From: Candidatus Desulfofervidus auxilii
Lineage (GTDB): Bacteria > Desulfobacterota > Desulfofervidia > Desulfofervidales > Desulfofervidaceae
Assembly (NCBI GenBank): GCA_030262725.1
Contig: JAJSZS010000003.1
Location: 1-64,000, forward strand
Length of the DNA stretch: 64,000 bases
Reading direction: 5' to 3'
In this document: one piece after another, positions 1 to 64,000 of the stretch
Position numbering within the stretch: position 1 is the first letter of the stretch
Layout: each line of letters starts with the position of its first letter
Made by a program: the position numbers and the translations under genes
Notes under the pieces: model-generated
The model's input: the letters and a program-made list of their open reading frames with translations, nothing else
Told to the model about the DNA's origin: nothing
Databases searched by the model: none

Positions 1-855
1 TAAGTCAAAATCTTGAAGCCAAGGACGAATTTTTGTTTTTGCTCCTTTTTCTAAAATAATATTTTTTGCCTGAGACAGTGTTTTATAGACAACCTCATAA
101 GGATGTTTAGCAGGATTGGAAAAACCAAAATTACCGCTATTATAATGAGAAGGATAAACCATAGGGCAGATATAGTCAAAATAATTAAGGATATCAACAA
201 ATTTTTGACCTATCCCTAAGTCATGATTGCAAAAAATACTATAGGCAAAAAAATCAATTGAAATAGGCTTGCCCAATGGTTTTAAATTTTCATAAAAATA
301 TTCAAAGCATTTTTTAATAACTTGCGACTTGCTCTTTTTTTGATCCCATCTTGGATAAACTATTTCATTTAAATTTCCCTCAGATGGAAAACGGATATAA
401 TCAAAGTTTATCTCATCAAAACCAATCTTAATTGCTTTTTTTGCTATTTCTACATTATATTTCCAAGCTTCTTTTGCAGAAGGGTCAACCCATTTCCCTC
501 CAAGGTTATCAGTCCAAAAATCTCCATTTTGCTTTTTTAAAGCAATTGATGGCATCTCAACTGCTAATTTTGAATCTTTAAATACAACAATGCGTCCGAT
601 TAGATAGATTTTTCTTTCATGAAGATTTTTAATTATCTCATCAAGTCTATTAACCCAATCAAAGATTAAATTGCCATGACCATCTTTTACATCAATTACT
701 AATGTATTTAGCTCTGTTCTTTCAACTAAATTAATTATATTTTCAACCTTTTTAGAACTAGCCATATTCCAAATGGTAACAAAAATTCCTTTATGTGGAT
801 CGGCGAATAGAGTGTTTGTCCAAAAAATGACAAGGAAAATAAATAATTTCCACAA
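1..855 (-). CDS. Secreted or lipoprotein TIM-barrel-like protein, partial (C-terminus runs off the window). Possibly a DUF187/GHL10-like glycoside-hydrolase-like protein.
   Basis: Reverse-strand translation gives a signal-peptide-like N-terminus (LILWKLFIFLVIFWTNTLFA) followed by DPHKGIFVTIWNMASS...LVIDVKDGHGN. A TTG start lies near 853-855 behind a GGAAAGAGG Shine-Dalgarno. The ORF runs to position 1. Confidence 0.4.
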   Translation of the reverse strand, partial: MWKLFIFLVIFWTNTLFADPHKGIFVTIWNMASSKKVENIINLVERTELNTLVIDVKDGHGNLIFDWVNRLDEIIKNLHERKIYLIGRIVVFKDSKLAVEMPSIALKKQNGDFWTDNLGGKWVDPSAKEAWKYNVEIAKKAIKIGFDEINFDYIRFPSEGNLNEIVYPRWDQKKSKSQVIKKCFEYFYENLKPLGKPISIDFFAYSIFCNHDLGIGQKFVDILNYFDYICPMVYPSHYNSGNFGFSNPAKHPYEVVYKTLSQAKNIILEKGAKTKIRPWLQDFDL

Positions 856-944
856 AATTAATTACCTCTTTCCTTTTAATTTATCGGACAATTCTTTATA
901 TTTGTCCAAAAATTGAATTATAATGGAGAGATAAAATAGACTAT

Positions 945-3900
945 TTAAATATGCAGTTCAATAATGCTTGTTGATGTAAAATCTTTTTTTACTAAGATGT
1001 AGGCTGGTAAAAGTTGTTTAAATTTTTCTAAATGTGTAATAATCCCCACTAATCTATCCTGTTGTTTTAATTGATTAAGCACTTCTGCCACTGCATCTAA
1101 TAGATCCTCATCAAGGCTTCCAAAACCCTCATCAATGAAGAAAAAGTGGATAGGACGTGCCTTTGTCTTTTGAATATATGAAGAAAGGGCAAGAGCTAAA
1201 GAAAAGGAAACCAAAAATGTCTCTCCTCCAGAAAGGGTCTCAATCGGGCGCACATGACCTAAAGACTGGTCATAAATAGAAAAATCAAATTCCTTTTTGC
1301 TCATCTGGATAATAAATTTTTCTCCAATTATATCTTTAAGAATGTAATTGGCTTCATATAAAATATTTTGGAATAAATGTCTGGCTGCAAATTTTACTAA
1401 CGCCTTTCCATAAAGGCAATCTTTTAAAGTGAAAGTTAACCTAATTTCCTCTTCATCTTTTTTGATTTCTGCTTCAAGTTTTTGTTTTTGACTTAATTTT
1501 TGCTCTAAATTTTTTACTTCATTTTCCAATGCCCCTTCTTGATTTTGTAAGTATTTTATTTCTTCTTTTAATCTTTCCAGTTTTTTAAAAGTAGCTTCAG
1601 GTTCACCTGGAGGTAGGATCTGGATGGGCAGGTCGTTTATCTGAGTTGCTATCTGTTTTAATTGCCCTTTGATATTCTCTATTTCTTCTTTCCATTTTTC
1701 AATAGTTTGTTTTAAGGCAAGCATTTCTTTTTCTGAAAGTAAAAGACTTTTTAAGCCTGCTAAATCAAGATGTCTCTTTTTTGTTTCTTTTATAAGAATT
1801 TCTGTTAACTCTTGTTTTCTCTGTATTTTGATCCTTAACTGTTCTTTAGTTTTAACCAATTTTGTTTTGATATTTAAGTAATCATTTTGTGCTTTTTGCC
1901 TTATTTCCTCCAATTTTTGTCTCTTTTTATCTAATTTTTGCCTTTGTTCTTTAACTTGATTAAGGAGTTGCTCAGGAGAGTTTTTGCCAATTTTTTCTAT
2001 TATTTCTGTCTTGATATTTACTAGTTCCTTTTCTAAATTTCCTATCAAACTCAATAAGTGCTTAATTTCTTTTTTATGACCTTCGGCTTTACGCCTTTCT
2101 CTTTGTATTTTTTCTTCTTGCTGTTGCAATTTTTCTGCAATCTCTCTAAGTTCTTCGCTAGCCTTATTTTGCAATTCAAATTTGTTTTGTAATTCATCAA
2201 ACAGATTTTTTAATCCTTTTACATCAAGCCTTAAACCTAATTTCCTTAAAATATTTTCTAGCTCTTTTTCAAAATCAGCAAATTTTTCTGAGTATTGTTG
2301 ATGTTTATCCTGTAATTTGGTATTTATTTGCACCAATTTTTCAACAAGAGGTTTTAAATTTTTTCTAATTTGATTTATTGTTTCTATTTTTTTCTCAAGC
2401 TTTTCTTTTTCCCTCTGAGTGTCTTTTATTTTTGCACTAATCTCCTTATCCTGTGCAGGTTTAGGATGGATAGGAGAACCACAAACAGGACAAGGATGCC
2501 CATGTTTAAGCCTGATGGCCAAACTCACTGCCAGGTGTCTTTGGTGGAAATCTTCTAAAACTTTATCAAAAGTCTTTAATGTCTCCTCACATTTTAGCCT
2601 AAAGTCTTCTAATACATCTACTGCATTTTCAGGTGAAGGCAATTCAATTTCAGGCAGCCATTTCTGCCATATCTTTTTTATTCTTGTCTCGCAGTCTTTT
2701 TTTTCTTTTTTAAATATCTCTATTTTTTGTTTAAGTTCTGCTATTTCCTCTTTCCAGCCTTTTAATTTACCCAAATGAGGAGCATATTTTTGTAAGATAT
2801 TAAAAGTCCTTTTTTCTTCTTCATTGAAGGCATTTCTTTCTAAGGTCTTTTTTGCCCTTTTCTGTCTATGCAACAGGAATTGTTTTTGTGTCCTATATTT
2901 TTTTAAAATATGGGCTATATAATTTAATGCCTGTTTGTTTTCATCTAGCTGTTTTTTATTTTTATCAAGCTGTTTTTGTTTTTCTATAAAATCTTTCTCT
3001 AGTTTCTGCGCCTGTCTGGCGTTTTCTTCCAAATGGGCAAGTTCTTCTAATTTTTGAGGAAGGGTTTCTGCAAATTCTTTTAGTTGTTTTTCTGCAAGTT
3101 GCCATTTTTTCTCTAATTTTGCTTCTTTATTTTGCAAATCTTTTAATAATCTTTCTATTTTAGGGATAGAGCTTTTCAATTCTTCATATTCTTTAAATAT
3201 ATGAGCAAAAGGTGCTATTTCTTCTGCCTGTTTTAAACGCCTTTCTTTCTCTTTTATAATTGGCTCATCTAGCTTTAATTTATTAAGTTTTTCTTCTAAT
3301 TCCTTTTTTCGATATAAAAAATCAGCTAATTTGGTTAAATTTTGGTAATATTTTTCAAGTTTATTTTTGCTTTCTTCCTTTTCTTTTAAAACCTTCTTTA
3401 TTTTTTCAACTTCCTGTTTTTTATCATCTATTACTTTTTTACTTACATCTTTTAATGCCAAAAGTTGTTTTTCTTTTCCTTCCTTTAAGATATTTAACTT
3501 CTCAAAATATTGAGTAACCTTTCTCCATAAAGCTTCACCATAAACCTCAAGTCCAAAAAGCTTTTCTAGCATCTCAGCCCGATTTGCAGGGGAAAGTTTT
3601 AAAAACTCTGAAAACTTCCCTTGGGGTAAAATAACTACCTTTGTAAAGTCTTTAAACTCAAGTCCCAAGATATGATCCAAACGATTGCTTACTTCAGTTA
3701 TTTTTTCTGCAATAGGCTCTTTATGTTCTTTAACTACCTTATAAAGTCTTACATAACTATGGCCATATCTATCTATTCCTCGTATTATCTCATATACTAT
3801 TCCATCAATTTCAAAGTTAAATATTACCTTCAATTGCTTGCTACCTGGATTAATAGCTTCTTTTATAGCCTTTTTATCAAGGCGATCCACCTTCCCAAAA

Positions 3901-4055
3901 AGGGCATAGGTTATAGCATCAAGAATACTAGATTTACCATCACCAGTCTTTCCAAAAATACCAAAAAGGCGATACCGATAAAAAGGACGAAAATCTATAA
4001 TTTGTCGTTCTCTGTAGCTATAAAGACCTTCAATTTCCAAACTAACAGGTTTCAT
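945..4055 (-). CDS. sbcC: SbcC/Rad50-family DNA repair ATPase
   Basis: N-terminal Walker A (GKTGDGKSSILDAI), a very long coiled-coil with a central CPVCG zinc hook, and a C-terminal ABC signature/Walker B (LSGGETF ... FFIDEGFGSLD). Confidence 0.9.
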   Translation of the reverse strand: MKPVSLEIEGLYSYRERQIIDFRPFYRYRLFGIFGKTGDGKSSILDAITYALFGKVDRLDKKAIKEAINPGSKQLKVIFNFEIDGIVYEIIRGIDRYGHSYVRLYKVVKEHKEPIAEKITEVSNRLDHILGLEFKDFTKVVILPQGKFSEFLKLSPANRAEMLEKLFGLEVYGEALWRKVTQYFEKLNILKEGKEKQLLALKDVSKKVIDDKKQEVEKIKKVLKEKEESKNKLEKYYQNLTKLADFLYRKKELEEKLNKLKLDEPIIKEKERRLKQAEEIAPFAHIFKEYEELKSSIPKIERLLKDLQNKEAKLEKKWQLAEKQLKEFAETLPQKLEELAHLEENARQAQKLEKDFIEKQKQLDKNKKQLDENKQALNYIAHILKKYRTQKQFLLHRQKRAKKTLERNAFNEEEKRTFNILQKYAPHLGKLKGWKEEIAELKQKIEIFKKEKKDCETRIKKIWQKWLPEIELPSPENAVDVLEDFRLKCEETLKTFDKVLEDFHQRHLAVSLAIRLKHGHPCPVCGSPIHPKPAQDKEISAKIKDTQREKEKLEKKIETINQIRKNLKPLVEKLVQINTKLQDKHQQYSEKFADFEKELENILRKLGLRLDVKGLKNLFDELQNKFELQNKASEELREIAEKLQQQEEKIQRERRKAEGHKKEIKHLLSLIGNLEKELVNIKTEIIEKIGKNSPEQLLNQVKEQRQKLDKKRQKLEEIRQKAQNDYLNIKTKLVKTKEQLRIKIQRKQELTEILIKETKKRHLDLAGLKSLLLSEKEMLALKQTIEKWKEEIENIKGQLKQIATQINDLPIQILPPGEPEATFKKLERLKEEIKYLQNQEGALENEVKNLEQKLSQKQKLEAEIKKDEEEIRLTFTLKDCLYGKALVKFAARHLFQNILYEANYILKDIIGEKFIIQMSKKEFDFSIYDQSLGHVRPIETLSGGETFLVSFSLALALSSYIQKTKARPIHFFFIDEGFGSLDEDLLDAVAEVLNQLKQQDRLVGIITHLEKFKQLLPAYILVKKDFTSTSIIELHI

Positions 4056-5214
4056 TCTTTAATTCTTCTACAAATTTCAAAAAAAGTCTTACTACAGCTT
4101 CATCTGGTGTTTGATTGTATTTTTCCTTATAAAATTCAACAAAAAGCTCTTCTGGTGTTAAATCTGCTACAGCTATTGGTCTATCAACCCAAAACTTAGG
4201 CATTTCAAAACGAAAACCTAAAAGATTATGACTGTATGCCTGTTTAAGCTTAGCAATTTCTTCAGGACTTGCTGCAATTGCTGGAAAACGCAGAAAAACT
4301 AGACTATTTTTGAAATTCACACTTTGTTCTAAAGCTTCATTAATAGTATTAAAATTAAGAGATTTTACAGGTTTTTGACGAGTAAAAGGATAAAATTCAA
4401 TCTTTCCATCTGGTTGTCTTAATAGCACTCCTTTATTTTGATTTGCTTCCTGTATATCAAAAGGAAAAATAGAGCCAGAGTAAAAAATGTTTTTTCCTAA
4501 ACATTGATAGCGGTGTAAATGACCTAAAGCAATATAATTAGCATATTTTGGGAAAAAATCTAAAGGAATTAATTGTGCTCCACCGATGGTGAAATCCCTT
4601 TCTGAACCAGACTTTTGCCCACCCTGGACAAAAAGATGTGAGACAATAATATATTCGTCTGCTCTATATGGAGGTATGGCCTGCAAAATATTTTTAAGGT
4701 GCACTTCGTAATTTGTGCTAACTTTAAGGCGTGCCTCTGAAGGATATGGCAATAAAAGCAAAGAAATAGATGCATTTTTTGATGGAAAAATAGCCTGAAG
4801 AAAATTCCTTTCTCCTTTAAGCCCAAAATGATTTGTTTTAAAGGAAAAAAGGCTTAAATCATCCTGCGGACTGCCACAAATCACCATCGCATGAAAACCT
4901 GCTGCCAGAGGTTTTGGCACATCAAACTTTTCTGGAGCATCATGATTACCAGCAATAGCAATTACAAGTCTCCTTCCATTAGCCGTTAATTCTCTTAAAG
5001 TGCTATAAAATAATTCCTCAGCCTTAAAAGGAGGATTGTAGCTATCAAAAATATCACCAGCGATAAGTACTACATCCACATCTTCTTTCTCTGTTATTTC
5101 TACAATTTCTTTAAGAATCTCTTGCTGAATTTCCAATAAAGAAAAATCAGTATTTTTAAATGTCTTTCCCAAATGCCAGTCTGCGGTATGAAGTAGTTTA
5201 AGCATTTTAAACAA
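4042..5214 (-). CDS. sbcD: SbcD/Mre11-family nuclease. The ORF track uses a TTG start at 5214. A canonical ATG start lies at 5205, 1 nt after the cas2 stop.
   Basis: Calcineurin-like phosphoesterase motifs: LHTADWHLG, IAGDIFD, GNHD, GHLH. Confidence 0.9.
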   Translation of the reverse strand: MFKMLKLLHTADWHLGKTFKNTDFSLLEIQQEILKEIVEITEKEDVDVVLIAGDIFDSYNPPFKAEELFYSTLRELTANGRRLVIAIAGNHDAPEKFDVPKPLAAGFHAMVICGSPQDDLSLFSFKTNHFGLKGERNFLQAIFPSKNASISLLLLPYPSEARLKVSTNYEVHLKNILQAIPPYRADEYIIVSHLFVQGGQKSGSERDFTIGGAQLIPLDFFPKYANYIALGHLHRYQCLGKNIFYSGSIFPFDIQEANQNKGVLLRQPDGKIEFYPFTRQKPVKSLNFNTINEALEQSVNFKNSLVFLRFPAIAASPEEIAKLKQAYSHNLLGFRFEMPKFWVDRPIAVADLTPEELFVEFYKEKYNQTPDEAVVRLFLKFVEELKNETC

Positions 5215-5497
5215 CTTCTACCTTTTCTTCTTCTAAATAAAAAGGTGTTCTGCCAATATGCTCAATTTTTTCTCTACAATGCTCACAAAGAAAATAATAA
5301 ATTACGCTATCTTCAAGTGGATCAATAATTTTTTCAACCCTTCTCTTCATCTGTTCAAATAAATCTCTTTCAATATAACATTCAAACACACTATAAAGCA
5401 CTCTAAAACCATAATCTTCCATCACCTTTGCTACTTTTCTAAGTCTTTCTTCATCCCTTATATCATAACTTGCCACAATAAATTGTTTTTCTTTCAT
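5207..5497 (-). CDS. cas2: Cas2 (second, distal paralog)
   Basis: 96 aa. Has the N-terminal YDI(R)D acidic motif and a ..RVLYSVFEC.. core. About 45% identical to the adjacent cas2. Confidence 0.85.
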   Translation of the reverse strand: MKEKQFIVASYDIRDEERLRKVAKVMEDYGFRVLYSVFECYIERDLFEQMKRRVEKIIDPLEDSVIYYFLCEHCREKIEHIGRTPFYLEEEKVEVV

Positions 5498-5775
5498 ACA
5501 ATTACAAACTCCTCTTCTTCTGGCACCTCTGCAAATCCACTTATTTCAGCACGCTTGCGACAAGCTCGGCAGATTTGATAAATTCTTACCCTATCTTCCT
5601 TTTCACTTATAATCCTTTCTATCCCTCTTTTTACCTCTACAAGTATCTCCTTTGTCAAAAAACATTCAAACACACTCTTTTGCACCCTATGACCATAATC
5701 TTTTAAAAATTTACGCATCCTATCTCGTCTTTTATCATCAGATATATCATAAGAAATAACAAACAAACTCCTCAT
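5494..5775 (-). CDS. cas2: Cas2 (proximal to cas1)
   Basis: 93 aa. Motifs VISYDISDDKRR...RVQKSVFEC. Overlaps the cas1 stop by 4 nt. Confidence 0.85.
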   Translation of the reverse strand: MRSLFVISYDISDDKRRDRMRKFLKDYGHRVQKSVFECFLTKEILVEVKRGIERIISEKEDRVRIYQICRACRKRAEISGFAEVPEEEEFVIV

Positions 5776-6758
5776 CTAAACACCGCTGCCCTGTATTTAT
5801 CTTCTCCTTTAAGTGCACGCACAAAAAGCCTTGTCTGTTCTTCCATATAGCTTCTATAGCTAATTTTTGCCGCTTTTAAAGGATGTGTTACTTTTTCTGC
5901 CATTTTCCTTTCAAATTGAGAAATAAACTTTCGCCATCCATCTCTAGCCAAATAAAGCCCCTCTTCATCTTTTGTAAAATCCTCTTCTTTTATAACCTTA
6001 AGATTAAAAATACTTAAAATCAATGTATCAACAATTACTGGTCTCCATTCTTCCATCAAATCTAACACTAAAGAAGGTCTACCATAATCTATTGTATGAT
6101 AACAACCAAAATATGGGTCTAATCCAACCATGCTTATAATGGAAAAAATATTGCTAAAAAGCAGTGTATAACCAAGGCTTAAAAGAGCATTAACTGGATC
6201 TTTAGGTGGTCTGCGCTCCCGTTTTAAAAAATTAACCTCCTCTAAAAAACCTTTTGCATAGGCAGAAAAATATAATCTACTTGCACTTCCTTCAATCCCT
6301 CTCAAACTTTCTATATTTGTTTCTTCATCTACCTTTTGAACAAACTTTTTTAATTTCAAAATAGTATCCTCAAGCCCAAGTCCCTTCCTATTTATCCTCC
6401 TAAGTAACATCCTTTGATTTTCTATCTTTCCTTTTATAACTGCCTTTGCTATCTCAAGTTTAAAATCAAACTCTTTTAATCTTTCAAATTGTTTTATCCT
6501 AAGTTCTATATTTTTGCTCATCAAAGGAGAAAGTCTCCCTAAATATTTACCTGATGTGGTAAGAAAAACTGTGTCAATTCCCCTTTTAAGCAAAGTAAAA
6601 ATCACTGCTGGAGAAAGGGAAATCCTTCCAATTATGACTAATTGTTCAAGATTATGAAAATGAATTACTTTTAAGACCTTACCTTCTTTTTTAGCAATTA
6701 ATCTTTCTCCATCCTTATGAAGGCTTAAACCTTGTTCTATTGCATAAAAAATGGACAT
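5772..6758 (-). CDS. cas1: Cas1 integrase
   Basis: 328 aa with a typical Cas1 N-terminus (ISLSPAVIFTLLKRGIDTVFLTTSGKYLGRL). Position immediately upstream of cas2. Confidence 0.9.
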   Translation of the reverse strand: MSIFYAIEQGLSLHKDGERLIAKKEGKVLKVIHFHNLEQLVIIGRISLSPAVIFTLLKRGIDTVFLTTSGKYLGRLSPLMSKNIELRIKQFERLKEFDFKLEIAKAVIKGKIENQRMLLRRINRKGLGLEDTILKLKKFVQKVDEETNIESLRGIEGSASRLYFSAYAKGFLEEVNFLKRERRPPKDPVNALLSLGYTLLFSNIFSIISMVGLDPYFGCYHTIDYGRPSLVLDLMEEWRPVIVDTLILSIFNLKVIKEEDFTKDEEGLYLARDGWRKFISQFERKMAEKVTHPLKAAKISYRSYMEEQTRLFVRALKGEDKYRAAVFR

Positions 6759-6759
6759 A

Positions 6760-8472
6760 TTATTTTCTTAAAATCAAATTTTCTCCTTCAAGCATTAATC
6801 TTATGCCTTCAATTTCATATTCTTTTAAACCCTTCTTTAAAAATGCCTTTTTTAACTCTTTTTCAAGTTTTTGAAGCTTCCATTCAATCCTTTCCTTTTC
6901 TTGATAAAACTCTATAAATATCTTTATTAAATGTTTTAATGAACTTCTTTTTAAACTAAATCTATCTTCCTCAGGTGGTACAAGATAACGATTTATATGC
7001 AATAAAGGAGAAGGATAACGTCCATCACTTAAATCAAACACACAATGACAGTCAAGACTTAGGCTTAATTCTGGCACAAGCTCTCTAATTTTTATACAGC
7101 TTATAGGATTTGGTTTCATAGCCTTTAATATTCGTTTAACTTTAAAAAAATTATAATCAGGTGTAGGATAAAGAATCTGATGCAACAAATTATTATTAAG
7201 CAGACCTATTGTATAAAACAAAATAAGTTTTTCTTGATAATTGAGTATCCGACCTGCTTGTGCTTTCTTTACTAACATATCAATAATTGGACAATTTTCC
7301 CTAAGTTTATTTAATATTTCTTCACTCCCCTTTTTCTCTATCTCTTTTACTCTACGCCTTATAAATGTCTTTATTTCCAAAGGATTAAATTCATTTATTC
7401 TTTTTAAAAATTTAATCTGCTCTAAATAAGGCTCCCCATTTTCATCAATAAAAAGACTCCTTTCATTTGTCTCTTTATTAAGTCCAAGAGGTAGAAAGAT
7501 TGGAGTTTCTTTCCAGCCTATACCAACTGGTTTTGTAGGCAAAAGTGGCTCAACCACAATACCAAACTCAGGATAAGGCAATCTTTGTATAATTTCTCTT
7601 AAAAATCTTTTTACTTGCAAAAAATGAATAAAATCTTCTAAAAATATCCATAAGCGATAAAAAAATTGATTAACCCTTTCTAAATAAGCAGGTATATCAA
7701 AAACATTATTGAGTGTTTTTTGTGCTTCAAGACAATAATCTCTTAATTTTTCGCTCTTTAACATTAAATAGGCTGGCTGTCTTGCATAAAGAAATTTTTC
7801 TCTTTTAGAAATAAAAAAAGCAATAATTCCAGATTTTACATGATTATCACTTCTTAAAGGGAAAAAGAAAAGTGTTTTTTGTCCTAAGATATGTGCTCTT
7901 GCAAAATCTGGCATAAGTGGAAGATTATAAAAAATCAATTGTGAAAGGGCAGTCTTTTTATCCAAAATTTGTTCTGCAAATCCTCTTTCTTTACCAGAAA
8001 AAAGCCTTAAAAAGATTTCTATTTCTTCTTTGCCAAGACTTGGTGGAAAATACCTAATTAATGAATCCTTTTTCTCAATCCCTTTTAAACTTTCACTTGC
8101 CCCTTTTAAATCAAGCTCCTCTAAAAGATTAACCCAATAATTATTTATTTCTTTATCATCTGGAATAAGCTTTATTAACTTTTTAAATGCTCCAAAAGCC
8201 TTTTCTAAAAATCCTGTCTCATAAAAGAGAATAGCCAAAGGTTTTAAATAACGAGGATTGTTGGGAGAAAGTTTTAAAGCCAATCCATAACTTTCTATTG
8301 CCTTTTTTGCTATACCAAGCAATTCAAAAGTCTTTCCCCATTCATAATAAAGCTCTGGGTCATTAAAATCTTTTGAGAAATATCTTAATGCTAATTCTAT
8401 TGCTTTGCCTTCATGCCCTTTTTCAAGCTCTTGCTTGATTAATTTTAGGCAATGATAGCCTACCTGCTGCAT
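6760..8472 (-). CDS. Uncharacterised 570-aa protein. N-terminal TPR repeats (~110 aa) followed by a ~450-aa domain I cannot assign. Translationally coupled to cas1.
   Basis: Long ORF with no internal stops. TPR-like N-terminus (AIELALRYF...YYEWGKTFELLGIAKKAIESYGLALKLSPNNPRY). Its stop codon is 1 nt before the cas1 ATG. Confidence 0.75.
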   Translation of the reverse strand: MQQVGYHCLKLIKQELEKGHEGKAIELALRYFSKDFNDPELYYEWGKTFELLGIAKKAIESYGLALKLSPNNPRYLKPLAILFYETGFLEKAFGAFKKLIKLIPDDKEINNYWVNLLEELDLKGASESLKGIEKKDSLIRYFPPSLGKEEIEIFLRLFSGKERGFAEQILDKKTALSQLIFYNLPLMPDFARAHILGQKTLFFFPLRSDNHVKSGIIAFFISKREKFLYARQPAYLMLKSEKLRDYCLEAQKTLNNVFDIPAYLERVNQFFYRLWIFLEDFIHFLQVKRFLREIIQRLPYPEFGIVVEPLLPTKPVGIGWKETPIFLPLGLNKETNERSLFIDENGEPYLEQIKFLKRINEFNPLEIKTFIRRRVKEIEKKGSEEILNKLRENCPIIDMLVKKAQAGRILNYQEKLILFYTIGLLNNNLLHQILYPTPDYNFFKVKRILKAMKPNPISCIKIRELVPELSLSLDCHCVFDLSDGRYPSPLLHINRYLVPPEEDRFSLKRSSLKHLIKIFIEFYQEKERIEWKLQKLEKELKKAFLKKGLKEYEIEGIRLMLEGENLILRK

Positions 8473-8968
8473 AAAAATATTTTGCTTTTTGTAAAAAATT
8501 ATCTAATTGCTGATAAATCTTCCTTTCTTTAGCAAGTGCGGCAATTTCTTCCCTGCTTCAACTAAAGCATTTTCTACCTTTTTAAATAAGCATCAATATC
8601 TTTAGAATATTTGCATTTTATCATTTTCATACTAATTATCTTTACCACATTTGTAGCCATCAAGTAAATGTTTAAAATTTCCAAAATGGTAATAATCAAT
8701 GCTCTTTTTCTGAATATCTCCAATAAAATTCTTAATTGACTGCTTAATCTACCCTCCCACAAATCCTAAAGTCAGATTTAGAGGCAAAAGACAAAAAGAA
8801 AAATAAAGGAAATTTGCGGGCTTATCCAAAATTTTCTACATCACAAATTCTTTTAGGAAAACAGAGATTTGAACAGATAATAAATTGTTTTGGGCTGTTT
8901 TAACATCCCATCCATGGGATTTTTGCCATCTATCCACTTATCTCCTTCTGTTTTAAGACATTCCTTTC

Positions 8969-9920
8969 TTATTTTATTCTTATTTCTATCCATATTTCTT
9001 CACAAAGAATTTCTTCTACAATTTCATCAATAATTTTTGGACTTCTCTCTTCAGGATAAATTAAAGCTTTTATAAGAGGTTTATTAAAAGTCTTTAAAAT
9101 TTCCCTACCAGTATTTGTTATACGATTTTTGTTTTGGTCTAATCTTTCCAATTCCCCTCTTGTAGTCATAGGTAAAAGATAGTTCCTTATAAAAATTTCT
9201 TCTGTCAGATCTTTTTCTTGAAATGCTTTAATAAAAATATCCTTAGCATAAAATCCTTGATTTTTGGGATCGTCTTTATATAATTCTAGTAAGTCATAAT
9301 ATTTTCTATCAAAATTCATCTTAAAAAATGGAATAAAACGGAATTGAAATTTTTTGGGATCTTCACTAGGGGGAGAAAGATATTTTGTATATTCTGAGGC
9401 GCCTAAAAATGTATAATAAATTCGTCCTACTCTTCCACTCAATAAAGCTACTTGTAACAAAGCAGCATTCATAATATTTGTACCACCAGTAATATTACAC
9501 CATATTTGTTTACCTTGCTTTTTACCTTCGCTAAATTTAAGAAATGCCGCTGCCATACGTTCAAAACAAATTTCATAATCATTTTCATTTACAGTGCAAA
9601 TAAAAAGAGTGCTTTTTTTTAGGGAGAATGTTTTTTAAACGGTTTTTTATAAATTTTTCTATAATTTCAATTAAAGTCTTATTCCTTAAAGTTGTACCTT
9701 GAACACTTCCATATTTATTGTCAACACACTCTTTAACAAGCTCTTCTCCTTTACTTACTGCCTGTGAAACAAAAATTACTACACTCTCAATCCTTTCATC
9801 AAAATCCTTTCCTACTAAATCAGAAAATCTCTCAGGATGTGCTTTAATATAAGCTAAAGCAGAAGTCACAGCTCCAGGTGCTTTACCTACTGTAGCAAAA
9901 TGGACTACACCCATAATCAC
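8969..9920 (-). pseudogene. CARF-wHTH (Csa3-like) protein, split by a +/-1 frameshift in a T8 homopolymer (9613-9620). The two ORFs are 9585-9920 and 8969-9556.
   Basis: N-terminal part shows a CARF strand-1 motif (VVHFATVGKAPGAVTSALAYI). C-terminal ORF shows the CARF signature (NITGGTNIM) and a wHTH-like tail (RITNTGREIL). The reading frame switches inside the A8 run on the coding strand. Confidence 0.6.
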
Positions 9921-10609
9921 TCACCTCCAAACCATTGATTGAAATATTCTGGCTTCCTCTCTAAAATACTTCGTAGCACTTTTCCTCTCTGGTTTTTAGA
10001 CAATTTGTGATAAAGTTTTTTACAAGCAATTTCAGCAATAAATTCCCAATCTTTAGCCTTATCTAATTCTTCCGTAAAAAAACGCTTTTCTTCTTCTATT
10101 TTCTCCTGACAATATTTTTTCATCATTAATTCTATCTCCATTCTATTTGCAGAAAATATGTGTGAACCTCTTCTTATGGGAATTTCTTTTGAGTCTATAT
10201 TTACCTCCGAATGTTGCAAGTTTCGTTTAAACATATAAGGAGGATTGTCTGAGTAAATTTCTATAACTATTATTTTTTTACCTTCAATCTCAAACTCTTC
10301 ACAATTTACCCTAGGCACAGGCTCTATCCATTCTGATAAAATTTGATAAATCATCTGACTTAATTGGTCTATTGAGATTTTAGAACAACCTACAATAGGA
10401 GACTCTTCAGAAGATGAGTGTTTTTCATCTTTTATACCAACGATTATATAACCTATTTCTTGGGACAAAGTATTTGCTATAGCAGCTACAAGCTTAGCAA
10501 ATTTTGCCTTATTGGGCTTATTACTTAAATCTAACCTTTCCTTAAAATCTATTTTTTCTATTTCTCTGTGTATCTTGATGATTTCTAAAAGTTCTTTTTT
10601 AGAAAGCAT
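9917..10609 (-). CDS. AlbA_2/Schlafen-like putative DNA-binding domain protein, embedded in the csm operon
   Basis: Pattern matches the AlbA_2 domain: E.EKIDFKERLDL ... AKLVAAIANTLSQEIGYIIVGIKDE ... EFEIEGKKIIVIEIYSDNPPYMFKR. Overlaps both neighbours by 1-4 nt. Confidence 0.5.
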   Translation of the reverse strand: MLSKKELLEIIKIHREIEKIDFKERLDLSNKPNKAKFAKLVAAIANTLSQEIGYIIVGIKDEKHSSSEESPIVGCSKISIDQLSQMIYQILSEWIEPVPRVNCEEFEIEGKKIIVIEIYSDNPPYMFKRNLQHSEVNIDSKEIPIRRGSHIFSANRMEIELMMKKYCQEKIEEEKRFFTEELDKAKDWEFIAEIACKKLYHKLSKNQRGKVLRSILERKPEYFNQWFGGE

Positions 10610-10610
10610 C

Positions 10611-11831
10611 TTAAATTTTTTCCAACTTTACCCATCCTAAAAGATTTTTAGGTTCTCCCATTGCATTTGTAATTACCCGCCTTGTTTTAGGAAACTCTTC
10701 TTTTGTCCGCCAGCGTCTGATGAAGGAAATAGCTTGTCTTAACATTTTATAAACTTGCGGACTGTCTTGTTTTAATTTCAAATCAACCGTTATACTTAAA
10801 AATCCCTGCCCTGCTCCTAATCGCAATAAGGGTGTGTCAGGTCTATTTTGCGTTTTTAAAAATTGTATTTTTTTAAAGATCTCAGGATAATTCCGAAAGT
10901 ATTTCTCTTCATGTTCTAAAAGAGTTTTAGCTTTATAAAAACAGATATTAAAAAGTCCATCTAAAGATAAGTATTTTTCAAATTTTTTATGCCCTAATTT
11001 TTCTAAAAATAAAGATTTCTTTTCTATGTTTAGAGTTGCAATAACTTCCACACCAGCAGATATAGCTTCAAGCCAGGTTTTAGTATAACATTTTGTAGCA
11101 AGACTTTGAGTAAGATAAATCTTAAGATAACTTAAAGGTAAAGGTTGAGTGTCAGCAATAGAGATAAATTTAAAAAAATCATATTTTGCATCAGATCTTC
11201 CATAACAAAGTATTTTAGATTCTAATTCTTTTGCTATTTGCTCCAGTTTTTTTCTTTTATTTTGTGGAGAAAGACCACTTTTATGGATTTTTTGATAATA
11301 TTCTTTTATTTTTATCTCAACTTCCTTAAAAAAACTTTTATCTTGCGTAAGAAAAAAGGAAAGAAAAGCCGTTCGTAAAGCTCCTTTTATTTCTGTTCCA
11401 GGTATGTACGGATTAAACGATGGAGTTTTAAGACAAGTTTTAAACCCATCCTGTGTAGGTTGTACTTCAAATGGAATTCTATAGAGGCAAAATTTTTTAA
11501 CAATAGAAGAAATATTTGTCTCTAATCTATTCTTAAGAAACCAATGGATATCAAGCCTTTGCTCTATTTCTCTTTTTTGTTTTTTTAATCTTCGCAAAAA
11601 TTCAAAGTTATCCCCTGCTGATTTTATCTTTTCTTCTATATCATCTATTTGAGCTAATAGGTTTTCCATCCAGTTTAAAAAGCTTTCTCTTTCTTTTTCA
11701 GAAAAATCTGCAAGCAACCTTTCTATATCAAGCACATAAACCCATCCTTTATCAATAATATAAGAAAGAGGTTTTAAGCTATTTCCATCTCCAATATGTA
11801 CAGGGGTAAGGGTGATAAGTTTTATACGCAT
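10611..11831 (-). CDS. csm5: Csm5 (Cas7-group RAMP)
   Basis: ITLTPVHIGDG N-terminus and an IPGTEIKGALRTAF G-rich loop. 406 aa. Position downstream of csm4. Confidence 0.8.
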   Translation of the reverse strand: MRIKLITLTPVHIGDGNSLKPLSYIIDKGWVYVLDIERLLADFSEKERESFLNWMENLLAQIDDIEEKIKSAGDNFEFLRRLKKQKREIEQRLDIHWFLKNRLETNISSIVKKFCLYRIPFEVQPTQDGFKTCLKTPSFNPYIPGTEIKGALRTAFLSFFLTQDKSFFKEVEIKIKEYYQKIHKSGLSPQNKRKKLEQIAKELESKILCYGRSDAKYDFFKFISIADTQPLPLSYLKIYLTQSLATKCYTKTWLEAISAGVEVIATLNIEKKSLFLEKLGHKKFEKYLSLDGLFNICFYKAKTLLEHEEKYFRNYPEIFKKIQFLKTQNRPDTPLLRLGAGQGFLSITVDLKLKQDSPQVYKMLRQAISFIRRWRTKEEFPKTRRVITNAMGEPKNLLGWVKLEKI

Positions 11832-12946
11832 TTTTTACTTACCTCTATTTTGGCAAATATAGGAAAGGCAATACCATCATAAAATGTATCATCTTGTCCG
11901 ATTTTTCCTATAGCTATGAGTTTTCCGTAACTTTCTTTTTTAGATAAAAATGTAAATAAAGATCCCTCTTCAAAGCAGCGTATTAGTTTTTTAAAAATCC
12001 CTCGGTTATCATAGGAATACAAGGTATCTAATTTTGCTCTCAAGTTTAAAATATTCCATAAAGAAAGAGATAAATCTATCTCATCTTTTACAGGCACATA
12101 TCTTGAAAGTGTTATAAAAACATTAGGATTTTGAACAGCAGGCGGCTCATATTTTTCTATTTGAAACCTGAAGTGTCCTTTTCCTGCAGTTCTCTCTCCA
12201 CCTATGCCTGTATCGGCTAAAAATCGTAAAAGAGAATGTATAAACTCTTTGTCTTTTGTTTTTATAAGAAACCACAAACCACAACAGGTATGAAAAAATA
12301 TCTCTTTTCTGAAAAATAAAAATCCTTCACCTGTAGAAAAGGAAATCCTGTCAATTTGATTTTTTTGAATATCTATTTCCTTAAAAAGGTATTTATCTAT
12401 TAGCTCGCCCTCAGGGTCTATTTGCCTCCTTTCTTCAGTAGTAATCAAACAAAAACCGTATTTTTCTATATCTGTTTTTATGCTCCCTCTCTTTTTTAAC
12501 CAAAAACATATTTTAGAATACCCAAAGTTACCCTTTATCATTCCCCAAAAGATGTTTTCTGAGACATATCTAATTCTTTTAAAATCTTTTAATCTTTCAC
12601 TGATTCTCAAAAAAGCCAAGTTAAAGTTTAAAACTTCATCCTGTGTGATAATTTCTCCTATTCTCTTCTGTTTTTCTATTAGTTTTTTTCTTTCTTCATA
12701 ATCTGGATCAGGCAGAAGTGGTTTAGGAAAAAAATGAATTTTCCTATCGCTATTAAATACGCAAGGAAAACTAGAACTTAAAATAAATGGAGGAGAGTTT
12801 TCTATAAAGGCCGAAAGGGTCTCTTTAAGTCTTTTTTTGCCGTAGAGATGGAAAATTGCCCAGCAAAAGGCACCAAATAAGGTATCAGAAGCAGGCCATG
12901 TAGTAAAAGAAGACTTTGGGTATAAATAAACTGCATAAGTTTGCAT
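11822..12946 (-). CDS. csm4: Csm4 (Cas5-group RAMP)
   Basis: N-terminal YPKSSFTTWPASDTLFGAFCWA signature. Confidence 0.85.
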   Translation of the reverse strand: MQTYAVYLYPKSSFTTWPASDTLFGAFCWAIFHLYGKKRLKETLSAFIENSPPFILSSSFPCVFNSDRKIHFFPKPLLPDPDYEERKKLIEKQKRIGEIITQDEVLNFNLAFLRISERLKDFKRIRYVSENIFWGMIKGNFGYSKICFWLKKRGSIKTDIEKYGFCLITTEERRQIDPEGELIDKYLFKEIDIQKNQIDRISFSTGEGFLFFRKEIFFHTCCGLWFLIKTKDKEFIHSLLRFLADTGIGGERTAGKGHFRFQIEKYEPPAVQNPNVFITLSRYVPVKDEIDLSLSLWNILNLRAKLDTLYSYDNRGIFKKLIRCFEEGSLFTFLSKKESYGKLIAIGKIGQDDTFYDGIAFPIFAKIEVSKKCV

Positions 12947-12951
12947 AGAAA

Positions 12952-13905
12952 TTACTCCACATTAGGAAAATTCTCAATAATTTGTTTAACAGTAATTATT
13001 TCCCTCTCTATCTCACCTTTAATTGGATGAACAAATTTTTCTTTTATAGGCTGTATCTTATTCAGACTTTCTACAATTTCATCCTTACCATCTGTTTTTC
13101 CTGTTTGGTAATATTCTTTAGAATGAAACTCTATAAAGTTTTTATTTTTTTTATTTTCAAATATAAATTTTATCTTCCCATATCCTCTGCTTCCAGATCC
13201 CCCAAGGCTGCTATCTTCTAGAAGAAGCATAGCAGTGAAAACATCCTTTAAAAGCTTTTTATCTTCATTACGATAAATGTCAAAAATTATTTCTAACTGA
13301 AACTCTGATCCTGCAGGCACTCTTTCCATTGGACGGGGAGTAGCTTGAGAGGTAATCCGATCAATGGTATTTTCTGTCTTAATCTCTGTATATGTTGCTT
13401 CACCTAAAAGTGTTTGCCATAAATTTATAGTGTCATCTACAGGAAAAGCATCTCTTATTGTGATTCTAGTAGGCTGTGCCCCTGATGCAGTTGCAGATGT
13501 TCCAAAAATTAAACAAATTTCGCATTCGTTTATTAATTCTTTTAATTTTTTTTCAATTTCTTGCTTTTTTTCTTCTTCTTTTTCCTTATTTTTTGCTTGT
13601 TGATATTTTCTAAGCTCTGCCTTCAGTTGCTTAATTTCAGGATGGTTTTCACAAGAATGGGCAGGAAATTTATTTTTATCATCTGAATATACTTTTCCCA
13701 ATTTCCACTCTAAAAGACACCGCATCTTTCCCTTTAGAGAAGAACCAGGAATGTATGGATAACCAGTTAAGGGGTCTTTTATAACCACATTATCAACTCC
13801 ACCTATTTCTATTCCTTCTTGAGTACCGCCGATATGAAGACCTGTTTCAAGTCTGACAATACCCTTAATTAAGTATTTTCCTAAAAAGCTAAGTTCTTGT
13901 TGCAT
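12952..13905 (-). CDS. csm3: Csm3 (Cas7 backbone subunit) with a zinc-finger insertion
   Basis: GLHIGG and a GSSLKGKMR G-rich loop. CxxH...CEIC insertion. 317 aa. Confidence 0.85.
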   Translation of the reverse strand: MQQELSFLGKYLIKGIVRLETGLHIGGTQEGIEIGGVDNVVIKDPLTGYPYIPGSSLKGKMRCLLEWKLGKVYSDDKNKFPAHSCENHPEIKQLKAELRKYQQAKNKEKEEEKKQEIEKKLKELINECEICLIFGTSATASGAQPTRITIRDAFPVDDTINLWQTLLGEATYTEIKTENTIDRITSQATPRPMERVPAGSEFQLEIIFDIYRNEDKKLLKDVFTAMLLLEDSSLGGSGSRGYGKIKFIFENKKNKNFIEFHSKEYYQTGKTDGKDEIVESLNKIQPIKEKFVHPIKGEIEREIITVKQIIENFPNVE

Positions 13906-13907
13906 TT

Positions 13908-14339
13908 TTACCCTCCACGAGGATAATGATATTTATGATATGCTATAATTGCTTCCAAGAAATCAGCTAAGCGAAGAAAATCTTCATTTGTTTGGAGAAT
14001 TTCCTTACGTAAGCATATTTTTAATACTTTCTGATAGAATTCTTTTGGTATAAGTCCTCTTCCTACTGAATATACTAAAACAGGCAAAAGCTTAGCTACC
14101 TGTGCAAAATCAAATGGATCATTAGGTTTACGGCTTATCTTTCTAGAAATTGCTTTAATTTCGTTGAAAAATTTCCGCAATTGAGTCATTTTTAACTCTT
14201 TTGCATTTTGGACAATTTTATCTGCAAGTCCACCTTCGTCACAAAATTCTTTGTAGTCTAATTCTTTAAAAGAATGAAGCTCGCGTAAACGTTCTTCTAT
14301 TTCTTTAAAACCCTTCTTTTTTTTAGATTCTTCTTTCAT
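13908..14339 (-). CDS. csm2: Csm2 (Cas11 small subunit)
   Basis: 143-aa helical protein with the TQLRKFFNEIKAI motif. Position between cas10 and csm3. Confidence 0.75.
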   Translation of the reverse strand: MKEESKKKKGFKEIEERLRELHSFKELDYKEFCDEGGLADKIVQNAKELKMTQLRKFFNEIKAISRKISRKPNDPFDFAQVAKLLPVLVYSVGRGLIPKEFYQKVLKICLRKEILQTNEDFLRLADFLEAIIAYHKYHYPRGG

Positions 14340-14340
14340 A

Positions 14341-16848
14341 CTAACTCCCCCTTATCTTCAAGCTTACATAAGAAGTAATTATTCTCAAACTATTATTAAA
14401 AAACTTAGATATTTTCTCAACCAATTCAGCCTTAACCTCTTCATCTTTTATTCTTCTTACCACATTATAAAAAAAATATGGCACCCACATTAAAGTGGTT
14501 TCTTTTTCTAAATTATGCAGAAAATATATAAATCCACGCGGCATTTTTTCTTCTTTTATCCAAGAAATCATCTTTTCAGCAAAATTAAACACTTCTTTAA
14601 ATTCATTCCACTTTATAGTTCTATTAAATAAAGTTAATCTGTTTTTCTCATTGAACCCTTTAACTTCACAAGTTTTAGATCTTTCTAATGCTTGACCTGC
14701 TAAATGCACAAATCTCTGAATAGGAAAAAGAGGTTTTACAAAACATATCCCACCTGAAAGATGAAAGTTTTCGTTAAAAGAAGTATAAGCTGTAAAATCT
14801 TGTTGAATCTTGTAACTTAGCTCAATAATAGCATCCCAAGGGCCTATGATTAACAAATCATCTCCACCTGCATAAAGGATATAATAAAGACTTTCAAAAG
14901 CACCTTGCCAGTTTTTATTTTCTTTTACCCATTTTTCTGTTAGCTCTCTACAAATTACATTTAGCCATCCACCAAAAAACAAGTCTAAAATTGTGCTTAA
15001 AGTGGAAATCCTTGAAAAGGACATTTCTTCTTTTTTTAACCCTAACGCAAATATTGCTCCCAAATAATCAACATCCATTTTTAATACACCTAAATATTTT
15101 GCTCCTTTGTTTAACTCAGCTATTTCTTCAAAACTTAAAATATCTCCCTTTTTTACTTCTTCATCTTTTACATTTATTCCTTCCTTCAATACTTTGGGCA
15201 CAGCATTTGCGATAAACTTAAACCCAAAAGAGGTAGATTTACCCTTCTTTTTGAAGTCTAATAGATTTTCAGGGATAAAATCACTTTCAGGATTTAGTAC
15301 ATAAATAACTGCTTTTTGCTCATTATCTATACATGAACAAAATGCCTTTATCTCCTCCTCAGAAATCAAATACACATAAACACCTAATTTTTTAAAAGCA
15401 ACCTTTACGAGATGTTTCAAATTTTCCTTAAAAATTTCTTTAATTAGAATAGGTTTTCCATAAAGAAAAACGATATATTTTGTTTTAGGCAACTTATTTC
15501 CAATTTCCTCTTGTTTTTTACATTGAATACAACATATTTCATTATCTTTTATTTGAGAAACCAAACACACTCTACACACATTTAAAGGAACACTTTTTTC
15601 GGGTGTAAAAAAGTCACTGGTTTTTAATATCTCTAAAAATTTCTTATATTTTTGTTTTGCCAATGTATCTTCAAGTTTCTGATAAACAAAAGAAAGATCC
15701 AGAAAATCTTTTGGACATATTTCCACAGCTGCTATTTGAAGACTTAACTCTCCATTAAACTCCTCAAGAAGCCACTTATTTAGTTGAGACAATAAATTGG
15801 GAATTTTCTCTTCTGCGGTAATAGGCAAAAGCAAATCAAATCTTCCTCCACCACAAAAAAGAATATTGGCAACAGGAAGTTCAATTTCCCTTATAATCCA
15901 ATCAGCAATAACCTCTGTAAGAAGGGTTACAAAAAATGACCTTCCTCTAAGCCTTTTTGCTGTTTTTCTAGTATCTTTCTCAGGTTCAGGGCGGGTAATA
16001 GAATAAATAAATTTTTGGATACCTGCTATATCTCCTCTTAATAACAAAAATAAAGGTTTTTTAGTTATATCTAATGAATTAAACCTCCTTTCAAAATCTT
16101 CCTCTTTATAACTTTTAAGAATTTTCACTAATTCTTTCATTTCCTGTAAAGATAGGTCATTCTTAGAAAGCTTATTTAAACAAGCGGCAATTGCACATGT
16201 GATTTTGGAATGGTCAAACAAAGAAATATCAGGAATAGTTTGAGCGTCTTTTTCCCATGGAGTAGCTGAAGGAACAAATAAAACAAACTTTTTTAAAAGG
16301 TAATATAAAGTCACAAAATCACAATCTTGATATTTACTAAGTCGCTTAACACTCCCGAAAAATTCTTCCCAAGTAGTTTTATAAGCATCTTCTTCTACTT
16401 TTTCTTTCTCTGTAGGAAATAAAATTTCTTTTTTAATCTGCAAAGGATAGGGCTGATAATATTTTTCAGTAGGTGGGTTGGCATGAAGTTTAATTTTTGA
16501 AGTAATAGCAACTAAAGCAGCCTGTTTAGAAGAAATCCTTTCTCTCACTTCCTGCCTTCTCTCAATTGATGAAAGCTTATCTGCTATTTGCAAAATTAAC
16601 TCATCTTTAGTAGTAGGAATTTCATGGTGGTTTCTTACTAACTTCTTTATTTCTATCCATACTGTTTCTTCCCAGAAACTTTTAAGAGCTTTAATAAAAT
16701 GCTCTCCTACCTCCGCATGCGTTCCTAAAAACTCTTTACTTGCCCTTTGGGACAATTTTCCAATATCATGTAAAAGACTTGCTAATAAAATAATCCTTTC
16801 ATTTTTATCCATTTTCATTTTCCTTCCTTCAAACACCCACACGTCCAA
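14341..16848 (-). CDS. cas10: Cas10/Csm1 with intact HD nuclease and GGDD cyclase motifs
   Basis: N-terminal HD (LLHDIGK ... NHHE), a treble-clef zinc finger (CRVCLVSQIKDNEICCIQC), and a palm GGDD (YAGGDDLLIIG). The real start is probably an internal Met (MKMDKNE near 16812-16818). Confidence 0.9.
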   Translation of the reverse strand: MDVWVFEGRKMKMDKNERIILLASLLHDIGKLSQRASKEFLGTHAEVGEHFIKALKSFWEETVWIEIKKLVRNHHEIPTTKDELILQIADKLSSIERRQEVRERISSKQAALVAITSKIKLHANPPTEKYYQPYPLQIKKEILFPTEKEKVEEDAYKTTWEEFFGSVKRLSKYQDCDFVTLYYLLKKFVLFVPSATPWEKDAQTIPDISLFDHSKITCAIAACLNKLSKNDLSLQEMKELVKILKSYKEEDFERRFNSLDITKKPLFLLLRGDIAGIQKFIYSITRPEPEKDTRKTAKRLRGRSFFVTLLTEVIADWIIREIELPVANILFCGGGRFDLLLPITAEEKIPNLLSQLNKWLLEEFNGELSLQIAAVEICPKDFLDLSFVYQKLEDTLAKQKYKKFLEILKTSDFFTPEKSVPLNVCRVCLVSQIKDNEICCIQCKKQEEIGNKLPKTKYIVFLYGKPILIKEIFKENLKHLVKVAFKKLGVYVYLISEEEIKAFCSCIDNEQKAVIYVLNPESDFIPENLLDFKKKGKSTSFGFKFIANAVPKVLKEGINVKDEEVKKGDILSFEEIAELNKGAKYLGVLKMDVDYLGAIFALGLKKEEMSFSRISTLSTILDLFFGGWLNVICRELTEKWVKENKNWQGAFESLYYILYAGGDDLLIIGPWDAIIELSYKIQQDFTAYTSFNENFHLSGGICFVKPLFPIQRFVHLAGQALERSKTCEVKGFNEKNRLTLFNRTIKWNEFKEVFNFAEKMISWIKEEKMPRGFIYFLHNLEKETTLMWVPYFFYNVVRRIKDEEVKAELVEKISKFFNNSLRIITSYVSLKIRGS

Positions 16849-17630
16849 ATGCCTTTATTTGTAATTCTAATTCCGCCCCTTTCAACCTCCACTAATCCAT
16901 AATGCTCAAGGCGGTTAATTTCGTCTGCGTATTTGTTTATTAATTCTTCAAATTCCTTATTGCTTTTTGTTTTTTTGTCAGAAAGCATCTCTAAAACCTT
17001 TAATTCATTTCCCCTTGGTAGGTAAAAAAGTGGAGGAAATTTGATTATGTCTTTAAATTCTTCATGCATATAATAAACCTCACAACCTGTAAGAAAACCA
17101 GCAAGGGCACTAGTAATTACATGTGCCTTAAATCCACCTGTAGGATTAAAGACAACTTTATATCCTTCTTTTTTCTTTTTACTAGCAAGATAAATGAAAC
17201 GATCAAGAATGTCAGTTAGTCCTTTAATAAATTCATCTGCTGCTGTTTCTAAAGGTCTATCAAAATAGCCAGGAAATTGAGGTGAGCTATACATTGCGCA
17301 ATTTAACCCTTCTTTAAAATACTTTTCAATTGTTCTTAAGGCAATTTCATTAGAGGCAGTTTGTGTACCAGATAAATAGATTTCACAAGTTGCAGGATTG
17401 ATACTGTGCTTTTCACAATATTTTAAAAAAGAATTCAATTCAGCAGATCTTTCTCTAGGTTTTTCAGAAAGAAAATCATAAATCTTTTTAAAAAAAGATG
17501 AATCATTTATAACTTCTAACCATATTTCATCACCCATTCCTGCATTTTTTACCTTTGAATCATCTATGTTTTTTTGATAATTTGCAATAAGACTATTGCC
17601 TACAGTAATTAAATGAAACTCCTTTTTCAT
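16815..17630 (-). CDS. CARF-wHTH protein (Csa3-like putative cOA-responsive regulator)
   Basis: CARF motifs HLITVGNSLIANY and FNPTGGFKAHVITSALAGF. C-terminal wHTH-like segment (LKVLEMLSD...GLVEVERGGIRITNKG). No R-X4-6-H HEPN motif found. Confidence 0.7.
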   Translation of the reverse strand: MKKEFHLITVGNSLIANYQKNIDDSKVKNAGMGDEIWLEVINDSSFFKKIYDFLSEKPRERSAELNSFLKYCEKHSINPATCEIYLSGTQTASNEIALRTIEKYFKEGLNCAMYSSPQFPGYFDRPLETAADEFIKGLTDILDRFIYLASKKKKEGYKVVFNPTGGFKAHVITSALAGFLTGCEVYYMHEEFKDIIKFPPLFYLPRGNELKVLEMLSDKKTKSNKEFEELINKYADEINRLEHYGLVEVERGGIRITNKGIWTCGCLKEGK

Positions 17631-17955
17631 CCATCCTCAATTTACCTAAGTGCCGTTAAAATGTCAAGAAAATATTTAAAAGATTTTTTCTTGCCTTAAA
17701 ATAAAAATTATGCTATCAATTTGAAAAAATTAAGCTCTTTTGAAAACTGAATAGGATCTCCAATTTTGCGGAAACCTTCCCTATTGTTCTAAGTGCCCAA
17801 TTTTTTAAAGTGGTTCCCGAAAAAGAATTTTTCCCTTTTTAAGGGAGATTATTAAAATTACCTGCTTAAGAAAAGTTAATTTTGGGCAATCAATAAAGAG
17901 GTTTCCGAAAATGGGTTTCTAACTACCCAATATTTCAAACGCAAAAAACGGTGCG
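17631..17955 (+). promoter_or_regulatory. CRISPR leader / divergent promoter region containing a repeated GGTTTCCG motif and repeat-like fragments
   Basis: AT-rich 325-bp gap between the CARF gene and repeat 1. GCGGAAACC (17768-17776), GGTTCCCGAAAAAG (17812-17825), GGTTTCCGAAAA (17900-17911). GGGTTTCTAAC (17913-17923) is the reverse complement of the repeat 5' end. Confidence 0.5.
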
Positions 17956-18630
17956 GTTAGAAACCTTGACCCGATTTGAGGGGATTGCGACTAGGAATGC
18001 CGTCATTATCGTCATCGGTGGGCGGCTCACAAGTGTTAGAAACCTTGACCCGATTTGAGGGGATTGCGACATAATCGCATCCAGAACCACATCACCCGTA
18101 TCAAACAACTCTAAAAGTTAGAAACCTTGACCCGATTTGAGGGGATTGCGACCAATTTGATAGCGCCAGTATGGCGTTTTATCTAAAACATAATCAAAGT
18201 TAGAAACCTTGACCCGATTTGAGGGGATTGCGACTTTTTTCTTATTTCTTTTTCTTTCTCTTCCATTCTTTTTTCAGGTTAGAAACCTTGACCCGATTTG
18301 AGGGGATTGCGACAATGTCCTTTGCCCATGTTTAAAAACAATGAAATAAGTTAGAAACCTTGACCCGATTTGAGGGGATTGCGACAGAAAGAAAAGTAGG
18401 AAGCTTAACATAAAGAATCTCTACCCATTCTGTTAGAAACCTTGACCCGATTTGAGGGGATTGCGACTGCAATAAGAATCTGTGTAGTATCATCAACAAA
18501 CAAATTACCATGTTAGAAACCTTGACCCGATTTGAGGGGATTGCGATAGACAATTCGTTTGAACGTTTCAACGTTTACACGTTTGAATGTTTTCATTGAA
18601 AACCTTGACCCGATTTGAGGGATTGGAAAA
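17956..18630 (+). CRISPR. CRISPR array, 8 full repeats plus 1 degenerate terminal repeat. Repeat GTTAGAAACCTTGACCCGATTTGAGGGGATTGCGAC (36 bp).
   Basis: Exact repeats start at 17956, 18035, 18117, 18199, 18278, 18350, 18432 and 18512. The copy at 18512 has a final C>T change. The degenerate copy lies at about 18595-18630. Spacers are 43, 46, 46, 43, 36, 46, 44 and 47 bp. Degeneration at the right end implies the leader is on the left and transcription is on the plus strand. Confidence 0.95.
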
Positions 18631-18831
18631 CTTATACTTATTTTTTCTATGTCTATGAAATTGGCTTGAAAGTTAAAGTTATTTAAAAGTTGTATATGTT
18701 TATAATTAAGAATGTTTACGCTGTAGTAAAAGAAATAAAAGCTAAAAAATTACAAAGGAAATTGTAAAATGAACTTAGCATTTTTTACATGATTATCTTG
18801 TTACAGAAAGAAATGAAATATAACATTTAGA

Positions 18832-19935
18832 TTACAATTTCTGATAGCAATTAAGAGCCTGTTTAATATCTTCTTTAAGACCCGGGATAAATTTGTAAGA
18901 AGCAAGATTATCTACATCTATCCATTTTATTACATCAAATTCTTCACTTTCTTCTTTAAGACAACTTTCATCAGTGGTAACACACAGAAAGCGTACACCC
19001 GGTATTGCGGGTCTACCGTTAGAAGAAAGTATAACATAAGAAGTAAAAGGTTTGAGCACTTTTACTTTTATCCCGAATTCTTCCCACATCTGTCTTCTCA
19101 CTGCTTCCTCAAAACTTTCTCCTATATGAACCTGCCCTCCACCACATTCCCAGAATAAGGGATAAATTTCCCTATCTCCTTTCCTTTTACCAGCTAGTAC
19201 AAAAAATTTATTCTGTTCTTTTTTGAAAACTATTCCAGCCACATGAACCTCTATTTTATGTTGGTATTCTTCTCTGCGGCGAGGATGTAACAAAGGAGGA
19301 TGGACATCACTATTATAAAGCACCGTAACAGTAGGCAAACCTTTAACCACAATTTGGTCTTTTTCAAAACCCATGTTTTTTAAATCTTTCTCTAAAAAAG
19401 GCATAGCTTCAATGTCAATAACTATTCCTTTAGGCCTAGCTGCATCGCAAAGGCGTGAAGCAAGATTTATAGGGTTACCAAAAAAATCATATTCAGAAGG
19501 GGTTATAAAAGCTTTTAAAATACCAAAAGAAATACCTATACCTGAATCTAACTTTTCTGCTTTACCTCCTGCTTCAGTTATGGGAATAATAACTTTTTCT
19601 TTAAATTCTTTTCTCCAATATGAAACTATTTTTGTGATTATATTTCTTATTTCATTTTTATGATTTTCTTTTAGTAAAGGAACAAATTTTTCTACTTCTT
19701 CATTTGAAGAAACTTTTCCTTTTATCTCTACAATACTTTTTATAAATAGCCCACCATCACCCAACCTTTTATAAACAAAGGGCTTATTACTACTTCCCAT
19801 TTCTTTCGCTTTTTCACTAAGAAATTTATAAAGAAGTTCAATTAAAACAGGCGCATAAGCCTCATTTTGTTTAGCCCAATTAGAAAAACCCCTTATATCA
19901 AAATTAACAACAATCCCTAAAACCCACATATTCAT
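18832..19935 (-). CDS. Class III nucleotidyl cyclase (CHD) fused to a C-terminal NUDIX hydrolase domain
   Basis: Cyclase motifs: FDIRGFS (metal Asp), KRLGDGG (second Asp), GNPINLASRLCDAA. Nudix box GGQVHIGESFEEAVRRQMWEEFGI, matching GX5EX7REUXEEXGU with RQ in place of RE. Confidence 0.8.
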   Translation of the reverse strand: MNMWVLGIVVNFDIRGFSNWAKQNEAYAPVLIELLYKFLSEKAKEMGSSNKPFVYKRLGDGGLFIKSIVEIKGKVSSNEEVEKFVPLLKENHKNEIRNIITKIVSYWRKEFKEKVIIPITEAGGKAEKLDSGIGISFGILKAFITPSEYDFFGNPINLASRLCDAARPKGIVIDIEAMPFLEKDLKNMGFEKDQIVVKGLPTVTVLYNSDVHPPLLHPRRREEYQHKIEVHVAGIVFKKEQNKFFVLAGKRKGDREIYPLFWECGGGQVHIGESFEEAVRRQMWEEFGIKVKVLKPFTSYVILSSNGRPAIPGVRFLCVTTDESCLKEESEEFDVIKWIDVDNLASYKFIPGLKEDIKQALNCYQKL

Positions 19936-20065
19936 CCCTCTATTTTTCTATTAACCCATTTATAACCTAATCTAGTGGAGAAAATATGTCAAGATAATTT
20001 TTTAAAAATAATCTGCTTCAAACCCAAATTTTAGGAGAAATGTTTTCATCAAGGAGGAATTTCAC

Positions 20066-20292
20066 TTATGCTACCTTTTCTAATTCACCCACTTCTTCTC
20101 TGGCAAGCATGGCAGCATATTTTACACAAGCCTGAATATCTTCTTTGGTTAAATCAGGATAATCATCAAGAATCTCATCAATGGTCGCTCCACTGCTAAA
20201 AGGTCAAGAATCAAATAAACTGGAATCCTTGTACCTTTTATACAAGGTGTACCATGTAATATTTCCTGGTTTACTACTATACGGTCAATCAT
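20066..20292 (-). pseudogene. DUF433-family small protein with a 1-nt frameshift near 20196
   Basis: Minus-strand translation gives MIDRIVVNQEILHGTPCIKGTRIPVYLILDLLAVE, then in another frame ATIDEILDDYPDLTKEDIQACVKYAAMLAREEVGELEKV. Both parts match the DUF433 consensus. Confidence 0.55.
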
Positions 20293-20394
20293 ATTTTTGA
20301 GCTCCTGACACTCATTCTTACAAAACATTTATTATAAAATCACCTAACTCACAATACTGCTCTTCATTTTTAACAATTCTATAAAAGGTAAAAA

Positions 20395-20415
20395 CCGATT
20401 TGAGGGGATTATGAC
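20395..20415 (+). repeat. Orphan partial CRISPR repeat (3' 21 nt, 2 mismatches: CCGATTTGAGGGGATTATGAC)
   Basis: Matches the 3' half of the array repeat in the same orientation, about 1.8 kb right of the array. Confidence 0.55.
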
Positions 20416-20557
20416 ATTAAGATATGCATTGTGGAAGCAATCCGGGCTGCTCTAGCCTTTGCCGCCGAAGTCTCAAAGCAGATGTTGTCAAAAAGCCGTA
20501 TAATGGAATTTATAGCTGATGAAAGTATAGATAAACAAATTGTAAACTGCTTCAACA

Positions 20558-20677
20558 ATTTTATCAAACGTGGGAAGGAAATGTGCCTCTTAAATTTACG
20601 TCCCTTACATGGACTGCTTCAAACCTAAGACTTTTTAGATGTAATATATCTTCCTTTACCACTATGCGATCAATCAT
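20558..20677 (-). pseudogene. 5' fragment of a second DUF433 gene (first 13 codons, MIDRIVVKEDILH) plus a duplicated upstream segment
   Basis: Identical N-terminal peptide. About 65 bp of upstream sequence (20666-20730) is ~75% identical to 20281-20345. The reading frame diverges after codon 13 and stops after 39 codons. Confidence 0.4.
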
Positions 20678-20767
20678 GCTTTGAGCTTCTAATCACTTGT
20701 TTTTACAACATCTATCATAAAATTGCCTGATTGGTAGTTCTGCTAACTTGATACAAAAGTTTTCTTA

Positions 20768-21193
20768 TTAAAAATTCTCTATCCAAATGACATTTTTCGC
20801 CTTATTCTTTACAGTGTTAAAAAATTTTTTATCACCTGTGATTAAATTTATTTTTAATTTATTTGCTAAAGTCAAATAAGAAGCATCATAAACAGAAATG
20901 TTAAATTCCTTGGATATATCTAACAGTTCTTCCTTTAAAAAACTTAGATCATGTTTTTCTATATCCAAATTAAGTATTTTTTCTTGAATATCTTTTGCTT
21001 CATCAAAATTGATTCTTTTTCTTTTATAGGCTACAAAAACAGCATTTGAAATCTCATAATCTATAAGTGATGGTGCAAACAAATCTAACTTACCTAAAGA
21101 ATAAAGAAATAAAATTTTCTTTGCTTTTTCAAACCCTTCCTCATCTGGGAAATAACCTTTAAGTAAAGTACTAGCATCTATGACAATTTGCAT
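20768..21193 (-). CDS. vapC: PIN-domain toxin (VapC-like)
   Basis: 141 aa with a MQIVIDASTLL N-terminus (first PIN Asp) and the TGDKKF motif. Overlaps the upstream antitoxin gene. Confidence 0.8.
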   Translation of the reverse strand: MQIVIDASTLLKGYFPDEEGFEKAKKILFLYSLGKLDLFAPSLIDYEISNAVFVAYKRKRINFDEAKDIQEKILNLDIEKHDLSFLKEELLDISKEFNISVYDASYLTLANKLKINLITGDKKFFNTVKNKAKNVIWIENF

Positions 21194-21450
21194 CTTTCTT
21201 CTAATTCTTTCCTAGATGCTTCGTATAACTCTTTTGCTTTTACACCTTTTTTTTGCATTTTTTCCGCAATTTTAAGCATATTTACCCAGTCAGAAAGTCT
21301 TTTTAAATTTTTAAATTGCTCATAAGTAATAATTACTGCTACAGGTTTTCCCCGTTTGGTTATGATAACTTCTTTATCCTTTTTTAAAGATTGAATAATT
21401 TTAGTAAAATCTCTTTTACCTTCGGTAATGTTTACTTTTAACATGATCAC
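21178..21450 (-). CDS. Phd/YefM-type antitoxin
   Basis: 90 aa. VIITKRGKPVAVIITYEQFKNL resembles the YefM/Phd core. Position immediately upstream of the PIN toxin gene with a 16-nt overlap. Confidence 0.75.
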   Translation of the reverse strand: MIMLKVNITEGKRDFTKIIQSLKKDKEVIITKRGKPVAVIITYEQFKNLKRLSDWVNMLKIAEKMQKKGVKAKELYEASRKELEERCKLS

Positions 21451-21496
21451 CTCCTCTAGTTAGAATAAATGGACAGAAAGAATTTGTCAATTTTTA

Positions 21497-21534
21497 GTTA
21501 ATATGCATTTGAGCTAATTTGAGGAGATTGCGAC
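21497..21534 (+). repeat. Orphan degenerate CRISPR repeat (GTTAATATGCATTTGAGCTAATTTGAGGAGATTGCGAC)
   Basis: The 3' 18 nt match the array repeat at 17/18. It starts with GTTA like the repeat. Same orientation as the array. Lies in the vapB / SPFH-gene divergent promoter region. Confidence 0.5.
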
Positions 21535-21791
21535 AATTTACTGTTGCTATTCTAAAATAATTGGAGACAAGAATTAGATATGATATTATTTTACCTCATG
21601 TGAGCTATTTGGATATTTAGATGGTCAATCTATATGTTAAATCATTTATTGTCTTAGCTTGCTGTTGGATAAAGGTTTAAAAACGGGTAGCTAAAAAGTT
21701 AAGGACGTATAAAACTAGACCTCTTGGTTAATTTTTCTTGATTTTAAATATTTGACATGCTATTTTTTAGAAAAGTTTTCAGAGGATAACT

Positions 21792-22904
21792 ATGGGGAAA
21801 AACAACGTATTTTTCTTAGAGGTAATTGAGTGGTTTGATCCTACAGGCAAAGAAATTGTTCACCGGATTCCAGAAGAAGGATCAGGGGAAATTAAGCTTG
21901 GCGCTCAGTTAATTGTGCGAGACAATCAAGTTGCTGTCTTTTACTATAATGGGCGTGCTTATGACGCCATCGGTCCTGGGCGTCATACTTTATCCACAAA
22001 GAATATCCCTATCTTAACTAAAGTGTTAAGCCTGCCCTGGGGGTTTACAAGTCCCTTTCGGGCAGAAGTTTATTTTGTCAATATGAAAGTTTTTACTAAC
22101 CTGAAATGGGGAACAAGAGAACCTGTTGCTTTCAAAGACACAGAACTTGGGCTTGTGCGTCTTCGTACCTTTGGTATATTCAACATTCAGATATCCCAAC
22201 CAGTCTTGTTTATCAATAGTTTAGTAGGCACTCAAGGAGTCTACACTACCGAGGAAATAGAAAATTATCTCAGTCGAGTAATTGTTTCTCGCTTTAATGA
22301 CTATTTAGGTGAAAAACTAGATACAATTCTAAATTTACCAAGCAGGTATGACGAATTGTCACAAGGATTGCAGGAAAGATTAAAAGAGGATTTCTCACGT
22401 TATGGAATCCGCCTAGCTGGGCTTTATATCAATTCTATTACCCCACCTCCTGAAGTACAACAAGCCATTGATGACAGAGGACGTTTGGCTGTATTGGGAG
22501 ATTTGGATAGATTTATAAAAATGAAAGCAGGAATGGCAATGGAAGCCGCTGCTGAAGCTGGAGGAACCGCAGAAGGAGGTCTTGGGCTAGGGTTGGGATT
22601 AATGCTTCCGGGTTTTTTGATGGGAGCAATACAGGGTAAAACACAGACCACTTCACCTAATTGCCCTGAATGTCATCAGCCTGTACCTCAGGATGCTAGG
22701 TTTTGCCCTTTTTGTGGACATCAGTTAGTTATTATTCATAAATGTCAACATTGTGGTAAAAATTTACCTCCTAAAGCTGTTTTCTGCCCCCGTTGTGGTG
22801 CTCCTGTTGCTTCAAAACCTCATTCCATTAAGTGTCCTCATTGTGGAGCTGAAAATTTACCAGAAGCCATCTTTTGTAATTTCTGTGGTGAAAAATTAAA
22901 GTAA
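21792..22904 (+). CDS. SPFH/Band-7-like domain protein (PF13421-like, YdjI-like) with C-terminal tandem zinc ribbons
   Basis: N-terminus [60 protein letters not shown]. Gly-rich linker. Four C..C...C..C zinc-ribbon units at the C-terminus. Confidence 0.6.
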
Positions 22905-24226
22905 TGCAAACATGGCATATTCAAACACGCTGTCCTCAATGTGGAGCTCCGGTCTCTCTTACTGAAACGCAACGAGTGCTTCATTGTGAGTATTGTAAGA
23001 CAAGACTTTATTTACTACCTAAGGGTTTTCAGTGTTATCTTTTACCACCAAAAAAGCATAAAGATGAAATTCTTTTTATTCCCTTCTGGCGCATCAAAGG
23101 AATGAGCTTTGTTTGTAAAATGCCTTCTAAAATAGAAGCCAAAGTAATTGACAAAACCACTATTGCTCTGGATTTCCCTCTAGGTTTTACTTCTTTAGGT
23201 ATACGTCCTCAGGCAATAAACCTCGAATTTGCAGATGTAAAAAGAGGAATTTTTTTATCACCTCAGCTTAGTTTTAAAGAAGCATTACAAAAAATAAAAA
23301 CACGCTCAAAAAGTAATGCATTTCGTCTTTCTCATAGCAAAATGTCTTGTAATTATAAACAAAACATTCTAGCAATTTTGGGGAATGAAGAACATCCTTC
23401 TGTTACAGTTATTTTTCACTCTTTTATTGGTGAGGTATGGAGTCTTATTTATTTCCCTATTTTTATTGAGGAAAGCAGACAAAAAATTATTTTAAAAGAT
23501 GGACTGTCTAGGCAAAATATTGGGGATTTAACCTTAAAAGAATGGGAACAATTCAAAAAAAAGAAGGTTACTAGATTGCCTGCATGGCAATTTCTGCCCC
23601 TTATTTGTCCCCATTGTGGCTGGGACATCCCTTGCGATAAAGAAGCGTGGGCAGTATTCTGCCCCAATTGTAACCGAGGTTGGGGAGTTTTAAAAAACAA
23701 ATTTGTTCCTTTGCACTATAAGGTGGCTAAAACTGAAGGAAAAGATATATTTTACCTACCTTTTTGGCAAATTCGTGCTACTGCTTCTGCTCTTTCTTTA
23801 CATACCTATGCAGACTTGATTCGTTTTGCAAATTTGTCGAAAGTGATAAAAAGTAAACACCGAAAAATTCCTTTTTATTTTTATATCCCTGCCTTTAAAC
23901 TTAATCCTCATCAATTTTTAAAAATAGCCAAAACTCTTACACTAAACCAACCAGACTATGTTTATTTTTCTCAACCTGTTCCTAATGCCCATCCTGTAAT
24001 TTTACCACCAACAGAGGCATTAGAAGCGATAAAATTGGTAATGGCAGATATAGCTGTACCAAAGCGATATTTTTTCCCTCGACTGAAAGAAATAGAACCT
24101 AAAGTTACTCAAATTATCTTACTCTTTTTGCCTTTTGTTAAAAAAGGTATTGAATTAATCTTAGCTAATAAAGATATTAATTTGGCCATTCCTGTAAATG
24201 CTTTAAAATGGGGAAGTTTTTTATAA
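22904..24226 (+). CDS. Zinc-ribbon-containing protein of unknown function (YdjG-like partner of the SPFH protein?)
   Basis: CPQCGAPV...CEYCKTRLY and CPHCGWDIPCDKEAWAVFCPNCNRGW zinc ribbons. Start codon overlaps the upstream stop (ATGA-type coupling). Confidence 0.4.
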   Translation: MQTWHIQTRCPQCGAPVSLTETQRVLHCEYCKTRLYLLPKGFQCYLLPPKKHKDEILFIPFWRIKGMSFVCKMPSKIEAKVIDKTTIALDFPLGFTSLGIRPQAINLEFADVKRGIFLSPQLSFKEALQKIKTRSKSNAFRLSHSKMSCNYKQNILAILGNEEHPSVTVIFHSFIGEVWSLIYFPIFIEESRQKIILKDGLSRQNIGDLTLKEWEQFKKKKVTRLPAWQFLPLICPHCGWDIPCDKEAWAVFCPNCNRGWGVLKNKFVPLHYKVAKTEGKDIFYLPFWQIRATASALSLHTYADLIRFANLSKVIKSKHRKIPFYFYIPAFKLNPHQFLKIAKTLTLNQPDYVYFSQPVPNAHPVILPPTEALEAIKLVMADIAVPKRYFFPRLKEIEPKVTQIILLFLPFVKKGIELILANKDINLAIPVNALKWGSFL

Positions 24227-24354
24227 ATTAGTTCAGTTGTGAAAATCAAATTTATTGATCTTTCTCTATTCGATTTCTACTTTGAGCGGTTTATTATCAC
24301 ACCGTAACCCAATTTTTGAAAGATCAGAGCCAACATTAATTGACAAAAAAATAA

Positions 24355-25353
24355 TTGTTTTGCAGAATAATCAAATTGAAGGAAATGGCTATGCGTCAAA
24401 AATGTATTTTGGTTGTTTTTTTAATTTTTTGCTTTTCTAATGTGCTATATGCTGGCGGAAAGATTAAGTTAAAAGTATTTCATGCAGGAAGCTTATCTGT
24501 ACCTTTTGCCAAATTAGAGTCTGTTTTTGAAAATAAATATCCTCAAATTGATGTAAGGCGTGAAGCAAGTGGTAGTGTGCAGGCAGTAAGAAAAGTAACA
24601 GATTTAGGCAAAGCATGTGATGTGATAGCGGTGGCTGATTATGAAATTATTCCTAAAATGATGTTTCCCTATTATGCTGATTATGTTAAGCTTTTTGCAA
24701 GAAATGAGATTGTTCTCTGTTATACAGGAAAGTCTCGGTGTAAGGAAAAGATAAATAGCAAAAACTGGTATAAAATTTTATCTAAACCAGATGTAAAATG
24801 GGGTTTTTCTAACCCTAATGACGATCCCTGTGGCTATCGTACCCTTATGACTATAGCCTTGGCCTCCATTTATTATAAAAAACCAGATTTATTTATTTCT
24901 TTATTAAAAAATTTTCCTATTATTTATAAAAGTGACCAAAATAATATTTTTATTGAATTAAAAAAGGATTTACAGACAAAAAAAGGCATTTTTATTCGCT
25001 CTAAGTCAGTAGAATTAATTGGCCTTCTTGAAAGTGGAGCAATTGATTATGCATTTGAGTATAAAAGTGTAGCAAAGCAACATAAACTTTTTTATATAGA
25101 TTTACCAAAGGAAATTAATCTTGGTGATTTCTCTTATAAAGATTTCTATGCAAAAGTAAGGATAAAATTAAAAACAGGTATTATTATAAAGGCAAAACCT
25201 ATTATCTATGGCATAACTGTTTTAAAAAATGCCATTCATCCTGAAGAGGCAAGATTATGGGAGATGTTTGTTACAGGAAATGATGGAATAAAGATTTTAA
25301 AAGAGTGTTTTCAGATACCTATATTCCCAACTAAAGAAATCAGATATAAATGA
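24355..25353 (+). CDS. Molybdate/tungstate-type ABC transporter periplasmic substrate-binding protein (ModA/WtpA family)
   Basis: Signal peptide, then KVFHAGSLSVPF ... SGSVQAV ... NPNDDPCGYRT. Followed by the permease gene. Confidence 0.7.
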   Translation: MFCRIIKLKEMAMRQKCILVVFLIFCFSNVLYAGGKIKLKVFHAGSLSVPFAKLESVFENKYPQIDVRREASGSVQAVRKVTDLGKACDVIAVADYEIIPKMMFPYYADYVKLFARNEIVLCYTGKSRCKEKINSKNWYKILSKPDVKWGFSNPNDDPCGYRTLMTIALASIYYKKPDLFISLLKNFPIIYKSDQNNIFIELKKDLQTKKGIFIRSKSVELIGLLESGAIDYAFEYKSVAKQHKLFYIDLPKEINLGDFSYKDFYAKVRIKLKTGIIIKAKPIIYGITVLKNAIHPEEARLWEMFVTGNDGIKILKECFQIPIFPTKEIRYK

Positions 25354-26117
25354 TAAGGCTCTTTTATTTCTTTTTAGCTATTTTCTGTGTGATTTTTATT
25401 GTCTTTCCCATTATGCATCTTTTTATTTCTCTTACAGTTAATGAATTTATAAAGGCGATTTATGATCGTGAAGTATGGCAGGCTATTTTTACCTCTTTTA
25501 TTGGAGCAAGTTTATCTACATTTTTTGGATGCTTAACTGGCATTCCCTTTGCTTATATTTTAAGTCGATATGATTTTAAGGGGAAAAAAATCTTAGAAAG
25601 TATAGCCAGTTTGCCAGTTGTAATCCCTCATGTTGCTGTAGGTATTATCTTAATCTCTTTACTTAGTGAGAAAAGTTTTTGGGGACATTTTTTTTCTTAT
25701 TTTAATTTAAGCTTTATAGATACAATTTATGGAATTGTTATAGCAATGGCTTTTGTAAGCATTTCTTATATCATTACCTCTGCCTTAATAGGCTTTGAAA
25801 GTGTTGATAGAGAGTTAGAAATGGTCTCAAGAACTTTAGGAGCAACTGCATTTTACACATTCTGGCATATCACTTTTCCCTTAGCATTGCCTGCTATAAT
25901 TAAAGGAGCTATCCTTGCCTTTGCAAGGGCAATAAGTGAAGTAGGGGCACTGCTTATTCTTGCCTATTTTCCTAAAACAGCACCAATTATTATGTATGAA
26001 AGGTTTGAACAATATGGCCTTAAAGCTGCACATCCTGTTACTGTTTTAGTAGTATTTTTTTCATTAATAATTTTCTTTGTACTTTTATATTTTTCAAAAC
26101 GCCATGCTTTCCGTTAA
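25350..26117 (+). CDS. ABC transporter permease (ModB/WtpB-like)
   Basis: Six predicted transmembrane segments and an EAA-like loop (ISEVGALLILAYFPKTAPII). Confidence 0.8.
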   Translation: MIRLFYFFLAIFCVIFIVFPIMHLFISLTVNEFIKAIYDREVWQAIFTSFIGASLSTFFGCLTGIPFAYILSRYDFKGKKILESIASLPVVIPHVAVGIILISLLSEKSFWGHFFSYFNLSFIDTIYGIVIAMAFVSISYIITSALIGFESVDRELEMVSRTLGATAFYTFWHITFPLALPAIIKGAILAFARAISEVGALLILAYFPKTAPIIMYERFEQYGLKAAHPVTVLVVFFSLIIFFVLLYFSKRHAFR

Positions 26118-26268
26118 TTTTAAAAAAACATTACCTAATTTTTGCTTAGATATAGCTTTTGAGATACCAAAACATAGTTATAGTTTTATCTTAGGGTCAA
26201 GTGGGGCAGGAAAAAGTCTTACTTTAAAGATTATTGCAGGTTTGGATGATAAGTTACCATTTTGTTAA
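26104..26268 (+). pseudogene. ABC transporter ATPase, truncated about 40 aa after Walker A
   Basis: MLSVNFKK...ILGSSGAGKSLTLKIIAGLDDKLPFC then stop. Only about 110 bp remain before the convergent ruvB stop, so the ABC signature, Walker B and H-loop cannot be present. Confidence 0.7.
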
Positions 26269-26381
26269 AACAGCTGACTTGCCAGTAGAAGACAAAAAAT
26301 ATTTTAAAAAATTTGAAAAAGCAGGGAATAAAAGAAAAAGGAAATTAATGAAATAAAAAAATCTAATTCATAAAGATCAAC

Positions 26382-27389
26382 CTAAAATAACCTTGATTGT
26401 GTTCTTATTTCTTTACCGAGATGTTTATAGGCTAAAGGAGTGGCTATACGTCCTCTAGGTGTGCGTTGGAGATAACCATTTTGTACTAAATAAGGTTCAT
26501 AGACTTCAACAATAGTATCTTTTCCCTCACCAATAGCGGCTGCTAATGCTTCAATACCAACAGGGCCTCCATTAAATTTTTCAATAATAGTTAATAAAAT
26601 TTTTCTATCCAAGCTGTCTAAACCACATTTATCAATTTCAAGCATAGCTAATGCTTGATCAGCAATCTCTGCTGTAATAATACCATCTGCCTTTATTTGA
26701 GCAAAATCTCTTACTCGCTTTAAAAGCCTTAAAGCTACTCTAGGAGTGCCTCGAGCACGTCTGGCAATTTCTTCTGCACCTTCTGGATCTATTTTTATAT
26801 TTAAACGTTTAGCAGCTTGAAGAACAATTTTCTTTAAATCTTCTGGTTTATAAAAATCTATATAAAGAATAACACCAAATCTGTCTCTTAAAGGAGAAGT
26901 TAAAAGACCTGTACGAGTAGTAGCACCAATAAGTGTAAATTTGGGTAAGTCTATTTTTATTGTTCTGGCATTTGGGCCTTGACCAATAACTAGGTCAATT
27001 TTAAAGTCTTCCATAGCAGGATAGAGGATTTCTTCTACAACAGGGTGTAAACGATGAATTTCATCAATAAAAAGCACATCTCTAGGATTGAGGTTTGTCA
27101 AAATAGCTGCTAAATCACCTGGTCTTTCTAGAACAGGCCCTGATGTAGCCTTAAGATTAACATTTAATTCTTTAGAAATGAGATAGGCAAGGGTAGTCTT
27201 TCCAAGCCCAGGTAAACCATGAAGCAGCACATGGTCAAGAGCCTCTCCCCTTTCTTTAGCAGCTTCAATAAATATTTTTAATTTTGCCTTTAAACTATCC
27301 TGTCCCAAAAATTCTTCTAAAGATTGTGGACGTAATCCAATCTCTTCTTTTTCTTCTTTATTAAAAGGGTCAAGCAATCGATATGTCAT
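26382..27389 (-). CDS. ruvB: Holliday junction branch-migration ATPase RuvB
   Basis: [14 protein letters not shown] Walker A. Overall RuvB-like sequence. Confidence 0.95.
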
Positions 27390-28000
27390 TAGAGTTGCCT
27401 CAGTGTTTCTTTAATTAAATCTTCAAGCCTTGGCAATTGTGAAAACTTATTTAATGCTTTTTCTACTGCTTTTAAAGCCTCTTGCCTTTGATAACCAAGA
27501 TTTATTAAAGCAGAAATAGCATCTTCTTTCAAAGCTTCTTCTTTTTTCTTTTCTGTAGGTATTACTTTAGGCAAGACCTTATGTTTATCTTTTAATTCTA
27601 GCCAAATTCTTTGGGCTGCTTTTTGACCAATACCTGGAATAGCTTTAAGACGTCTTAAGTCCCCATTGTTTATAATTTCAGAAAATTCAGAAGGGGTTAT
27701 TCGAGAAAGGATATTTAATGCCAACTTTGGCCCAATCCCTGAAATTTCAATCAAAGTAGAAAAAAGCTCCTTTTCTTCTAAAGAAGAAAAACCATAAAGT
27801 TTTAAAACATTATCTTTAGAATAAGTATGAATATAAAGCTTTATATTTTCGCCTTTTTCAGGTAATTCAGAAAATGTACTTAAAGGCACTTCCACTTGAT
27901 AGCCTACTCCATTAACTAAGATAATAATATAATAAGGAAGTTTAAATAATAAAGTGCCCTCCAAATAACCAATCATATGCGTAGATAATTTAAATGACAC
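27389..28000 (-). CDS. ruvA: Holliday junction DNA helicase subunit RuvA
   Basis: [10 protein letters not shown]-terminus, HhH motifs ([11 protein letters not shown]), position upstream of ruvB. Confidence 0.9.
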
Positions 28001-28443
28001 AATGCTACTGCAAGGGCATCAGCAGCATTTTGAGTTGGTAATTCTTTTAAATTTAAAAGACGTTTTATCATTGCTTTTACTTGCTCTTTTTGAGCTAAAC
28101 CATAACCTACTACAGCCTTTTTCACCTCTAAAGGAGAATAAGCAAATACAGGTAAACCAAATCTTTCTGCTAAAAGTGTAGCTACTCCTCTAATTTGACC
28201 TAAGGTAAAAGCGGTTTTTACATTCAAAGATAAATATAAATCCTCAATAGCTACTTCATCAGGATTATAACTTTTTATTATTTCTTCCATTTTCTCATAA
28301 AAAATATAAAGTCGTTTTTGCAAAGGTTTATATCGAGGCAAATTAATCTCACCAAATGTTATACAAAAGATATTATGACCATTTTTTTCAACTATACCAT
28401 ATCCGCTTTGATAAGAGCCTAAATCCATACCTACAACTCTCAT
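27973..28443 (-). CDS. ruvC: Crossover junction endodeoxyribonuclease RuvC
   Basis: [20 protein letters not shown]-terminus, 156 aa. Confidence 0.9.
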   Translation of the reverse strand: MRVVGMDLGSYQSGYGIVEKNGHNIFCITFGEINLPRYKPLQKRLYIFYEKMEEIIKSYNPDEVAIEDLYLSLNVKTAFTLGQIRGVATLLAERFGLPVFAYSPLEVKKAVVGYGLAQKEQVKAMIKRLLNLKELPTQNAADALAVALCHLNYLRI

Positions 28444-29195
28444 TAAGCAGCTTCAGCCTCCATAATTTCTTCTGGAATATCAAAGTTAGTGTATACTTTT
28501 TGCACATCATCATGCTCTTCTAATGTTTCCATAAATCGCAAAATACGTTCTGCTTGTTGCCTATCAGTAATTTTAACAATATTTTGGCAAACCATAGTAA
28601 TCTCAGCCCTCTCATATTTTAATTGAGCCTCATCAAATGCTTGTTTCACTTTTTCAAAATCTTCAGGTGCAGTAATAACTTCATATTCATCTTCTTCACT
28701 TTTTACATCCTCAGCACCTGCTTCTATAGCTATCTCCATTAGTTTATCTTCATCTACTTTATCCTTATCAAATGCAATCACACCCTTTTTTTCAAACATC
28801 CAAGAAACACATCCTGTCTCACCAAGATTTCCACCAAATTTATTAAATAAGTATCTGATTTCACTTACTGTTCTGTTGCGATTATCTGTAAGTGCTGAGA
28901 TCAATACGGCAATTCCACTTGGCCCATAACCCTCATAAGTTACTTCTTCATAATATGTACCTTCTAATTCACCAGTACCTTTCTTTATAGCCCTTTCTAT
29001 ATTTTCTTTAGGCATATTTTCTGCTTTGGCTGCTTCTATAGCTGCACGTAAACGAGGATTATTGTTAGGATCACCACCACCTAGTCTAGCAGCTGTCATT
29101 ATCTCTCTCATCAATTTTGTAAATATCTTTCCTCTTTTTACATCCATAGCTGCTTTTTTTCTTTTTATCTGAGCCCATTTAGAATGACCTGCCAT
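28443..29195 (-). CDS. yebC: YebC/PmpR-family transcriptional regulator
   Basis: [32 protein letters not shown] is the canonical YebC N-terminus. Confidence 0.9.
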
Positions 29196-29210
29196 ATATA
29201 AATCCCTCCT

Positions 29211-29792
29211 TTATTTCTTTTTTAAACTAATAAGAAAAATTTCACGACTTTCTTGACGAGAGCTTTTAGGCTTATATATTTTGACAAAAGAAAAATGCCT
29301 TTTACACTCCATCAAAAAATCCTTCATTTCTTTACCTTCAAATATTTTTGAAACAAAATGTCCACCTGGTTTTAAAAGATTAATGGCAATTTCTAAAGCA
29401 CGCATTGCCAATTTGAAAGAACGATATGCATCAACATCTTTAATACCTGTAGTAGAAGGAGCCATATCACTTACTACTGCATCAAATAAACCAAATTTTT
29501 TTGCTTCTTCAAAATTCCAATTAAATACATCTCTTTGCCAAAAATGCACATAAGGCGGAGGATTACTCCATTTTATAGGATTGATATCAATACCCAATAC
29601 TATACCTTTTTTACCTACTATTTTAGCAATATATTGCAACCATGAACCAGGTGAAGAACCTAAGTCCAATACTTTATCTTGTTTTTTAAAAATATGATAT
29701 TTTTTATCTATTTCTTGAAGCTTATAAATGGATCTGGCAAAATAACCTTCTTTTTTTGCTTTTTTAAAAAAAGCATCCTTTAAATAAATCAT
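29211..29792 (-). CDS. rlmE: 23S rRNA (uridine-2'-O)-methyltransferase RlmE/FtsJ
   Basis: ARSIYKLQEID, DLGSSPGSWLQY, VVSDMAP motifs. Confidence 0.9.
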   Translation of the reverse strand: MIYLKDAFFKKAKKEGYFARSIYKLQEIDKKYHIFKKQDKVLDLGSSPGSWLQYIAKIVGKKGIVLGIDINPIKWSNPPPYVHFWQRDVFNWNFEEAKKFGLFDAVVSDMAPSTTGIKDVDAYRSFKLAMRALEIAINLLKPGGHFVSKIFEGKEMKDFLMECKRHFSFVKIYKPKSSRQESREIFLISLKKK

Positions 29793-29833
29793 ATTTCGTT
29801 TTTACCATAACTTAAAGAATTTGACAAAGAGCT

Positions 29834-31696
29834 TTATAACATCTCTTTCCTTATTTTTATCTCTGCTTTTTCTCGAAGCTGTCTTACCCAAGCTTGAAAT
29901 AGAGCTATTTGCCGGCGAATTAAAAGTCTCTTTTTAAATTCTTCCTTTTCTTTCTCATAATCTGCTTTATTGACTTTTTTACGTGATTTAAGTTTAAAAA
30001 GATAAAATTTATTCCCTATTTCAGCTATATCATTAAAATAAGGTTGATTTTTATCTAGGAAAAATAATTCTTTTTGTTTTAAATAAAAACCAATTTTTGG
30101 AATAGGCTCATCAGGAGAAAAAAATCCTGTTTCTGTCCATTTTAATTTTATTTTTTCTCCTTTTTTTAAAGCATTTAAAGTTTTTTCAGCCTTTTCCTTT
30201 GCTTTTCTTCTTGCTTCTTCTTTTATAAAATCTTCTTTTACTTTTTCTTTAACCTCATCAAATGTAGGAAAATGTTTAGGTTTTTCATCTTTTAATTGTA
30301 TTAAAAAATAGCTTTCTTTTGATTTTAATGGAGATGATATTCCTCCCTTTTTAAGAGAAAGTATTTGATCTTTTAAATTGTGCGGAATCTGTAAAGGCCA
30401 ATCTTTTTCACTAAAAAAATCTGTTTCTTGAATAGTTTTTTTATATTTTTTAGCTGCTTTTCTTAAATCATTTTCCAAGATAGCTTCAGCATAAATGCGA
30501 TTTGCTGTATTAAAAGCCATTTCTTTTGCCTTTTCTTTTTTCAAAACCATAATAATATGCTTTTTAACTTCTTTTAAAGGCTTTGTTCTTTCTTCTTTAA
30601 TATCATATACTTTGACAATATGAAAACCCAACTTTGTTCTTATAGGCTCAGAAATTTCTCCTTTTTTTAAAGAAAAAACAGCATCTTCAAATGACTTAAC
30701 CATTACTCCTTTAGGAAAACAACCAAGGTCTCCTCCCCTTTTTGCCGTTGCCTTATCCTCTGAATATTCTTTAGCTAATTTGACAAAATCTTCTCCTTTT
30801 TTTAACTTAGACAAAACTTCTTCTGCTTTCTTTTTAACCTTTTCCACTTTTTCTTTAGGTGCATCAGATGCTACACGAAAAAGAATGTGTCTGGCACAGA
30901 CTTTTTTAGGCTCATAGAATATATCTTTATTTGCCTCATAATATTTTTCTATTTCTTCATCAGTCAAATTTATTTTTTCTAAAAATTCTTTAGAAGAAAT
31001 CTTAAGATATACAAGCTTTAATTTGCGAGGGATTTCATATCTTTCTTTATGATCTTCAAAATATTTTTTTAAATCTGTTTCTTTTGGCTTAATCTCTTTA
31101 ATAAACTGATTTGGCTCAAAAGCAATAAATTCTAAATTTATTTTTTGATTTAACCAACGATATGTCTCATAAGCTTCAAGGTCAGAAACTTGAGCTAAAT
31201 CTTTAAAAATTTCTCTTATTCTTTTAATGATTAAATCTTCTCTTAATGATTGCTCAAATTCTGCAGGTGTATAATGATAATGTGATAGCACCATTTGATA
31301 ACGTTTAAGATCAAATTTTCCATCTTTTTGGAAAATCTTATAATTGCTAATTGTTTCCCATAATTCCATATCTGATACCATCAATCCCATTTTTTTTGCA
31401 GCTTGTAAGATGAGTTTTCTCTCAATTAATTGTTCAAGAACAGTCTGTTTTAAATTTAATTTTTTAATCCATTCTTCATCAAATTCCTTAAAGCGCGCTC
31501 TATAGTTTTCTAAAACTTGACGATAAGTATTGTAAAATTCTTTATAATAAATAGGTTCACCATTAACATAGGCAAGGATAGTAGCACGACGAGCACGAAA
31601 TGAACCTACACCCCAAAAGACAAAGACAATGATAATAATTGCAAAGGCAGCTTTTATAATCCAAGATTTGGCATGACGCCTCATGAACTTTAACAT
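29834..31696 (-). CDS. ppiD: Periplasmic chaperone / parvulin-type peptidyl-prolyl isomerase (PpiD/SurA-like)
   Basis: N-terminal membrane anchor, a long chaperone domain, and an internal parvulin motif (ARHILFRV...GGDLGCF). Confidence 0.75.
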   Translation of the reverse strand: MLKFMRRHAKSWIIKAAFAIIIIVFVFWGVGSFRARRATILAYVNGEPIYYKEFYNTYRQVLENYRARFKEFDEEWIKKLNLKQTVLEQLIERKLILQAAKKMGLMVSDMELWETISNYKIFQKDGKFDLKRYQMVLSHYHYTPAEFEQSLREDLIIKRIREIFKDLAQVSDLEAYETYRWLNQKINLEFIAFEPNQFIKEIKPKETDLKKYFEDHKERYEIPRKLKLVYLKISSKEFLEKINLTDEEIEKYYEANKDIFYEPKKVCARHILFRVASDAPKEKVEKVKKKAEEVLSKLKKGEDFVKLAKEYSEDKATAKRGGDLGCFPKGVMVKSFEDAVFSLKKGEISEPIRTKLGFHIVKVYDIKEERTKPLKEVKKHIIMVLKKEKAKEMAFNTANRIYAEAILENDLRKAAKKYKKTIQETDFFSEKDWPLQIPHNLKDQILSLKKGGISSPLKSKESYFLIQLKDEKPKHFPTFDEVKEKVKEDFIKEEARRKAKEKAEKTLNALKKGEKIKLKWTETGFFSPDEPIPKIGFYLKQKELFFLDKNQPYFNDIAEIGNKFYLFKLKSRKKVNKADYEKEKEEFKKRLLIRRQIALFQAWVRQLREKAEIKIRKEML

Positions 31697-31769
31697 ATCT
31701 CGGTTAATAGCATTTCAATTAAAAGAAGTCAACTTGCTACTAAGCATATTTCGTGATAATTTTTAAAAA

Positions 31770-33512
31770 ATGTCTAAAGAACATTTACTTGAACTTATAA
31801 AAATAATCTCTACAGCCCTAGGAGATGATATAGGTTTAAAAATAAAGGCTGGGAAATGGTGGTCTTATGATTTTGAAAAGAATGAAATTACCTTTCCAGA
31901 AGAGTTCTTACTTAATTATTCTCCTGAACAGGTAATAGGTTTTTCCATTCATGAAGCAGGACACAGACAAATAACCCGCATTGATTTAAGAAAAGAAGAA
32001 TTTAAACTTTTTTATTCTAAAAATTCTTTTAAATTGCTTTTAAGTGTTTTTGAAGATGCAAGAGCAAACAATTGGATGATCTCTTTATTTCCAGGTGCAA
32101 ATTATTATTTAGGCATTATTTATGATGAGCTTGTACCAGAAGATTTAACAACATCTCAATATCTTAAAAGTTTGCAAAAAGAGATTAAAGTGCCTGATCT
32201 TCATCCTTATATATTATATCCTTATTTAGAATATATTTTAGGAGTCATATATTATTGGCGTTTTAAAAAACTGCCAATTATTATAAATCAAAAAGCAAAA
32301 CAAGCATTAAAAAAGACTTTTTCTTATTTTGATGAAATTTTTAATTGCCTTCCAAAAAAAGATGCTGGTGAAAAGGAAAGATTTGTCTCTGGATATAAAG
32401 CAGTACAACTGATAAAGCAATATATATTTGAAGAATATAAAAAACTTATCAAAGAAAGCATTGAAAATGTATCTAAGGCATTAAAAGAAAATCAAATAGA
32501 ATCAGGTGGGAATATTTCTCAAAAGGATTTATATGGTCAGGCAATTGGTTTTATAGAAGAAAAGGCAAAGGAGTTAGCAGAAAAACTTTCTCCTAAAATC
32601 CAAAGACCAGATGAAGGAAATATAGAAAGACAAATAGGCATTCCTTCAACATCTTTACCACAATCCTTTTCAGAATTAACATTTAAAGATTTTATTAAAG
32701 AAACTAAAAGATTAGAAAAATGCAGACAATCTATTTGTCCTTATGAGCAATTTTATAATCAAATAGGAAATATTATTCAGCATCTTACAGGTGTTTTAGA
32801 AAATTATTTTTTAAAAAATCGAAGACTTCGCTATCAGGGATATTTTAAATCTGGTCAAAGACCTGATTTAAGAAAGGTTATGAATCAATCTAGGAAGATA
32901 CAGGAAAAGATTCCATTAGAAAAGGATGATTTGGCTGTATTTTTAAGACGTAAATTACCAACAGAAAGAGAACATAGAATTGCTTTGGTATTAGATGAAT
33001 CTGGTTCTATGTCAGAGCCAAAAAGAAGTGCAGCTTTAGCTGGTCTTTTACTTTTTATAGAAAGTTTAGAACAACTTAATATAGATTATGCAGTTATTGG
33101 TTTTTCTGAAACAGTAATTGTCCACAAGGAATTTGGGAAAGGTCTTAGTAGGGCTGAAAGAGAAAATCTTTTTGAAGAAGTTTCTATGTATATTCCATCT
33201 GGGCTTACAGCAGATGCTGATGCCCTTGCTCTTGCTATAAAACTTATACTTGAAGCACCAGAAGATATTATTAAACTTATTATTATGATTAGTGATGGAG
33301 AGGGAAATATTAATCGGACAGGAAAAAGTTTTGCAGAGTTGCAAGAAGAGGCTTTTAAAAAAGATATAACAGTTGTTGGCATTGGCTTAGGAGAAAGGGC
33401 TAGTAGTGTGTTAAAAAGGTATCAATTACCTATTTTAGTAAAGGAAATAAAAGAATTGCCAAAAACTTTAGCCAAAGTTTTAGAGGAAAGGATTGTATTT
33501 GAATGTCAATAA
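31770..33512 (+). CDS. HExxH putative metallopeptidase-like N-domain fused to a C-terminal von Willebrand factor A (vWA) domain (DUF2201-like?)
   Basis: SIHEAGHRQ (HExxH). vWA MIDAS motif IALVLDESGSMSEP ... IGFSE ... MISDGEGN. Confidence 0.7.
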   Translation: MSKEHLLELIKIISTALGDDIGLKIKAGKWWSYDFEKNEITFPEEFLLNYSPEQVIGFSIHEAGHRQITRIDLRKEEFKLFYSKNSFKLLLSVFEDARANNWMISLFPGANYYLGIIYDELVPEDLTTSQYLKSLQKEIKVPDLHPYILYPYLEYILGVIYYWRFKKLPIIINQKAKQALKKTFSYFDEIFNCLPKKDAGEKERFVSGYKAVQLIKQYIFEEYKKLIKESIENVSKALKENQIESGGNISQKDLYGQAIGFIEEKAKELAEKLSPKIQRPDEGNIERQIGIPSTSLPQSFSELTFKDFIKETKRLEKCRQSICPYEQFYNQIGNIIQHLTGVLENYFLKNRRLRYQGYFKSGQRPDLRKVMNQSRKIQEKIPLEKDDLAVFLRRKLPTEREHRIALVLDESGSMSEPKRSAALAGLLLFIESLEQLNIDYAVIGFSETVIVHKEFGKGLSRAERENLFEEVSMYIPSGLTADADALALAIKLILEAPEDIIKLIIMISDGEGNINRTGKSFAELQEEAFKKDITVVGIGLGERASSVLKRYQLPILVKEIKELPKTLAKVLEERIVFECQ

Positions 33513-36500
33513 TATTTTAACTAGTGTTTATCTTTCTTTAAAGGAAAATTTTAATTTTAATTTAAGGCATCTTAAAAGGGCTTCTGAAGCACTGGGGATT
33601 CTTTTAAATAAAATTGAACCTAAAAAGGCATTAATTGAGGCTTTAAAATATGGATTTACACAAACTATTGAAGAGGAAAAAATTATACAAAATATTTTAA
33701 ATCATCCATTTATTAAAGACATTGATTTGAAAAGAGATGATTTTAAAATTCAATCAAATAATGTTATTCCTGAGAATCTTGGAGATTTAATAAAGATTAT
33801 CGCTGAATCAACTCATGATTCGGATTTAAAAGAAGTATTTTATCTCCTTACACGACTTATTAGCCATAAGGATAAATCAATAGCTATTCCTGCCTTAAAA
33901 ATAGCTTTTGAAGTTTTGAATGCCACAGATATAAGAGAATTAATTTTAGAAGAAATTGAAGATAATTTAAGAGAAGATTGGTTAAGCCGTAGAATGGCAG
34001 CATTAGCATTAGCAGAGATTTATGCCAGTTTTATTAAAAATGGGAAAATCAATTATCTTTCTAATCTAGAAAGATTAATGCAAAAAGAGGATTTACATAT
34101 CCAAGCTGTTGTTGCCCCTATTATTGCCTCTGTTTATGCCCATTTAATAGTTAATGGAAAAAGTAAATACATAAGTCTTTTAAAAGAGATGAGTAAAAAT
34201 AAAAATCAAGATATTGCTCAAGCAGCTTATAAAGCGCTTGAAATAGTATATTTAGAGGAAATTAATAGAGGGAAAATACCAGATTTAAAAGAGATAGAAT
34301 GTATAATAGAAAATAGTGAAATTACATGGCAAATAATGGCTGTTAATACTTTAGCCCCTATTTATACTGCCCTTATTAAAAAAGGAAAGTATATTGATTT
34401 TGGAAGACTTGAAGAATTACTTAAAAGCCGTTATGGAGGATTAAAAGATGTTGTTGTGCGAGCTTTGGGAAAAATCTATTTAGCTCTTATTCAAATAGGG
34501 AAAGAACCAGAATTATCTAATTTAGAAATTATGCTTTCTGCTGATGATTGGCGTATACGATTAAGTACTGCAAATGTCCTTGGACGTCTTTATGGAGAAT
34601 TAGTAAAAAGAGGGAAAAAACCTCCTCTTGAAAAACTTGAAGCCCTTTTTAAAGATAGACATGGTTCGGTACGCAAAGCAGCTGCTGAAGCCATAGCTAA
34701 TGTATATTTGAAGTTTATTGAGAAAGGTGATAAGAGTGGTCTGAAAAGATTGGAAAAAATGCTTTATAAAGAAAATTGGTTACTTGCTAGAGTTGTTTCT
34801 ATCTCTTTAGCAAATATTTATTCCTTTCTTATACAAAAAGGTGAAATGCAATATTTGCCAAAACTTGAAAGGATGCTTGAAGGAGATGATTTTTACGTAA
34901 ATATTGTAACTATATCTTCTTTGGCTACAGTTTATATAAAGCTTATTGAAGATGGAAGGATTCCTCAATTAGAAAAATTAGAAAATATGTTATTTCATGA
35001 AGACCTTTATATCCGTATAGCCGCAGCCTCTTCCTTAGCTAGTGTTTATTCTAGTTTAATTTTAAAAGGACATAAAGAATATTTGGAAGATTTAGAAGAG
35101 ATGCTAAGTGGGGAGTGGTATACAAAAAAGGCTGCAGCTACTGTTCTTGTGAATACTTATGCCCATCTTATTGCACAAGGGGAAAGGCAATATTTAAGAG
35201 AGCTTGAAAGAATGATTGAAGCAAAAGATATAGATATAATTCAAGCAGTATCAAAAGTTTTAGGAAATGTTATTAAAAATATAGTTAAAGATAAAAAAGA
35301 AAAGCTTGATATAGCATTAGCTAAAATAGAATTGCTTTTAGAGCAAAAACTTTCTTCTCCTTTAAAAGGAAGTCTTTCTTCAGAAATAGAAATAACTCAA
35401 GAAAAAGTAAGAATAGGTTGTCTTGAATTAGAAAGGAAAAATTCCTTTCCACTCCCTGTCTGTGTATTTACTGAAAGTTCTTTTGAAATATTAAAAACCA
35501 TTTCTTTAGGCTATCTTTTAAACCATCCTGTTCTGTTATTAGGTCCAACTTCTACTGGTAAAAGTTTTCTTATTAAATGGCTTGCAAATCTTTTAGGTTA
35601 TGAACACATTTCTTATACTTTAAATCCATATTCTTCTAAATTTGAACTTATTGGAGGTATAAAGCCAGATAAAGAAGGAAAATTCATTTGGCAAGATGGT
35701 ATCATTTTAAAGGCAGTTAAAGAGGGAAAATGGCTTGTTCTTGAGGAAATAAATCTTGCTTCCTCAGATGTAATAGAAATATTAAATGACTATCTTACTA
35801 CTGGTAAATTCTTTTATTCTGAAAATGGACAGCAAAAAGAAATCATACCTCATCCTGATTTTCGTCTTTTTGCTACAGCCAATCCAGAAAGCTATAGTCA
35901 AAGACAGCGCCTTTCAGAAGTATTCTTATCTCGTTGGAAGATTTATTATCAAAAAGAACTCTCTGAATCAGAGATTGCTGAAATATTGAGCAGTTTATTT
36001 CAAATCCCAGCATCTCTTTCCCTTTTAATAGCTAGATTTCATAAAACTGTAGAGAAACAATCCCAAGCCCGTTTAATTGGTAAAGAAGAAAAAGACCCTT
36101 ATATTTATTCTTTAAGAGATATTTTAAGACTTGGAAAAAGATTAAAAAATAAAGACTTAAATTCTCTTAAAGATTTATTCCTTGAGCTCTATATTGTTTA
36201 TTTGGCTAGGATAAGAAATAAAACAGAAAGAGATGCACTTATTGCTTCTTTAGATGCCCATTTTGGCTTTAGAGCAAAAGGATTAAAATTAAAAGAAATT
36301 ATAGAAGAACAAAAAGAAAATCTTGATTTAAAAATTGAAAAGATTCAAGTAACAAATGGAGATGAATTTATTCCTAAAAAAGAGGCAGAAATTATTCCTA
36401 CATATTCACAAAAAGTTCTTCTTTCTCAAATTGTTTCAGCAATAATTCAAGCTGAGCCTGTTTTATTGGTTGGTATGCCTGCTTCTGGAAAAACTACACT

Positions 36501-36933
36501 TATTCGTTATCTTGCAAGAGAAAAGAAAACCAATCTTTTTTATGTAAACCTTTCTTCAGATACAGGATTGGAGGAACTTCTAGGTGGATATATGCAGGAT
36601 AAAACAGGAAAATGGTATTATAAAAAAGGATTGCTTTTTAGAGCAATTGAAGAGGGAAGTTGGTTGTTAATCGATGAAGCAAATTTAAATCCCCTTTCTG
36701 AGTATTTGAATACATTAATTGATTTTGGCTATATTATTGATGAAGAGGGAAAGATTCACAGAGCCCATCCTAATTTTAGGTTATTTTTAGCTATAAATCC
36801 ACCTAAAATTCATGCTTCAAGAAATGTACTTTCTCCTTCCTTAAGGAGCAGATTTTTAGAAATCTGGATAGAGGAAGTCTTAAAAGAAGAAGAATTAGAA
36901 GAGTTAGTAAAAAGATGGGCAACAAGAACATAA
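33493..36933 (+). CDS. 1146-aa protein with about 12 tandem ~38-aa HEAT/PBS-lyase-like repeats followed by two AAA_5 (MoxR/dynein/midasin-like) ATPase domains
   Basis: Repeat unit ..LE.ML...D..IR.AAA.SLA.VY..LI.KG...YL. First Walker A LLGPTSTGKSF with Walker B LVLEEINLA. Second Walker A LVGMPASGKTT with Walker B LLIDEANLN. Overlaps the upstream vWA gene by 20 nt. Confidence 0.75.
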   Translation: MYLNVNNILTSVYLSLKENFNFNLRHLKRASEALGILLNKIEPKKALIEALKYGFTQTIEEEKIIQNILNHPFIKDIDLKRDDFKIQSNNVIPENLGDLIKIIAESTHDSDLKEVFYLLTRLISHKDKSIAIPALKIAFEVLNATDIRELILEEIEDNLREDWLSRRMAALALAEIYASFIKNGKINYLSNLERLMQKEDLHIQAVVAPIIASVYAHLIVNGKSKYISLLKEMSKNKNQDIAQAAYKALEIVYLEEINRGKIPDLKEIECIIENSEITWQIMAVNTLAPIYTALIKKGKYIDFGRLEELLKSRYGGLKDVVVRALGKIYLALIQIGKEPELSNLEIMLSADDWRIRLSTANVLGRLYGELVKRGKKPPLEKLEALFKDRHGSVRKAAAEAIANVYLKFIEKGDKSGLKRLEKMLYKENWLLARVVSISLANIYSFLIQKGEMQYLPKLERMLEGDDFYVNIVTISSLATVYIKLIEDGRIPQLEKLENMLFHEDLYIRIAAASSLASVYSSLILKGHKEYLEDLEEMLSGEWYTKKAAATVLVNTYAHLIAQGERQYLRELERMIEAKDIDIIQAVSKVLGNVIKNIVKDKKEKLDIALAKIELLLEQKLSSPLKGSLSSEIEITQEKVRIGCLELERKNSFPLPVCVFTESSFEILKTISLGYLLNHPVLLLGPTSTGKSFLIKWLANLLGYEHISYTLNPYSSKFELIGGIKPDKEGKFIWQDGIILKAVKEGKWLVLEEINLASSDVIEILNDYLTTGKFFYSENGQQKEIIPHPDFRLFATANPESYSQRQRLSEVFLSRWKIYYQKELSESEIAEILSSLFQIPASLSLLIARFHKTVEKQSQARLIGKEEKDPYIYSLRDILRLGKRLKNKDLNSLKDLFLELYIVYLARIRNKTERDALIASLDAHFGFRAKGLKLKEIIEEQKENLDLKIEKIQVTNGDEFIPKKEAEIIPTYSQKVLLSQIVSAIIQAEPVLLVGMPASGKTTLIRYLAREKKTNLFYVNLSSDTGLEELLGGYMQDKTGKWYYKKGLLFRAIEEGSWLLIDEANLNPLSEYLNTLIDFGYIIDEEGKIHRAHPNFRLFLAINPPKIHASRNVLSPSLRSRFLEIWIEEVLKEEELEELVKRWATRT

Positions 36934-37472
36934 ATAGTATTTTTAAATGAATCAGTAATTGCATTTATCTCCACTTTAAACCCTCTTTTTTTTGCAAGAG
37001 AAATAAGAGGAGTAAAATCAAATTCTTCCTTACCATAAATAATTTTTTGTATATAGTAATATAAACTGCCGTAGGGCATTTTTACCCAAGGTAAACAAAT
37101 AAATTTACCTTCTTTTTTTAATACCCGTTTTATCTCATCCCAAAATTCTGATTTGAAAATAAAAGCTGTAGGAAAACCAGAAAATATTAATGAAAAACTA
37201 TTTTCTTTAAAAGGCAATGCTTCTGCCTTAGCCTGAATAAAATATGTCTTGCTTTTCTTAGCATATTTCAACATAGAAAAAGACAAATCTATAGCAACAT
37301 CTATTTTTGATAGCCAACCTGCGGTTCCTATCTCTAAACTAAGTCCTTTAGGAGCAAATTTTAAAGCATTAATTTGCCAAATAATCCACTTTTTACCAAA
37401 AATAAGAGAGATTAAAGGTCGATATAAAAAAGCTAATGGGCCATAAAATAATTTAAAAAATCGATAAAGCAT
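36810..37472 (-). CDS. Class I SAM-dependent methyltransferase (Methyltransf_11-like)
   Basis: Motif I LEIGTAG and motif post-II AEALPFKENSFSLIF. Its 3' end overlaps the convergent gene by 124 bp. Confidence 0.65.
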   Translation of the reverse strand: MLYRFFKLFYGPLAFLYRPLISLIFGKKWIIWQINALKFAPKGLSLEIGTAGWLSKIDVAIDLSFSMLKYAKKSKTYFIQAKAEALPFKENSFSLIFSGFPTAFIFKSEFWDEIKRVLKKEGKFICLPWVKMPYGSLYYYIQKIIYGKEEFDFTPLISLAKKRGFKVEINAITDSFKNTIYVLVAHLFTNSSNSSSFKTSSIQISKNLLLKEGESTFLEA

Positions 37473-37784
37473 ATATTAAAATAGCATAAATGAATAAATG
37501 TCCAAAATCCGCGATTGAATTTTAGAGAAGGATATTTTTAATAAAGAAATGAAAAAAATTAAGAAAGAACACCAGAATTATCCCCTACGAAGTAAATGTT
37601 TTATAACAATTCCCTTAAATTAGGCAAAAAATGCTCCTTTAAGACCCACTTAAGACACTCTTCTGCCTTAGAAAAAATAATTGCACTGTTTTTTCAATAT
37701 AACAAAACTACCTAGCATCATACCATTTGACTACTTGCTCTGGCTCAAAATCAAGGTTTGTTGCTATCACTTTATATCTTTCCT

Positions 37785-38164
37785 TTAAATCAATTTGTTT
37801 TCACCAAATAGCCTTTGCTGATATGGTCTTCTTACCACAATTAGCCTAAATGCTCTCTTTGTCTTTTCCACACAATGTAGTGTCTCGGCAATATGTCTAT
37901 TTTCGTATGGTCTCCATCCATCTTCTTTTATAGACAAAATCGCTTCTTTGACTGCTCTATCTATATGAGCACCTATGGCATATTTTATCCTCTTTTGTTC
38001 ACAATAATTAAATATCTCTGCTTGATATGATGCCGCATCTGCCCTTAAATATCCTATCCTTTTGCCTTTAGGGATTTGCCTTTCACAGTATTTTATAAAC
38101 TCCAAGTTTTTGGCTACCCTAAACCCTTTAATCCTTCTCCTTCGCCCATCCGTCTTAACCAGCT
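37785..38164 (-). pseudogene. DDE transposase C-terminal fragment (IS1380/IS4-like remnant)
   Basis: ...KGFRVAKNLEFIKYCERQIPKGKRIGYLRADAASYQAEIFNYCEQKRIKYAIGAHIDRAVKEAI...RRPYQQ. Only about 125 aa are open, bounded by an upstream in-frame stop. The nearby ORF 38155-38472 is unrelated or frameshifted. Confidence 0.5.
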
Positions 38165-38789
38165 ATAAAAGGCATCACTTGAGGAATTCTCTCTATGCAT
38201 AATAATTCTCTTAAACCTTCATCTACTTTGATAATTGGAATAGTAATGTACCTTAGATGGTTTATAGATATCCTTAAGTGACATACATCTTCTCGACTTT
38301 TTTGACACTTTGTATTATGGCTTAAAGTAAAAGGCAGTAATTGAAAGTTTGGAAAAACTGCGGGGTAAATATAATGGTTAAAGACATAGTAGAAATAATC
38401 ATTCTTGCTTGTTTCTTTGTCTGGCTCGTGTGGTACGGAGAAAAAAACATAAAAAAGCTTTCTCAAAGGCATAAAGAAAGTAGGGTATAAGGAAGAACGG
38501 AAATGTTTGAAACTCCGACGCTCATTTTCGGTATCGTTGGTGTAATTATTGCTATTGTGGGATGTTTGGTGTATGTGGTGAGGGGTGGAGAGGAGAAGTC
38601 TATTTCAAATTATCACGAGTTTTCCTGTGATTATGATATATATGGATGGATGAAATATTCTTATAGTTAGGAACCCTGGCTTTCAACAAAATTTGCCTTA
38701 TATCGTGATCTGATAAGTCTAAAAATCTTCGTGCATCTTACCTTTGAATAAAGTTATTTCAAAAGATTGTCAAGAAAATAGTTTGTAGC

Positions 38790-38817
38790 TTGACACAAAA
38801 AAAAGAAATGCTATAAA
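38790..38817 (+). promoter_or_regulatory. Sigma70-like promoter for tRNA-Ala (TTGACA, 16-nt spacer, TATAAA)
   Basis: TTGACA at 38790-38795 and TATAAA at 38812-38817. The tRNA starts 9 nt downstream. Confidence 0.5.
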
Positions 38818-38826
38818 AATGGGGGT

Positions 38827-38902
38827 GGGGATGTAGCTCAGTTGGGAGAGCGCCTGCCTCGCATGCAGGAGGTCAGGGGTTCAATTCCCCTCATCTCCAC
38901 CA
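38827..38902 (+). tRNA. tRNA-Ala (anticodon CGC), CCA-encoded
   Basis: GGGGATGTAGCTCAGTTGGGAGAGCGCCTGCCTCGCATGCAGGAGGTCAGGGGTTCAATTCCCCTCATCTCCACCA. G3:U70 pair in the acceptor stem. Anticodon loop CTCGCAT. Confidence 0.9.
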
Positions 38903-38923
38903 TTTTTTCTTTTTGGAGAAAAT

Positions 38924-39505
38924 ATGAGAACGGCTGAGGTGAAGCGGGAAACAAAAGAGACAAAAATTTCTCTTTTTTTAAATATAGATGGTAAAGGAAA
39001 TCTAAAAGGTACAACAGGTATTGCCTTCCTTGATCACATGCTTACTCTTTTTTGCACACATGGTTTTTTTGATTTAAATCTTGAAGTAAAAGGTGATTTA
39101 GAAGTAGATGCTCATCATACTACTGAAGATTTAGGTCTTTGTTTAGGTATAGCTTTAAAAAAAGCTTTAGGAGATAAAAAGGGGATTAATCGTTTTGGAC
39201 AAGCTGCAATACCTATGGATGAAGCCCTAGCACAGGTTTTTATTGACCTTTCTGGTCGCCCTTTCTTTTTTTATAAAGGAAAATCACTTAGTGGACAAGT
39301 AGGACAATTTGATTTGGAGTTAGTAAAGGAATTTTTTCGTGCTATGAGTAATGAGGCTAAAATGAATTTGCATATTCATCTGCTTTATGGTGAAAACAAA
39401 CATCATTGTATAGAAGCTATTTTTAAGGCATTTGCCCGTGCATTAAAGGAGGCAGTAAGCTTATTTCATCCTGACATCATTCCCTCTTCAAAAGGAGTGT
39501 TATAG
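38924..39505 (+). CDS. hisB: Imidazoleglycerol-phosphate dehydratase
   Basis: RETKETKISL ... DHMLTLF ... HHTTED motifs. Confidence 0.9.
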   Translation: MRTAEVKRETKETKISLFLNIDGKGNLKGTTGIAFLDHMLTLFCTHGFFDLNLEVKGDLEVDAHHTTEDLGLCLGIALKKALGDKKGINRFGQAAIPMDEALAQVFIDLSGRPFFFYKGKSLSGQVGQFDLELVKEFFRAMSNEAKMNLHIHLLYGENKHHCIEAIFKAFARALKEAVSLFHPDIIPSSKGVL

Positions 39506-40270
39506 ATGATCATTATCCCAGCAATTGATTTAAAGGATGGGAAGTGTGTAAGATTGCGCCGTGGTGAAGAAGGGACAGAAACTATTTTTCATGAAAATCC
39601 TATAGAAATTGCTAAATATTGGGAAAAACAAGGAGCAAAAAGACTTCATGTAATTGATTTGGATGGAGCATTTTTGAAACATCCAATTCATTATGAAATA
39701 ATTAAAAAAATTGCTAAAGCAGTTTCTATTCCTATACAAGTAGGTGGTGGTATTCGTAGCAAAGAAGATATTAAAGCTTACTTAGATGCTGGAATAAGTT
39801 GGGTTATTATAGGTACTTTGGCATTAAAAGATGAAGAAAATTTTAAAAAAATCTGTCAAGAATTTGCTGGACATATCCTTTTAGCCATAGATGTTAAAGA
39901 TGGAAAAATTGCTATTGAAGGTTGGAAAAAGGTTACAAAAGAAAGTCCATTTGATTTAGCAAAAAAAGCTCAAGAATTAGGTATAGCAGGTATAAATTAC
40001 ACTGATATTTTAAGAGATGGAATGGAAACAGGTGTAAACCTTGAAGGTTTAAAATCATTCTTAAAAGAATTAGATATTCCTGTGTATGTAGCAGGAGGCA
40101 TATCATCTATTGAAGATATAAAAAGGCTTTTACATCTGCAAAAAAAAGGGCTAGCAGGAATAATTGTTGGGCGAGCCCTTTATACAGGTAAAATAAATTT
40201 AAAAGAAGCAATAAAGTTGATTGAGGGTGATTATGGAGGAAGAACTCACCTACGAGAAAGCAGGAGTTAG
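39506..40270 (+). CDS. hisA: ProFAR isomerase HisA
   Basis: MIIIPAIDLKDGKCVRL and GGGIRS motifs. Confidence 0.9.
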   Translation: MIIIPAIDLKDGKCVRLRRGEEGTETIFHENPIEIAKYWEKQGAKRLHVIDLDGAFLKHPIHYEIIKKIAKAVSIPIQVGGGIRSKEDIKAYLDAGISWVIIGTLALKDEENFKKICQEFAGHILLAIDVKDGKIAIEGWKKVTKESPFDLAKKAQELGIAGINYTDILRDGMETGVNLEGLKSFLKELDIPVYVAGGISSIEDIKRLLHLQKKGLAGIIVGRALYTGKINLKEAIKLIEGDYGGRTHLRESRS

Positions 40271-41276
40271 TCTAAAAAGGGCTAGTGAAGCAATAAATCG
40301 CATAAAAAAATTGGTAAGAAAAACACATAGAACCAGCGTTCTTTCTGACATAGGTCATTTTGCTGCTTTTTTTGCATTTGATAAAGAAAGATATAAGGAT
40401 CCTGTTTTAGTATCTTCAACAGATGGTGTAGGAACAAAGTTAAAAATTGCCTTTATGCTTGATAAGCATAATACTGTTGGCATTGATTTGGTAGCCATGT
40501 GTGTTAATGATATCATTGTTCATGGTGCTACACCTCTGTTTTTCTTAGACTACATTGCTACTGGTCATTTATCTCCAGAAAAAATTGAACAAATAATGGA
40601 AGGCATTGTTGAAGGATGTGCTCAAGCTGATTGCGCAATCGTTGGAGGAGAAATGGCAGAAATGCCTGATTTTTATAAACCAGGTGAATATGACTTAGCT
40701 GGTTTTGTTATTGGCATAGTAGATAGAGGAAAGATTATAGATGGATCAGAAATCTCTGTTGGTCATCAGATTATAGGATTGGCTTCCTCTGGTCTACATA
40801 GTAATGGTTATTCTTTGGTCCGTAAGCTCTTTTTTGAGCAATTAAAATGGCCATTAGATAAATATCTAGAAAGTTGCCAATGTACATTGGGTGAGGAATT
40901 ATTAAAACCCACTCGAATTTATGTGCCAGCAATTTTGAATATATTAAAAGATTTTCGCATTGCTGGTATGGCACATATCACTGGTGGAGGAATACCAGAA
41001 AATTTAAGTCGTATTTTACCAAAGGGCTGTAAAGCTGTTATTAAAAAAGGAAGTTGGAAGATACCACCTATCTTTCAAATTATTCAACAAACAGGTAAAA
41101 TAAAAGAAGAAGAAATGATACGTACTTTTAATTGTGGTATTGGACTCATTTTAGTAGTAAATGCAAAATATTGTGATGAAGTTATGGACAGACTCAGAGG
41201 ATTAAAAGAAACACCTTATATTATTGGTGAAATTTTAGAAAGAAAGGAAAATGAATCAATAGTGGAGTTTGTATGA
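40221..41276 (+). CDS. purM: Phosphoribosylformylglycinamidine cyclo-ligase (AIR synthetase)
   Basis: VSSTDGVGTKLKIA and GLASSGLHSNGYSL motifs. The start is probably the internal Met at about 40233. Confidence 0.9.
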   Translation: MRVIMEEELTYEKAGVSLKRASEAINRIKKLVRKTHRTSVLSDIGHFAAFFAFDKERYKDPVLVSSTDGVGTKLKIAFMLDKHNTVGIDLVAMCVNDIIVHGATPLFFLDYIATGHLSPEKIEQIMEGIVEGCAQADCAIVGGEMAEMPDFYKPGEYDLAGFVIGIVDRGKIIDGSEISVGHQIIGLASSGLHSNGYSLVRKLFFEQLKWPLDKYLESCQCTLGEELLKPTRIYVPAILNILKDFRIAGMAHITGGGIPENLSRILPKGCKAVIKKGSWKIPPIFQIIQQTGKIKEEEMIRTFNCGIGLILVVNAKYCDEVMDRLRGLKETPYIIGEILERKENESIVEFV

Positions 41277-41734
41277 TTTTGGTTAGTGCTTGTTTAATAG
41301 GTTTAAAATGCCGATATGATGGTAGTAATGCTATTTGTCCTGAACTTTTAGAAATGTTAAAAAACAAACCATTTTTGCCTGTCTGTCCAGAACAATTGGG
41401 AGATCTTTCTACACCTAGACAACCAGCAATAATTGTTGGTGGAACAGGTGCAGATGTACTAAAATTAAAGGCAAGAGTAATCAATGAAATAGGACAGGAT
41501 GTGACTTTTAATTTTTTAAAAGGAGCAAAAAAAACCTTAGAAATGGCAGAGTTGTTTAAAGTAAAAATTTGTTATTTAAAAGAAAGAAGTCCATCTTGTG
41601 GAGTAAATTTTATTCATACTAAAGAAGGTCTTGTAAGAGGTATAGGAGTAACTACGGCTATGTTATTGAAGAATGGATATAAGGTTATTGGTGTACAACC
41701 AGGTGAATTTAAAAAGGAGGAAAATGATGAGTAG
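41273..41734 (+). CDS. DUF523 (YbbK-like) family protein
   Basis: [12 protein letters not shown]...[14 protein letters not shown] pattern typical of DUF523. Confidence 0.65.
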
Positions 41735-41930
41735 AAGATGTGAAATCTGTGGAAAACAACCTTCAGTAGGACATAAAGTTAGTCATGCTAATAATAGAAC
41801 AAAAAGAAGATGGCTTCCTAATTTGCAAAAAGTAAGAGCAATAGTAAATGGTAGGGTAAAACGTATCAGAGTTTGCACCAAATGTCTTAAAGCAGGAAAA
41901 GTGATAAAGCCAGGTGTTAGAGTATTTTAA
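41724..41930 (+). CDS. rpmB: 50S ribosomal protein L28
   Basis: [36 protein letters not shown]. Confidence 0.9.
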
Positions 41931-44053
41931 ACTCCCAAACGCTTTACTTCCTCAACAGCATCAATGGCTTGAAGTGCACTAATTATTTCTTGGAGATGAG
42001 CATTATTTTTCACTTCTATAACAAAAGAACATATAGCTCTGTGATCCAAAGTGCTTTTTGTCTCAGAAGCTACAATATTTGCTTCTGCTTTTGCAATAGC
42101 AGCAGTAATTTCTGCAAGAATGCCTACTCTATCTTGACACCATATTTGAATTCTTACAGGATATACTTCATTAATTTTCTCCTCCCATACAACTTCTACT
42201 AAGCGTTCTGGATCAATTTGCCAAAGATTAGGACAATCTTTGCGATGAACAGTTATACCATGACCTCTAGTAATATAACCTATAATTTCATCTCCTGGTA
42301 TAGGAGAACAACATCTTGCTATTTTTATTAAAATATCTTCTACTCCTTTAACTTTTATTCCTAAAGGAGATTTTTTATCTGTTGAGGCAGTTTCTTTTTG
42401 TTGCTCTTTTTTAGATGGAGCAGGAAGAAAACGGTTGATTACTTGTTTTAAAGAAACCTTTCCATAACTAATTGCAAGAAGGAGATCTTCAGGTGTTTTA
42501 AAAGAAAGCTGTTTAGCTATCTTGGTAAATTCAGGACTATTATAACAAGTCTGAAAATCAAGACCAGCTTTTTTAAATGCCTTTTCACACATTTCTTTCC
42601 CTAAAATCAATCCCTGCTCTCGTTCTAAGGTACGTAAATAATGATTAATACGACTTCTAGCTCGTGGTGTTTTTACAAATTTCAACCAGTCTTTTCTAGG
42701 ATGTTGTTTAGGTGAAGTAATAATTTCTACAACATCTCCAGTATTAAGTCTATAACGAAGAGGAACAAGTCGACCATTTACTTTAGCTCCAACACAGTGA
42801 TGACCTACTTCTGTATGAATACAATAAGCAAAATCAACTGCTGTTGCACCAACTGGCAATACCTTTATGTCCCCTTTTGGAGTAAAAACATAAATTTCAT
42901 TTGGAAATAAATCAGTTTTTATTGCTCGTAAAAACTCCCTGGGATCTTTTAATTCCCTTTGCCATTCAAGGATTTGCCTTAACCAAGCAAAACGTTCTAT
43001 TTCTTTTTCATCTGCTTTATTTCCTTCTTTGTACCGCCAATGAGCAGCAATACCTTCTTCTGCAATCCGATGCATCTCTTCTGTACGAATTTGGATTTCA
43101 ATACGTCCACCATAAGGGCCAATTACAGTAGTATGAAGACTTTGATACATATTGGGTTTAGGCATAGCAATATAATCCTTAAATCTGCCAGGAATAGGTT
43201 TCCAAAGAGAATGTACCATACCTAATGCTTCATAACATTCTTTTACGGTTGTAACAATAATCCTAAAAGCAACCAAATCATAAATTTGATTTAAATCAAT
43301 TTGTTGCCTTTTCATTTTGAGATAAATGCTATAAATGCTTTTATGTCTTCCCTCTACTCGACCTTTTATCCCAAATTCCTCAAGTTTTTTTTCTAAAATA
43401 GATTTTATTTCCTGAATATATTTTTTTTCTTCACTTTTTCTACGAGCAATACCTTGAGCAATCTGCTGATATACTTGTGGTTCAAGATAATAAAGAGAAA
43501 GGTCTTCTAATTCTGTTTTTAACCATCCTATACCTAGACGTGCTGCTAAAGGGGCATAAATTTCAAGTGTTTCTTGAGCAATTAAATGTTGTTTTTCAGG
43601 TGTCATATAACCTAAAGTACGAAGATTGTGTAAACGATCAGCAAGTTTTACTAAAATAACTCGAATATCTTGAGCCATAGCAAGTATCATCTTGCGAATA
43701 TTTTCTGCTTGTCTTTCTTCTCTAGAAGAAAAAGTAAGTTTGCTTAACTTTGTTAGCCCATCAATAATAAGTGCAATTTCATCTCCAAATTGTTCTCTAA
43801 TATCATCTATAGTTGCTTCAGTATCTTCAACCGTATCATGTAAAAGCCCACAAGCAACAGTAACAACATCTAAACGCATCTTAGCTAAAATAGCTGCTAC
43901 TGCTAAAGGATGAGAGAGATATGGTTCACCTGAAAGACGTGTTTGTCCTTTATGAACCTTGGCTGAATAAATATAAGCTTTTCTTATTAAAGCAATGTCT
44001 GCTTTGGGATTATAACTTAATATTTGGTCAATAATGTTTTCTATTCTAATCAT
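41927..44053 (-). CDS. relA: Bifunctional (p)ppGpp synthetase/hydrolase (RelA/SpoT family)
   Basis: HD hydrolase domain, synthetase domain (YQSLHTTV), TGS and C-terminal ACT domains. 708 aa. Confidence 0.9.
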
Positions 44054-45744
44054 AGACTTTTTATTAGTTTTTCAATCTTTTCCTCTATTTCTGATAAAGA
44101 AATAAAAATTGTTTCCTTTGTCTTTCTTATTCTTATCTCTACCTTTCCTTTTTTCAATGCCTGCCCAATAGTAATCCTTAAAGGAATACCAATCAAATCA
44201 GCATCTTTAAATTTTACTCCTGCTCTTTCTTCCCTATCATCATAAATCACTTCCCAAGAAACAGAAAGCCTTTTATAAAGTTTTTCAGCTATTTCTCTTA
44301 TTTCTGTTTTTTTCACATCTACTGGTAAAAGATAAATCTGAAAAGGAGCTAATGGAAGAGGGAAAATAATACCATCTTTGTCATGATTTTGTTCAATAGC
44401 TGCGGCTAAAGTGCGACCAATTCCTATTCCATAACATCCCATTACAATATATCTTTCTTTTCCTTTTGCATCTAGATATGTAGCCCTTAAAGCCTCGCTA
44501 TATTTTGTACCTAATTTAAAAATATGACCTACTTCTATACCCCTTTTAAACTCTAATTCACCACCGCAGCGAGGGCATTTATCAGATGGTGTGATAAAAC
44601 GAAGGTCAGCAAATTGAGTTATAGGAAAGTCATCTAAATTTACATTGATAAAATGATAATCTGTTTTATTTGCACCAGTAACAAAATTAACCATTCCTTT
44701 TATACTCTGATCAGCCAAGATAGGTATGTTAAGCCCTATTGGACCTGCAAATCCTACTTCTGCTCCAGTTAATTCTTTTATTATTTCTGGTGGTGCTAAA
44801 GTAAGTTCATTGCAACCAATTAAATGGCTAAGTTTAATCTCATTAACTTCATGGTCACCACGTACAAGCACAGCTATTGGTTTATTATCTGCAAGATAAA
44901 TAATGGTCTTAACCAATTTTTTTGGAGGAACACCAAGAAAGGCTGTTACCTCTTTTACTGTATGTTTGCCTGGAGTAAATACTTCCTCTTTAGGTTTTGG
45001 TGTTTCAGAGGATAAAGTATCATTTATAACTACTTCAGCTTTTTCCACATTTGCTGCAAATTTGCATTTTTTACAAAAAACAATAGCATCTTCACCCACA
45101 TCTGCTAATACCATGTATTCATGAGAAAAGCTCCCACCAATAGCACCTGTTTCAGCCTCTACTGCCCGAAACACTAAACCACAGCGAGAAAAGATTCGAT
45201 TATAAGTTTCATACATTTGCCAATAAGTCTTTTCAGCACTGGCATCATCCACATCAAAGCTATAGCCATCTTTCATAATAAATTCTCTTCCACGTATAAT
45301 GCCAAATCTAGGGCGAATTTCATCCCTAAATTTTATTTGAATTTGATAAAGATTTAGAGGTAAATCTCGATAAGAACGTACTTCATGACGAACTAGATCC
45401 GTAATTACTTCTTCATGTGTTGGACCAAGACAAAAATTGCGATTATGTCTGTCTTTAAAACGCAAAAGCTCCTTTCCATATCTTTCCCAACGACCTGTCT
45501 CCTGCCATAGCTCAGCAGGTTGCACCAATGGTAATAAAAGCTCTTGAGCACCAATTCGATTCATCTCTTCACGCACAATATTTTCTATTTTACGAATGGC
45601 ACGCAAACCAAAAGGTAAATAAGAATAAATGCCTGAAGTCAATTTCCGAATCATACCTGCTCTAAGCATCAATCGATGACTAGCAATCTCTGCTTCACTT
45701 GGAGATTCTTTTAAGGTAGGCAAAAATATTTCAGAAAAACGCAT
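44050..45744 (-). CDS. proS: Prolyl-tRNA synthetase (bacterial type with editing insertion)
   Basis: Class II aaRS motifs, 564 aa, ProRS-like throughout. Confidence 0.95.
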
Positions 45745-45753
45745 AGACCCTCC

Positions 45754-46854
45754 TTAATGCTTCAACATCTTTTTGATCTCATCCACTAATGTTGTTATCA
45801 ATAATTCTTCTTTTATTTTTTTAATCACTTTACCTTTTTTAAAAAGAATACCTACACCTTTTCCTCCAGCAATGCCAATATCTGCCTCTTTTGCCTCACC
45901 AGGCCCATTGACAACACAACCCATTACTGCCACTTTAATAGGTTCTTTCACCCAAGAAAGTTGTCTTTCTACTTCAGAAACAAGACTTATTAAATCAATC
46001 TCACACCTTCCACAGGTAGGACAACTGATTAAGTCAATCCCATATTTTCTTAAACCCAAACTACGTAAAATTTCATAAGCAATCTGGACTTCAATTACTG
46101 GATCACCAGTTACAGAAACCCTAATAGTTTCTCCAATACCTTCCATTAAAAGGATACCTAAAGCAATAGCTGATTTGACAGCACTGCGCAAAGGAGGTCC
46201 TGCTTCTGTTACACCAATATGAAATGGATAGTCTACTTTTTCTGCTAACAATCGATAAGCAGAAATAGTATGAAGCACATTTGAGGATTTAAGAGAAACT
46301 TTAAAATTATAAAATCCCCATTTTTCTAAAAAAGAAATGCTTCTTAAAGCACTTGCAACCATAGCCTCTGGGGTAGGGCTTTTATATTTCTTTAAAATAT
46401 CCTTTTCTAAAGAACCACTATTAACCCCAATACGCACAGCTACTTGATATTCTTTGGCTATATCTATAACTTTTTTTAATTTTTTTTCTCCTCCAATATT
46501 ACCAGGATTAATTCTAATACCATCTGCTCCCTTTTTTATAGATTCTATAGCTAATTTATAATCAAAATGAATATCTGCAATAAGGGGAATATTAATTTGT
46601 TTTTTTATTAAAGGTATAGCCTCTACTGCCTTTTTATCAGGCACGGCAATACGAATTATCTCACATCCTACTTCCTCAAGTTTTTTAATCTGCCTTAATG
46701 TCTTTTCTATATCTATTGGATGAGTGGTTGTCATAGATTGCACCCTTATAGGAGCACCTCCACCTATTTGCATTTTTCCTAAAAAAATTGGTCTTGTTTT
46801 TCGCATAATATATTTAGAATAGAATAAAGGTATATTTTTGTAAACGCTTGACAT
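45754..46854 (-). CDS. ispG: 4-hydroxy-3-methylbut-2-enyl diphosphate synthase (IspG/GcpE)
   Basis: RVQSMTTT N-terminal motif and a C-terminal Cys cluster (CPTCGRC). Confidence 0.9.
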   Translation of the reverse strand: MSSVYKNIPLFYSKYIMRKTRPIFLGKMQIGGGAPIRVQSMTTTHPIDIEKTLRQIKKLEEVGCEIIRIAVPDKKAVEAIPLIKKQINIPLIADIHFDYKLAIESIKKGADGIRINPGNIGGEKKLKKVIDIAKEYQVAVRIGVNSGSLEKDILKKYKSPTPEAMVASALRSISFLEKWGFYNFKVSLKSSNVLHTISAYRLLAEKVDYPFHIGVTEAGPPLRSAVKSAIALGILLMEGIGETIRVSVTGDPVIEVQIAYEILRSLGLRKYGIDLISCPTCGRCEIDLISLVSEVERQLSWVKEPIKVAVMGCVVNGPGEAKEADIGIAGGKGVGILFKKGKVIKKIKEELLITTLVDEIKKMLKH

Positions 46855-47576
46855 ATCATTTTGTCACAGCCATATTAGTATTAATGCTTTATTGGAGAAT
46901 ATTTTTGCTATTTATTCTCATTTTTTTATCTTCTTTTTGTTCTGCTCAAAATAATGATTTTGCAAAGTTACGAAAAGAAATGGTGGAAAAACAAATTAAG
47001 GCTAGGGGAATAAAAAATAAAAGAATTCTAAAAGTTATGGAAAAAGTTGAAAGGCATAAATTTTTACCTCCTTTTTTGCAAAAATTTGCTTATGAAGATC
47101 GTCCATTACCTATAGGACATGGTCAAACTATCTCTCAACCTTATATTGTAGCATTGATGACAGAACTACTTTGCCCAAAACCAACAGACAAAATACTTGA
47201 AATTGGTACAGGCAGTGGATATCAAGCAGCTATTTTAGCAGAATTAGTAGATAAAGTATATACTATTGAAATTATACCTGAATTGGCAAAATTAGCAGAA
47301 AAAAGACTAAAAATACTTGGTTATAAAAATGTATTTGTAAGATGCGGAGATGGATATTTTGGATGGCCTGAAGCAGCTCCTTTTGATGGAATCATTGTCA
47401 CATGTAGCCCTGAAAAGATACCTCAACCTTTAATTGAACAATTAAAAGAAGGGGGACGCATGGTCATTCCAGTAGGAGAGGGATGGGCACAAAAATTATT
47501 AGTCTTGCATAAAAAAAAGGGTAAAATTATAAAACAATATATCACTGATGTACTTTTTGTACCAATGAAACACTAA
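46848..47576 (+). CDS. pcm: Protein-L-isoaspartate O-methyltransferase
   Basis: QTISQPYIVALM and EIGTGSGYQAAILAEL motifs. Confidence 0.85.
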   Translation: MTYHFVTAILVLMLYWRIFLLFILIFLSSFCSAQNNDFAKLRKEMVEKQIKARGIKNKRILKVMEKVERHKFLPPFLQKFAYEDRPLPIGHGQTISQPYIVALMTELLCPKPTDKILEIGTGSGYQAAILAELVDKVYTIEIIPELAKLAEKRLKILGYKNVFVRCGDGYFGWPEAAPFDGIIVTCSPEKIPQPLIEQLKEGGRMVIPVGEGWAQKLLVLHKKKGKIIKQYITDVLFVPMKH

Positions 47577-47597
47577 ATCCAAAAATAAGGGGGGTAT

Positions 47598-50500
47598 ATG
47601 TACAAAAAAATAATCTTAACTATCCTCCTACTTCTATGTGGAGGTATAACCTATTATTTTTATTTTTTATCACATACTGATTTTATTTTTTCCCATATTT
47701 TTTATATACCTATAGTGTTAGCCGCATTTTGGTGGGGAAGAAAAGGTATTTGGATAGGTGTATGTTTAGGTATTTTATTAATGGTTTTTCATTTCTTTTC
47801 TAATTTAAACACTCCATTTCTATCAGATGCTATTAGGTTTGTTATGTTTGTTACTATAGGATTAATAGTAGGTCTTTTAAGAGAAAATGCATTACATTCA
47901 GAAAAAAAATTAAAAGAAACACAAGACTATTTAAATAATTTAATACATTGTGCTAATGCTCCTATTGTGGTTTGGGATAAAGATGGGAAAATAACTCTTT
48001 TTAATACTGCCTTTGAACGTCTCACTGGTTATCAAACCGATGAAGTAATAGGTAAACCATTTACAATTTTATTTGGTCAAAATGCTAAAGACAAATCTCT
48101 TAAAAAAATTGAACATGCTTTAAAAAATCAGTATGAAGATGGAATAGAAATTCCCATTTTATGCAAAAATGGAAAAGAACGTATTCTTTTATGGAATTTT
48201 GCTAAAGTCTATGCTTCAGATGGCGAAACTTTAATAGCTACAATTGGGCAAGGGCAAGATATTACATTAAGGAAAGAAGCTGAAGAAGCATTACATTTGA
48301 AAATAAAAGGGCTTGAAAATCATGGACGTGTTAAAGAATCCATGCTTGAACAACAAATGAAAGAATTAGCTGCCTATGAGCGAGTTATAGATGCTATGCT
48401 CCGTACCCTTGATTTAGACAAAAGGCTTGAAATTGGACTTAAAGAACTTATGAATCTCACAGGAGCAGAAAAGGCTGGAGTAAGTATTAAGGAAAATGAT
48501 CGTTTGGTTATACGAAAACAATTTGGCTTTTCTGAAGTTTTCACAGCCTGGGCAGGTGATTTAGCTATTGAGGATGTTACTTCACTTAATGAAATTACTG
48601 TGGGATGGAATAATATACCTGATCCCTCTTCAAAGCTTGAAGTGGCACTTAAAAAAGAAAGAGTAAAAAGCTGGGCAACCGTTCCTCTTAGGTCAGAACA
48701 AGGTTTCTTTGGTATTCTTATCCTTGCCTCTGAAAAACCTGAGGCATTTTTAAAGGAACAAATCAATATTCTTTCTGCATTAGCAAATAGATTCACTTTA
48801 ATGTTAGAACAGGCAAATTTATATCGCATAGCACAAGAAAGGCTTGCCCGTTTAACTACATTAAGGGAGATTGATAGTGCCATTTCAGCTAATCTTTCTA
48901 TGGAAGGAATAATTGAAATTGTCTTACGTAAAGTCAGCCCTCATATTTGGGTTGATGCTGTAGGAATAAGTTTAATTGATTGGGAGAGAAAACGAACTAT
49001 ATTAGCACGATTACATTTACCTGGTGATGTAAATATAGAAGGAGAGGCATTTCGTCTATCAGAAAGTCTATTAGCCCAATTAGGTATTGAGAAGAAACCT
49101 GTAATCATTTATGATATTAAATCTGATCCACGTGTACAAAACCACCGAGATATTGCGCGAAAATATAATCTTTCTTCTTATGTAGGAGTGCCTTTAGTTG
49201 TTCAGGACAAAGCTATTGGTGTACTTCATTTATTCACTGTAGAACCTAAAAAATTCTCTCATGAAGATTTGGATTTTTTTGTTACTATGGCTGGACAGGC
49301 AGCTATATCTGTACAAAATGCCCGTTTATATGAAGAAGCAACAAGACGAGCTGAAAATATGGAAGCTCTTGCTAAAGTAACATTCAATTTTACACAAGTT
49401 AGTCATGAAAAACAATTAGCTGAACAAATATTGGTTTCTGCCTGTGAAACTACTGGTGCTGAAATGGGGGCTTTATTTTGGTATAAAGAAAATGAAAATA
49501 GTCTTGAATTACTTGCTGGAATAGGTATTCCCGATAAAGTAATAAATCATTTAAAAGAAATGCAACCACTTCCTGTAGAACCAAGGGCAGGATTACTTGG
49601 ACTTGTAGCCTCTACAAGAAGATCTATTTATGTACCAAATATAAGCAAAGAGCCTAGCTTAGAATTTTTAGAAAATGGTTCAGCTTATATTGTACCTCTT
49701 GTATATCGTGAACATCTTTTTGGTGTATATATTTTTCTTTCAAAACAAATAGATGCATTTTCACCAGAACAACGTGCTTTGGCTGATACATTTGTAGGCT
49801 ATGTTTCAACTACACTTGAGAACGCCAGATTATTTAAAGAAACTCAAAAGGCTTATGAAGAGCTAAAAGCTACACAAGAACAACTTATTCAAGCTCAAAA
49901 GATGGAAGCTATAGGAAGGTTAGCAGGAGGAATAGCTCATGATTTTAATAATCTGCTTACAAGTATTCAAGGATTTGCAGAACTTGCTTTAATTAAACTC
50001 AAAGAGGATCATCCTGTTTATTATCATATAAAAGAGATTCAACGAAATGCTATGCGGGCAGCCAATTTAACGCGCCAATTGCTTCTTTTCAGTCGTAAAC
50101 AACCCATGGAGTTAAGACCAATTTGTATAAATACAATAATTAAAGATATGATGAAAATGTTAAACCGTCTTATAGGTGAAGATATTACTTTAAAGACTGA
50201 ACTTGCAGATTCACTTTGGACTGTTAAGGCAGATGCCGGAAGTATTGAACAAGTAATTATGAATTTGGTTGTTAATGCAAGAGATGCAATGCCAAAAGGA
50301 GGAGAAATTTTGATAAAAACTGAAAATGTTCATATAGATAAAGAATATGTAAAAACTCATACTGAAGCTAGGATTGGAAATTTCATTTGCCTTTCTGTTA
50401 AAGATCAAGGGATTGGAATGGATAAAAACACATTAGCACATATTTTTGAACCTTTCTTTACTACTAAGGAGCCTGGAATAGGCACAGGATTGGGACTAGC

Positions 50501-51017
50501 AGTAGTCTATGGTATTGTCAAGCAACATGAGGGATGGATTGAAGTAGAAACCTTAAAAGGAAAAGGAACAACTTTCAAAATATATTTACCAGCAGTTTTT
50601 ATAGGTCCAATAGAAGAAGAAAAAACTATAACTTCATTAAGCTCTTTAAAGGGGAAGGGTGAATGGATTTTGTTAGTAGAGGATGATGAATCTGTAAGAG
50701 AATTTGCTAAAAAAGGACTTTCTGAAAATGGCTATATAGTTTTTACTGCAAGAAATGCGAAAGAGGCATTTGATATTTTTGAAAAAAATAGAAAAAATTT
50801 TGCTCTTATTTTTAGTGATGTTGTATTACCAGATGGAAATGGACTTGAACTAGCAGAAAGATGTTTTAGATTAAAACCAAAAATTAAAATTGTATTTGCA
50901 AGTGGCTATAGTAATGAAAAAATAGATTGGGAAGTTATTCAAGGATATAGATATATTCAAAAACCATATTCATTATCTGAATTACTTAAAATTGTAAAAA
51001 ATACATTAGAAGAATAA
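47598..51017 (+). CDS. Membrane-anchored hybrid sensor histidine kinase (PAS, 2-3 GAF, HisKA, HATPase_c, REC)
   Basis: N-terminal transmembrane segments. H-box (GIAHDFNNLL). N/G boxes (NLVVNARDAM, GTGLGLAV). C-terminal receiver (LLVEDDESV ... FSDVVLPDGNG). Confidence 0.85.
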   Translation: MYKKIILTILLLLCGGITYYFYFLSHTDFIFSHIFYIPIVLAAFWWGRKGIWIGVCLGILLMVFHFFSNLNTPFLSDAIRFVMFVTIGLIVGLLRENALHSEKKLKETQDYLNNLIHCANAPIVVWDKDGKITLFNTAFERLTGYQTDEVIGKPFTILFGQNAKDKSLKKIEHALKNQYEDGIEIPILCKNGKERILLWNFAKVYASDGETLIATIGQGQDITLRKEAEEALHLKIKGLENHGRVKESMLEQQMKELAAYERVIDAMLRTLDLDKRLEIGLKELMNLTGAEKAGVSIKENDRLVIRKQFGFSEVFTAWAGDLAIEDVTSLNEITVGWNNIPDPSSKLEVALKKERVKSWATVPLRSEQGFFGILILASEKPEAFLKEQINILSALANRFTLMLEQANLYRIAQERLARLTTLREIDSAISANLSMEGIIEIVLRKVSPHIWVDAVGISLIDWERKRTILARLHLPGDVNIEGEAFRLSESLLAQLGIEKKPVIIYDIKSDPRVQNHRDIARKYNLSSYVGVPLVVQDKAIGVLHLFTVEPKKFSHEDLDFFVTMAGQAAISVQNARLYEEATRRAENMEALAKVTFNFTQVSHEKQLAEQILVSACETTGAEMGALFWYKENENSLELLAGIGIPDKVINHLKEMQPLPVEPRAGLLGLVASTRRSIYVPNISKEPSLEFLENGSAYIVPLVYREHLFGVYIFLSKQIDAFSPEQRALADTFVGYVSTTLENARLFKETQKAYEELKATQEQLIQAQKMEAIGRLAGGIAHDFNNLLTSIQGFAELALIKLKEDHPVYYHIKEIQRNAMRAANLTRQLLLFSRKQPMELRPICINTIIKDMMKMLNRLIGEDITLKTELADSLWTVKADAGSIEQVIMNLVVNARDAMPKGGEILIKTENVHIDKEYVKTHTEARIGNFICLSVKDQGIGMDKNTLAHIFEPFFTTKEPGIGTGLGLAVVYGIVKQHEGWIEVETLKGKGTTFKIYLPAVFIGPIEEEKTITSLSSLKGKGEWILLVEDDESVREFAKKGLSENGYIVFTARNAKEAFDIFEKNRKNFALIFSDVVLPDGNGLELAERCFRLKPKIKIVFASGYSNEKIDWEVIQGYRYIQKPYSLSELLKIVKNTLEE

Positions 51018-51018
51018 T

Positions 51019-52536
51019 TTACCATAACTTTTTTAATAAGGTATTAGGATAATAAAAAAGAAGAATTTCTTTAAATGATTTCCCTTCTTTACCCAATTCT
51101 GCAGCACCCCATTGAGAATAACCTACACCATGACCCCAACCATGTCCTTCAAAAATAAATGTATTACCAAATTTTTTAATAGAAAAAAGAATTTCTGGTA
51201 ACTTTAAAGCCCTTCTTAAAGTAGTACGAGTGCGAAAGATGCCATTACCTTTATCAGCAATAATTTTTATTTTTATGATCCTCCCTGAAGGGCCTTTTTC
51301 TACTGGAACAATATCTCTTAGTCCCTTTATTTTCAAACCAATCCTTCTCAATGCATTTTCCACTTGATCTACTTTGAATTCCTTTTCCCAATAAGCCATT
51401 TTCCCTTTAAGACTAGGTGGATCAGGATGAGCAATAAGGTAAGATTTATATAATTTAAATATGCTTTTTGCTGAAGCAGTATAACCTCCACTATTAGCAG
51501 TATACATAGCCAAAATAGGCCTTCCTTTCTCCACTAAAACAAGACCCTCTGTCTCTCTTACTGCTTGTGTAGTCCTATCTGTTTCCCTATCTACTCCTCC
51601 ATATGCTTGATCCCCTTCATAATCCACTAAATCATAATCCCAGTTTTTGCGGTGAAGTACTTGATAAAGGGCATATGTTCGAGCTGCCACTGCTTGTGCC
51701 TTTAATGTCTCTAACGGCCATGAAGACCAAGATTCAGATGGTACAACACTTAATAAATAACTTTCTATATCAACAATGTTTAAAACCATTAAATTATTTT
51801 CTTTTATTTTAATAAAAATTCGTCCTCTTAATTTTTTCCTTTTTCCTTTAACTATTACTTCTAATGGAGTTTCAGCATTAATATTTATAGATTTTGAAAA
51901 AAAGTTTGTGTTTTTAATATATATTTTTCCATTTTTTAAATAACATATAATTTCATTTTTTAAAAAGGGATGATTATTAATAGATAAATTTTTACCTCTT
52001 ATTTTTACTTCTTTTGCTTTACGGTGAATCAATACTCTTACTTCTGGTCTTTTTATCTTTGGTATTGGTGGAGCAATGGCTTTTTTTGCTTTTTCTAAAA
52101 GCACCTCTGTTTGAAATCTAAATCGCCCTTGAGGATATTTTTTAAGATATAATTCTAATGTCATTACAGCATCTTTAAATCTCCTTGTCTCAAAAAGTAA
52201 AAGCCCTTTACGATAAAGGGCAATCTCTTCCCCTTCAGGATATTCTTTTATGATCTTCTCATAAATATTTAATGCCTCTTCTTCGGCATCTAAAAAAGTA
52301 GCTAGTAAATTTGCTTTATATAAAAGAGCCCTTAGTTTTGTTTGACGATAGGTTGTTACTTCATAGGCTGTGTTATATGCATCAAGTGCTTCTAAATATT
52401 TACCTACATCTATCAAATAACTAGCATAATTAATGTTCCATTGTGCTAATCTTTCTGCAGAAAGTGTATCTTCTTGAGCTAAAGCAATAATAGGCAATAA
52501 AATTAAGATAAAGATAAAAATTCCTCTTTTTACCAT
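51019..52536 (-). CDS. SpoIID/LytB-domain protein with N-terminal TPR-like region
   Basis: LKAQAVAARTYALYQ and GHGWGHGVGYSQWGA motifs typical of SpoIID/LytB. Signal peptide. Confidence 0.7.
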   Translation of the reverse strand: MVKRGIFIFILILLPIIALAQEDTLSAERLAQWNINYASYLIDVGKYLEALDAYNTAYEVTTYRQTKLRALLYKANLLATFLDAEEEALNIYEKIIKEYPEGEEIALYRKGLLLFETRRFKDAVMTLELYLKKYPQGRFRFQTEVLLEKAKKAIAPPIPKIKRPEVRVLIHRKAKEVKIRGKNLSINNHPFLKNEIICYLKNGKIYIKNTNFFSKSININAETPLEVIVKGKRKKLRGRIFIKIKENNLMVLNIVDIESYLLSVVPSESWSSWPLETLKAQAVAARTYALYQVLHRKNWDYDLVDYEGDQAYGGVDRETDRTTQAVRETEGLVLVEKGRPILAMYTANSGGYTASAKSIFKLYKSYLIAHPDPPSLKGKMAYWEKEFKVDQVENALRRIGLKIKGLRDIVPVEKGPSGRIIKIKIIADKGNGIFRTRTTLRRALKLPEILFSIKKFGNTFIFEGHGWGHGVGYSQWGAAELGKEGKSFKEILLFYYPNTLLKKLW

Positions 52537-52539
52537 AGC

Positions 52540-54624
52540 TCATTCCTTTAAATTTTTTTGAATAAAAAAATTTTTCTTAAAAATACCTTTTTCTACTTTA
52601 CCTTTCAAAGAAAAAATTTTTTTATCCACATTAAAACTTCCTTCAGCAAAGAAACGCATCAAAGGTGAGATAAAGCGTATATTTTTAAAATTAATAATTT
52701 TTGGTGTACCTTTAATTACACAAATAACATTATCAAAAGGTAAAGTATCTTCAAGTTTGGCAGGATTTAACTTGATTATTCTCATAATATCTAAAATAAA
52801 TCCTAATGATTTATGTAAATTAGAAAGTTTCATAATTTGACCTGCTTCAATATTTAATAACCCATCTATTTTAGCATTGTCTATAAATTCTTTATCTGTC
52901 TTCCCTTGCGCACTTATAGTTAATTGGAAACCTGTTTTTCCTGTAACATAAATAGGTGCTTCATGAATAAAACATCCTAAAAGATGTTCTAAATTCACAG
53001 AACTAACCTTTGCTTCGCTAAAGCAATTGAGGAAATTATCAGTAAATTCACATCCAAGATTTAAATTTACATTACAAAATCTTGTATTAAGAGCCAATTG
53101 ATTATTTGAATCAAACATAGCATCTATTTTTAGAGATTCAATAGGAGGATAATCTTCATATACAATTTGGTCAAATTCTAAATGCCATTGTGGTGATATT
53201 TTTGAAACTTTTTTACTCCAAGAAAAATCAAATGGTTTTGGTTTAGATTCAACTTTTGAAGAAACTGTTTTTTTCTTTTTTTCTTTTAATTTAACTAAAG
53301 GTGAAATAACAATTATTTTATTTTCTCTTTGATCAAGACGAGATTTACCATTTATGAGCAAATTTGTTATTCCCAAATTGTAATGAGCAATCAGCTCTTT
53401 ATCAGGAAGTTTTTTTAAATCTATTTCTTTTAAAAAAATAGATGAAAAATCAATATCTTTAACCAAAAGATCTATCTGTGCTGGTTTAAATGAAAGTGGC
53501 CAATCAAAATCTGTTTTTAATTTTATAAATCCTTTTGGTGGAACAGCTATATTGCTTTCTAGATTTGATATTTCTATTTTTTCAGGTGAATAAGAAATAT
53601 AGCCATTTAATTTTTCAATATTAAATATCTTTTTACGCCAAGCAATATTTATTGGTTTGGCTTTAAAATTAAATTTAGCAAAATATTTATTTTTAGAAAA
53701 ATTTGTCTGAATGTCTTGAAAAACTATGCCTCCATTGAGATTAATAAATTCATCATTTAAAGTGTATATAAAATTAGAAGCATTTATTCCTATATTGTTT
53801 GATTTTATTGATGCAATTTTATTCTGCCACAAAAATGTCATTTCTGGTATAGAAATAACAAAATTTGAAGGTAAAGCTTTTGGCAAATTAGGTAAGAGAA
53901 AGATATTTAAAGGCTTGATTGTCTTTATATTTGCTTTAGAGGTATTTAAAAGAAATTTATTTTCTTCTTGAATCAAATTGATATTTAGATTTGTCAATAA
54001 TATTTCTCCTTTTAGCTCTAAATCCTTATAAAAATTTAATTCATCTAAAATTTTCTTTTTATACTGAGGATTAAAATTAAAAAATGCTTTAGAAATTGAA
54101 GCCAAATCCAAAATAATCTTTTCACAATTTACATTTATGTTTGTTTTAATATAATTACCTGTTAAATTAGTAAATAAAGATGAACCTAAATTTAAGATTC
54201 CTATTTTCCAATTAATATTATTTCCAATAATATTAATTTGAATGTCCTTAATAGCAATAGGATAAAGACTATATAAAGATGGGAAAATACTTTCTTTTAT
54301 ATTCAAAAGATAATTATTGTTTTCTGCTTTAAGAAAAATCTGTTTTAAAATAGCTTTGCCTTTAACTGATAAATTAAATTCTTTTGGTAAATATCCAATT
54401 TTTTGCAAATAAATTAATAAACTACTTGTTTCTATTTCACATAAAGGGCTTTCAATCTCCCAAATCAAAGGCTTAGTAGAAATAAGATGAAAATTGAATT
54501 CTCCTTTAAATTGCAACTCAGGAATATTTAATAAAGTTTTTATTTTAAATTCCTTTGAAGAAACAGCAGAGAAAGAAACAAATAGAAAGATTAAAAAATA
54601 GAGAAAAAGAAATCTACGAATCAT
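52540..54624 (-). CDS. Large secreted/membrane-anchored beta-rich protein of unknown function (AsmA-family-like?)
   Basis: N-terminal transmembrane/signal segment. 694 aa, Asn/Ile-rich repetitive sequence. No motif I can assign. Confidence 0.4.
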   Translation of the reverse strand: MIRRFLFLYFLIFLFVSFSAVSSKEFKIKTLLNIPELQFKGEFNFHLISTKPLIWEIESPLCEIETSSLLIYLQKIGYLPKEFNLSVKGKAILKQIFLKAENNNYLLNIKESIFPSLYSLYPIAIKDIQINIIGNNINWKIGILNLGSSLFTNLTGNYIKTNINVNCEKIILDLASISKAFFNFNPQYKKKILDELNFYKDLELKGEILLTNLNINLIQEENKFLLNTSKANIKTIKPLNIFLLPNLPKALPSNFVISIPEMTFLWQNKIASIKSNNIGINASNFIYTLNDEFINLNGGIVFQDIQTNFSKNKYFAKFNFKAKPINIAWRKKIFNIEKLNGYISYSPEKIEISNLESNIAVPPKGFIKLKTDFDWPLSFKPAQIDLLVKDIDFSSIFLKEIDLKKLPDKELIAHYNLGITNLLINGKSRLDQRENKIIVISPLVKLKEKKKKTVSSKVESKPKPFDFSWSKKVSKISPQWHLEFDQIVYEDYPPIESLKIDAMFDSNNQLALNTRFCNVNLNLGCEFTDNFLNCFSEAKVSSVNLEHLLGCFIHEAPIYVTGKTGFQLTISAQGKTDKEFIDNAKIDGLLNIEAGQIMKLSNLHKSLGFILDIMRIIKLNPAKLEDTLPFDNVICVIKGTPKIINFKNIRFISPLMRFFAEGSFNVDKKIFSLKGKVEKGIFKKNFFIQKNLKE

Positions 54625-54636
54625 ATTTTTAAAAAA

Positions 54637-54662
54637 GGGGCGAAAATCGCCCCTTTATTTTT
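54637..54662. terminator. Rho-independent terminator hairpin (GGGGCG-AAAAT-CGCCCC) flanked by A/T runs on both sides
   Basis: A perfect 6-bp GC stem with an A-run before it and a T-run after it. Positioned right at the 3' end of the minus-strand gene 54661-55539. Confidence 0.6.
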
Positions 54663-55539
54663 ATTTTAATACAAATACTACTTTTGCCTGAGCAAGGAAA
54701 TTGGTCTTTTGATTATGTGTAAATATAGCTGCTGCATCATCAGAACCTACTTTTACATCTGTCATCTTTATTACACCTTTTGCCTTTACAACCATTGGAT
54801 TATTAGAACCCCAAGTCTGAAGCAATGCCTTTGCTTTAGCCTCATCATTTGTAAAACCACCACAACCCCTTTCTACCAAAACAGAACTGACAATCTTTGA
54901 AGGGTCAAAAATTATTTCATTTTTATCCGTAAGTATACGATTAATTAAGGCTGGTCTAAAATTATATTCTCTTACATCCACAATAAGACCATCATGTGGG
55001 TGGGTAATCTCTGAAGGTTTTGCAACTTCAGGTGTTTCAGGAACAACTGATTTCTCCGCTTCAGGAATCAACTTTGGTTGATAAGAAGGAGCAGGAGGAG
55101 GCAAAAGTTTTTCATCTCTCATCAAAGGCAAAATGATATCATAAAGACCCCCTTTCCCTCTAATATAAAGTCTTAAACAAACTTCAGCATAACCCCGATT
55201 AGGATCATATTTTTCACCGCATTTAACAGCACCTTTTAAGAAACCTTCTACTGTTGTACGAATGACATCACTTTGCAACATACCATCTCTTACTGTAGTA
55301 GTGCCATAAAGACTAAGTCCTTGCAAAACCTCAAGCAAATCTCTCTGAGCTACTACTGTTGCTGCTCTAATTGCCCGATAACGACTCTGCCCTTCTTCAG
55401 AAGTCCCAATTACTTGAATATACCCTTCGCTAAAGACCTTTACAGGGTCAGTTACTGATTGCCAACCTTGCTGAGCAAAAACCTGAATAACCATTAAACA
55501 AACTAGAATACCCGCTAAAAGACCAAAAATTTTCTTCAT
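54661..55539 (-). CDS. LPP20-like periplasmic lipoprotein
   Basis: Signal peptide. YIQVIGTSEEGQSRYRAIRAATVVAQRDLLEVLQG resembles the LPP20 fold family. Confidence 0.45.
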   Translation of the reverse strand: MKKIFGLLAGILVCLMVIQVFAQQGWQSVTDPVKVFSEGYIQVIGTSEEGQSRYRAIRAATVVAQRDLLEVLQGLSLYGTTTVRDGMLQSDVIRTTVEGFLKGAVKCGEKYDPNRGYAEVCLRLYIRGKGGLYDIILPLMRDEKLLPPPAPSYQPKLIPEAEKSVVPETPEVAKPSEITHPHDGLIVDVREYNFRPALINRILTDKNEIIFDPSKIVSSVLVERGCGGFTNDEAKAKALLQTWGSNNPMVVKAKGVIKMTDVKVGSDDAAAIFTHNQKTNFLAQAKVVFVLK

Positions 55540-55549
55540 TTTCCCCCTC

Positions 55550-56746
55550 CTAATATATATTCATGACATTTCTCAATTTCATTAATGCCAAAATCAACTC
55601 TGCCCCATCTACATAATCATCTGGTCTGAATTCACCTGAAAGCTCTGGCTCCATAAGCCCTCTTGTAGTTACATTCATCACTGCATTAAACCAGGCTACA
55701 TTTACAGGCACATCAGGAAAAGGTGATTTTTCTGTACCAAAATAAGCTGTAGCTAAATTTTCATCACCAGTCAGTTTAATCAACAAATCTTCAAGGATAA
55801 AAGCCAATTCCTTACGTTTAATTGGCTCTTGCGGTTTAAATAAATATGCTTGTGTAGTTGAATCATATTTTGCTTGTAAACCTCTTACATTCCATTTAAT
55901 TACTGTAACAATCTCATTTTCAAATGGATGACCTAAAGCATCAGCTGGAATAAAATCTGCTTTTGGTAATTTGGATTTTACAGGAATACGACCTGCTAAA
56001 AAGCGGTCTAAATGAAGCTCATCTATCAAAAGAGCAGCTACATCACCTCTTGTTACCTGCTCTTTTACAGCAATCTTTTTGGCTACATCGGTTAATGTAT
56101 ATTGACCACATGCCCTAACAATCTTTTGAACTTTTTTATACAAATTATCTGCCTTATCATGCCATTTACCAGGTTTACTAGAAATTACCTTTGCTAAAGT
56201 CTCTTCTGCTTTGCGAAATTCATAGGCACGATAATAAGCTATTCCCATAAAATAATGCATTGCAGAAGTAGTTTGATAATAAGGTAAATCTGCCTCATTT
56301 ACTTTTTTAAGTTTAAGGGCATATTCATAATGATCTTTAGCTTCTCCTAACCAATCCTTTGGATGCCCTTCTGTATAAACACGGATAGCTGTTACATGAT
56401 AAATGAATTTTTGACTATCACCATTAGCTTTCTTTCTTGCTTTTTTAAGAAAATCAATCGCTTTTTTCATATCTATAGCCATATGTTCTTTCTCACCTTG
56501 TTTACCAGCCTTAATTGCTAAGACCAAAGCTTTACCTGCTAAAGCAGGACTATAATCTTTATCAAGATAAAGAGCACGATCAAACCGCCTTTCTGCTTCA
56601 TCTAAATCACCTCTTTCAATTGCCTCCATCCCTTGTAGATAATGATGGGGTGGATTATCTTCAATAGAAATAGGCACTGGCTTAAGCTTTGCACAAGCAA
56701 CAATCAAAAACAAAATTAACCATACTATCCCTATTTTCTTAACCAT
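55550..56746 (-). CDS. TPR-repeat lipoprotein
   Basis: Lipobox (VACAK) and TPR-like helical repeats. Confidence 0.5.
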   Translation of the reverse strand: MVKKIGIVWLILFLIVACAKLKPVPISIEDNPPHHYLQGMEAIERGDLDEAERRFDRALYLDKDYSPALAGKALVLAIKAGKQGEKEHMAIDMKKAIDFLKKARKKANGDSQKFIYHVTAIRVYTEGHPKDWLGEAKDHYEYALKLKKVNEADLPYYQTTSAMHYFMGIAYYRAYEFRKAEETLAKVISSKPGKWHDKADNLYKKVQKIVRACGQYTLTDVAKKIAVKEQVTRGDVAALLIDELHLDRFLAGRIPVKSKLPKADFIPADALGHPFENEIVTVIKWNVRGLQAKYDSTTQAYLFKPQEPIKRKELAFILEDLLIKLTGDENLATAYFGTEKSPFPDVPVNVAWFNAVMNVTTRGLMEPELSGEFRPDDYVDGAELILALMKLRNVMNIY

Positions 56747-56757
56747 TTTTTACCCCC

Positions 56758-57837
56758 TTATCTTGTAATAGATTTCCAAAAATCTTTAAGTACATCTTTT
56801 ACTTCTTCTTGTTGAGCTTTTTTCTTAGCCTGAGCAGCTGTAAGTCTAACCATTTGACCTATTTTAAGACGACTCATAACATTTTTATCTGTAACAAGGA
56901 TTATAGCCTCATTATCTGTAAGCCCTTCTTGAACGACTTTTCCTTTACCTATCTGTATATAAGAATCTATTTGACGATTGGTTACAGGATCTATCTCTAT
57001 AAGGTGCTCAATAATTTCTACTTCATCGCCAGGTACAATTCCATCAGCCCTACCTAAAGTAATATAGGCTATTTTTTTTGCCCCAGAAGAATGTGTCATG
57101 ATTTTACGAATATAGCCATAGATAGGAATAGCCTCTATTAAATGGACAGGAACATATCTATTAATTGCTTGTGAAAGTGCTTTTTGTGCTAATCCACAAC
57201 TAAAACGGCAATTTTGACGTGCAATATCTGTCTCACTTCCCTTTACACTAAAACTTTTAACAACACGGCCAGTAGAAAAATCTATTACTCTAAAATTTAA
57301 AGTAACCTCTGCCCTTACACTACATTCAGGAGGAATATATATGCCTTCCTTAGTATAATAGCCTGGTTTTTGATTCTGACTAACTAAAACTTCATTTACT
57401 GCACCTACAATAGCATAATCAATATCCTTACCTAAACTAAAATATCTCTCTTCTATTTTTTCCCAATCAACTCCATGCTCCTCTTGATAACCAAGTTCCC
57501 TTGCTAATTGATTAGCACGTGAACGCTCCACTACTTCAAATGTTCCGGTTTTAGCAACCACATTATGCATTAATTCAGTAGCAACATGTCCCAATCTGCA
57601 ACCCTTGCCTGAGTAATCTCCCATTTCCAAAACCACAATCCGTGGTTTTTTCTTCTGAAGCACATATTTAGGAGGCATAATTTCTGCCTTTTGTATATCT
57701 TGCGGAGTCTGATAATACTCTGCAATCTTTATAGTAGGTCCTACTGCAGCACATGAAAGGATAAAAATCAAACCTATTACTAAAGCAATCCTTCTCATAT
57801 TTACCCTCCAATTAATAGCCTGTATAATTTCCATCAA
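56758..57837 (-). CDS. CsgG-family (curli-type) lipoprotein
   Basis: Lipobox (LSCAA). PRIVVLEMGDYSGKGCRLGHVATELMHNVVAKTGTFEVVERSRANQLARELGY matches the CsgG core pattern. Confidence 0.6.
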   Translation of the reverse strand: MMEIIQAINWRVNMRRIALVIGLIFILSCAAVGPTIKIAEYYQTPQDIQKAEIMPPKYVLQKKKPRIVVLEMGDYSGKGCRLGHVATELMHNVVAKTGTFEVVERSRANQLARELGYQEEHGVDWEKIEERYFSLGKDIDYAIVGAVNEVLVSQNQKPGYYTKEGIYIPPECSVRAEVTLNFRVIDFSTGRVVKSFSVKGSETDIARQNCRFSCGLAQKALSQAINRYVPVHLIEAIPIYGYIRKIMTHSSGAKKIAYITLGRADGIVPGDEVEIIEHLIEIDPVTNRQIDSYIQIGKGKVVQEGLTDNEAIILVTDKNVMSRLKIGQMVRLTAAQAKKKAQQEEVKDVLKDFWKSITR

Positions 57838-58957
57838 AAATTACTCTACTTCCAGCCATCTCTGCTGGTATAAAAGAAAGTCCTGCTGCTTTTAATTTCT
57901 TTTTCATAACACGTCTTACAGAAGTAGGATCTGCTTCACTAAAAACCTCTATTTCTATATAATTACCTGTTTGACGAGCAATCCTATATCTCCAACCAAT
58001 TTCATCTAAAAGATTTTCAATCCTATCTTGATCATTTGGAGAAACATTTCTGAATATAAGTACAACAAACTTAGCTCTCATAGTACTAAAGCGATCAACT
58101 ATCTTTCTTACAAGATTATCCACACAGCGAGGTCCTACTTTAAGAGCAATTCTTGCTACACCATCTTGAATTCCATAATCCCCACCACGAGTAATAGTTT
58201 TGTTTCTATCCTGAACATTGGCAAACAATTCACCAGTAGTAACATCATAGGCTTTAAGACTAAGTGTAGCCATAACAAGATAATATCCATCAGAGGTAGG
58301 TCTCATACCTGCATCAAAACTTACTAATACTACTGCATCTCCAGCCTCTTGACGAGCAACTTCAATAGCTGTCTCCTCATCTATAATCATCTCCGCTGCC
58401 CTTCCTCTAATCCGCCTAAGCTCACTAGGCAAAAATACACGAAAACCATATTCAGCCAATTTATCTTCAATTAAATCAATAACTGTTTGTACTGCCTTTG
58501 AATTTTCTGGTAAATCAAGACCTGTTCGCGGCATATAAATTACTACTACTCGCCTTTCCTCAAACTGTGTCTCCTGAAATGCCCTTTTAAAACGAGGATC
58601 TTTTCTAAATTCTTCTAATGCATTTTTCAATTTATAATCATCAATAAGCACTGAAAGTTTTACTTTATATGTATCAGTAATGGGGTCTTTCCCCTCTGCC
58701 AAGACCTTATAATTTCTTACATAACCTGCACTGGCTGAAACTATCCTATCATAGATTAACCTTCCTTGACCGATTTCTGTTTGGGATTTTATATATGTCC
58801 CAAGCGCTTTTTCAATTGCTACTCTAATACCATTATTAATAGCTTCCTGGCGAGTATGTCCTTCTCCTATAGCAGTCACTTCAATTGCCAAACTAAAGCT
58901 AGTTAGAAATAACATTAGACAAAGAGTTAAACTTGCTACAATAATGCTCTTCCTCAT
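57812..58957 (-). CDS. LPP20-like / uncharacterised secreted protein (partner of the CsgG-like gene)
   Basis: Signal peptide. IEVTAIGEGHTRQEAINNGIRVAIEKALGTYIKS resembles LPP20. Confidence 0.45.
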   Translation of the reverse strand: MRKSIIVASLTLCLMLFLTSFSLAIEVTAIGEGHTRQEAINNGIRVAIEKALGTYIKSQTEIGQGRLIYDRIVSASAGYVRNYKVLAEGKDPITDTYKVKLSVLIDDYKLKNALEEFRKDPRFKRAFQETQFEERRVVVIYMPRTGLDLPENSKAVQTVIDLIEDKLAEYGFRVFLPSELRRIRGRAAEMIIDEETAIEVARQEAGDAVVLVSFDAGMRPTSDGYYLVMATLSLKAYDVTTGELFANVQDRNKTITRGGDYGIQDGVARIALKVGPRCVDNLVRKIVDRFSTMRAKFVVLIFRNVSPNDQDRIENLLDEIGWRYRIARQTGNYIEIEVFSEADPTSVRRVMKKKLKAAGLSFIPAEMAGSRVIFDGNYTGY

Positions 58958-59171
58958 AAAATGCCTCCTAATTAAGTGATTTTTAAAGGTTCTTATACCA
59001 TCACAGCCATTATAAAGTCAAGAATTTTTCCCAAAATCCGCCATTGATTTTTTGTTAAAAGAAGACATTTGGGCTTTGGGCAAAATAGCTCTTTACTTTA
59101 GATTTGTGAGTGATTTTTAAAATTGCTTTGGGATGCTTGTTTTTTCTGTATAATTGTGATAAATTTTTATA

Positions 59172-59828
59172 GTGAGATTTGTTATCTATTTTCTCATTAT
59201 TTTATGGCTTTTAGGATGTGGGCCACGTACTAAGATTGCCTGTTTTAAAGATTCTTCTTATCTGTTTAATAAAGCCAAAAAAAATATATTAATTACTATA
59301 GTAAATTATGACAATTGGCAGACAAAAGGTAATGAGGTTTTGGTTTCTAATATTGCAAATGCTGTTAAAGTAGAGTTATTAAAAGCAGGATATAATGTAT
59401 ATACATTAGATGTTAAGCATAAAAATAAAAAAAATTTCAAGGAGTTTTTAAAAGACTATCTGGCTAAAAATTCTATTGATTTTCACTTAGTAATAACTTT
59501 AGAACCCACAGAGCAGGAAAGAAAATTTATTCCTCCTTCTACTTATGTAAGTTATGAATTTATGATCGCAAATGTCTATGATAGATATGGGAGAATAAAA
59601 AGCTATTACTGGCAATTGCCTGTATTGAGAACGAGAGGAGCTCAACTTTATACATATCATATAGTGACCATAGATTTAGCCCTTTATGATGTTAGATTAA
59701 AAAAACAAATTTGGTTGGGGAAAGCTAGGACAAAAGGTCGTTCTGATGATGCAGAAAAATTTTATCTTAAACCTGCTATTAAACTTGTGCAAAAGCTTAT
59801 AAATGAATTTACTCAAAATTCTCATTAA
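59172..59828 (+). CDS. Small lipoprotein of unknown function
   Basis: LLGCG lipobox. 218 aa. Confidence 0.5.
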   Translation: MRFVIYFLIILWLLGCGPRTKIACFKDSSYLFNKAKKNILITIVNYDNWQTKGNEVLVSNIANAVKVELLKAGYNVYTLDVKHKNKKNFKEFLKDYLAKNSIDFHLVITLEPTEQERKFIPPSTYVSYEFMIANVYDRYGRIKSYYWQLPVLRTRGAQLYTYHIVTIDLALYDVRLKKQIWLGKARTKGRSDDAEKFYLKPAIKLVQKLINEFTQNSH

Positions 59829-60988
59829 GATGATTTTCTATTGATCCATTCCTTTGCTTTTTTTCTAGCCCATTGGTCTACTATAAATATTTCCTCTATT
59901 TCTTTTACTGTTGTTGGTATATGAGCATTCATTACAGTTTCAATTAATTCTGGAATTTCAAGAAATTTTATCTTTTTTTTCAAAAATGCCTCTACTGCTA
60001 TTTCATTTGCAGCATTGAGCACAATAGGCATACTTTTTCCGATTTTAGCTGCAATAAGAGCAAGTTTTAAACAACGAAATTTTTCTAAATCAAAAGGAAA
60101 AAATGAGAGGGTTAAATTAGTTAAATCAAGTGGGGTAAAAGGCAAAGGAAATCTTTCTGGAAAATTTAAGGCATAGGCAATAGGAATTCGCATATCAGGC
60201 TGGCTTAATTGTGCAAATATTACACCATCATGAAATTCTACTAATGAATGAATAATGCTTTGAGGATGAATAACAATTCCTATTTTTTCTAAATCTAAAT
60301 CAAATAGCCACATAGCTTCAATTACTTCCAATCCTTTGTTCATTAAGGTAGCTGAATCAACACTTATCTTTGCTCCCATAGTCCAGCGTGGATGATTTAT
60401 AGCTTGTTCTGGTGTAACATCTTTTAATAAAGAAAAATCCTTTTGCCAAAAAGGCCCACCAGAGGCAGTTAAAATAATGCGTTTTAATGTTTTTTTATCT
60501 CTTTCTAAAAGAAGCTGAAATATAGCACTGTGTTCACTATCTATAGGTAATAATTGATTTTCATATTTTATGCTTTTTTTAATAATATTTCCACCAGTTA
60601 CCAAAGCTTCTTTATTTGCTAGGGCTACAGTTTTTTTAGCTTTTAAGGCAGCTAAAGTTGGTTTTAAGCCATTTATACCTACCATTGCTGAGACTACTAA
60701 ATCAGCATTTGGATAACTTGCTATCTCTTGATAACCCTCTTCTCCCCAAAGGATTTTTGTTTTTGTTAAAAGTGCCTCTTTTAATGCCTGAGCATATTCT
60801 TTATTAATAACACAGACTACTTCTGGCTGAAATCTTTCAATTTGTTCTTTTAATAAACTGATATTTTTGCCAGCTGCTAATCCAACAATTTTAAACTTTT
60901 TAGGAAATATAGAAACTACTTCTAAAGTCTGCCGACCAATAGAACCTGTAGAACCTAAAATAACTAAATTTTTCATTTGAGCCACCAT
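59825..60988 (-). CDS. dxr: 1-deoxy-D-xylulose 5-phosphate reductoisomerase
   Basis: LVILGSTGSIGRQTLEV N-terminal NADPH motif. Confidence 0.9.
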   Translation of the reverse strand: MVAQMKNLVILGSTGSIGRQTLEVVSIFPKKFKIVGLAAGKNISLLKEQIERFQPEVVCVINKEYAQALKEALLTKTKILWGEEGYQEIASYPNADLVVSAMVGINGLKPTLAALKAKKTVALANKEALVTGGNIIKKSIKYENQLLPIDSEHSAIFQLLLERDKKTLKRIILTASGGPFWQKDFSLLKDVTPEQAINHPRWTMGAKISVDSATLMNKGLEVIEAMWLFDLDLEKIGIVIHPQSIIHSLVEFHDGVIFAQLSQPDMRIPIAYALNFPERFPLPFTPLDLTNLTLSFFPFDLEKFRCLKLALIAAKIGKSMPIVLNAANEIAVEAFLKKKIKFLEIPELIETVMNAHIPTTVKEIEEIFIVDQWARKKAKEWINRKSS

Positions 60989-61764
60989 GATAAGAAATAA
61001 TAGCTTACTGGTAAAGCAAACAAAACTCCATCAATTCTGTCAAGCATTCCACCATGTCCAGGTAAAATTTTTCCACTATCCTTACAACCAGCTTGGCGTT
61101 TAAGTGCGGATTCAAAAAAATCTCCAATTTGCTCAAAAATAGCAATAATAAAGCTTAAAAACAGAATTTTTAAAGTATTTAAAGGCAGAAAAAAAGAGGC
61201 AATTATTCCTAAAATAAAAGCACTACCAATACATCCTATAAGCCCTTCCCAAGATTTTTTAGGACTAACAGCTGGATAAATTTTATGCTTTCCAAATTTA
61301 CGCCCCATATAAAATGCTCCAGTATCAGCAGCAAAGACAATAAAAAGTATCCAAAGGAGGAATTTTCTACCTTGAGGAAGTGTTAAAAAAGAAAAAGCAT
61401 GTCCTAAAAGTAAATTGGGATATATAATTGAGAATATTCCTATTGTAAAAAATGATGAAATTTCAGATTTATGACCATAAGTCCAAATAAAATAAATAGT
61501 AAGAATAAAAAAAGCCATAAGTAAACTTAATATAGGAGAAGAAAAGGCAAATCCTAAAAGAACAATCAAACTAAGAAGGGTATAAAAAAAAGAAAAATTT
61601 TTATTTGGAAGATGCCATAAATTAACTTGTTCAAGAGATGCTATAAAGCCTACAAAAAAAATAAATATAAAAAAAAGAAAAAATGGTGAAAAAACTATTA
61701 GCCAAATAATTAAAGGTAAAGTAATGACAGCAGTAAGAATACGCTGCTTATGAGCCTTTTCCAT
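60973..61764 (-). CDS. cdsA: Phosphatidate cytidylyltransferase
   Basis: Multi-transmembrane protein with C-terminal KDSGKILPGHGGMLDRIDG. Confidence 0.9.
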   Translation of the reverse strand: MEKAHKQRILTAVITLPLIIWLIVFSPFFLFFIFIFFVGFIASLEQVNLWHLPNKNFSFFYTLLSLIVLLGFAFSSPILSLLMAFFILTIYFIWTYGHKSEISSFFTIGIFSIIYPNLLLGHAFSFLTLPQGRKFLLWILFIVFAADTGAFYMGRKFGKHKIYPAVSPKKSWEGLIGCIGSAFILGIIASFFLPLNTLKILFLSFIIAIFEQIGDFFESALKRQAGCKDSGKILPGHGGMLDRIDGVLFALPVSYYFLSWWLK

Positions 61765-62494
61765 TTTTTAATTGTTCAGAGATTTTCCCAAAGCGACGTT
61801 CTCTATTCTGATAATCCTTTAAGGCTTCAATAAATTCTGCTTTATGAAAATCTGGCCATAAAATTGGGGTAAAATAAAATTCAGCATAAGCACATTGCCA
61901 AAGTAAAAAATTGCTTATTCTTATCTCTCCTCCAGTGCGTATAATAAGGTCAGGGTCAGGCAAGCCTTTTGTCCAAAGAAATTTGCTAAATAAATCTATA
62001 TTTATATCCTCTATTTTTATTTTATTCTGTTTTATTTTTTCTATCAAATTACGTACAGCATAAATTATTTCCTGTCTACCTCCATAACTTATAGCCAAAT
62101 TGAAGATCATACTTTGACAATGTATAGTATCTTTTATAACACTTTGTAAAGTTTCATAAGTAGTTTTAGGAAGGAGACTTAAATCACCGATAGCCTGAAG
62201 ACGTATATCTTCTTTAATTAGATTTTTCCGTTCCTCTTTTAAATAATCTTCAAGCAAATGCATTAAAAATTTTACTTCTTCTTGAGGTCTTTGCCAATTT
62301 TCATAAGAAAAAGTATAAAGTGTAAGTATTTTTATGCCTAATTCTCTAGCTGTTTCTACTATTTCTCTTGCCCTTTTTGCCCCTTCTTGATGACCAACTA
62401 TACGTGGAAGTCCTCTCCTTTTTGCCCAGCGTCCATTACCATCCATAATAATGGCTACATGAACAGGCAATTTATTTAGTTTTATATCTTTCAT
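61748..62494 (-). CDS. uppS: Undecaprenyl diphosphate synthase
   Basis: HVAIIMDGNGRWA and ISYGGRQE motifs. Confidence 0.95.
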   Translation of the reverse strand: MKDIKLNKLPVHVAIIMDGNGRWAKRRGLPRIVGHQEGAKRAREIVETARELGIKILTLYTFSYENWQRPQEEVKFLMHLLEDYLKEERKNLIKEDIRLQAIGDLSLLPKTTYETLQSVIKDTIHCQSMIFNLAISYGGRQEIIYAVRNLIEKIKQNKIKIEDINIDLFSKFLWTKGLPDPDLIIRTGGEIRISNFLLWQCAYAEFYFTPILWPDFHKAEFIEALKDYQNRERRFGKISEQLKNGKGS

Positions 62495-63185
62495 AATTTT
62501 TAACCACTATTTCTCTAACTAAATTAGCTAATTTATTTTTTTCTTTTTCTGCATATTTAGAAACATCAATTGGTCTATCAATTATAATCGTCACATTTCC
62601 TGGTCTAATCCGACGACCTGATTTAGGTAGAATAGAAAATGTGCCAATAATACTAACTGGTACAATAGGTACTTTAGCTCGTAATGCTAACACAAAACCA
62701 CCACTTTTAAAAGACCTAATATTTCCATCAAGACTTCTTGTACCTTCTGGAAAGATAATGATTGAAAAACCTTGTTTTATAATTTCTAAAGCTTTTAAAA
62801 TTGCTTGATAAGCTGCTTTTGGATTTTCTCTTTCTACTGGAATATATCCACAAGCCTTCATTCCCCATCCTACTAAAGGAATATAAAAAAGGCTCTTTTT
62901 TGCCATCCATTTAAATTGGATAGGAAGATGAGCTAATAATGTAAAAATGTCATATTGACTTTGATGATTAGCAGCAAAGACATAAGGTCTTTTTAAATCA
63001 ATATTTTCTAATCCTAAGATTTTTACTTTTACTCCACTTACCCAAAGTATGGTTTTTGCCCAATAACGGGCTAAAATGTGTGGTATGTGTTTTGTATAGG
63101 GGATAAGACTTGTAATTAAGGCAAGAGGATAAAAGAAAAAGCTAATTATAGCTATCCAAATAAAAACTAAAAAAAATCTTAACAT
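62472..63185 (-). CDS. plsC: 1-acyl-sn-glycerol-3-phosphate acyltransferase
   Basis: NHQSQYD (HX4D) and FPEGTRS motifs. Confidence 0.85.
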   Translation of the reverse strand: MLRFFLVFIWIAIISFFFYPLALITSLIPYTKHIPHILARYWAKTILWVSGVKVKILGLENIDLKRPYVFAANHQSQYDIFTLLAHLPIQFKWMAKKSLFYIPLVGWGMKACGYIPVERENPKAAYQAILKALEIIKQGFSIIIFPEGTRSLDGNIRSFKSGGFVLALRAKVPIVPVSIIGTFSILPKSGRRIRPGNVTIIIDRPIDVSKYAEKEKNKLANLVREIVVKNYERYKTK

Positions 63186-63188
63186 AAA

Positions 63189-63584
63189 TTAACCTTCAAT
63201 GCATTTAACAAAGACTTTACGTGAACGTGGGCCATCAAATTCAGCAAAGAATATACCTTGCCATGTGCCCAATACTAAATGACCATTTTCAATGATTACT
63301 AAAACAGAAGAACCAATAATACTGGCTTTTATATGTGCAGGTGAATTGCCTTCTAAATGTTTATAATTTGCTTGCCAAGGAACAATCTGATTTAAAATAT
63401 TTAAAATGTCTTCTGCTACACTTGGATCAGCATTTTCATTGATTGTTACTCCTGCTGTAGTGTGTGGGACATAAACAATACATAAGCCATTTTTTATTCC
63501 AATTCGTCTAATTACTTCAGCTACTTTATTAGTAATATCAATAAATTGTGTTCTTTTTGTTGTATTTAAAGAAATTATCTCCAT
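63189..63584 (-). CDS. yjbQ: YjbQ/UPF0047 family protein
   Basis: 131 aa. ITNKV...CIVYVPHTTAGVTINENADP pattern. Confidence 0.75.
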   Translation of the reverse strand: MEIISLNTTKRTQFIDITNKVAEVIRRIGIKNGLCIVYVPHTTAGVTINENADPSVAEDILNILNQIVPWQANYKHLEGNSPAHIKASIIGSSVLVIIENGHLVLGTWQGIFFAEFDGPRSRKVFVKCIEG

Positions 63585-63673
63585 TTTTTACCTCCATTTT
63601 TGATGAGTTTTTTAGCAAAAAAATTTAATTAATACAAGTTGACATAAAAGAAAAGTCAGAATAAAAGGAAGAT

Positions 63674-64000
63674 ATGAAAAAGATAACTCTTTTAGATTTA
63701 AAGACAAAAAAAGAAAAGAAAGAAAAGATTACTATGCTTACTGCTTATGATTATCCTTTAGCTCGATTGGTAGATGAAGTGGGAATAGATACTATTTTAG
63801 TTGGTGATTCTTTAGGTATGGTAGTACTTGGATATGAAAATACTTTACCCGTAACTATGACAGAGATGCTTCATCATATAAAGGCTGTAAAAAGAGGAGT
63901 GAAAAGGGCATTTTTAATCGGTGATTTGCCATTTATGTCTTATCAAGCCTCTATAAAAGAGGCAGTGAAAAATGCAGGTAGATTTATGAAAGCTGGTTGT
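63674..64000 (+). CDS. panB: 3-methyl-2-oxobutanoate hydroxymethyltransferase, partial (N-terminus only)
   Basis: [45 protein letters not shown]. Confidence 0.9.

What the first reader, a model, noticed from the sequence alone, without database searches (positions are those of the whole stretch)
945..5214. sbcD-sbcC are fused to the 3' end of the cas1-cas2-cas2 operon
The sbcD ATG lies 1 nt after the second cas2 stop, and sbcC overlaps sbcD. The Mre11/Rad50-type nuclease therefore appears to be co-transcribed with the adaptation genes. There is no cas4 here. SbcCD processes hairpin and DNA ends, so it could generate or trim prespacers, much as RecBCD/AddAB do in type I and II systems.
Basis: partly seen in the sequence, partly recalled or inferred. 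Interest (0 to 1): 0.6.

Follow-up and report, generated by a model that had tools for sequence, protein, structure and literature searches.

The report
SbcCD repair nuclease abutting CRISPR adaptation operon
An ordinary SbcCD DNA-repair nuclease gene pair sits one base after the last gene of a CRISPR spacer-acquisition operon and is probably transcribed with it, but close relatives lose either partner while keeping the other, so the link looks like inherited neighbourhood rather than a dedicated CRISPR function.

Summary
On the minus strand, cas2b ends with TAA at 5209-5207, one base follows, and the sbcD ATG is at 5205. sbcC (4055-945) overlaps sbcD by 14 nt. No promoter-like or terminator-like site lies near the junction, so co-transcription is likely.

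The window comes from a Candidatus Desulfofervidus MAG with a type III-A locus. SbcD and SbcC are canonical and all catalytic motifs are intact.

Comparative data argue against a dedicated adaptation role:
- A strain about 97.6% identical (L029) keeps CAPP-cas1-cas2-cas2 intact but retains only deletion scars of sbcDC.
- A sister population keeps intact sbcDC under purifying selection. Upstream it has either decayed cas remnants plus a toxin-antitoxin insertion, or an unrelated EamA gene.
- Related CAPP modules outside the clade are followed by cas6 where the contig shows the downstream gene, not sbcCD.
- The nearest SbcD orthologues outside the clade have no cas neighbours.
- Synonymous divergence is discordant: about 0.4 for sbcDC against 1.2-3 for CAPP, cas1 and cas2a.

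Verdict: a lineage-specific synteny that arose once. A functional recruitment of SbcCD is not excluded but is unsupported.

The parts
945..4055 (-). sbcC (1036 aa), a Rad50-type ABC ATPase. Walker A GKTGDGKS at residue 35, zinc hook CPVC at 522, signature LSGGE at 941, Walker B FFIDEGFG at 972, H-loop ITH at 1006.
   Evidence: The best family matches are sbcc_Bac (341 bits) and TIGR00618 (259 bits). The best PDB match is E. coli SbcC, 6s6v_C.
4042..5205 (-). sbcD (387 aa), an Mre11-type metallophosphoesterase. Motifs DWH at residue 9, GDIFD at 50, GNHD at 86, SHLF at 189, GHLH at 228.
   Evidence: TIGR00619 scores 175 bits, above its cut-off. It is 100% identical to the NCBI protein 'exonuclease subunit SbcD [Candidatus Desulfofervidus auxilii]'.
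5203..5209 (-). cas2b/sbcD junction: TAA stop (5209-5207), one base (5206), ATG (5205-5203).
   Evidence: The identical junction is found in L006 and in the L029 scar.
5207..5497 (-). cas2b (96 aa).
   Evidence: It is conserved as the second of two tandem cas2 genes in the CAPP-A1 modules seen whole.
5494..5775 (-). cas2a (93 aa), about 40% identical to cas2b.
5772..6758 (-). cas1 (328 aa).
   Evidence: PF01867, 320 bits.
6760..8472 (-). CAPP, a CRISPR-associated primase-polymerase type A1 (TPR + AEP, 570 aa). It is the first gene of the tightly packed unit.
   Evidence: (NF040561, 305 bits against a cut-off of 200).
8473..8968 (-). 496-nt gap without a long ORF upstream of CAPP. It is the likely promoter region of the CAPP-to-sbcC unit; a weak sigma-70-like match lies at 8663-8635.
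   Evidence: This is an inference only.
8969..17630 (-). Type III-A genes: CARF7-type protein, cas10/csm1, csm2, csm3, csm4, csm5, then a SLFN/AlbA_2 protein, a 111-aa ORF and a CARF-only 195-aa ORF.
17956..18639 (+). CRISPR array: 8 copies of the 36-nt repeat GTTAGAAACCTTGACCCGATTTGAGGGGATTGCGAC plus a degenerate terminal copy. Spacers are 36-47 nt.
1..855 (-). 5' part of a DUF4015-family gene directly downstream of sbcC; it runs off the window. In L029 this gene follows the sbcDC deletion scar and is itself followed by a second CRISPR array.

Best explanation
A canonical, catalytically intact SbcCD (bacterial Mre11/Rad50) repair-nuclease operon lies immediately downstream of a CAPP-cas1-cas2a-cas2b spacer-acquisition operon. 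The locus is a type III-A CRISPR-Cas locus in a Candidatus Desulfofervidus genome.

Because there is no intergenic space, sbcDC is most likely expressed by read-through from the adaptation-operon promoter. sbcD translation would be coupled to termination of cas2b. Both steps are inferred.

The juxtaposition arose once in the ancestor of a narrow clade, probably by a rearrangement at the 3' end of the adaptation module. Related modules carry a convergent cas6 at that position, and the window has no cas6. The arrangement has since been inherited passively.

SbcCD does its usual job of processing hairpins and blocked DNA ends. It is not an obligate or specialised component of adaptation. Any contribution to prespacer supply would be the generic, in-trans kind already known for E. 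coli SbcCD.
For: 1. Packing and signals. The gaps from CAPP to sbcC are +1, -4, -4, +1 and -14 nt. There are no promoter-like or terminator-like sites near the junction.

2. Canonical identity. SbcD and SbcC family matches, PDB matches and all catalytic motifs are as expected for SbcCD. PADLOC gives only generic SMC-like similarity.

3. Each partner is lost while the other is kept.
- L029 is 97.6-97.8% identical to the window on both sides. It has CAPP, cas1, cas2a and cas2b intact (dN/dS 0-0.24). Of sbcDC only about 78 nt, 69 nt and 20 nt remain.
- L001 and L015 keep intact sbcD and sbcC behind fused remnants of CAPP, cas1 and cas2b plus a TumA/TumE-like insertion.
- L007 and L008 carry a sbcDC 99% identical to that of L001 behind a divergent EamA gene. 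It is the same chromosomal locus: the left flank of L015 equals that of L008 at 99.4%.
- sbcDC dN/dS is 0.10-0.25 for every window and L006 comparison, with or without cas neighbours. The exception is one near-identical pair, L008 v L001, at 0.35 on dS 0.02, which is uninformative.

4. In L006 both cas2 genes are frameshifted while sbcD is intact.

5. No recurrence.
- Three CAPP-A1 lineages outside the clade (L023/24, L025, L026/27) end in a convergent cas6.
- SbcD orthologues at 46-50% identity sit among housekeeping genes.

6. Discordant history. Between the window and the sister lineage, dS is 0.41 for sbcD and 0.26-0.37 for sbcC. It is 0.72 for cas2b, 1.97 for cas2a, about 3 for cas1 and 1.18 for CAPP.
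Against: - The junction has survived considerable divergence. sbcD dS is about 1.0 between the window and L006, yet the TAAAATG junction is identical.
- In the sister lineage the inserted TA pair keeps sbcD translationally coupled; the TumE stop overlaps the sbcD start.
- In the window lineage sbcDC lies between cas2b and a second CRISPR array, as seen in L029, so it is inside an array-bounded locus.
- The locus lacks cas4.
- CAPP modules elsewhere carry variable nuclease or helicase partners: Ago and a RecD-like helicase (PMC8211822).
- E. coli SbcCD does contribute to primed adaptation, redundantly with RecBCD (PMC6896009).
- Whether the genome has a second sbcCD, recBCD or addAB could not be checked.
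- Metagenomic contigs can carry assembly errors, which affects the L006 frameshifts.
Confidence: 0.7

Rival explanations
1. Functional recruitment. In this clade SbcCD is co-expressed with CAPP-Cas1-Cas2a-Cas2b. It supplies or trims DNA ends or hairpins into prespacers and so substitutes for the missing Cas4 or RecBCD-type function. It would be a facultative accessory, lost when adaptation is not under selection.
For: - Operon-like packing.
- The junction is conserved in L006 and in the L029 scar, and coupling is kept across the TA insertion in L028 and L016.
- No cas4 in the window.
- The position in L029 between cas2b and a second array.
- Precedent for SbcCD in E. coli primed adaptation (PMC6896009).
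- Variable partners of CAPP modules (PMC8211822).
Against: - Each partner is lost while the other is kept: L029 against L001, L007 and L008.
- No sbcCD in three other CAPP-A1 lineages whose downstream gene is visible.
- Nearest orthologues are not CRISPR-linked.
- Selective constraint on sbcDC does not differ between cas-linked and cas-free alleles.
- The sequence is canonical, with no extra domain.
- A published census of CRISPR-linked genes does not mention SbcC, Mre11 or Rad50 in its text.
Confidence: 0.15
2. Defence-island cargo. sbcDC in this population is a variable accessory gene pair that rides in a hypervariable defence region holding CRISPR-Cas, TumAE and AbiEii-like genes. It acts as a stand-alone anti-invader nuclease, for example against hairpin-forming or end-exposed phage DNA, independently of adaptation.
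For: - Presence/absence polymorphism of sbcDC in two lineages (L029, L018/L019).
- Both flanks of the sbcDC block differ between lineages.
- Neighbours include TA modules and an AbiEii-like gene.
- The genome-contig scan returned no Desulfofervidus locus with a close sbcD.
Against: - Best matches are to bona fide SbcC and SbcD, not to defence-system models.
- The L007 upstream region is housekeeping: aro genes, RadA and polyprenyl synthase.
- Outgroup orthologues lie in housekeeping contexts.
- No relatives were found on viral contigs.
Confidence: 0.1
3. Artefact: the cas2b-sbcD junction is a chimeric MAG assembly join.
For: The source is a MAG, and the homology blocks break exactly at the sbcD ATG.
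Against: Independent contigs from other samples carry the same junction (L006; the L029 scar) or its TA-interrupted derivative (L016, L028, L001, L015).
Confidence: 0.01

Closest known systems
Bacterial SbcCD (Mre11/Rad50) nuclease, e.g. E. coli SbcCD (PDB 6S6V, 7YZO) and the SbcD structure 7DOG
   Same: - sbcD and sbcC overlap as an operon.
- SbcD carries all five phosphoesterase motifs.
- SbcC has Walker A and B, the signature motif, the H-loop, a long coiled coil and a CxxC zinc hook.
- The best family and PDB matches are to SbcC and SbcD.
   Different: It has no promoter region of its own and abuts cas2b. SbcC scores below the strict NCBIfam cut-offs (259 bits against 478.5 for TIGR00618), consistent with a divergent lineage.
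CAPP-Cas1-Cas2(-Ago) operon of Marinitoga piezophila and other CAPP_A TPR-type modules (Zabrady et al. 2021, PMC8211822)
   Same: - TPR-AEP primase-polymerase directly upstream of cas1 and cas2.
- Type III context.
- No cas4.
- A further nucleic-acid enzyme encoded just downstream of cas2.
   Different: The downstream genes here are sbcD and sbcC rather than Argonaute. There are two tandem cas2 genes. The sbcDC partner is absent from the other CAPP-A1 modules examined, whereas the paper calls the Ago proximity 'conserved' and shows a physical interaction.
Host repair nucleases feeding CRISPR adaptation: RecBCD, AddAB and SbcCD/RecJ in E. coli type I-E (Kurilovich et al. 2019, PMC6896009)
   Same: It is the same enzyme family (SbcCD) for which a contribution to spacer acquisition has genetic support.
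   Different: In E. coli sbcCD is unlinked to cas genes and acts in trans, redundantly with RecBCD. No functional data exist here.
Cas4 (PD-(D/E)xK, Fe-S nuclease of adaptation modules)
   Same: It occupies the position of an adaptation-operon nuclease in a locus without cas4.
   Different: The fold and chemistry are unrelated. Cas4 co-occurs widely and recurrently with cas1-cas2, forms a complex with them and recognises the PAM. None of this is shown or suggested for this SbcCD.

Membership tests
SbcCD (bacterial Mre11/Rad50) | SbcD: calcineurin-like phosphoesterase with Mre11 motifs I-V. | tested here: met
   DWH at residue 9, GDIFD at 50, GNHD at 86, SHLF at 189, GHLH at 228. TIGR00619 scores 175 bits against a cut-off of 77.65. 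PDB 7dog matches at E = 2.5e-31.
SbcCD (bacterial Mre11/Rad50) | SbcC: split ABC ATPase head, long coiled coil and CxxC zinc hook. | tested here: met
   Walker A at residue 35, CPVC at 522, LSGGE at 941, Walker B at 972, ITH at 1006. E. coli SbcC 6s6v_C matches at E = 3.7e-39.
SbcCD (bacterial Mre11/Rad50) | SbcC scores above the curated family cut-off. | tested here: not met
   TIGR00618 scores 259 bits against 478.5. NF041752 scores 341 bits against 1420. SbcC models are still the best hits by a wide margin, so this is read as divergence, not as a different family.
SbcCD (bacterial Mre11/Rad50) | ATP-dependent hairpin and end nuclease activity. | not testable with these tools
   Needs biochemistry.
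CRISPR-associated (cas or accessory) gene | Recurrent linkage to cas loci in independent lineages. | tested here: not met
   The linkage occurs only within one Desulfofervidus-like clade. It is absent from three other CAPP-A1 lineages whose downstream gene is visible and from SbcD orthologues at 46-50% identity. No large-scale census was possible.
CRISPR-associated (cas or accessory) gene | Co-retention or co-loss with the cas genes it serves. | tested here: not met
   L029 has the adaptation genes intact and sbcDC deleted. L001, L015, L007 and L008 have sbcDC intact and the adaptation genes decayed or replaced.
CRISPR-associated (cas or accessory) gene | A distinct clade or domain architecture relative to housekeeping homologues. 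| tested here: not met
   The architecture is canonical. The nearest relatives outside the clade sit in non-CRISPR contexts. No formal tree was built.
CRISPR-associated (cas or accessory) gene | Co-transcription with cas genes. | tested here: inconclusive
   The 1-nt gap and the absence of predicted promoter or terminator favour it. There are no transcript data.
CAPP type A1-Cas1-Cas2 adaptation module | A TPR-AEP primase-polymerase above the family cut-off, directly upstream of cas1 and cas2 in a type III locus. | tested here: met
   NF040561 scores 305 bits against 200. PADLOC PrimPol 'adaptation polymerase' scores 309 bits. The csm1-5 genes and an array are adjacent.
Cas4 | PD-(D/E)xK nuclease with a four-cysteine Fe-S cluster. 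| tested here: not met
   SbcD is a metallophosphoesterase. No Cas4 family hit was found anywhere in the window.
Lamassu (LmuB SMC-like) or other SMC-type defence systems | An LmuB-type ATPase partnered with an LmuA effector, and a best match to defence models. | tested here: not met
   LmuB scores 122 bits against 341 bits for SbcC models. The partner is a bona fide SbcD.

The most novel reading that the evidence does not exclude
In this Desulfofervidus clade SbcCD has been co-opted as a facultative, co-transcribed accessory of the CAPP-Cas1-Cas2a-Cas2b machinery. It would open or trim DNA ends and hairpins, perhaps products of CAPP strand-displacement synthesis, into integration-competent prespacers in a cas4-less type III system. 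Its independent loss in some strains would then reflect relaxed selection on adaptation rather than lack of function.
Probability: 0.12. Interest if true: 0.6.

Novelty: new member of a known kind. Interest (0 to 1): 0.27.

Why it matters
If the link were functional, it would name a prespacer-processing nuclease for cas4-less, CAPP-type type III adaptation modules, whose prespacer source is unknown. It would also tie the E. coli genetic evidence for SbcCD in adaptation to a natural operon.

As it stands, the value is mainly cautionary. A 1-nt, operon-like junction with cas2 can be an inherited accident. Strain-level metagenomic variants, which show each partner lost independently and discordant synonymous divergence, can separate such synteny from real functional coupling.

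The locus also documents a conserved CAPP-cas1-cas2-cas2 four-gene module, and a hotspot for rearrangement and toxin-antitoxin insertion just after cas2b.

Tried and rejected
- **Second sbcCD in the same genome.** This could not be tested. The genome-contig scan with SbcD returned only three distant Thermodesulfobacteriota MAGs and no Desulfofervidus locus. Exact-sequence look-ups of the window's SbcD and SbcC were not on record, so the contig beyond the window's left end was not seen. Inside the window, tblastn finds only the self hits.
- **Mobile or viral carriage.** Scans of viral contigs with SbcD and with CAPP found nothing.
- **Known defence-system component.** PADLOC gives only generic SMC-like matches. 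Rejected.
- **Published SbcCD-CRISPR gene linkage.** The CAPP paper mentions SbcCD only as background on E. coli, and its supplements hold no SbcC, SbcD, exonuclease, Rad50 or Mre11 terms. The text of the CRISPR-linked gene census preprint has no SbcC, SbcD, Mre11, Rad50 or SMC.
- **Assembly artefact.** Rejected because independent contigs carry the same junction.
- **Internal promoter or terminator at the junction.** None was predicted. These are consensus scans only and may not fit this organism.
- **cas6 and Card1 in the window.** I searched with proteins from related loci and found none.

Full report
**1. What is in the window**

All relevant genes are on the minus strand. In the direction of transcription the order is as follows.

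- A CRISPR array at 17956-18639. It has 8 copies of a 36-nt repeat ending ATTGCGAC on the plus strand, plus one degenerate copy.
- A type III-A set: a CARF7-type protein, cas10/csm1, csm2, csm3, csm4 and csm5.
- A SLFN/AlbA_2 protein, a 111-aa ORF and a CARF-only 195-aa ORF.
- A 496-nt gap.
- Six tightly packed genes:
  - a TPR-AEP protein at 8472-6760, which is a CRISPR-associated primase-polymerase (CAPP) type A1 (NF040561, 305 bits against a cut-off of 200)
  - cas1 (6758-5772)
  - cas2a (5775-5494)
  - cas2b (5497-5207)
  - sbcD (5205-4042)
  - sbcC (4055-945)

The spacings from CAPP to sbcC are +1, -4, -4, +1 and -14 nt. The cas2b stop TAA, one A, and the sbcD ATG read TAAAATG. One correction applies: the unit starts with CAPP, not cas1.

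A consensus scan finds no sigma-70-like site on the minus strand between 6631 and 1702. It finds no terminator-like hairpin between 7545 and 2488. This is compatible with read-through and with translational coupling, but it is not transcript evidence.

**2. Identity of the nuclease**

- SbcD passes TIGR00619 and has all five Mre11 motifs.
- SbcC has Walker A and B, the signature motif, the H-loop and a CPVC zinc hook.
- The best solved-structure matches are SbcD (7dog, 6s6v) and E. coli SbcC (6s6v_C).
- PADLOC gives only generic SMC-like similarity: LmuB at 122 bits, against 341 bits for an SbcC model.

This is a canonical and apparently active SbcCD. SbcC falls below the strict NCBIfam cut-offs, which I read as lineage divergence.

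No cas4, no cas6 and no second sbcCD were found in the window. This covers the ORFs of at least 100 aa that were scanned, plus the tblastn searches. The rest of the window is ordinary chromosome, with ruvCAB, relA/spoT, proS, ispG, dxr and similar genes.

**3. Source and relatives**

SbcD is 100% identical to an NCBI protein from a Candidatus Desulfofervidus auxilii MAG, on a contig of 154,866 nt. A metagenome scan with SbcD and context look-ups gave a set of strain-level variants.

Window lineage:
- L029 is 97.6% identical to the window over CAPP to cas2b. It is 97.8% identical over the gene downstream of sbcC, a DUF4015-family gene.
- Between them L029 keeps only about the first 78 nt of sbcD, a 69-nt internal piece, and the last 20 nt or so of sbcC.
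- So sbcDC was deleted while the adaptation genes stayed intact (dN/dS 0-0.24).
- In L029 a second CRISPR array with the same repeat follows the DUF4015 gene.

A more distant lineage:
- L006 is 82% identical at the nucleotide level and has the same TAAAATG junction.
- Its cas2a carries a 1-nt insertion and its cas2b a 14-nt duplication. Both are frameshifts.
- Its sbcD is intact.
- These frameshifts could be assembly errors.

Sister lineage (sbcDC about 90% identical to the window):
- L028 and L016 have intact card1-CAPP-cas1-cas2a-cas2b. A TumA/TumE-like toxin-antitoxin pair follows, and its stop overlaps the sbcD start.
- L001 and L015 have only fused remnants: the CAPP N-terminus, the cas1 C-terminus and the cas2b C-terminus. 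The same TA insertion follows, then intact sbcD and sbcC.
- L007 and L008 have a sbcDC 99% identical to that of L001. It lies behind a divergently oriented EamA transporter gene and a 65-nt intergenic region, in a housekeeping neighbourhood.
- The left flank of L015 equals that of L008 at 99.4%. These are therefore alleles of one chromosomal locus.
- L018 and L019 are the EamA allele with sbcD cut after 68 nt.

**4. Tests of a functional link**

- *Independent loss.* Either partner is lost while the other is kept. L029 shows one direction. L001, L015, L007 and L008 show the other.
- *Constraint.* sbcD and sbcC have dN/dS of 0.10-0.25 in every window and L006 comparison, including cas-free alleles. 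One near-identical pair (L008 v L001, dS 0.02) gives 0.35, which is uninformative.
- *Recurrence among CAPP modules.* Outside the clade, L023/24 (67% CAPP identity), L025 (57%) and L026/27 (53%) are CAPP-cas1-cas2-cas2 followed by a convergent cas6. In L025 a HepT/MNT toxin-antitoxin pair lies between. None has sbcCD. A fourth lineage, L030/31 (55%), ends inside cas2b, so its downstream gene is unknown.
- *Recurrence among SbcD orthologues.* The nearest SbcD orthologues outside the clade are 46-50% identical and come from Thermodesulfobacteriota MAGs. They lie next to speE, peptidase M48, murJ and similar genes, with no cas genes within the loci.
- *History.* Between the window and the sister lineage, dS is 0.41 for sbcD and 0.26-0.37 for sbcC. 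It is 0.72 for cas2b, 1.97 for cas2a, about 3 for cas1 and 1.18 for CAPP. That is as high as against the outgroup module L023. The adaptation module and sbcDC have therefore not co-diverged. The module has been exchanged or recombined, with a breakpoint near cas2b, while sbcDC behaves like a flanking chromosomal gene.

**5. Interpretation**

The most economical reading is as follows. A rearrangement at the 3' end of a CAPP-type adaptation module placed it against the start of sbcD in an ancestor of this clade. Related modules carry a convergent cas6 at that position, and the window has no cas6.

The arrangement was then inherited, so sbcDC is probably transcribed from the adaptation-operon promoter. 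The site just after cas2b is also a hotspot for insertion: TumAE in this clade and HepT/MNT in L025. Nothing indicates specialisation of this SbcCD for adaptation.

- SbcCD does contribute to primed adaptation in E. coli, redundantly with RecBCD (PMC6896009).
- CAPP modules elsewhere have variable partners, such as Ago and a RecD-like helicase (PMC8211822).

I put that reading at about 0.12-0.15.

**6. Literature**

- The CAPP paper mentions SbcCD only as E. coli background. Its supplements hold no SbcC, SbcD, exonuclease, Rad50 or Mre11 terms.
- The text of a census preprint of CRISPR-linked genes does not mention SbcC, SbcD, Mre11, Rad50 or SMC.
- In what I could search, this particular linkage appears unreported. 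However, its parts are known kinds, and the linkage looks incidental.

**7. Limits**

- I could not see the rest of the MAG, so I cannot say whether it has a second sbcCD, recBCD, addAB or cas6.
- No transcript data are available.
- The recurrence test rests on a handful of loci, not a census.
- The metagenomic contigs may contain errors.
- No formal phylogeny was built.

**Scores**

- Interest: 0.27.
- Novelty: new member of a known kind.
- Confidence in the incidental-synteny explanation: 0.7.

Noticed in passing
window 5207-8472; loci L023-L031: CAPP type A1, cas1, a 93-95-aa cas2 and a 96-aa cas2 form a conserved four-gene module in the relatives seen whole. The two tandem cas2 genes are only about 40% identical to each other. 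This suggests a Cas2 heterodimer or a division of labour, which the CAPP paper as read here does not describe.
   Followed up: partly
window 1-64000; compare L023 4158-5117, L025 10041-10979, L026 12284-13246: Related CAPP modules have a convergent cas6 overlapping the end of cas2b. The window has no cas6 homologue anywhere by tblastn, so crRNA processing for this type III-A locus must rely on a cas6 elsewhere or be defective.
   Followed up: partly
L029 5212-5495, just beyond the window's left end: In the 97.6%-identical strain a second CRISPR array with the same repeat follows the DUF4015 gene, with its degenerate trailer end towards that gene. In the window lineage sbcDC and the DUF4015 gene therefore probably sit between cas2b and a second array.
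   Followed up: partly
L016 581-1273; L028 4043-4700; L001 838-1421; L025 9152-10029: The site just after cas2b is a repeated target for toxin-antitoxin insertions. An MJ0235-family plus TumE (PF20126) pair is found in the sister lineage, with its stop overlapping the sbcD start. A Polbeta/HepT pair is found in L025.
   Followed up: partly
window 5207-8472 against 945-5205, compared with L028, L001 and L008: Synonymous divergence jumps from about 0.3-0.4 (sbcDC) to 0.7 (cas2b) and then to 1.2-3 (cas2a, cas1, CAPP) across the junction. This indicates that the adaptation module was exchanged by recombination while sbcDC was kept.
   Followed up: yes
window 8473-9556: The 195-aa ORF has only a Card1-type CARF domain and no nuclease domain. 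It is followed by a 496-nt stretch with no long ORF. Relatives encode full-length Card1 (CARF plus endonuclease, about 400 aa). This may be a truncated effector.
   Followed up: partly
window 9585-10609: A SLFN/AlbA_2-domain protein (230 aa; PADLOC candidate PDC-S50) and an unannotated 111-aa ORF lie between csm5 and the CARF ORF. They may be type III accessory genes.
   Followed up: no
window 17956-18639: Spacers in this array are long and variable: 36-47 nt, mostly 43-47. The repeat ends in ATTGCGAC on the plus strand. From my own knowledge, that is the usual 8-nt crRNA tag of type III repeats. It implies that the array is transcribed divergently from the csm genes, with a 325-nt shared leader and promoter region at 17631-17955.
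   Followed up: no
L018 72-139; L019 41-108; L029 3854-3999: Two independent deletions of sbcDC, in different lineages and upstream contexts, both retain the first 70-85 nt of sbcD.
   Followed up: no
window 18832-21193: Next to the trailer end of the array lie a 367-aa protein with a C-terminal Nudix domain (PADLOC candidate PDC-S07) and a PIN-domain protein (141 aa). The Nudix protein has an unannotated N-terminal region of about 230 aa.
   Followed up: no
window 31770-36933: A VWA-domain protein (580 aa) is followed by an 1146-aa protein with HEAT repeats and two MoxR/dynein-type AAA+ modules. This looks like a MoxR-VWA pair of unusual size.
   Followed up: no
window 37785-38105 and about 38833-38892: There is a fragment of a DDE transposase (106 aa). 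Nearby, a 60-nt intergenic stretch is 80% identical to a site in L018 and L019. The cause is unknown.
   Followed up: no

Follow-up and report, generated by a model that had tools for sequence, protein, structure and literature searches.

Two tandem, divergent Cas2 proteins encoded after Cas1 in a type III-A CRISPR locus of Candidatus Desulfofervidus auxilii, and their possible role as a mixed integrase core

A stretch of 64,000 nucleotides of Candidatus Desulfofervidus auxilii, hereafter termed the window, was found to encode two different Cas2 proteins, Cas2-A and Cas2-B, directly after Cas1 in the adaptation module of a type III-A CRISPR system (Table 1). It is considered probable, with an estimated probability of roughly 60%, that the two proteins pair up as a Cas2A/Cas2B heterodimer and in this form connect two Cas1 dimers in the integrase of this system. 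The presence of two Cas2 proteins, which was reported earlier only for some systems with a reverse transcriptase (RT)-Cas1 fusion, is the rule in one clade of modules that contain a CRISPR-associated primase-polymerase (CAPP), and it is also frequently encountered in sulfate-reducer-like bacteria with plain modules of types III-A and III-B.

Table 1. Location and profile matches of the cas2 pair and of the surrounding features in the window
Feature	Position	Strand	Length (aa)	Matches and remarks
sbcC	945..4055	minus	1036	SbcC Walker B and SMC_N matches
sbcD	4042..5205	minus		TIGR00619 1.9e-51
cas2-B (distal, divergent copy)	5207..5497	minus	96	PF09827 1.3e-22, TIGR01573 5.9e-17
cas2-A (cas1-proximal copy)	5494..5775	minus	93	PF09827 1.6e-24, TIGR01573 1.1e-18
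cas1 (integrase subunit)	5772..6758	minus	328	PF01867 1.1e-95, TIGR00287 2.1e-92
CAPP (CRISPR-associated primase-polymerase, TPR-AEP-CTD type)	6760..8472	minus	570	NF040561 1e-90; PF22548 AEP and TPR matches
type III-A effector operon (cas10/csm1, csm2, csm3, csm4, csm5)	10611..16848	minus		TIGR02578 3.2e-178, TIGR01870, TIGR02582, TIGR01903, TIGR01899
CRISPR array	17956..18630	plus		36-nt repeat GTTAGAAACCTTGACCCGATTTGAGGGGATTGCGAC in 8 good copies and a degenerate ninth copy at 18595; leader-repeat region at 17631..17991

An earlier note, made from the sequence alone, had described two tandem, divergent cas2 genes following cas1, and open reading frames were found at exactly the coordinates that it gave, both of which score above the Cas2 cutoffs. 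According to the list of open reading frames, cas1, cas2-A, and cas2-B are arranged head to tail on the minus strand. The sequences of the cas1/cas2-A and cas2-A/cas2-B junctions each consist of a 4-nt ATGA overlap, with the cas1 stop overlapping the cas2-A start, and the Shine-Dalgarno-like motif of cas2-B (AGAGGAG) is located inside the 3' end of cas2-A. Cas1 is a stand-alone protein without a reverse transcriptase fusion and has end-to-end matches to Cas1 models only. The end of the CAPP gene is separated from the cas1 start by a single nucleotide, and its product was assigned to the NF040561 family "CRISPR-associated primase-polymerase type A1" with 304.8 bits over residues 17 to 540 (cutoff of 200), with additional matches to PF22548 (AEP) and TPR_2. 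The csm operon lies upstream of this CAPP-cas1-cas2 module, and both the operon and the array, which is the sole array in the window, are at most 13 kb away from the cas2 pair. No other cas1 or cas2 gene was found within the 64-kb window. Downstream of cas2-B, sbcD starts either at an ATG at position 5205, 1 nt past the cas2-B stop, or at a TTG at position 5214 that would overlap cas2-B, and its end is overlapped by sbcC, the final gene of the same tight string. SbcCD was rejected as a conserved partner of the module, since this adjacency was seen in the present genome only and other loci with the pair have different downstream genes.

Both proteins are clear members of the Cas2 family. Cas2-A and Cas2-B scored 86.3 and 80.1 bits against PF09827 (curated cutoff of 23.8 bits) and 67.3 and 61.7 bits against TIGR01573 (curated cutoff of 24.5 bits). 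The view that both copies are intact and retain the N-terminal acidic residue was borne out: there is no frameshift, and the Asp at the end of strand beta1 (D10 in A and D12 in B) is kept as part of a Tyr-Asp pair that is invariant in the homologue alignments of both copies. A comparison with Cas2 structures, also suggested by the earlier note with a view to the catalytic Asp, agrees with this assignment, and a Cas2 fold is predicted for both proteins. The AF2 monomer model of Cas2-A (pLDDT of 87.3) has the ferredoxin-like order b1-a1-b2-b3-a2-b4, and that of Cas2-B (pLDDT of 88.3) shows the expected Cas2 order of elements. The top Foldseek matches of the two models were all Cas2 proteins, with a probability of 1.00 and TM scores of 0.7 to 0.85; the closest solved structures are T. 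thermophilus Cas2 (1zpw, TM score of 0.83) for Cas2-A and the type I-C Cas2 of D. vulgaris (3oq2) for Cas2-B. The C-terminal tails of both proteins are acidic and then hydrophobic, namely, EEEEFVIV in A and EEEKVEVV in B.

The two copies share 35 of 88 aligned residues in a gapless BLASTP alignment (40% identity, E = 2e-20), which confirms their divergence but shows the earlier by-eye estimate of about 45% to be slightly too high. In the phylogenetic tree, B sequences form a clade with a bootstrap value of 80%, whereas A sequences fall into two subclades with values of 88% and 86%. Identical sets of loci make up the A and the B subclades, indicating that both copies have diverged in parallel. 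Values of dN ranged from 0.08 to 0.42, and those of dS were above 1.4 or saturated; wherever it was computable, dN/dS was at most 0.22 and comparable to that of cas1, a ratio that is meaningful as an upper bound only because most pairs show saturation at synonymous sites. Both cas2 copies are under purifying selection. The wording "duplicated and diverged" of the earlier note has thus proved too simple, since B constitutes an old clade of its own, and the level of identity together with the separate clades rules out that it is a recent tandem copy of A. As for the deeper placement of B, bootstrap values did not exceed 24% for any position. A Cas4-linked family of 96-aa Cas2 proteins is about 40% identical to B, and the motif "RL.K.AK" is common to B and the Cas2 proteins of Cas4-Cas1-Cas2 modules. 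A clear import of B from such a type I module was rejected, however, given that the corresponding grouping had a bootstrap value of only 24%. The mean identity of B was 43% to single CAPP-type Cas2 proteins versus 36% to the Cas4-linked family.

Differences between A and B are concentrated in a few features. Cas2-A possesses R17, L24, and Q32, as is typical for the single Cas2 of CAPP modules, whereas L19, M26, and L34 are found at the equivalent positions of Cas2-B. The Arg and Gln that are lost in B are present in 100% of the single CAPP-type Cas2 proteins; the Gln is also found in the solved Cas2 structures 1zpw, 4qr0, and 3oq2. In addition, B is acidic, with a net charge of about -3, as opposed to the mildly basic A (about +2), and its N terminus is longer by 2 to 5 amino acids. 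Judged from these sequence features, B appears to be the divergent, specialised copy and A the conservative one that resembles the single CAPP-type Cas2.

Clear evidence for the conservation of the pair came from related genomes, the survey of which the earlier note had recommended and which revealed the same A/B pair in 9 distinct genomes or MAGs and on at least 37 metagenome contigs. The order CAPP-cas1-cas2A-cas2B was present in all 9 distinct genomes or MAGs, all of them Thermodesulfobacteriota, that encode a CAPP at least 34% identical to the present one. In contrast, all 13 distinct, more distant CAPP loci examined, defined by a CAPP of at most 25% identity or, for a Clostridia locus, by a match of 1.3e-57 to the CAPP profile, have a single cas2. 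In a metagenome scan seeded with motifs of the B clade, 71 of 80 loci contained the pair; CAPP was present on the same contig in 37 cases, 22 contigs were too short to judge, and 12 had room for CAPP but lacked it. Four apparent B-only metagenome loci were all at contig ends, and two loci (L038 and L083) possibly lack the A copy, although this is doubtful. No stand-alone B-type genes away from cas1 were seen on those scanned contigs that were long enough to judge. The pair is also retained in gene-order variants, namely, cas2B-CAPP-cas1-cas2A (L059) and cas2A-cas2B-CAPP (L039 and L060). A deposited Ca. Desulfofervidus auxilii protein that is present on 3 contigs matches Cas2-B with 100% identity, and Cas2-A is 98% identical to a protein present on 5 contigs.

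The closest precedent is the RT-Cas1-Cas2A-Cas2B module of V. vulnificus YJ016, a type III-D system of RT-CRISPR clade 6 with a layout that is also frequent in clade 13 (PMC6821258). Deletion of either Cas2A or Cas2B alone abolished spacer acquisition by this module, and the authors proposed a Cas2 heterodimer (PMC6821258). Both modules have two different tandem cas2 genes right after cas1, belong to a type III-associated operon with a dedicated polymerase, and encode Cas2 proteins that both carry the catalytic-site Asp. They differ in that RT is fused to Cas1 in V. vulnificus, whereas the module studied here has a separate AEP primase-polymerase and a stand-alone Cas1, and in that the effector is of type III-A here. 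Furthermore, the Vibrio paralogues are about 70% identical, as compared to the 40% of the old, separately conserved A and B lineages. Another point of reference are the CAPP_A modules of the TPR type, such as that of Marinitoga piezophila, which share the CAPP architecture NF040561 (TPR, AEP, and CTD) and the position of CAPP directly upstream of cas1-cas2 in a type III locus (PMC8211822). The M. piezophila Cas1-Cas2 was shown to carry out integration with one self-associating Cas2, and CAPP was found to bind Cas1 but not Cas2 (PMC8211822), which implies that CAPP has no intrinsic need of a second Cas2. Two-cas2 variants are not mentioned in that study (PMC8211822), whereas the present locus and all close CAPP relatives carry two cas2 genes.

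The two-cas2 layout also extends to modules without CAPP. CAPP-less cas1-cas2-cas2 modules were identified at type III-A and III-B loci of Desulfobacterota-like genomes (L112, L113, and L088-L111); this layout is common, and the family of its distal copy comprises 640 sequence clusters. The L112 genome belongs to a mesophilic relative. The distal copy is 47% identical to B and shares with it the motif "RL..[VI]AK.M.DYG", whereas it differs from B in retaining the Gln (RVQKS) and in the absence of the Cys of SVFEC; the proximal copy is nearer to A than to B. Reciprocal similarity suggests that the distal copy is orthologous to B, a grouping without bootstrap support. In the literature on two, duplicated, or heterodimeric Cas2 proteins, only the V. 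vulnificus work was directly relevant, which is not proof of novelty since most subscription-journal papers lay outside the search.

Cas1-Cas2 integrases are understood as two-fold symmetric assemblies that are built around a Cas2 homodimer. The A and B models superpose on the Cas2 chains of canonical Cas1(4)-Cas2(2) integrases (E. coli type I-E and types I-C, I-G, and II-A; e.g., 8d3l and 7mi4) with TM scores of 0.76 to 0.85. However, these complexes contain two copies of one Cas2, whereas two distinct gene products are available here for the two positions. According to the model that we favour, the products of cas2-A and cas2-B would be subunits of one and the same spacer integrase that cannot replace each other and are presumably both needed. 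They would be co-translated with Cas1 from one operon and assemble into a heterodimer that joins two Cas1 dimers in the adaptation complex, with CAPP acting alongside the integrase via Cas1. The specialised role would fall to B, in which strand beta2 is altered (Gln to Leu) and the surface is acidic, and an integrase with such a mixed core would no longer be two-fold symmetric. What may be gained by this asymmetry is a matter of speculation, but it could allow one prespacer end, or one integration step, to be told from the other without a PAM. The dimer would also contain conserved CxxC motifs, which may bind zinc. Of the ideas put forward in the earlier note, the heterodimer that we infer here is the best supported: the two genes are found together in many lineages, diverge in parallel, and are translationally coupled, the fold and tail are kept in both copies, and the V. 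vulnificus module provides a precedent (PMC6821258).

It is unlikely, though well worth considering, that each Cas2 homodimerises instead, giving rise to two integrase versions, Cas1-A2 and Cas1-B2, that might differ in substrate (e.g., DNA made by CAPP as opposed to DNA already present) or in the step performed (capture versus integration). Self-association is a general property of Cas2 proteins, also of the CAPP-linked MpCas2 and DbCas2, both copies retain the full fold, the Asp, and the C-terminal tail, and the conserved linkage and purifying selection fit this scenario as well as they fit a heterodimer. However, the tight 1:1 translational coupling suits one complex better than two, and B was never found apart from A, save at contig ends or in the two doubtful loci. 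The loss of acquisition upon either single deletion in the only two-Cas2 module tested so far also argues against redundant homodimeric complexes in that system (PMC6821258).

Other explanations assign B a role outside the integrase or regard the pair as accidental. B may have acquired a new function, whether as a nuclease, as a toxin-like protein, or as a regulator, and be no more than co-expressed with the adaptation genes, but this is regarded as distinctly improbable. Cas2 is related to VapD-type toxins, some Cas2 proteins have nuclease activity in vitro, and in B the otherwise conserved Cas2 Gln is replaced and the charge has turned acidic. Yet Pfam and NCBIfam return Cas2 alone for B, far above the cutoffs, the Cas2 tail is kept, and the gene remains beside cas2-A and cas1 in numerous lineages and in variants of the gene order, with no free-standing B-type genes away from cas1 on sufficiently long contigs. 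The suggestion that one copy serves a second array type found no support either, as there is a single array in the window and the pair is always within one cas1 operon. That the pair stems from a local duplication of recent date, from an error in assembly, or from rearrangement with a second CRISPR locus that left a redundant copy was assigned a minimal likelihood, and the comparative data effectively refute this reading. The match of B to a type I-C Cas2 and its "RL.K.AK" motif make an ancient foreign origin conceivable, but identity between the copies is no higher than 40%, purifying selection acts on both, 9 or more genomes and dozens of metagenome contigs have orthologous pairs, and the window is devoid of any further cas1, cas2, or array. 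A frameshift or artefact is ruled out by the full-length orthologues and by the identical or near-identical proteins on independent contigs; neither such an error nor a copy moved in by simple rearrangement, the two outcomes that the earlier note had named as speaking against its claim, was thus encountered.

Annotation pipelines and classification schemes label both genes plainly "cas2." In its boldest form, which we put forward tentatively and consider rather doubtful, the proposal is that there exists a large, hitherto undescribed lineage of type III adaptation modules, some with CAPP and many without, that is characterised by an ancient and obligate Cas2A/Cas2B heterodimer and in which the asymmetry of the core lets PAM-less systems tell the prespacer ends apart and thereby sets the spacer orientation. 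If true, a conserved and widespread asymmetric Cas2A/Cas2B core would offer a direct experimental handle on how the spacer orientation is chosen in PAM-less type III systems and would bear on the contribution of Cas2 beyond scaffolding.

Two tandem cas2 genes directly follow cas1, as an earlier note made from the sequence alone had claimed (see the table). The products of the cas1-proximal gene (Cas2-A) and of the distal gene (Cas2-B) far exceed the curated cutoffs of the Cas2 families PF09827 (86.3 and 80.1 bits, respectively; cutoff 23.8) and TIGR01573 (67.3 and 61.7 bits; cutoff 24.5). ATGA stop-start overlaps are present at the cas1/cas2-A and cas2-A/cas2-B junctions, and an AGAGGAG motif lies inside the 3' end of cas2-A, upstream of the cas2-B start. 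The note was right that the copies are divergent, but the 45% identity it had judged by eye is too high, since alignment gives 40% across 88 residues without gaps (E = 2e-20). A deposited Candidatus Desulfofervidus auxilii protein is identical to Cas2-B, and five contigs carry a protein 98% identical to Cas2-A; the pair is therefore not a sequencing artefact. No additional cas1, cas2, or CRISPR-associated primase-polymerase (CAPP) gene was found elsewhere in the 64 kb window.

Features of the locus and its surroundings
Feature	Coordinates	Strand	Description
sbcD-sbcC	945..5214	minus	downstream of cas2-B
cas2-B	5207..5497	minus	96-aa ORF, next after cas2-A
cas2-A	5494..5775	minus	93-aa ORF, next after cas1
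cas1	5772..6758	minus	328 aa
CAPP		minus	570 aa, TPR-AEP; upstream of cas1, 1-nt gap; NF040561 match
Region without long ORF	8473..8968		~500 nt, after the short CARF-like ORFs
Two short ORFs	8969..9920	minus	111 aa and 195 aa, adjacent; between csm5/SLFN and CAPP
Schlafen/AlbA_2-domain protein gene	9917..10609	minus	PF04326, 6.6e-17; directly after csm5, overlaps neighbours
Type III-A csm1-csm5 operon			complete; upstream of CAPP
CARF/ring-nuclease-like gene			upstream of CAPP, beyond the csm operon
CRISPR array	17956..18630		36-nt repeat, single array
367-aa protein gene	18832..19935	minus	C-terminal NUDIX domain, weak nucleotide-cyclase-like match

Purifying selection acts on both cas2 copies: orthologue dN was 0.08-0.42 with dS >1.4 or saturated, and dN/dS, where computable, was at most 0.22 in both, comparable to cas1. 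Confident AlphaFold2 models (pLDDT 87.3 for Cas2-A and 88.3 for Cas2-B) show the b1-a1-b2-b3-a2-b4 Cas2 fold with a flexible C-terminal tail. In Foldseek, both fall among solved Cas2 proteins, including the integrase-complex chains 8d3l and 7mi4 (TM 0.76-0.85); the nearest structure is T. thermophilus TT1823 for A and D. vulgaris type I-C Cas2 for B. The N-terminal acidic residue noted earlier is indeed kept in both, as part of a Tyr-Asp at the end of beta1. At both C-termini an acidic stretch gives way to hydrophobic residues; in Cas1-Cas2 structures it is through this C-terminal segment that Cas2 docks on Cas1. A CxxC motif just after strand beta4 is conserved in both copies (C69/C72 in A, C71/C74 in B) and in CAPP-linked and CAPP-less pair Cas2 proteins across the comparison loci (L001-L113), most of which additionally carry the Cys of SVFEC; it is absent from the closest solved structures 1zpw, 4qr0, and 3oq2. 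The motif might bind a metal, perhaps with both subunits of the dimer contributing.

The two copies belong to separate lineages. Neighbour-joining trees of 119 Cas2 sequences place the distal copies in one clade (80% bootstrap) and the proximal copies in two subclades (88% and 86%) whose membership mirrors that of the two B subclades, indicating that A and B co-diverged. Mean identity is 38% between A and B; to the single Cas2 found in deltaproteobacterial CAPP loci it is 45-49% for A and 43% for B, and B averages 36% identity to a Cas4-linked 96-aa Cas2 family. No placement of the B branch point among the remaining Cas2 exceeded 24% bootstrap. A retains R17, L24, and Q32, which are invariant in single CAPP-type Cas2, whereas B has L19, M26, and L34 at these positions; the replaced Gln is present in 1zpw, 4qr0, and 3oq2. 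Net charge is about +2 in A orthologues and about -3 in B orthologues.

The CAPP gene product matches NF040561, 'CRISPR-associated primase-polymerase type A1' (1e-90, 304.8 bits; cutoff 200), and so belongs to the CAPP family of Zabrady et al. (PMC8211822). It is preceded by two short ORFs, the SLFN/AlbA_2 gene, csm1-csm5, the CARF/ring-nuclease-like gene, and the CRISPR array. The second short ORF has a weak Card1-type CARF match, and the two may together represent one CARF effector gene that has been split or has degraded. The Schlafen/AlbA_2 gene may belong to the type III-A operon as an accessory gene. The NUDIX protein gene adjoins the trailer end of the array, and its product may or may not have a part in cyclic-oligoadenylate signalling. 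The sbcD gene starts at ATG 5205, 1 nt past the cas2-B stop (an alternative TTG at 5214 overlaps cas2-B), and sbcC overlaps the sbcD end, so that CAPP-cas1-cas2A-cas2B-sbcD-sbcC is one unbroken gene string. SbcCD was not seen beside the other cas2 pairs examined, and this adjacency may therefore be a lineage-specific link of a DNA-end nuclease with adaptation.

Homologue context look-ups for A and B revealed the order CAPP-cas1-cas2 (~93 aa)-cas2 (~96 aa) in other Thermodesulfobacteriota MAGs. In a genome survey by CAPP alignment (one genome per species; all ORFs profiled for Cas2, Cas1, and CAPP), two cas2 genes were present in all loci whose CAPP shares at least 34% identity with that of the window. 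The pair, which the earlier note had proposed to look for in related genomes, thus occurs in the same order in nine distinct lineages including the window (Desulfofervidaceae, Desulfobacterales, Desulfobacteraceae, and unclassified 'Deltaproteobacteria' or Thermodesulfobacteriota). More distant CAPP loci, namely scan loci with CAPP identity of at most 25% plus a Clostridia MAG (L008) from the context look-up, have exactly one cas2 each (13 distinct loci; Desulfomonilaceae, Planctomycetota, a Sericytochromatia MAG, and others). Scanning metagenomes with B-clade motifs as seeds yielded 80 loci, 71 of them with a cas2 pair; 37 of these pairs share a contig with CAPP, 22 are on contigs too short to judge, and 12 have no CAPP although the contig extends 1.8 kb or more upstream of cas1. 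The four loci that seem to be 'B only' all lie at contig ends; in L038 and L083 the A copy may be absent. Both cas2 types are retained in a subgroup of rearranged CAPP modules, with the order cas2B-CAPP-cas1-cas2A (L059:1509-4853), cas2A-cas2B-CAPP (L039:295-2217 and L060:825-1741), or a 1.3-kb gap ahead of the pair (L041:244-4858). In one MAG a 125-aa ORF is inserted between cas2-A and cas2-B (L015:3708-4085); elsewhere the two overlap or lie at most ~60 nt apart.

Pairs without CAPP belong to type III loci, in which cas1-cas2-cas2 comes after a RAMP/Csm5 gene and Csm6 or Card1. This layout, without CAPP and without RT, was found in L088-L113, and on two long contigs it adjoins a complete type III-A locus (L112, layout at 8569-10279) and a type III-B locus (L113, layout at 8570-10279); no description of it was found in the searchable literature, coverage of which is incomplete. 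A search with one CAPP-less distal copy gave 640 clusters (90% identity, E at most 1e-5), mostly from Desulfobacterales-like MAGs. The distal copies of L112 and L113 are 47% identical to window B and 39-42% to A, their proximal copies 35-39% to A and 32-34% to B, and the two copies within each locus 32-35% to one another. This reciprocal pattern and the motif 'RL..[VI]AK.M.DYG', common to B and the CAPP-less distal copies, suggest that the A/B split is older than the CAPP-linked clade, with weak tree support.

Two Cas2 proteins, ~70% mutually identical, also occur in the RT-Cas1-Cas2A-Cas2B module (type III-D) of V. vulnificus; acquisition was lost on deletion of either, and the authors suggested a heterodimer (González-Delgado et al. 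2019, PMC6821258). The same paper names the possession of two Cas2 proteins as a hallmark of RT-CRISPR clade 6 that is also common in clade 13; no other directly relevant two-Cas2 report was found in the searchable, incomplete literature. The CAPP-Cas1-Cas2 system studied earlier has one, self-associating Cas2, and CAPP binds Cas1, not Cas2; two-cas2 variants go unmentioned there (PMC8211822).

A recent duplication or an artefact as the source of the pair is excluded. Read most economically, both copies would be subunits of one integrase, whose central Cas2 dimer would be a Cas2A/Cas2B heterodimer. This reading draws on the tight translational coupling, strict co-occurrence, and co-divergence of the copies, on purifying selection on both with all Cas2 hallmarks retained, on the systematic specialisation of B, and on the Vibrio precedent. 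The main rival, in which each Cas2 copy would form a homodimer and so give its own version of the integrase, fits most of these data as well; a Cas2 role outside the integrase is conceivable but has no support. Pairs also exist without CAPP, and the Marinitoga piezophila CAPP functions alongside a single Cas2; the second Cas2 is therefore no adaptor for CAPP as such. As a speculation, the second Cas2 of a heterodimer would break symmetry in type III adaptation.

The cas2 pair is thus real, and broader than could be seen from the sequence of the window. Two-Cas2 adaptation modules are known but little studied; new here, compared with V. vulnificus, are the primase-polymerase in place of the RT-Cas1 fusion and a far older A/B divergence.

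What the first reader, a model, noticed from the sequence alone, without database searches (positions are those of the whole stretch)
18832..19935. Class III nucleotidyl cyclase-NUDIX fusion encoded directly beside the CRISPR array, preceded by a DUF433 small gene
A complete cyclase homology domain with both metal-binding Asp residues is fused to a NUDIX domain with a near-canonical Nudix box. It sits between the array trailer and the TA modules, which is typical defense-island context. Class III cyclase domains are the signalling enzymes of Pycsar (cCMP/cUMP) systems. As far as I recall, NUDIX fusions have been noted among such cyclases. No cNMP-binding effector is adjacent, so this would be an orphan or unconventional signalling module. 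The NUDIX half could alternatively hydrolyse a nucleotide signal or NTP pool.
Basis: partly seen in the sequence, partly recalled or inferred. Interest (0 to 1): 0.7.

Follow-up and report, generated by a model that had tools for sequence, protein, structure and literature searches.

The report
Orphan cyclase–NUDIX gene beside CRISPR array
This is an intact gene for a rare two-domain enzyme, a cAMP-type nucleotide cyclase fused to an atypical NUDIX nucleotide-binding domain, which travels as a single-gene cassette between bacterial defence islands and here landed next to a type III CRISPR array, apparently by chance.

Summary

- All six catalytic residues of homodimeric adenylate cyclases are present, including the Lys/Asp adenine-specifying pair.
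- The protein matches no Pycsar PycC model, and no cNMP receptor gene is nearby.
- The Nudix box reads RQxxEE rather than REUXEE. In 93 wider-family members the first Glu is never present (His in 76), while the cyclase residues are nearly invariant.
- Only six homologue clusters (~50% identity) exist among 5.8 billion proteins. Those with readable flanks lie in defence, TA or plasmid-like contexts with different neighbours, and none beside CRISPR.
- Distant relatives include one next to a PycTM gene and cyclase-NUDIX-viperin triple fusions.

Best reading: an autonomous, mobile cyclase whose NUDIX-like domain senses or processes a nucleotide. The mechanism is inferred, not shown.

The parts
18832..19935 (-). 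Cyclase-NUDIX gene: 367 codons plus stop, with the likely true start at the ATG at 19929.
   Evidence: ORF list. Full-length homologues at E 1e-104 to 1e-109 with the same architecture. Sequence and ribosome-binding site read.
19315..19935 (-). Class III cyclase homology domain, residues 1 to about 207. The catalytic residues are D13, K56, D60, D150, N157 and R161.
19252..19314 (-). Inter-domain linker, residues about 208-228. It contains the conserved R221-E222.
   Evidence: The only long low-confidence segment (residues 214-228, pLDDT <50) in the full-length model. Alignment.
18835..19251 (-). MutT/NudI-like NUDIX-fold domain, residues 229-367.
   Evidence: Pfam PF00293 E 4.6e-11. PADLOC PDC-S07 E 3.7e-13. 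Family profile against PDB: MutT 4v14 at 3.2e-9 and NudI 6dt3 at 6.6e-9.
19069..19137 (-). Atypical Nudix box, residues 267-289: GQVHIGESFEEAVRRQMWEEFGI. It reads RQ where the consensus has RE.
   Evidence: Read directly from the translation. Q282 is invariant in the 7 close homologues. Across 93 family members this position is H 76, Q 8, I 4, L 3, Y 2 and never E.
19974..20009 (-). Promoter-like stretch upstream of the gene: an AT-rich tract plus TCTTGACAT. Its function is inferred only.
   Evidence: It is 75% identical over 36 nt to the stretch upstream of the CARF-wHTH gene. TCTTGACAT occurs only at these two places in the window. Alignment. The consensus scan did not call a full promoter here.
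17956..18630 (+). Neighbouring CRISPR array: 9 repeats of GTTAGAAACCTTGACCCGATTTGAGGGGATTGCGAC, with the last repeat degenerate. It is context only and not judged part of the module.
   Evidence: Repeat families. Independent k-mer scan.
20066..20328 (-). Frameshifted DUF433 antitoxin pseudogene. It is context that marks a decayed TA locus at the upstream edge of the cassette.
   Evidence: Pfam DUF433 E 1.3e-11 covering only profile positions 1-29 of 56. The C-terminus continues in another frame.
20018..20065 (-). A 15-codon stub (VKFLLDENISPKIWV*) that resembles the start of a DUF5615-type toxin. It is truncated just upstream of the cyclase-NUDIX promoter region.
   Evidence: Translation. The assignment to DUF5615 rests on my own knowledge of that family's N-terminus and was not tested with a profile.

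Best explanation
**What it is.** The gene encodes a self-contained two-domain enzyme. It moves horizontally as a single-gene cassette among defence islands and plasmid-like elements of thermophilic Thermodesulfobacteriota. In this genome (Ca. Desulfofervidus auxilii or a close relative) it sits in a decayed DUF433/DUF5615 TA locus. Its place next to the type III-A CRISPR trailer is coincidental.

**How it most likely works.**
1. The N-terminal domain is a class III cyclase. It carries the full catalytic hexad of homodimeric adenylate cyclases, so it most likely dimerises and makes cAMP (or another 3',5'-cNMP) plus pyrophosphate from ATP or another NTP.
2. The C-terminal domain has a MutT/NudI-like NUDIX fold. 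Its phosphate-binding arginines and most box residues are conserved, but the first REUXEE glutamate is Gln here and is never Glu anywhere in the family.
3. I therefore think the NUDIX domain is mainly a nucleotide-binding sensor or regulator, perhaps with slow or non-canonical hydrolysis. It would gate the cyclase in response to an NTP or NDP-X type ligand that changes during infection or stress.
4. The cyclic nucleotide would then act on a receptor encoded elsewhere in the genome.

**Shown.** Gene integrity, both folds, residue conservation, rarity, and the variable defence or mobile contexts.

**Inferred.** Dimerisation, the cAMP product, the sensor role of the NUDIX domain, a trans-encoded receptor, and any antiviral function.
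For: **Folds and residues.**
- The CHD profile finds CyaB as its best PDB sequence match (E 2.9e-5).
- In 93 full-length family members the hexad is nearly invariant: D13 91/93, K56 93/93, D60 92/93, D150 88 Asp plus 5 Glu, N157 91/93, R161 90 Arg plus 3 Lys.
- In the HMMER alignment D150 falls on the position of CyaB's adenine-specifying Thr.
- The NUDIX domain is real: Pfam 4.6e-11, MutT and NudI as best PDB matches.
- The first Glu of REUXEE is H 76, Q 8, I 4, L 3, Y 2 and never E. The second Glu is E in only 10 of 93. R251, R255 and G267 are 93/93, and C318 is 92/93. This is strong constraint on a pocket without the canonical catalytic set.

**Autonomy and mobility.**
- Only 6 homologue clusters exist in 5.8 billion proteins, and only one 50%-identity representative in 1.84 billion.
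- Neighbours differ in every lineage:
  - HEC-02 ATPase plus NERD, with a PglX fragment and a PD-T4-4-like gene.
  - An Eco57I-type restriction-modification gene plus HEC-02.
  - A plasmid-like element with a Rep-like gene and iterons.
  - HipA, NTP_transf_8 and an AAA_15/21 ATPase.
  - CRISPR and TA genes here.
- HEC-02 defends as a two-gene system without a cyclase (bioRxiv 10.1101/2024.01.29.577857).
- Several metagenomic copies are frameshifted.
- A strain with 99% identical ProS is in the database but has no close copy of this gene.

**Signalling link.**
- A distant member lies 259 bp from a divergent PycTM gene.
- About 10 or more of the 73 nearest CHD relatives hit PycC models, and others are fused to viperin or TIR domains.
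Against: - No receptor or effector gene is linked in the window or in any close homologue locus.
- The sensor role of the NUDIX domain is an argument from residue patterns only. The window's clade keeps E273, R281, E285 and E286, so it could still hydrolyse.
- A Lys at the same position is also used by a clade D uridylate cyclase (PMC11224242), so the cAMP prediction is not secure.
- The full-length model has pTM 0.59 and a disordered linker, so it says nothing about coupling between the domains.
- Contexts of the wider family are mixed. Some are ordinary chromosomal or signalling neighbourhoods.
- The number of independent contexts for the close clade is small, about 5.
Confidence: 0.4

Rival explanations
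1. It is a nucleotide-depleting abortive-infection effector. Both domains are catalytic and both consume the NTP pool: the cyclase converts NTP to cNMP plus PPi, and the NUDIX domain converts (d)NTP to (d)NMP plus PPi. This starves phage replication, and no downstream receptor is needed.
For: - The gene is a single-gene cassette with no linked effector in any close locus.
- The NUDIX domain is closest to the NTP pyrophosphohydrolases MutT and NudI.
- It matches the stand-alone defence candidate PDC-S07 (E 3.7e-13).
- The window's clade keeps E273, R281, E285 and E286.
- Frameshifted copies are frequent, which fits a costly or toxic gene.
Against: - The first REUXEE Glu is never present in 93 members, and the second is lost in 83 of 93. 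That argues against efficient canonical hydrolysis as the conserved function.
- No trigger or sensor is identified.
- A class III cyclase is, to my knowledge, an unusual tool for bulk ATP depletion.
Confidence: 0.22
2. It is a true Pycsar-type pyrimidine cyclase, a PycC with a NUDIX appendage. Its cNMP-binding effector has been lost or is encoded elsewhere in the genome.
For: - A distant family member (Thermocatellispora) lies next to a Pfam PycTM gene.
- Some of the nearest CHD relatives hit PADLOC PycC models, best E 9.3e-11.
- Family members hit PycC weakly, at 2e-4 to 6e-3.
- The gene sits in a defence-island setting.
Against: - The protein itself hits no PycC model at E<=1.
- No PycC structure is found by its profile.
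- The base-specifying residues are Lys/Asp as in adenylate cyclases. They are not the Y/D/R, F/R/Q or F/K/F sets reported for PycC (PMC11224242).
- No PycTM or CNBD gene was found in the window or in close loci. That offline search has low sensitivity.
Confidence: 0.1
3. It is a housekeeping or environmental cAMP-signalling enzyme with a nucleotide-sensing NUDIX domain. It is unrelated to defence, and its position in the island is incidental.
For: - The catalytic residues are those of adenylate cyclases.
- Some wider-family members lie in ordinary neighbourhoods, such as next to another cyclase and chemotaxis genes or among metabolic genes in a methanogen-like contig.
- Source databases name members 'class 3 adenylate cyclase'.
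Against: - The close clade is extremely rare and patchy.
- It is absent from a near-identical strain.
- It is repeatedly pseudogenised.
- All of about 5 informative contexts are defence, TA or plasmid-like.
- Relatives are fused to viperin and TIR domains.
Confidence: 0.15
4. It is an accessory gene of the adjacent type III-A CRISPR-Cas system. For example, the NUDIX half could detoxify or trim nucleotides produced during the cyclic-oligoadenylate response, as with the reported CAAD-Nudix pairing, or the gene could be co-regulated with the CARF-wHTH gene.
For: - The gene lies 200 bp from the array trailer.
- The type III-A locus has an HD domain and a GGDD Cas10 motif, but no recognised cOA-activated effector was found.
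- A CAAD-Nudix partnership is reported for type III systems (PMC12993439).
- TCTTGACAT and a 36-nt stretch at 75% identity occur only upstream of this gene and of the CARF-wHTH gene.
Against: - None of the other 31 fetched loci carrying a family member has the window's repeat or a CRISPR array; the only array-like hit was the plasmid iterons of L010.
- No cas genes appear among the called neighbours of relatives.
- The protein has no CARF or SAVED domain.
- There is no deaminase in the window's cas locus.
- The gene converges on the array, and decayed TA genes lie between it and the rest of the island.
- The 9-mer coincidence reaches 2 or more matches in 5 of 100 shuffles.
- A survey of type III accessory genes does not mention Nudix or this cyclase type (PMC6546367).
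Confidence: 0.06

Closest known systems
Bacterial class III adenylate cyclases (P. aeruginosa CyaB, PDB 3r5g; Spirulina CyaC, PDB 1wc1)
   Same: - Best sequence-profile match in the PDB.
- Same six catalytic residues, including the Lys plus Asp/Thr adenine-specifying position.
   Different: - Only 16-23% identity.
- The protein falls just below the Pfam gathering score.
- The CHD is at the extreme N-terminus and is followed by a NUDIX domain. To my knowledge the usual sensors (GAF, PAS, HAMP and the like) are N-terminal.
- It sits in a mobile or defence context.
Pycsar cyclases (PycC; PDB 7r65, 8jsz, 8jsf)
   Same: - A class III-type cyclase found in defence islands.
- Some of the nearest CHD relatives hit PycC models.
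- One distant cyclase-NUDIX member neighbours a PycTM gene.
   Different: - The query has no PycC model hit.
- It carries the purine-type Lys/Asp pair rather than the reported pyrimidine determinants (PMC11224242).
- It has no adjacent cNMP-binding effector.
MutT / NudI NTP pyrophosphohydrolases and the PADLOC candidate PDC-S07 (stand-alone NUDIX)
   Same: - NUDIX fold and most of the box.
- Best PDB matches are MutT (3.2e-9) and NudI (6.6e-9).
- PDC-S07 matches at E 3.7e-13.
   Different: - The first Glu of REUXEE is Gln here, His in most of the family, and never Glu. From my own knowledge, this residue is the general base in E. coli MutT.
- The domain is fused to a cyclase rather than free-standing.
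NrtR-type regulators, where a non-catalytic Nudix domain senses ADP-ribose and controls a fused output domain
   Same: The proposed logic is the same: a Nudix fold with a degenerate box acts as a ligand sensor for a fused output domain.
   Different: - The output here is a cyclase, not a DNA-binding domain.
- The comparison rests on my own knowledge of NrtR. No sequence or structure comparison with NrtR was run.
CAAD (CARF-adenosine deaminase) plus Nudix hydrolase pairs of type III CRISPR systems
   Same: A NUDIX protein is encoded next to a type III system (PMC12993439).
   Different: - There is no deaminase and no CARF effector partner here.
- The NUDIX domain is fused to a cyclase.
- The association with CRISPR does not recur in relatives.

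Membership tests
Class III nucleotidyl cyclase (CHD, Pfam PF00211) | CHD fold | tested here: met
   [not shown]
Class III nucleotidyl cyclase (CHD, Pfam PF00211) | Score above the Pfam gathering threshold | tested here: not met
   20.4 bits against 21.9, covering only residues 126-199. Even so, 50 of the 74 sequences in alignment A3 (this protein plus its 73 nearest relatives) hit PF00211 at E<=1e-3.
Class III nucleotidyl cyclase (CHD, Pfam PF00211) | Two metal-binding Asp residues plus the transition-state Asn and Arg | tested here: met
   D13, D60, N157 and R161 are present. They are conserved in 91, 92, 91 and 90 (plus 3 Lys) of 93 members.
Class III nucleotidyl cyclase (CHD, Pfam PF00211) | Head-to-tail dimer and cyclase activity | not testable with these tools
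   No multimer prediction or assay was available.
Adenylate-specific class III cyclases | Lys plus Asp/Thr base-specifying pair | tested here: met
   K56 is 93/93. D150 is 88 Asp plus 5 Glu of 93. D150 aligns with the CyaB Thr position in the HMMER alignment. That this pair defines adenine specificity comes from established knowledge of the family.
Pycsar (PycC cyclase plus cNMP-binding effector) | Match to PycC profiles | tested here: not met
   The query has no PycC hit at E<=1. Five other family members hit weakly or not at all, at 2e-4 to 6e-3.
Pycsar (PycC cyclase plus cNMP-binding effector) | Adjacent effector gene (PycTM or PycTIR with a cNMP-binding domain) | tested here: not met
   - Pfam on the flanking genes found none.
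- phmmer and HMM searches with four CNBD sequences and one PycTM found none in the window or close loci. Those searches have low sensitivity.
- The feature is met only in the distant locus L025.
Pycsar (PycC cyclase plus cNMP-binding effector) | cCMP or cUMP as product | not testable with these tools
   The residues point to a purine substrate, but this is inference.
NUDIX hydrolase superfamily (Pfam PF00293) | Profile match above threshold | tested here: met
   43.3 bits against 21.1, E 4.6e-11.
NUDIX hydrolase superfamily (Pfam PF00293) | Complete Nudix box GX5EX7REUXEEXGU | tested here: not met
   The box reads RQMWEE rather than REUXEE. Across 93 members the first Glu is never present, and the second is present in only 10.
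NUDIX hydrolase superfamily (Pfam PF00293) | Pyrophosphohydrolase activity | not testable with these tools
   This needs an enzyme assay.
Type III CRISPR accessory genes | Recurrent co-location with type III cas genes or arrays in relatives | tested here: not met
   - None of the 31 other loci has the repeat or a CRISPR array; the one array-like hit (L010) proved to be plasmid iterons.
- No cas domains appear among the called neighbours.
Type III CRISPR accessory genes | cOA-sensing domain (CARF or SAVED) | tested here: not met
   Only CHD and NUDIX domains were found by Pfam, PADLOC and NCBIfam.

The most novel reading that the evidence does not exclude
Cyclase-NUDIX proteins form an undescribed family of one-protein nucleotide-signalling immune sensors. 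A catalytically disabled Nudix fold detects an infection-linked nucleotide and switches on a fused class III cyclase. The signal is read by different outputs in different genomes: an unlinked receptor here, PycTM in Thermocatellispora, and a fused viperin in the triple-fusion members.
Probability: 0.25. Interest if true: 0.75.

Novelty: new variant of a known kind. Interest (0 to 1): 0.5.

Why it matters
**For cyclase-based immunity.** How the cyclases of Pycsar-like systems detect infection is, to my knowledge, unknown. If the reading is right, this family offers a cyclase with a built-in candidate sensor domain. Its ligand pocket is strongly conserved (R251, R255, E263, Q268, E273, R281, E286, C318). 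That makes the question testable with one small soluble protein.

**For Nudix biology.** It would add a natural example of a Nudix fold turned from hydrolase into sensor.

**For neighbouring fields.** The cyclase-NUDIX-viperin fusions would tie cNMP signalling to chain-terminator defence.

**For annotation.** The result warns against reading every gene beside a type III array as a CRISPR accessory. It also warns against calling every defence-island class III cyclase a Pycsar cyclase.

Tried and rejected
1. **HEC-02 as partner.** I first took the ATPase plus 175-aa genes downstream of three homologues for a conserved three-gene operon. They are HEC-02A/B, a two-gene system that defends without a cyclase. 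They are absent from the window, L010, L015 and L001. I rejected them as obligate partners.
2. **CRISPR linkage.** I searched all fetched loci for the window's repeat and for any array. The only hit was in L010, and it turned out to be plasmid iterons.
4. **cNMP receptor search.** phmmer and an HMM built from four CNBD sequences written from memory, plus the L025 PycTM, found nothing in any ORF of the window or loci.
5. **Phage or plasmid carriage.**
   - No hit among 50,697 phage records.
   - One distant hit on a Methylobacterium megaplasmid.
   - One IMG/VR contig, where the gene is flanked by ORFs that by eye resemble TnpB-type transposon proteins; this was not profile-tested.
6. **Literature.**
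   - No searched paper describes a cyclase-NUDIX fusion.
- The original Pycsar paper and Burroughs et al. 2015 are not held.
7. **Inter-domain geometry.** The full-length model (pTM 0.59, disordered linker) is too uncertain to use.
8. **Shared promoter motif.** The similarity with the CARF-wHTH gene is noted, but it is too weak (5 of 100 shuffles) to build on.
Full report
**1. What is in the sequence**

Window 18832..19935 on the minus strand is an uninterrupted 367-codon ORF. Homologues start at MWVLG, which corresponds to Met3. The real start is therefore probably the ATG at 19929, six bases after a GAGGG ribosome-binding site.

Pfam finds a NUDIX domain at residues 233-348 (E 4.6e-11, 43.3 bits against a cut-off of 21.1). 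It finds only a partial, sub-threshold Guanylate_cyc match at residues 126-199 (E 4.2e-4, 20.4 bits against 21.9). PADLOC matches the NUDIX half to the untested single-gene candidate PDC-S07 (E 3.7e-13). It matches no PycC model. All NCBIfam matches are below their cut-offs, and the best are generic Nudix, NudI and MutT models.

**2. The cyclase domain is real**

The AlphaFold2 model of residues 1-215 is confident (pLDDT 91.1, pTM 0.90).
- GGDEF domains, Cas10 and the mCpol minimal polymerase score only about 9-11.
- Foldseek on the full-length model gives the same answer (CyaC E 6e-10).
- A profile of the domain finds CyaB as its best PDB sequence match (E 2.9e-5) and no PycC.

The sequence carries D13 (FDIRGFS), K56 and D60 (KRLGDGG), D150 (YDFFG), and N157 and R161 (NLASR). 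By established knowledge of class III cyclases these are the two metal ligands, the Lys/Asp adenine-specifying pair, and the transition-state Asn/Arg. D150 falls on the position of CyaB's adenine-specifying Thr in the HMMER alignment.

The determinants reported for pyrimidine cyclases are different: Y50/D94/R97, F100/R142/Q144 and F60/K104/F109 (PMC11224242). One of those sets includes a Lys, so the cAMP prediction is likely but not certain.

**3. The NUDIX domain is atypical**

The family profile is closest to MutT (3.2e-9) and NudI (6.6e-9) among solved structures. The box reads G267-x5-E273-x7-R281-Q282-M-W-E285-E286-F-G288-I, so the first Glu of REUXEE is Gln. This Gln is invariant in the seven close sequences.

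I collected 93 full-length cyclase-NUDIX proteins and tabulated the key columns.

| Position | Residues in 93 members |
|---|---|
| First REUXEE Glu (Q282) | H 76, Q 8, I 4, L 3, Y 2; never E |
| Second REUXEE Glu (E285) | E in only 10 |
| Third REUXEE Glu (E286) | E in 90 |
| R251, R255, G267 | 93 of 93 each |
| C318 | 92 of 93 |
| D13 | 91 |
| K56 | 93 |
| D60 | 92 |
| D150 | 88 Asp plus 5 Glu |
| N157 | 91 |
| R161 | 90 Arg plus 3 Lys |

The conserved enzyme of this family is therefore the cyclase. The NUDIX fold keeps a strongly constrained pocket but not the canonical catalytic set. From my own knowledge, the equivalent Glu is the general base of E. coli MutT, and Glu-to-Gln changes there abolish turnover while keeping binding. 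This is the basis for reading the domain as a sensor or regulator, or as a non-canonical hydrolase. It is an inference.

**4. Surroundings in the window**

The host is Ca. Desulfofervidus auxilii or a very close relative. Its ProS is 99% identical to a protein from a MAG of that species.

Downstream of the gene lies a CRISPR array at 17956-18630. It has nine 36-nt repeats ending in ATTGCGAC, and the last repeat is degenerate. The array is transcribed towards the gene's 3' end.

Beyond the array is a type III-A operon on the minus strand:
- a CARF-wHTH protein resembling ring nucleases, scoring far below the NCBIfam equivalog cut-off (59.4 against 600 bits);
- Cas10/Csm1, with an HD domain and a GGDD motif;
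- Csm2, Csm3, Csm4 and Csm5;
- a Schlafen/AlbA_2 protein, a 111-aa unknown and a 195-aa protein with a weak Card1-type CARF match;
- a CRISPR-associated primase-polymerase, Cas1 and two Cas2 genes;
- then SbcCD.

No deaminase and no recognised cOA-activated effector were found.

Upstream of the cyclase-NUDIX gene the 'DUF433 small gene' is a frameshifted pseudogene (20066-20328). A 15-codon toxin stub follows it (20018-20065). A second deletion remnant lies at 20561-20677. An intact PIN-Phd pair comes next. The cassette thus sits in decayed TA DNA.

**5. Relatives and their contexts**

The close family is very rare. There are six clusters at 48-51% identity among 5.8 billion proteins. There is a single 50%-identity representative among 1.84 billion. 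All share the fusion.

Their neighbours differ:
- HEC-02 (ABC ATPase plus NERD nuclease) with a PglX fragment and a PD-T4-4-like ATPase.
- An Eco57I-type restriction-modification gene plus HEC-02 in contigs linked to Desulfonauticus submarinus.
- A plasmid-like element with Rep-like and DnaB-like genes and five iterons, followed by an unknown 796-aa protein.
- HipA, NTP_transf_8 and an AAA_15/21 ATPase pair in a Desulfofervidaceae MAG, where the copy carries two frameshifts.

Further metagenomic copies are also split by frameshifts. HEC-02 is a validated two-gene system that needs no cyclase (bioRxiv 10.1101/2024.01.29.577857). No relative lies beside a CRISPR array. No phage record encodes the family.

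The database holds a strain with 99% identical ProS, yet nothing closer than 51% to this protein. The gene therefore appears strain-specific. The caveat is that the window's own genome is evidently not in the collection.

**6. The wider family**

A profile search recovers 89 clusters from spirochaetes, Armatimonadota, Cloacimonadota, actinomycetes, alphaproteobacteria and archaea-like contigs. They are often named 'class 3 adenylate cyclase' or 'NUDIX' by their sources. Their contexts are mixed:
- In Thermocatellispora the gene lies 259 bp from a divergent Pfam PycTM gene and is followed by a second NUDIX gene.
- In a Methylobacterium megaplasmid it lies by an IS1595 element.
- In one lineage it follows another cyclase near chemotaxis genes.
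- In a methanogen-like contig it is next to a HicB gene.
- In an IMG/VR contig it lies between two ORFs (301 and 353 aa) that by eye resemble TnpB-type transposon proteins. This was not tested with a profile.

Four members are cyclase-NUDIX-radical-SAM proteins. P0139 hits PADLOC viperin models at 3.8e-15.

Alignment A3 holds this protein plus its 73 nearest cyclase-domain relatives. Among them, about 10 or more hit PycC models (best 9.3e-11), one carries a TIR domain and one matches PDC-S66. The four nearest non-NUDIX relatives that I tested hit nothing in PADLOC.

**7. Interpretation**

The identity is secure: an intact, rare, horizontally mobile cyclase-NUDIX enzyme riding in defence islands.

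For mechanism, I favour a nucleotide-gated cyclase. The NUDIX-like domain would bind, and at most slowly process, an NTP or NDP-X ligand and control cAMP/cNMP synthesis by the CHD dimer. The signal would be read by a receptor encoded elsewhere. The arguments are:
- the contrast between invariant cyclase residues and a never-intact Nudix box;
- the general habit of class III cyclases of being controlled by fused sensor domains (established knowledge);
- the precedent of non-catalytic Nudix sensors in NrtR regulators (my knowledge, not tested here);
- the PycTM and viperin associations of distant members.

The main rival is a receptor-free NTP-depleting effector. It fits the single-gene architecture and the comparatively well-preserved box of this clade. 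True Pycsar membership, a housekeeping role and CRISPR accessory status are each weakened by specific tests set out under the rival explanations and membership tests.

**8. Novelty and score**

I found no description of this fusion in the searchable literature. Two key papers could not be read.

It is best classed as a new variant of a known kind, cyclase-based nucleotide signalling in defence islands, and not as a member of Pycsar. Interest is moderate. Domain shuffling in defence islands is common, and function is unproven. Even so, the family-wide pattern of intact cyclase with disabled Nudix box, together with the viperin and PycTM links, gives a concrete and testable route to the question of how defence cyclases sense infection.

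Noticed in passing
window 5207-8472 (-): The adaptation module has a CRISPR-associated primase-polymerase (NCBIfam PrimPol type A1, E 1e-90, with TPR repeats) next to Cas1. Two tandem Cas2 genes follow it.
   Followed up: partly
window 8969-17630 (-): The type III-A operon (Csm1-5, with an HD domain and a GGDD Cas10 motif) has no recognisable cOA-activated effector. It has only a ring-nuclease-like CARF-wHTH first gene, a Schlafen/AlbA_2 protein, a 111-aa unknown and a 195-aa protein with a weak partial Card1-CARF match. About 500 bp (8473-8968) carries no ORF of 90 aa or more.
   Followed up: partly
window 20018-20328 and 20561-20677 (-): These are decayed TA genes. One is a frameshifted DUF433, followed by a 15-codon toxin stub. 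The other is a 38-codon ORF that joins a DUF433-like N-terminus (MIDRIVVKEDILH) to what looks like a toxin C-terminus.
   Followed up: partly
window 17649-17684 and 19974-20009 (-): A 36-nt AT-rich stretch with TCTTGACAT, 75% identical between the two copies, lies upstream of both the CARF-wHTH gene and the cyclase-NUDIX gene. The 9-mer occurs nowhere else in the 64 kb. It could be a shared promoter or operator, or chance (5 of 100 shuffles).
   Followed up: partly
window 21792-24226 (+): An overlapping gene pair. The first is an SPFH/Band-7 protein with three C-terminal zinc ribbons (370 aa). The second is a 440-aa protein with zinc-ribbon motifs and no family match. It may be another conflict-related cassette at the edge of the island.
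   Followed up: no
L025 7278-9555 (Thermocatellispora tengchongensis): A distant cyclase-NUDIX gene is flanked by a divergent PycTM gene, 259 bp away, and by a second stand-alone NUDIX gene. This is the only locus seen with a Pycsar-type effector.
   Followed up: partly
proteins P0139, P0026, P0077, P0227: These are triple fusions, cyclase-NUDIX-radical SAM, of 630-652 aa. The C-terminal part of P0139 hits PADLOC viperin (pVip) models at E 3.8e-15.
   Followed up: partly
L010 3293-4364 and 6809-9199: The closest homologue lies on a plasmid-like element. A Rep-like gene is followed by five iterons (GGACATACTTTAATAAG). Directly downstream of the cyclase-NUDIX gene is a 796-aa protein with no Pfam or PADLOC match.
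   Followed up: partly
L001 10001-11156; L012; L013; L014: Several copies of the close clade are split by frameshifts. The Desulfofervidaceae MAG copy has two, one of them in an A-run. The gene is either often decaying or prone to assembly errors.
   Followed up: partly
L002 4860-7952: The same metagenomic island that carries a homologue plus HEC-02 also holds a 205-aa fragment of a PglX/type IIG methyltransferase. It also holds a PD-T4-4_A-like ATPase (E 5e-51) with a 162-aa partner.
   Followed up: no

What the first reader, a model, noticed from the sequence alone, without database searches (positions are those of the whole stretch)
20395..21534. Two orphan degenerate CRISPR repeats 1.8-2.9 kb right of the array, in the array's orientation, inside a toxin-antitoxin and DUF433 islet
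CCGATTTGAGGGGATTATGAC (20395-20415) and GTTA...ATTTGAGGAGATTGCGAC (21497-21534) keep the repeat 3' half, including the hairpin half and the 8-nt tag region, but lose the 5' half. The first is followed by an unusually GC-rich ~45-nt patch (20431-20475, GCAATCCGGGCTGCTCTAGCCTTTGCCGCCGAAG) in an AT-rich genome. The second lies in the divergent promoter region of vapB and the SPFH gene. One possibility is that these are relics of a once longer array that was split by insertion of the cyclase-NUDIX, DUF433 and VapBC cargo. The other is that they are crRNA-like regulatory elements, analogous to the CreA/CreTA class, which use degenerate repeats to direct Cas complexes to repress a toxin promoter.
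Basis: partly seen in the sequence, partly recalled or inferred. Interest (0 to 1): 0.65.

Follow-up and report, generated by a model that had tools for sequence, protein, structure and literature searches.

The report
Decayed CRISPR repeat scraps beside array
The two stray CRISPR-repeat fragments are real, but comparison with closely related strains shows they are leftover scars of array rearrangement at recombination breakpoints rather than regulatory RNAs, which is an ordinary and already described situation for type III CRISPR loci.

Summary
Both orphan repeat fragments are real. Positions 20395-20415 match the repeat's 3' part at 19/21. Positions 21509-21534 match at 22/26, with a weak GTTA start at 21497. 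Both lie on the array's strand, and about 0.01 such matches are expected by chance.

They sit right of a type III-A (Csm) locus in a Candidatus Desulfofervidus auxilii genome. The "GC-rich patch" after orphan 1 is the C-terminal remnant of a DUF433 antitoxin gene, followed by a DUF5615 start.

In three related contigs, an intact array, its trailer and a DUF433(-DUF5615) module lie in the same order and orientation. Orphan 1 is therefore most likely an array-tail repeat fused to that module by a deletion.

Six contigs from closely related strains (about 98-99% identical flanks) lack orphan 1. They carry a 1.54-kb microhomology deletion that removed it.

Four of those contigs cover the orphan 2 site. 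All four keep only the first ~25 nt of the repeat and replace the 3' part, including the 8-nt tag.

Neither orphan has a partner repeat, an unusual target match in the window, or positional conservation. Orphan 2 has also lost the repeat's small hairpin.

Verdict: these are inert relics at recombination junctions. The crRNA-like regulator idea is not supported.

The parts
17660..17955 (+). CRISPR leader
   Evidence: AT-rich region between the crn start (17630) and the first repeat. It is 67-72% similar to leaders in L082 and L088, and shares short motifs by eye with the L028 leader.
17956..18630 (+). CRISPR array: 8 good repeats plus 1 degenerate terminal repeat (18596-18630)
   Evidence: The repeat ends in ATTGCGAC, the 8-nt tag region.
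18832..19935 (-). Cyclase-NUDIX fusion gene, intact in this window
   Evidence: Pfam NUDIX plus a weak Guanylate_cyc hit. Only its 3' 383 nt survive in six related contigs.
19215..20754 (.). Segment absent from six related-strain contigs (microhomology deletion). It contains orphan 1.
   Evidence: related contigs join window 19214 to 20755 across a shared TACAAAA.
20060..20328 (-). DUF433 pseudogene A (frameshifted)
   Evidence: Pfam DUF433 E=1.3e-11 for the N-terminal ORF. The C-terminal half is in another frame.
20395..20415 (+). Orphan 1: 3' 21 nt of a repeat (19/21); tag mutated to ATTATGAC
20416..20433 (+). 18-nt stretch between orphan 1 and the DUF433 remnant, probably spacer or trailer remnant
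   Evidence: No homology to any fetched locus. The shared ATTAA with the L089 array end is too short to count.
20431..20550 (+). DUF433 C-terminal remnant (the 'GC-rich patch') followed by the first ~14-16 codons of DUF5615
   Evidence: 87% identical to L082 1998-2059 over 62 nt (97% over its first 32 nt) and 85% to L088. The L082 remnant hits Pfam DUF433 at E=3.2e-8. The L088 continuation hits DUF5615 at E=5.6e-4, below the curated cut-off.
20564..20677 (-). Fusion scrap: 13 N-terminal codons matching the start of DUF433 pseudogene A, joined to 24 codons that I read as a middle part of DUF5615
   Evidence: Translation MIDRIVVKEDILH|LKSLRFEAVHVRDVNLRGTFPSHV*. A 44-nt stretch is 80% identical to the start of pseudogene A (D1). 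The DUF5615 reading of the second part rests on my own knowledge of the family and was not tested.
20768..21450 (-). Phd/YefM antitoxin (21178-21450) and PIN toxin (20768-21193)
   Evidence: Pfam. The same PIN protein occurs in seven contigs.
21497..21534 (+). Orphan 2: full-length decayed repeat (22/26 over 21509-21534); tag ATTGCGAC intact; CCC/GGG stem lost
21523..21625 (+). Window-specific allele to the right of the breakpoint inside orphan 2
   Evidence: In L088, L089, L090 and L092 this is replaced by a small membrane ORF or its deletion remnants. It matches nothing in any other fetched locus.

Best explanation
Both elements are non-functional relics of CRISPR repeats, left at illegitimate or repeat-mediated recombination junctions. 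The surrounding stretch is very plastic and mixes CRISPR arrays, toxin-antitoxin modules and defence cargo.

**Orphan 1 (inferred history).** It is the 3' part of the last repeat of an array whose tail was followed, on the same strand, by a trailer and a DUF433-DUF5615 toxin-antitoxin pair. One deletion removed the trailer and most of DUF433, bringing the repeat to within 18 nt of the DUF433 C-terminus. Another event removed everything to the left of repeat position 16.

**Orphan 2 (inferred history).** It is a decayed whole repeat lying on a breakpoint. Sequence to its right has been swapped between strains, with the exchange point inside or just left of the repeat.

**Function.** Neither is expected to yield a working guide RNA. 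Their only likely 'activity' is as substrates and by-products of recombination.

**Shown:** sequence similarity above chance; the junction positions; absence or truncation in near-identical strains; lack of a partner repeat; lack of any unusual match inside the window.
**Inferred:** the order of events, and the absence of transcription or processing.
For: 1. The similarity to the repeat is real.
2. In L082 (Cas10 92% identical), a contiguous mini-array is followed by a trailer and then a DUF433 remnant. The 3' part of that remnant is 87% identical over 62 nt to the patch that starts 16-19 nt after orphan 1, in the same orientation. L090 shows array -> trailer -> DUF433 with the window's own repeat. 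L088 and L089 show the same with an inserted gene. Pfam confirms DUF433, and points more weakly to DUF5615.
3. The region around orphan 1 holds three DUF433 fragments and two pieces read as DUF5615 on both strands, which marks it as a rearrangement zone.
4. Six contigs from six samples, about 98-99% identical in PIN-Phd and (where covered) in SPFH, join 19214 to 20755 through a 7-nt microhomology. They therefore lack orphan 1. They also truncate the cyclase-NUDIX gene, so the window state is the older one and orphan 1 is dispensable.
5. In the four of these contigs that cover the site, homology to the window stops at 21522, inside orphan 2. They read GTTAACATGCGTTGACCTAATTTGAC and then unrelated sequence, so the tag-bearing 3' end is not conserved.
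6. In an 86%-identical SPFH relative (L076), the upstream region is a tRNA-Leu gene and an HD-domain-type gene, with no repeat-like sequence.
7. No significant second repeat lies downstream of either orphan.
8. The pseudo-spacers' best matches in the window score 11-14, against 9.5-15.5 for the eight real spacers.
9. The repeat's 3-bp CCC/GGG stem is reduced to 2 bp in orphan 1 and abolished, without compensation, in orphan 2.
10. A systematic survey found standalone repeats and mini-arrays next to type III arrays in 10-14% of loci. They showed no positional conservation and no targets, and the authors concluded they are degraded, non-functional repeats (10.1101/2023.03.03.530964).
11. A solitary full-length repeat with an array-type trailer lies 240 kb from the nearest array found on the same contig in a Desulfofervidaceae genome (L044). 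Such relics recur in this lineage.
Against: - Orphan 2 keeps a perfect 8-nt tag (ATTGCGAC). Type III crRNA 3' ends are trimmed rather than set by a second repeat, so a single repeat could in principle give a loadable guide.
- A + strand promoter-like site (21438-21466) lies upstream of orphan 2. However, promoter-like sites are no more frequent in this region than in shuffles.
- Targets elsewhere in the genome could not be searched.
- No expression data were available.
- The 5' ~25 nt of orphan 2 are present in both alleles. That could reflect constraint, or simply shared ancestry.
Confidence: 0.85

Rival explanations
1. One or both orphans are crRNA-like regulatory guides (CreA, CreR or crlRNA type). 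They would be transcribed, cut by Cas6 8 nt before the repeat end, loaded into the Csm complex, and used to repress a toxin or defence gene.
For: - They lie on the array's strand beside toxin-antitoxin genes, and orphan 2 has an intact tag.
- crRNA-like regulators that target toxin or cargo promoters are known in type I and V-A systems.
Against: - Near-identical strains lack orphan 1 and lack the tag end of orphan 2, while keeping the same PIN protein and a near-identical Phd antitoxin.
- No partner repeat was found.
- The pseudo-spacers have no unusual complementarity in the window. Their best hits are in the same sense as the genes they fall in, not antisense.
- The stem is lost in orphan 2, and the 5' half, which I would expect Cas6 to need for a weakly structured repeat (my own knowledge), is missing in orphan 1.
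- The only effector found is RNA-targeting type III-A, and no cas6 was found among the ORFs scanned.
- The neighbouring toxins (PIN, DUF5615) are protein toxins from families with protein antitoxins.
- The survey found no functional type III cases.
Confidence: 0.05
2. The repeat-derived sequence has been co-opted as ordinary promoter or operator DNA. For example, orphan 2's 5' part could be upstream promoter sequence of the Phd-PIN operon. Orphan 1's mutated tag could supply a -10-like CATAAT on the minus strand for DUF433 pseudogene A.
For: - A minus-strand TTGACA-17-TATTCT site (21490-21462) lies directly next to orphan 2.
- A minus-strand TCCACA-16-CATAAT site (20435-20408) overlaps orphan 1.
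- The 5' 25 nt of orphan 2 are retained in both alleles.
Against: - Promoter-like matches are at the shuffle expectation: 18 found against 16.2 expected.
- The gene downstream of orphan 1 is a pseudogene.
- The retained 5' part differs at 4-5 of ~26 positions between alleles, while the flanks differ by about 1.3%.
Confidence: 0.05
3. The orphans are solitary repeat units brought in by a mobile element (RNA anti-CRISPR or Racr type), acting as decoys for Cas proteins.
For: Solitary repeats on viruses and plasmids can inhibit CRISPR-Cas (PMC10651486). The orphans lie among toxin-antitoxin genes, which often travel on mobile elements.
Against: - No integrase or other mobile-element hallmark gene turned up among the ORFs scanned.
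- The scan of viral contigs gave only four isolated matches. Their 5' halves match the repeat at only 5-9 of 18 positions.
- Both copies are truncated or structurally broken.
- The flanks are homologous to array tails in related strains.
Confidence: 0.02
4. The similarity to the repeat is chance.
For: The genome is AT-rich, so short matches are common. Two weaker repeat-like hits (around 3577 and around 58763) score at chance level.
Against: About 0.01 such matches are expected per window. Scores of 17 and 18 compare with a shuffle maximum of 13. Both lie on the array's strand within 3 kb of it.
Confidence: 0.01

Closest known systems
Degraded standalone repeats or mini-arrays flanking type III CRISPR loci (Shmakov et al. 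2023, 10.1101/2023.03.03.530964)
   Same: Repeat-like sequences lie close to the array, outside the cas operon. They are not positionally conserved in close relatives, have no detectable target, and are partly degraded.
   Different: Here the breakpoints can be read directly from strain comparison: one at a DUF433 remnant, one inside the repeat.
CreTA / CreA, CreR and other crRNA-like regulators of type I and V-A systems (PMC8501985, PMC9458426, 10.1101/2023.03.10.532045)
   Same: Degenerate repeats outside the array, on its strand, near toxin genes.
   Different: - Those have (usually) two flanking degenerate repeats.
- Their pseudo-spacer pairs partially with a promoter next to a PAM.
- They rely on a DNA-binding effector and are conserved across related loci.
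- None of this holds here.
Degenerate terminal repeat and repeat-mediated spacer deletion or array recombination
   Same: Repeats at array ends decay, and repeats act as recombination substrates. The window's own terminal repeat (18596-18630) is degenerate, and related strains carry a leader plus a single such repeat.
   Different: The orphans are separated from the array by 1.8-2.9 kb of cargo genes instead of sitting at its end.
Solitary repeat units / RNA anti-CRISPRs on mobile elements (PMC10651486)
   Same: Single repeat copies outside an array.
   Different: Those are intact, expressed and carried by viruses or plasmids. These are chromosomal and truncated, and no viral counterpart was found.

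Membership tests
Relic (degraded, non-functional) CRISPR repeats | Similarity to the local array repeat beyond chance | tested here: met
   2 mismatches in 19, about 0.01 expected; scores 17 and 18 against a shuffle maximum of 13.
Relic (degraded, non-functional) CRISPR repeats | Truncated or structurally decayed compared with array repeats | tested here: met
   Orphan 1 lacks the 5' 15 nt (5/15 matches) and has 2 tag mutations. Orphan 2 has lost the CCC/GGG stem and carries a 2-nt insertion.
Relic (degraded, non-functional) CRISPR repeats | Not conserved in position or sequence among close relatives | tested here: met
   Orphan 1 is absent in six contigs. Orphan 2's 3' part is replaced in four. 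An 86% SPFH relative has no repeat-like sequence.
Relic (degraded, non-functional) CRISPR repeats | Flanks traceable to array context or recombination junctions | tested here: met
   The repeat -> DUF433 adjacency is shared with the array tails of L082, L090, L088 and L089. There is a breakpoint at 21522 and a microhomology deletion.
Relic (degraded, non-functional) CRISPR repeats | No transcription or processing into guide RNA | not testable with these tools
   No RNA data were available.
CreA / CreR / crlRNA regulatory mini-arrays | Pseudo-spacer flanked by degenerate repeats (usually two) | tested here: not met
   The best downstream repeat-like match for orphan 2 is reached by 192 of 2000 shuffles. 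Orphan 1 has none.
CreA / CreR / crlRNA regulatory mini-arrays | Pseudo-spacer partially complementary to the promoter of a nearby toxin, cas or cargo gene | tested here: not met
   Best matches within the 64-kb window are no better than those of real spacers, and none falls at a neighbouring promoter. The rest of the genome was not searchable.
CreA / CreR / crlRNA regulatory mini-arrays | Positional conservation across related loci | tested here: not met
CreA / CreR / crlRNA regulatory mini-arrays | Associated effector binds DNA (Cascade, Cas12a, Cas9) so that it can repress transcription | tested here: not met
   Only type III-A genes (cas10/csm1-csm5, crn, cas1, cas2) are present.
CreA / CreR / crlRNA regulatory mini-arrays | Adjacent small RNA toxin (creT), or a regulated gene that lacks its own antitoxin | tested here: inconclusive
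   The neighbours are a Phd-PIN pair and DUF433/DUF5615 debris, from families with protein antitoxins. A small RNA toxin cannot be excluded from sequence alone.
Solitary repeat units / Racr | Carried by a virus, plasmid or integrated mobile element | tested here: not met
   The viral scan gave only isolated matches whose 5' halves resemble the repeat poorly. No mobile-element gene appeared among the ORFs scanned.

The most novel reading that the evidence does not exclude
Orphan 2 keeps a perfect AUUGCGAC tag. It could be transcribed from the SPFH-proximal intergenic region and cut by a Cas6 encoded elsewhere. Because type III crRNAs need no downstream repeat, it could then be loaded into the Csm complex as a strain-specific guide or decoy acting on a target outside this window. 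That would be a first functional crRNA-like regulator for a type III system.
Probability: 0.03. Interest if true: 0.6.

Novelty: already known. Interest (0 to 1): 0.13.

Why it matters
The value here is mainly as a negative result.

- It removes a tempting CreTA-like interpretation. A stray repeat next to toxin-antitoxin genes is not by itself evidence of a regulatory guide, particularly in type III loci.
- The strain comparison gives a clear, small-scale picture of how arrays, toxin-antitoxin pairs and defence cargo are shuffled by microhomology deletions and repeat-associated exchanges in Candidatus Desulfofervidus.
- That picture is an illustration of known processes, not a new mechanism.

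Tried and rejected
- **Cas10 scan of genome contigs:** found no relative.
- **Repeat-pattern scan of genome contigs:** I estimate that about 140 single matches would arise by chance in a collection this size, and most of the 74 stretches were such singles. The scan did identify the repeat family in Desulfobacterota and the solitary repeat in L044.
- **Third decayed repeat at 21597-21624:** I suspected one, which would have given a repeat-spacer-repeat mini-array. It is not significant against orphan 2 (192 of 2000 shuffles) or against the consensus.
- **DUF433-derived sequence upstream of orphan 1:** MAFFT hinted at this, which would have meant a repeat fragment inserted into DUF433. It is not significant (51 of 500 shuffles).
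- **16-nt inverted match between orphan 2's pseudo-spacer and the cyclase-NUDIX gene (I19), and a 14-nt match in csm4:** both are same-sense relative to the mRNA and at chance level.
- **ATTAA shared by the sequence after orphan 1 and the L089 array end:** too short to mean anything.
- **Rfam:** only a tRNA.
- **Cyclase-NUDIX homologues:** they lie in other defence islands, not beside CRISPR arrays.
- **Viral contigs:** only isolated matches with poor 5'-half similarity.
- **cas6:** none found among the cas-locus ORFs and ten further mid-sized ORFs scanned.
Full report
**1. Setting**

The window carries a type III-A CRISPR-Cas locus on the minus strand:

| Gene | Coordinates |
|---|---|
| two cas2 | 5207-5775 |
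| cas1 | 5772-6758 |
| AEP-primase/TPR protein | 6760-8472 |
| CARF fragment and a Schlafen/AlbA_2 protein | 8969-10609 |
| csm5 | 10611-11831 |
| csm4 | 11822-12946 |
| csm3 | 12952-13905 |
| csm2 | 13908-14339 |
| cas10 | 14341-16848 |
| CARF ring-nuclease-like gene (crn) | 16815-17630 |

A leader (about 17660-17955) and a + strand array (17956-18630) follow. The array has eight good copies of GTTAGAAACCTTGACCCGATTTGAGGGGATTGCGAC and one degenerate terminal copy.

To the right of the array lie:
- a cyclase-NUDIX gene (18832-19935, minus strand);
- a frameshifted DUF433 pseudogene (20060-20328, minus strand);
- scrambled scraps of DUF433, and pieces I read as DUF5615 (20431-20677);
- a Phd/YefM-PIN pair (20768-21450, minus strand);
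- an SPFH gene (21792-22904, + strand).

A source names the identical SPFH protein as coming from a Candidatus Desulfofervidus auxilii MAG. No cas6 was found among the cas-locus ORFs or ten other mid-sized ORFs scanned.

**2.

Searching the 19-nt 3' core of the repeat with up to three mismatches returns the array copies plus exactly two others. These are 20397-20415 and 21516-21534, each with two mismatches, both on the + strand. About 0.01 such matches are expected by chance.

Local alignment to the whole repeat scores 17 and 18. The best score in ten shuffled 64-kb sequences was 13.

- Orphan 1 matches 19/21 over 20395-20415. It has no similarity in the 15 positions before that (5/15).
- Orphan 2 matches 22/26 over 21509-21534 and begins with GTTA at 21497. 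It is therefore a whole repeat that has decayed and gained 2 nt, not a bare 3' half.

Two further weak hits, near 3577 and near 58763, are at chance level.

**3. The GC-rich patch is gene debris**

The patch is 60% GC, against 31.7% for the window. It translates as EAIRAALAFAAEVSKQ...

Its DNA is 87% identical over 62 nt (97% over the first 32 nt) to L082 1998-2059, and 85% identical to a copy in L088. The longer L082 remnant hits Pfam DUF433 at profile positions 26-56 with E=3.2e-8.

The ORF that follows in L088 (MEFIADESIDKQIV...) hits DUF5615 at E=5.6e-4, below that family's curated cut-off. The window keeps the same start at 20503.

**4. Where orphan 1 comes from**

L082 is a metagenome contig whose Cas10 is 92% identical to the window's. 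In it, a leader is followed by three repeats of a variant sequence, the last of them degenerate. A trailer comes next, then the DUF433 remnant, then crn-cas10.

L090 has the window's own repeat type. Its last repeat is followed by a trailer with the same AGTGATTAGTGACTAG-like motif, and then by a nearly complete DUF433 start. L088 and L089 show the same arrangement, with an extra gene inserted between array and DUF433.

So 'array tail -> trailer -> DUF433 (-> DUF5615)', all on one strand, is a recurring unit in this lineage. The window has 'repeat 3' part -> 18 nt -> DUF433 C-terminus -> DUF5615 start' in the same order and orientation. Homology to the relatives begins at about 20431-20434.

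The simplest reading is that orphan 1 is the tail repeat of such a unit. One deletion would have removed the trailer and the DUF433 N-terminal two-thirds. Another event would have removed the repeat's 5' part and everything to its left. This history is inferred, not shown.

The window copy is only 85% identical to the L088 copy. The L082 and L088 copies are 96% identical to each other. The window copy is therefore probably a separate, paralogous unit.

I also tested whether DUF433-like sequence continues upstream of orphan 1. It does not, beyond chance.

**5. Orphan 1 is dispensable**

A look-up with the exact PIN protein returned seven contigs. One of them, L091, is the same Logan contig as L001 and is 100% identical to the window over 20755-26244. 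The other six (L088, L089, L090, L092, L093, L094) come from six different samples.

These six are 98.6-98.9% identical to the window across PIN-Phd. The four that reach SPFH are 98.2-99.3% identical there.

All six join window position 19214 directly to 20755 across a shared TACAAAA. This removes:
- the 5' two-thirds of the cyclase-NUDIX gene;
- DUF433 pseudogene A;
- orphan 1;
- the DUF433/DUF5615 scraps.

The cyclase-NUDIX gene is full length in the window, and its homologues are full length. The window therefore shows the older state, and the six contigs carry a deletion. Losing orphan 1 did not prevent these strains from keeping the same toxin-antitoxin pair. Some of them also carry arrays of the same repeat with up to 20 copies.

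**6. Orphan 2 sits on a breakpoint**

Four of the six contigs cover the site: L088, L089, L090 and L092. In all four, homology to the window stops at 21522.

- The four contigs read GTTAACATGCGTTGACCTAATTTGAC, then unrelated sequence. That sequence encodes a 126-aa ORF that looks like a small membrane protein. It is intact in L088 and internally deleted in the other three.
- The window continues with GGAGATTGCGAC plus about 90 nt, which match nothing else that I fetched.
- Homology resumes at about 21626-21663.

Within the shared repeat-like part, the two alleles differ at 4-5 of about 26 positions. The adjacent flank differs by about 1.3%. This suggests the exchange point lies at or just left of the repeat.

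The tag-bearing end, which is the part a guide RNA would need, is therefore not conserved. The truncated allele is also the commoner one among the sampled contigs.

In L076, a more distant relative with 86% SPFH identity, the region upstream of SPFH holds a tRNA-Leu(CAA) gene and what looks like an HD-domain gene. It has no repeat-like sequence. Similarity to the window ends about 60 nt before the SPFH start codon.

**7. Tests of the regulatory-guide idea**

- **No partner repeat.** The best candidate after orphan 2 (21597-21617) is matched or beaten by 192 of 2000 shuffles. Nothing follows orphan 1.
- **No unusual target.** The 50 nt after each orphan find matches in the window scoring 11-14. 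The eight real spacers score 9.5-15.5. The longest matches are in the same sense as the genes they hit, so a + strand RNA could not pair with those mRNAs.
- **Structure is not preserved.** The repeat is weakly structured, with only a 3-bp CCC/GGG stem. Orphan 1 keeps 2 bp. Orphan 2 loses the stem with no compensating change.
- **Promoters are uninformative.** Promoter-like hexamers occur near both orphans, but no more often than in shuffles: 18 found against 16.2 expected.
- **The effector and the toxins do not fit.** The effector here targets RNA, whereas known crRNA-like regulators work by DNA binding at promoters. The nearby toxins are protein toxins from families with protein antitoxins.

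**8. Comparison with what is known**

Regulatory crRNA-like elements (CreA, CreR, crlRNAs) are established for type I and V-A systems.

The same systematic survey found standalone repeats and mini-arrays beside type III arrays in 10-14% of loci. It found no positional conservation, no enriched Cas10 clades and no targets. The authors concluded that these are degraded, non-functional repeats (10.1101/2023.03.03.530964). The present case fits that description on every feature I could test.

RNA anti-CRISPR solitary repeats are carried by mobile elements (PMC10651486). A scan of viral contigs for this repeat gave only four isolated matches, whose 5' halves match the repeat at 5-9 of 18 positions.

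A solitary full-length repeat with an array-type trailer also occurs 240 kb from the nearest array found on the same contig in a Desulfofervidaceae genome (L044). Such relics recur in this family.

**9. Verdict**

The best explanation is inert relics at recombination junctions (confidence 0.85).

The crRNA-like reading is not supported (about 0.05).

What cannot be excluded without RNA data and the whole genome is that orphan 2, with its intact tag, yields a strain-specific guide-like RNA (about 0.03).

Novelty: already known. Interest: low.

Noticed in passing
window 6760-8472 (-), next to cas1 5772-6758 and two tandem cas2 genes 5207-5775; L006 6871-7941: A 570-aa protein with TPR repeats and an archaeo-eukaryotic primase domain (Pfam AEP-TOTE, E=2.4e-12) lies directly upstream of cas1. 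A 25%-identical homologue lies next to an array of at least 68 repeats of the same family in a Desulfobacteraceae MAG. It may be a primase-like accessory of the adaptation module.
   Followed up: partly
window 18832-19935 (-); L085-L087: The cyclase-NUDIX fusion next to the array is rare: only 6 homologues, all at 51% identity or less, in a 5.8-billion-protein search. One of them, found on three contigs, sits beside AAA_15/AAA_21 ATPase genes in what look like defence islands, not beside CRISPR arrays.
   Followed up: partly
L082 1654-2056; L090 (reverse complement) 1037-1314; L088 (reverse complement) 3159-4500; window 20395-20550: A DUF433-DUF5615 toxin-antitoxin module repeatedly lies just downstream of a CRISPR array trailer on the same strand. 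The trailers share an AGTGATTAGTGACTAG-like motif. This may be a block that duplicates as a unit, or a stabilising association.
   Followed up: partly
L044 1300-1353 (- strand), contig JALWFG010000011.1 at about 241.3 kb: A solitary full-length repeat (1 mismatch from that genome's array consensus) lies 240 kb from the nearest array found on the same contig. It carries the same trailer motif as a regular array (L028). By eye, it abuts what looks like a truncated translation-factor gene. This is another array relic in the family.
   Followed up: partly
L076 516-602 and window 21730-21791: In the closest SPFH relative outside the species (86% identity), a tRNA-Leu(CAA) gene and what looks like an HD-domain gene lie upstream of SPFH. 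In the window, the stretch between sbcCD (945-5214) and SPFH is filled by about 16.5 kb of CRISPR-Cas, cyclase-NUDIX and toxin-antitoxin genes, which suggests a genomic island.
   Followed up: partly
L082 245-2090: In a strain with 92%-identical Cas10, the crn-cas10 operon is preceded by a different mini-array. Its repeat is GTTAGAAAAACTGACCCGCTAAGGAGGGGATTGAGAC, it points toward crn, and it lies next to an ORF that by eye looks like another RAMP-type gene. Leader and array orientation relative to the cas genes is therefore inverted compared with the window.
   Followed up: partly
L088 (reverse complement) 5197-5458; also L089, L090, L093: Several strains carry a leader followed by a single degenerate repeat (GTCAGAGACTATGACCCGATTTGAGGGGATTGGAAA) and the window's trailer. 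This is an 'empty' version of the window's array.
   Followed up: partly
window 18548-18595: The last spacer is internally repetitive (GTTTGAACGTTTCAACGTTTACACGTTTGAATG) and partly self-complementary, unlike the other spacers.
   Followed up: no
window 8969-10609 (-): A short CARF-like fragment, a 111-aa ORF with no family match and a Schlafen/AlbA_2 protein sit between csm5 and the primase-like gene. No cas6 was found among the ORFs scanned in the window.
   Followed up: partly
window 26244 onward versus L001 5491-6655: A contig 100% identical to the window from 20755 to 26244 then diverges into nucleotidyltransferase-type genes (NTP_transf_2/Polbeta). This is a second strain-variable junction.
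   Followed up: no
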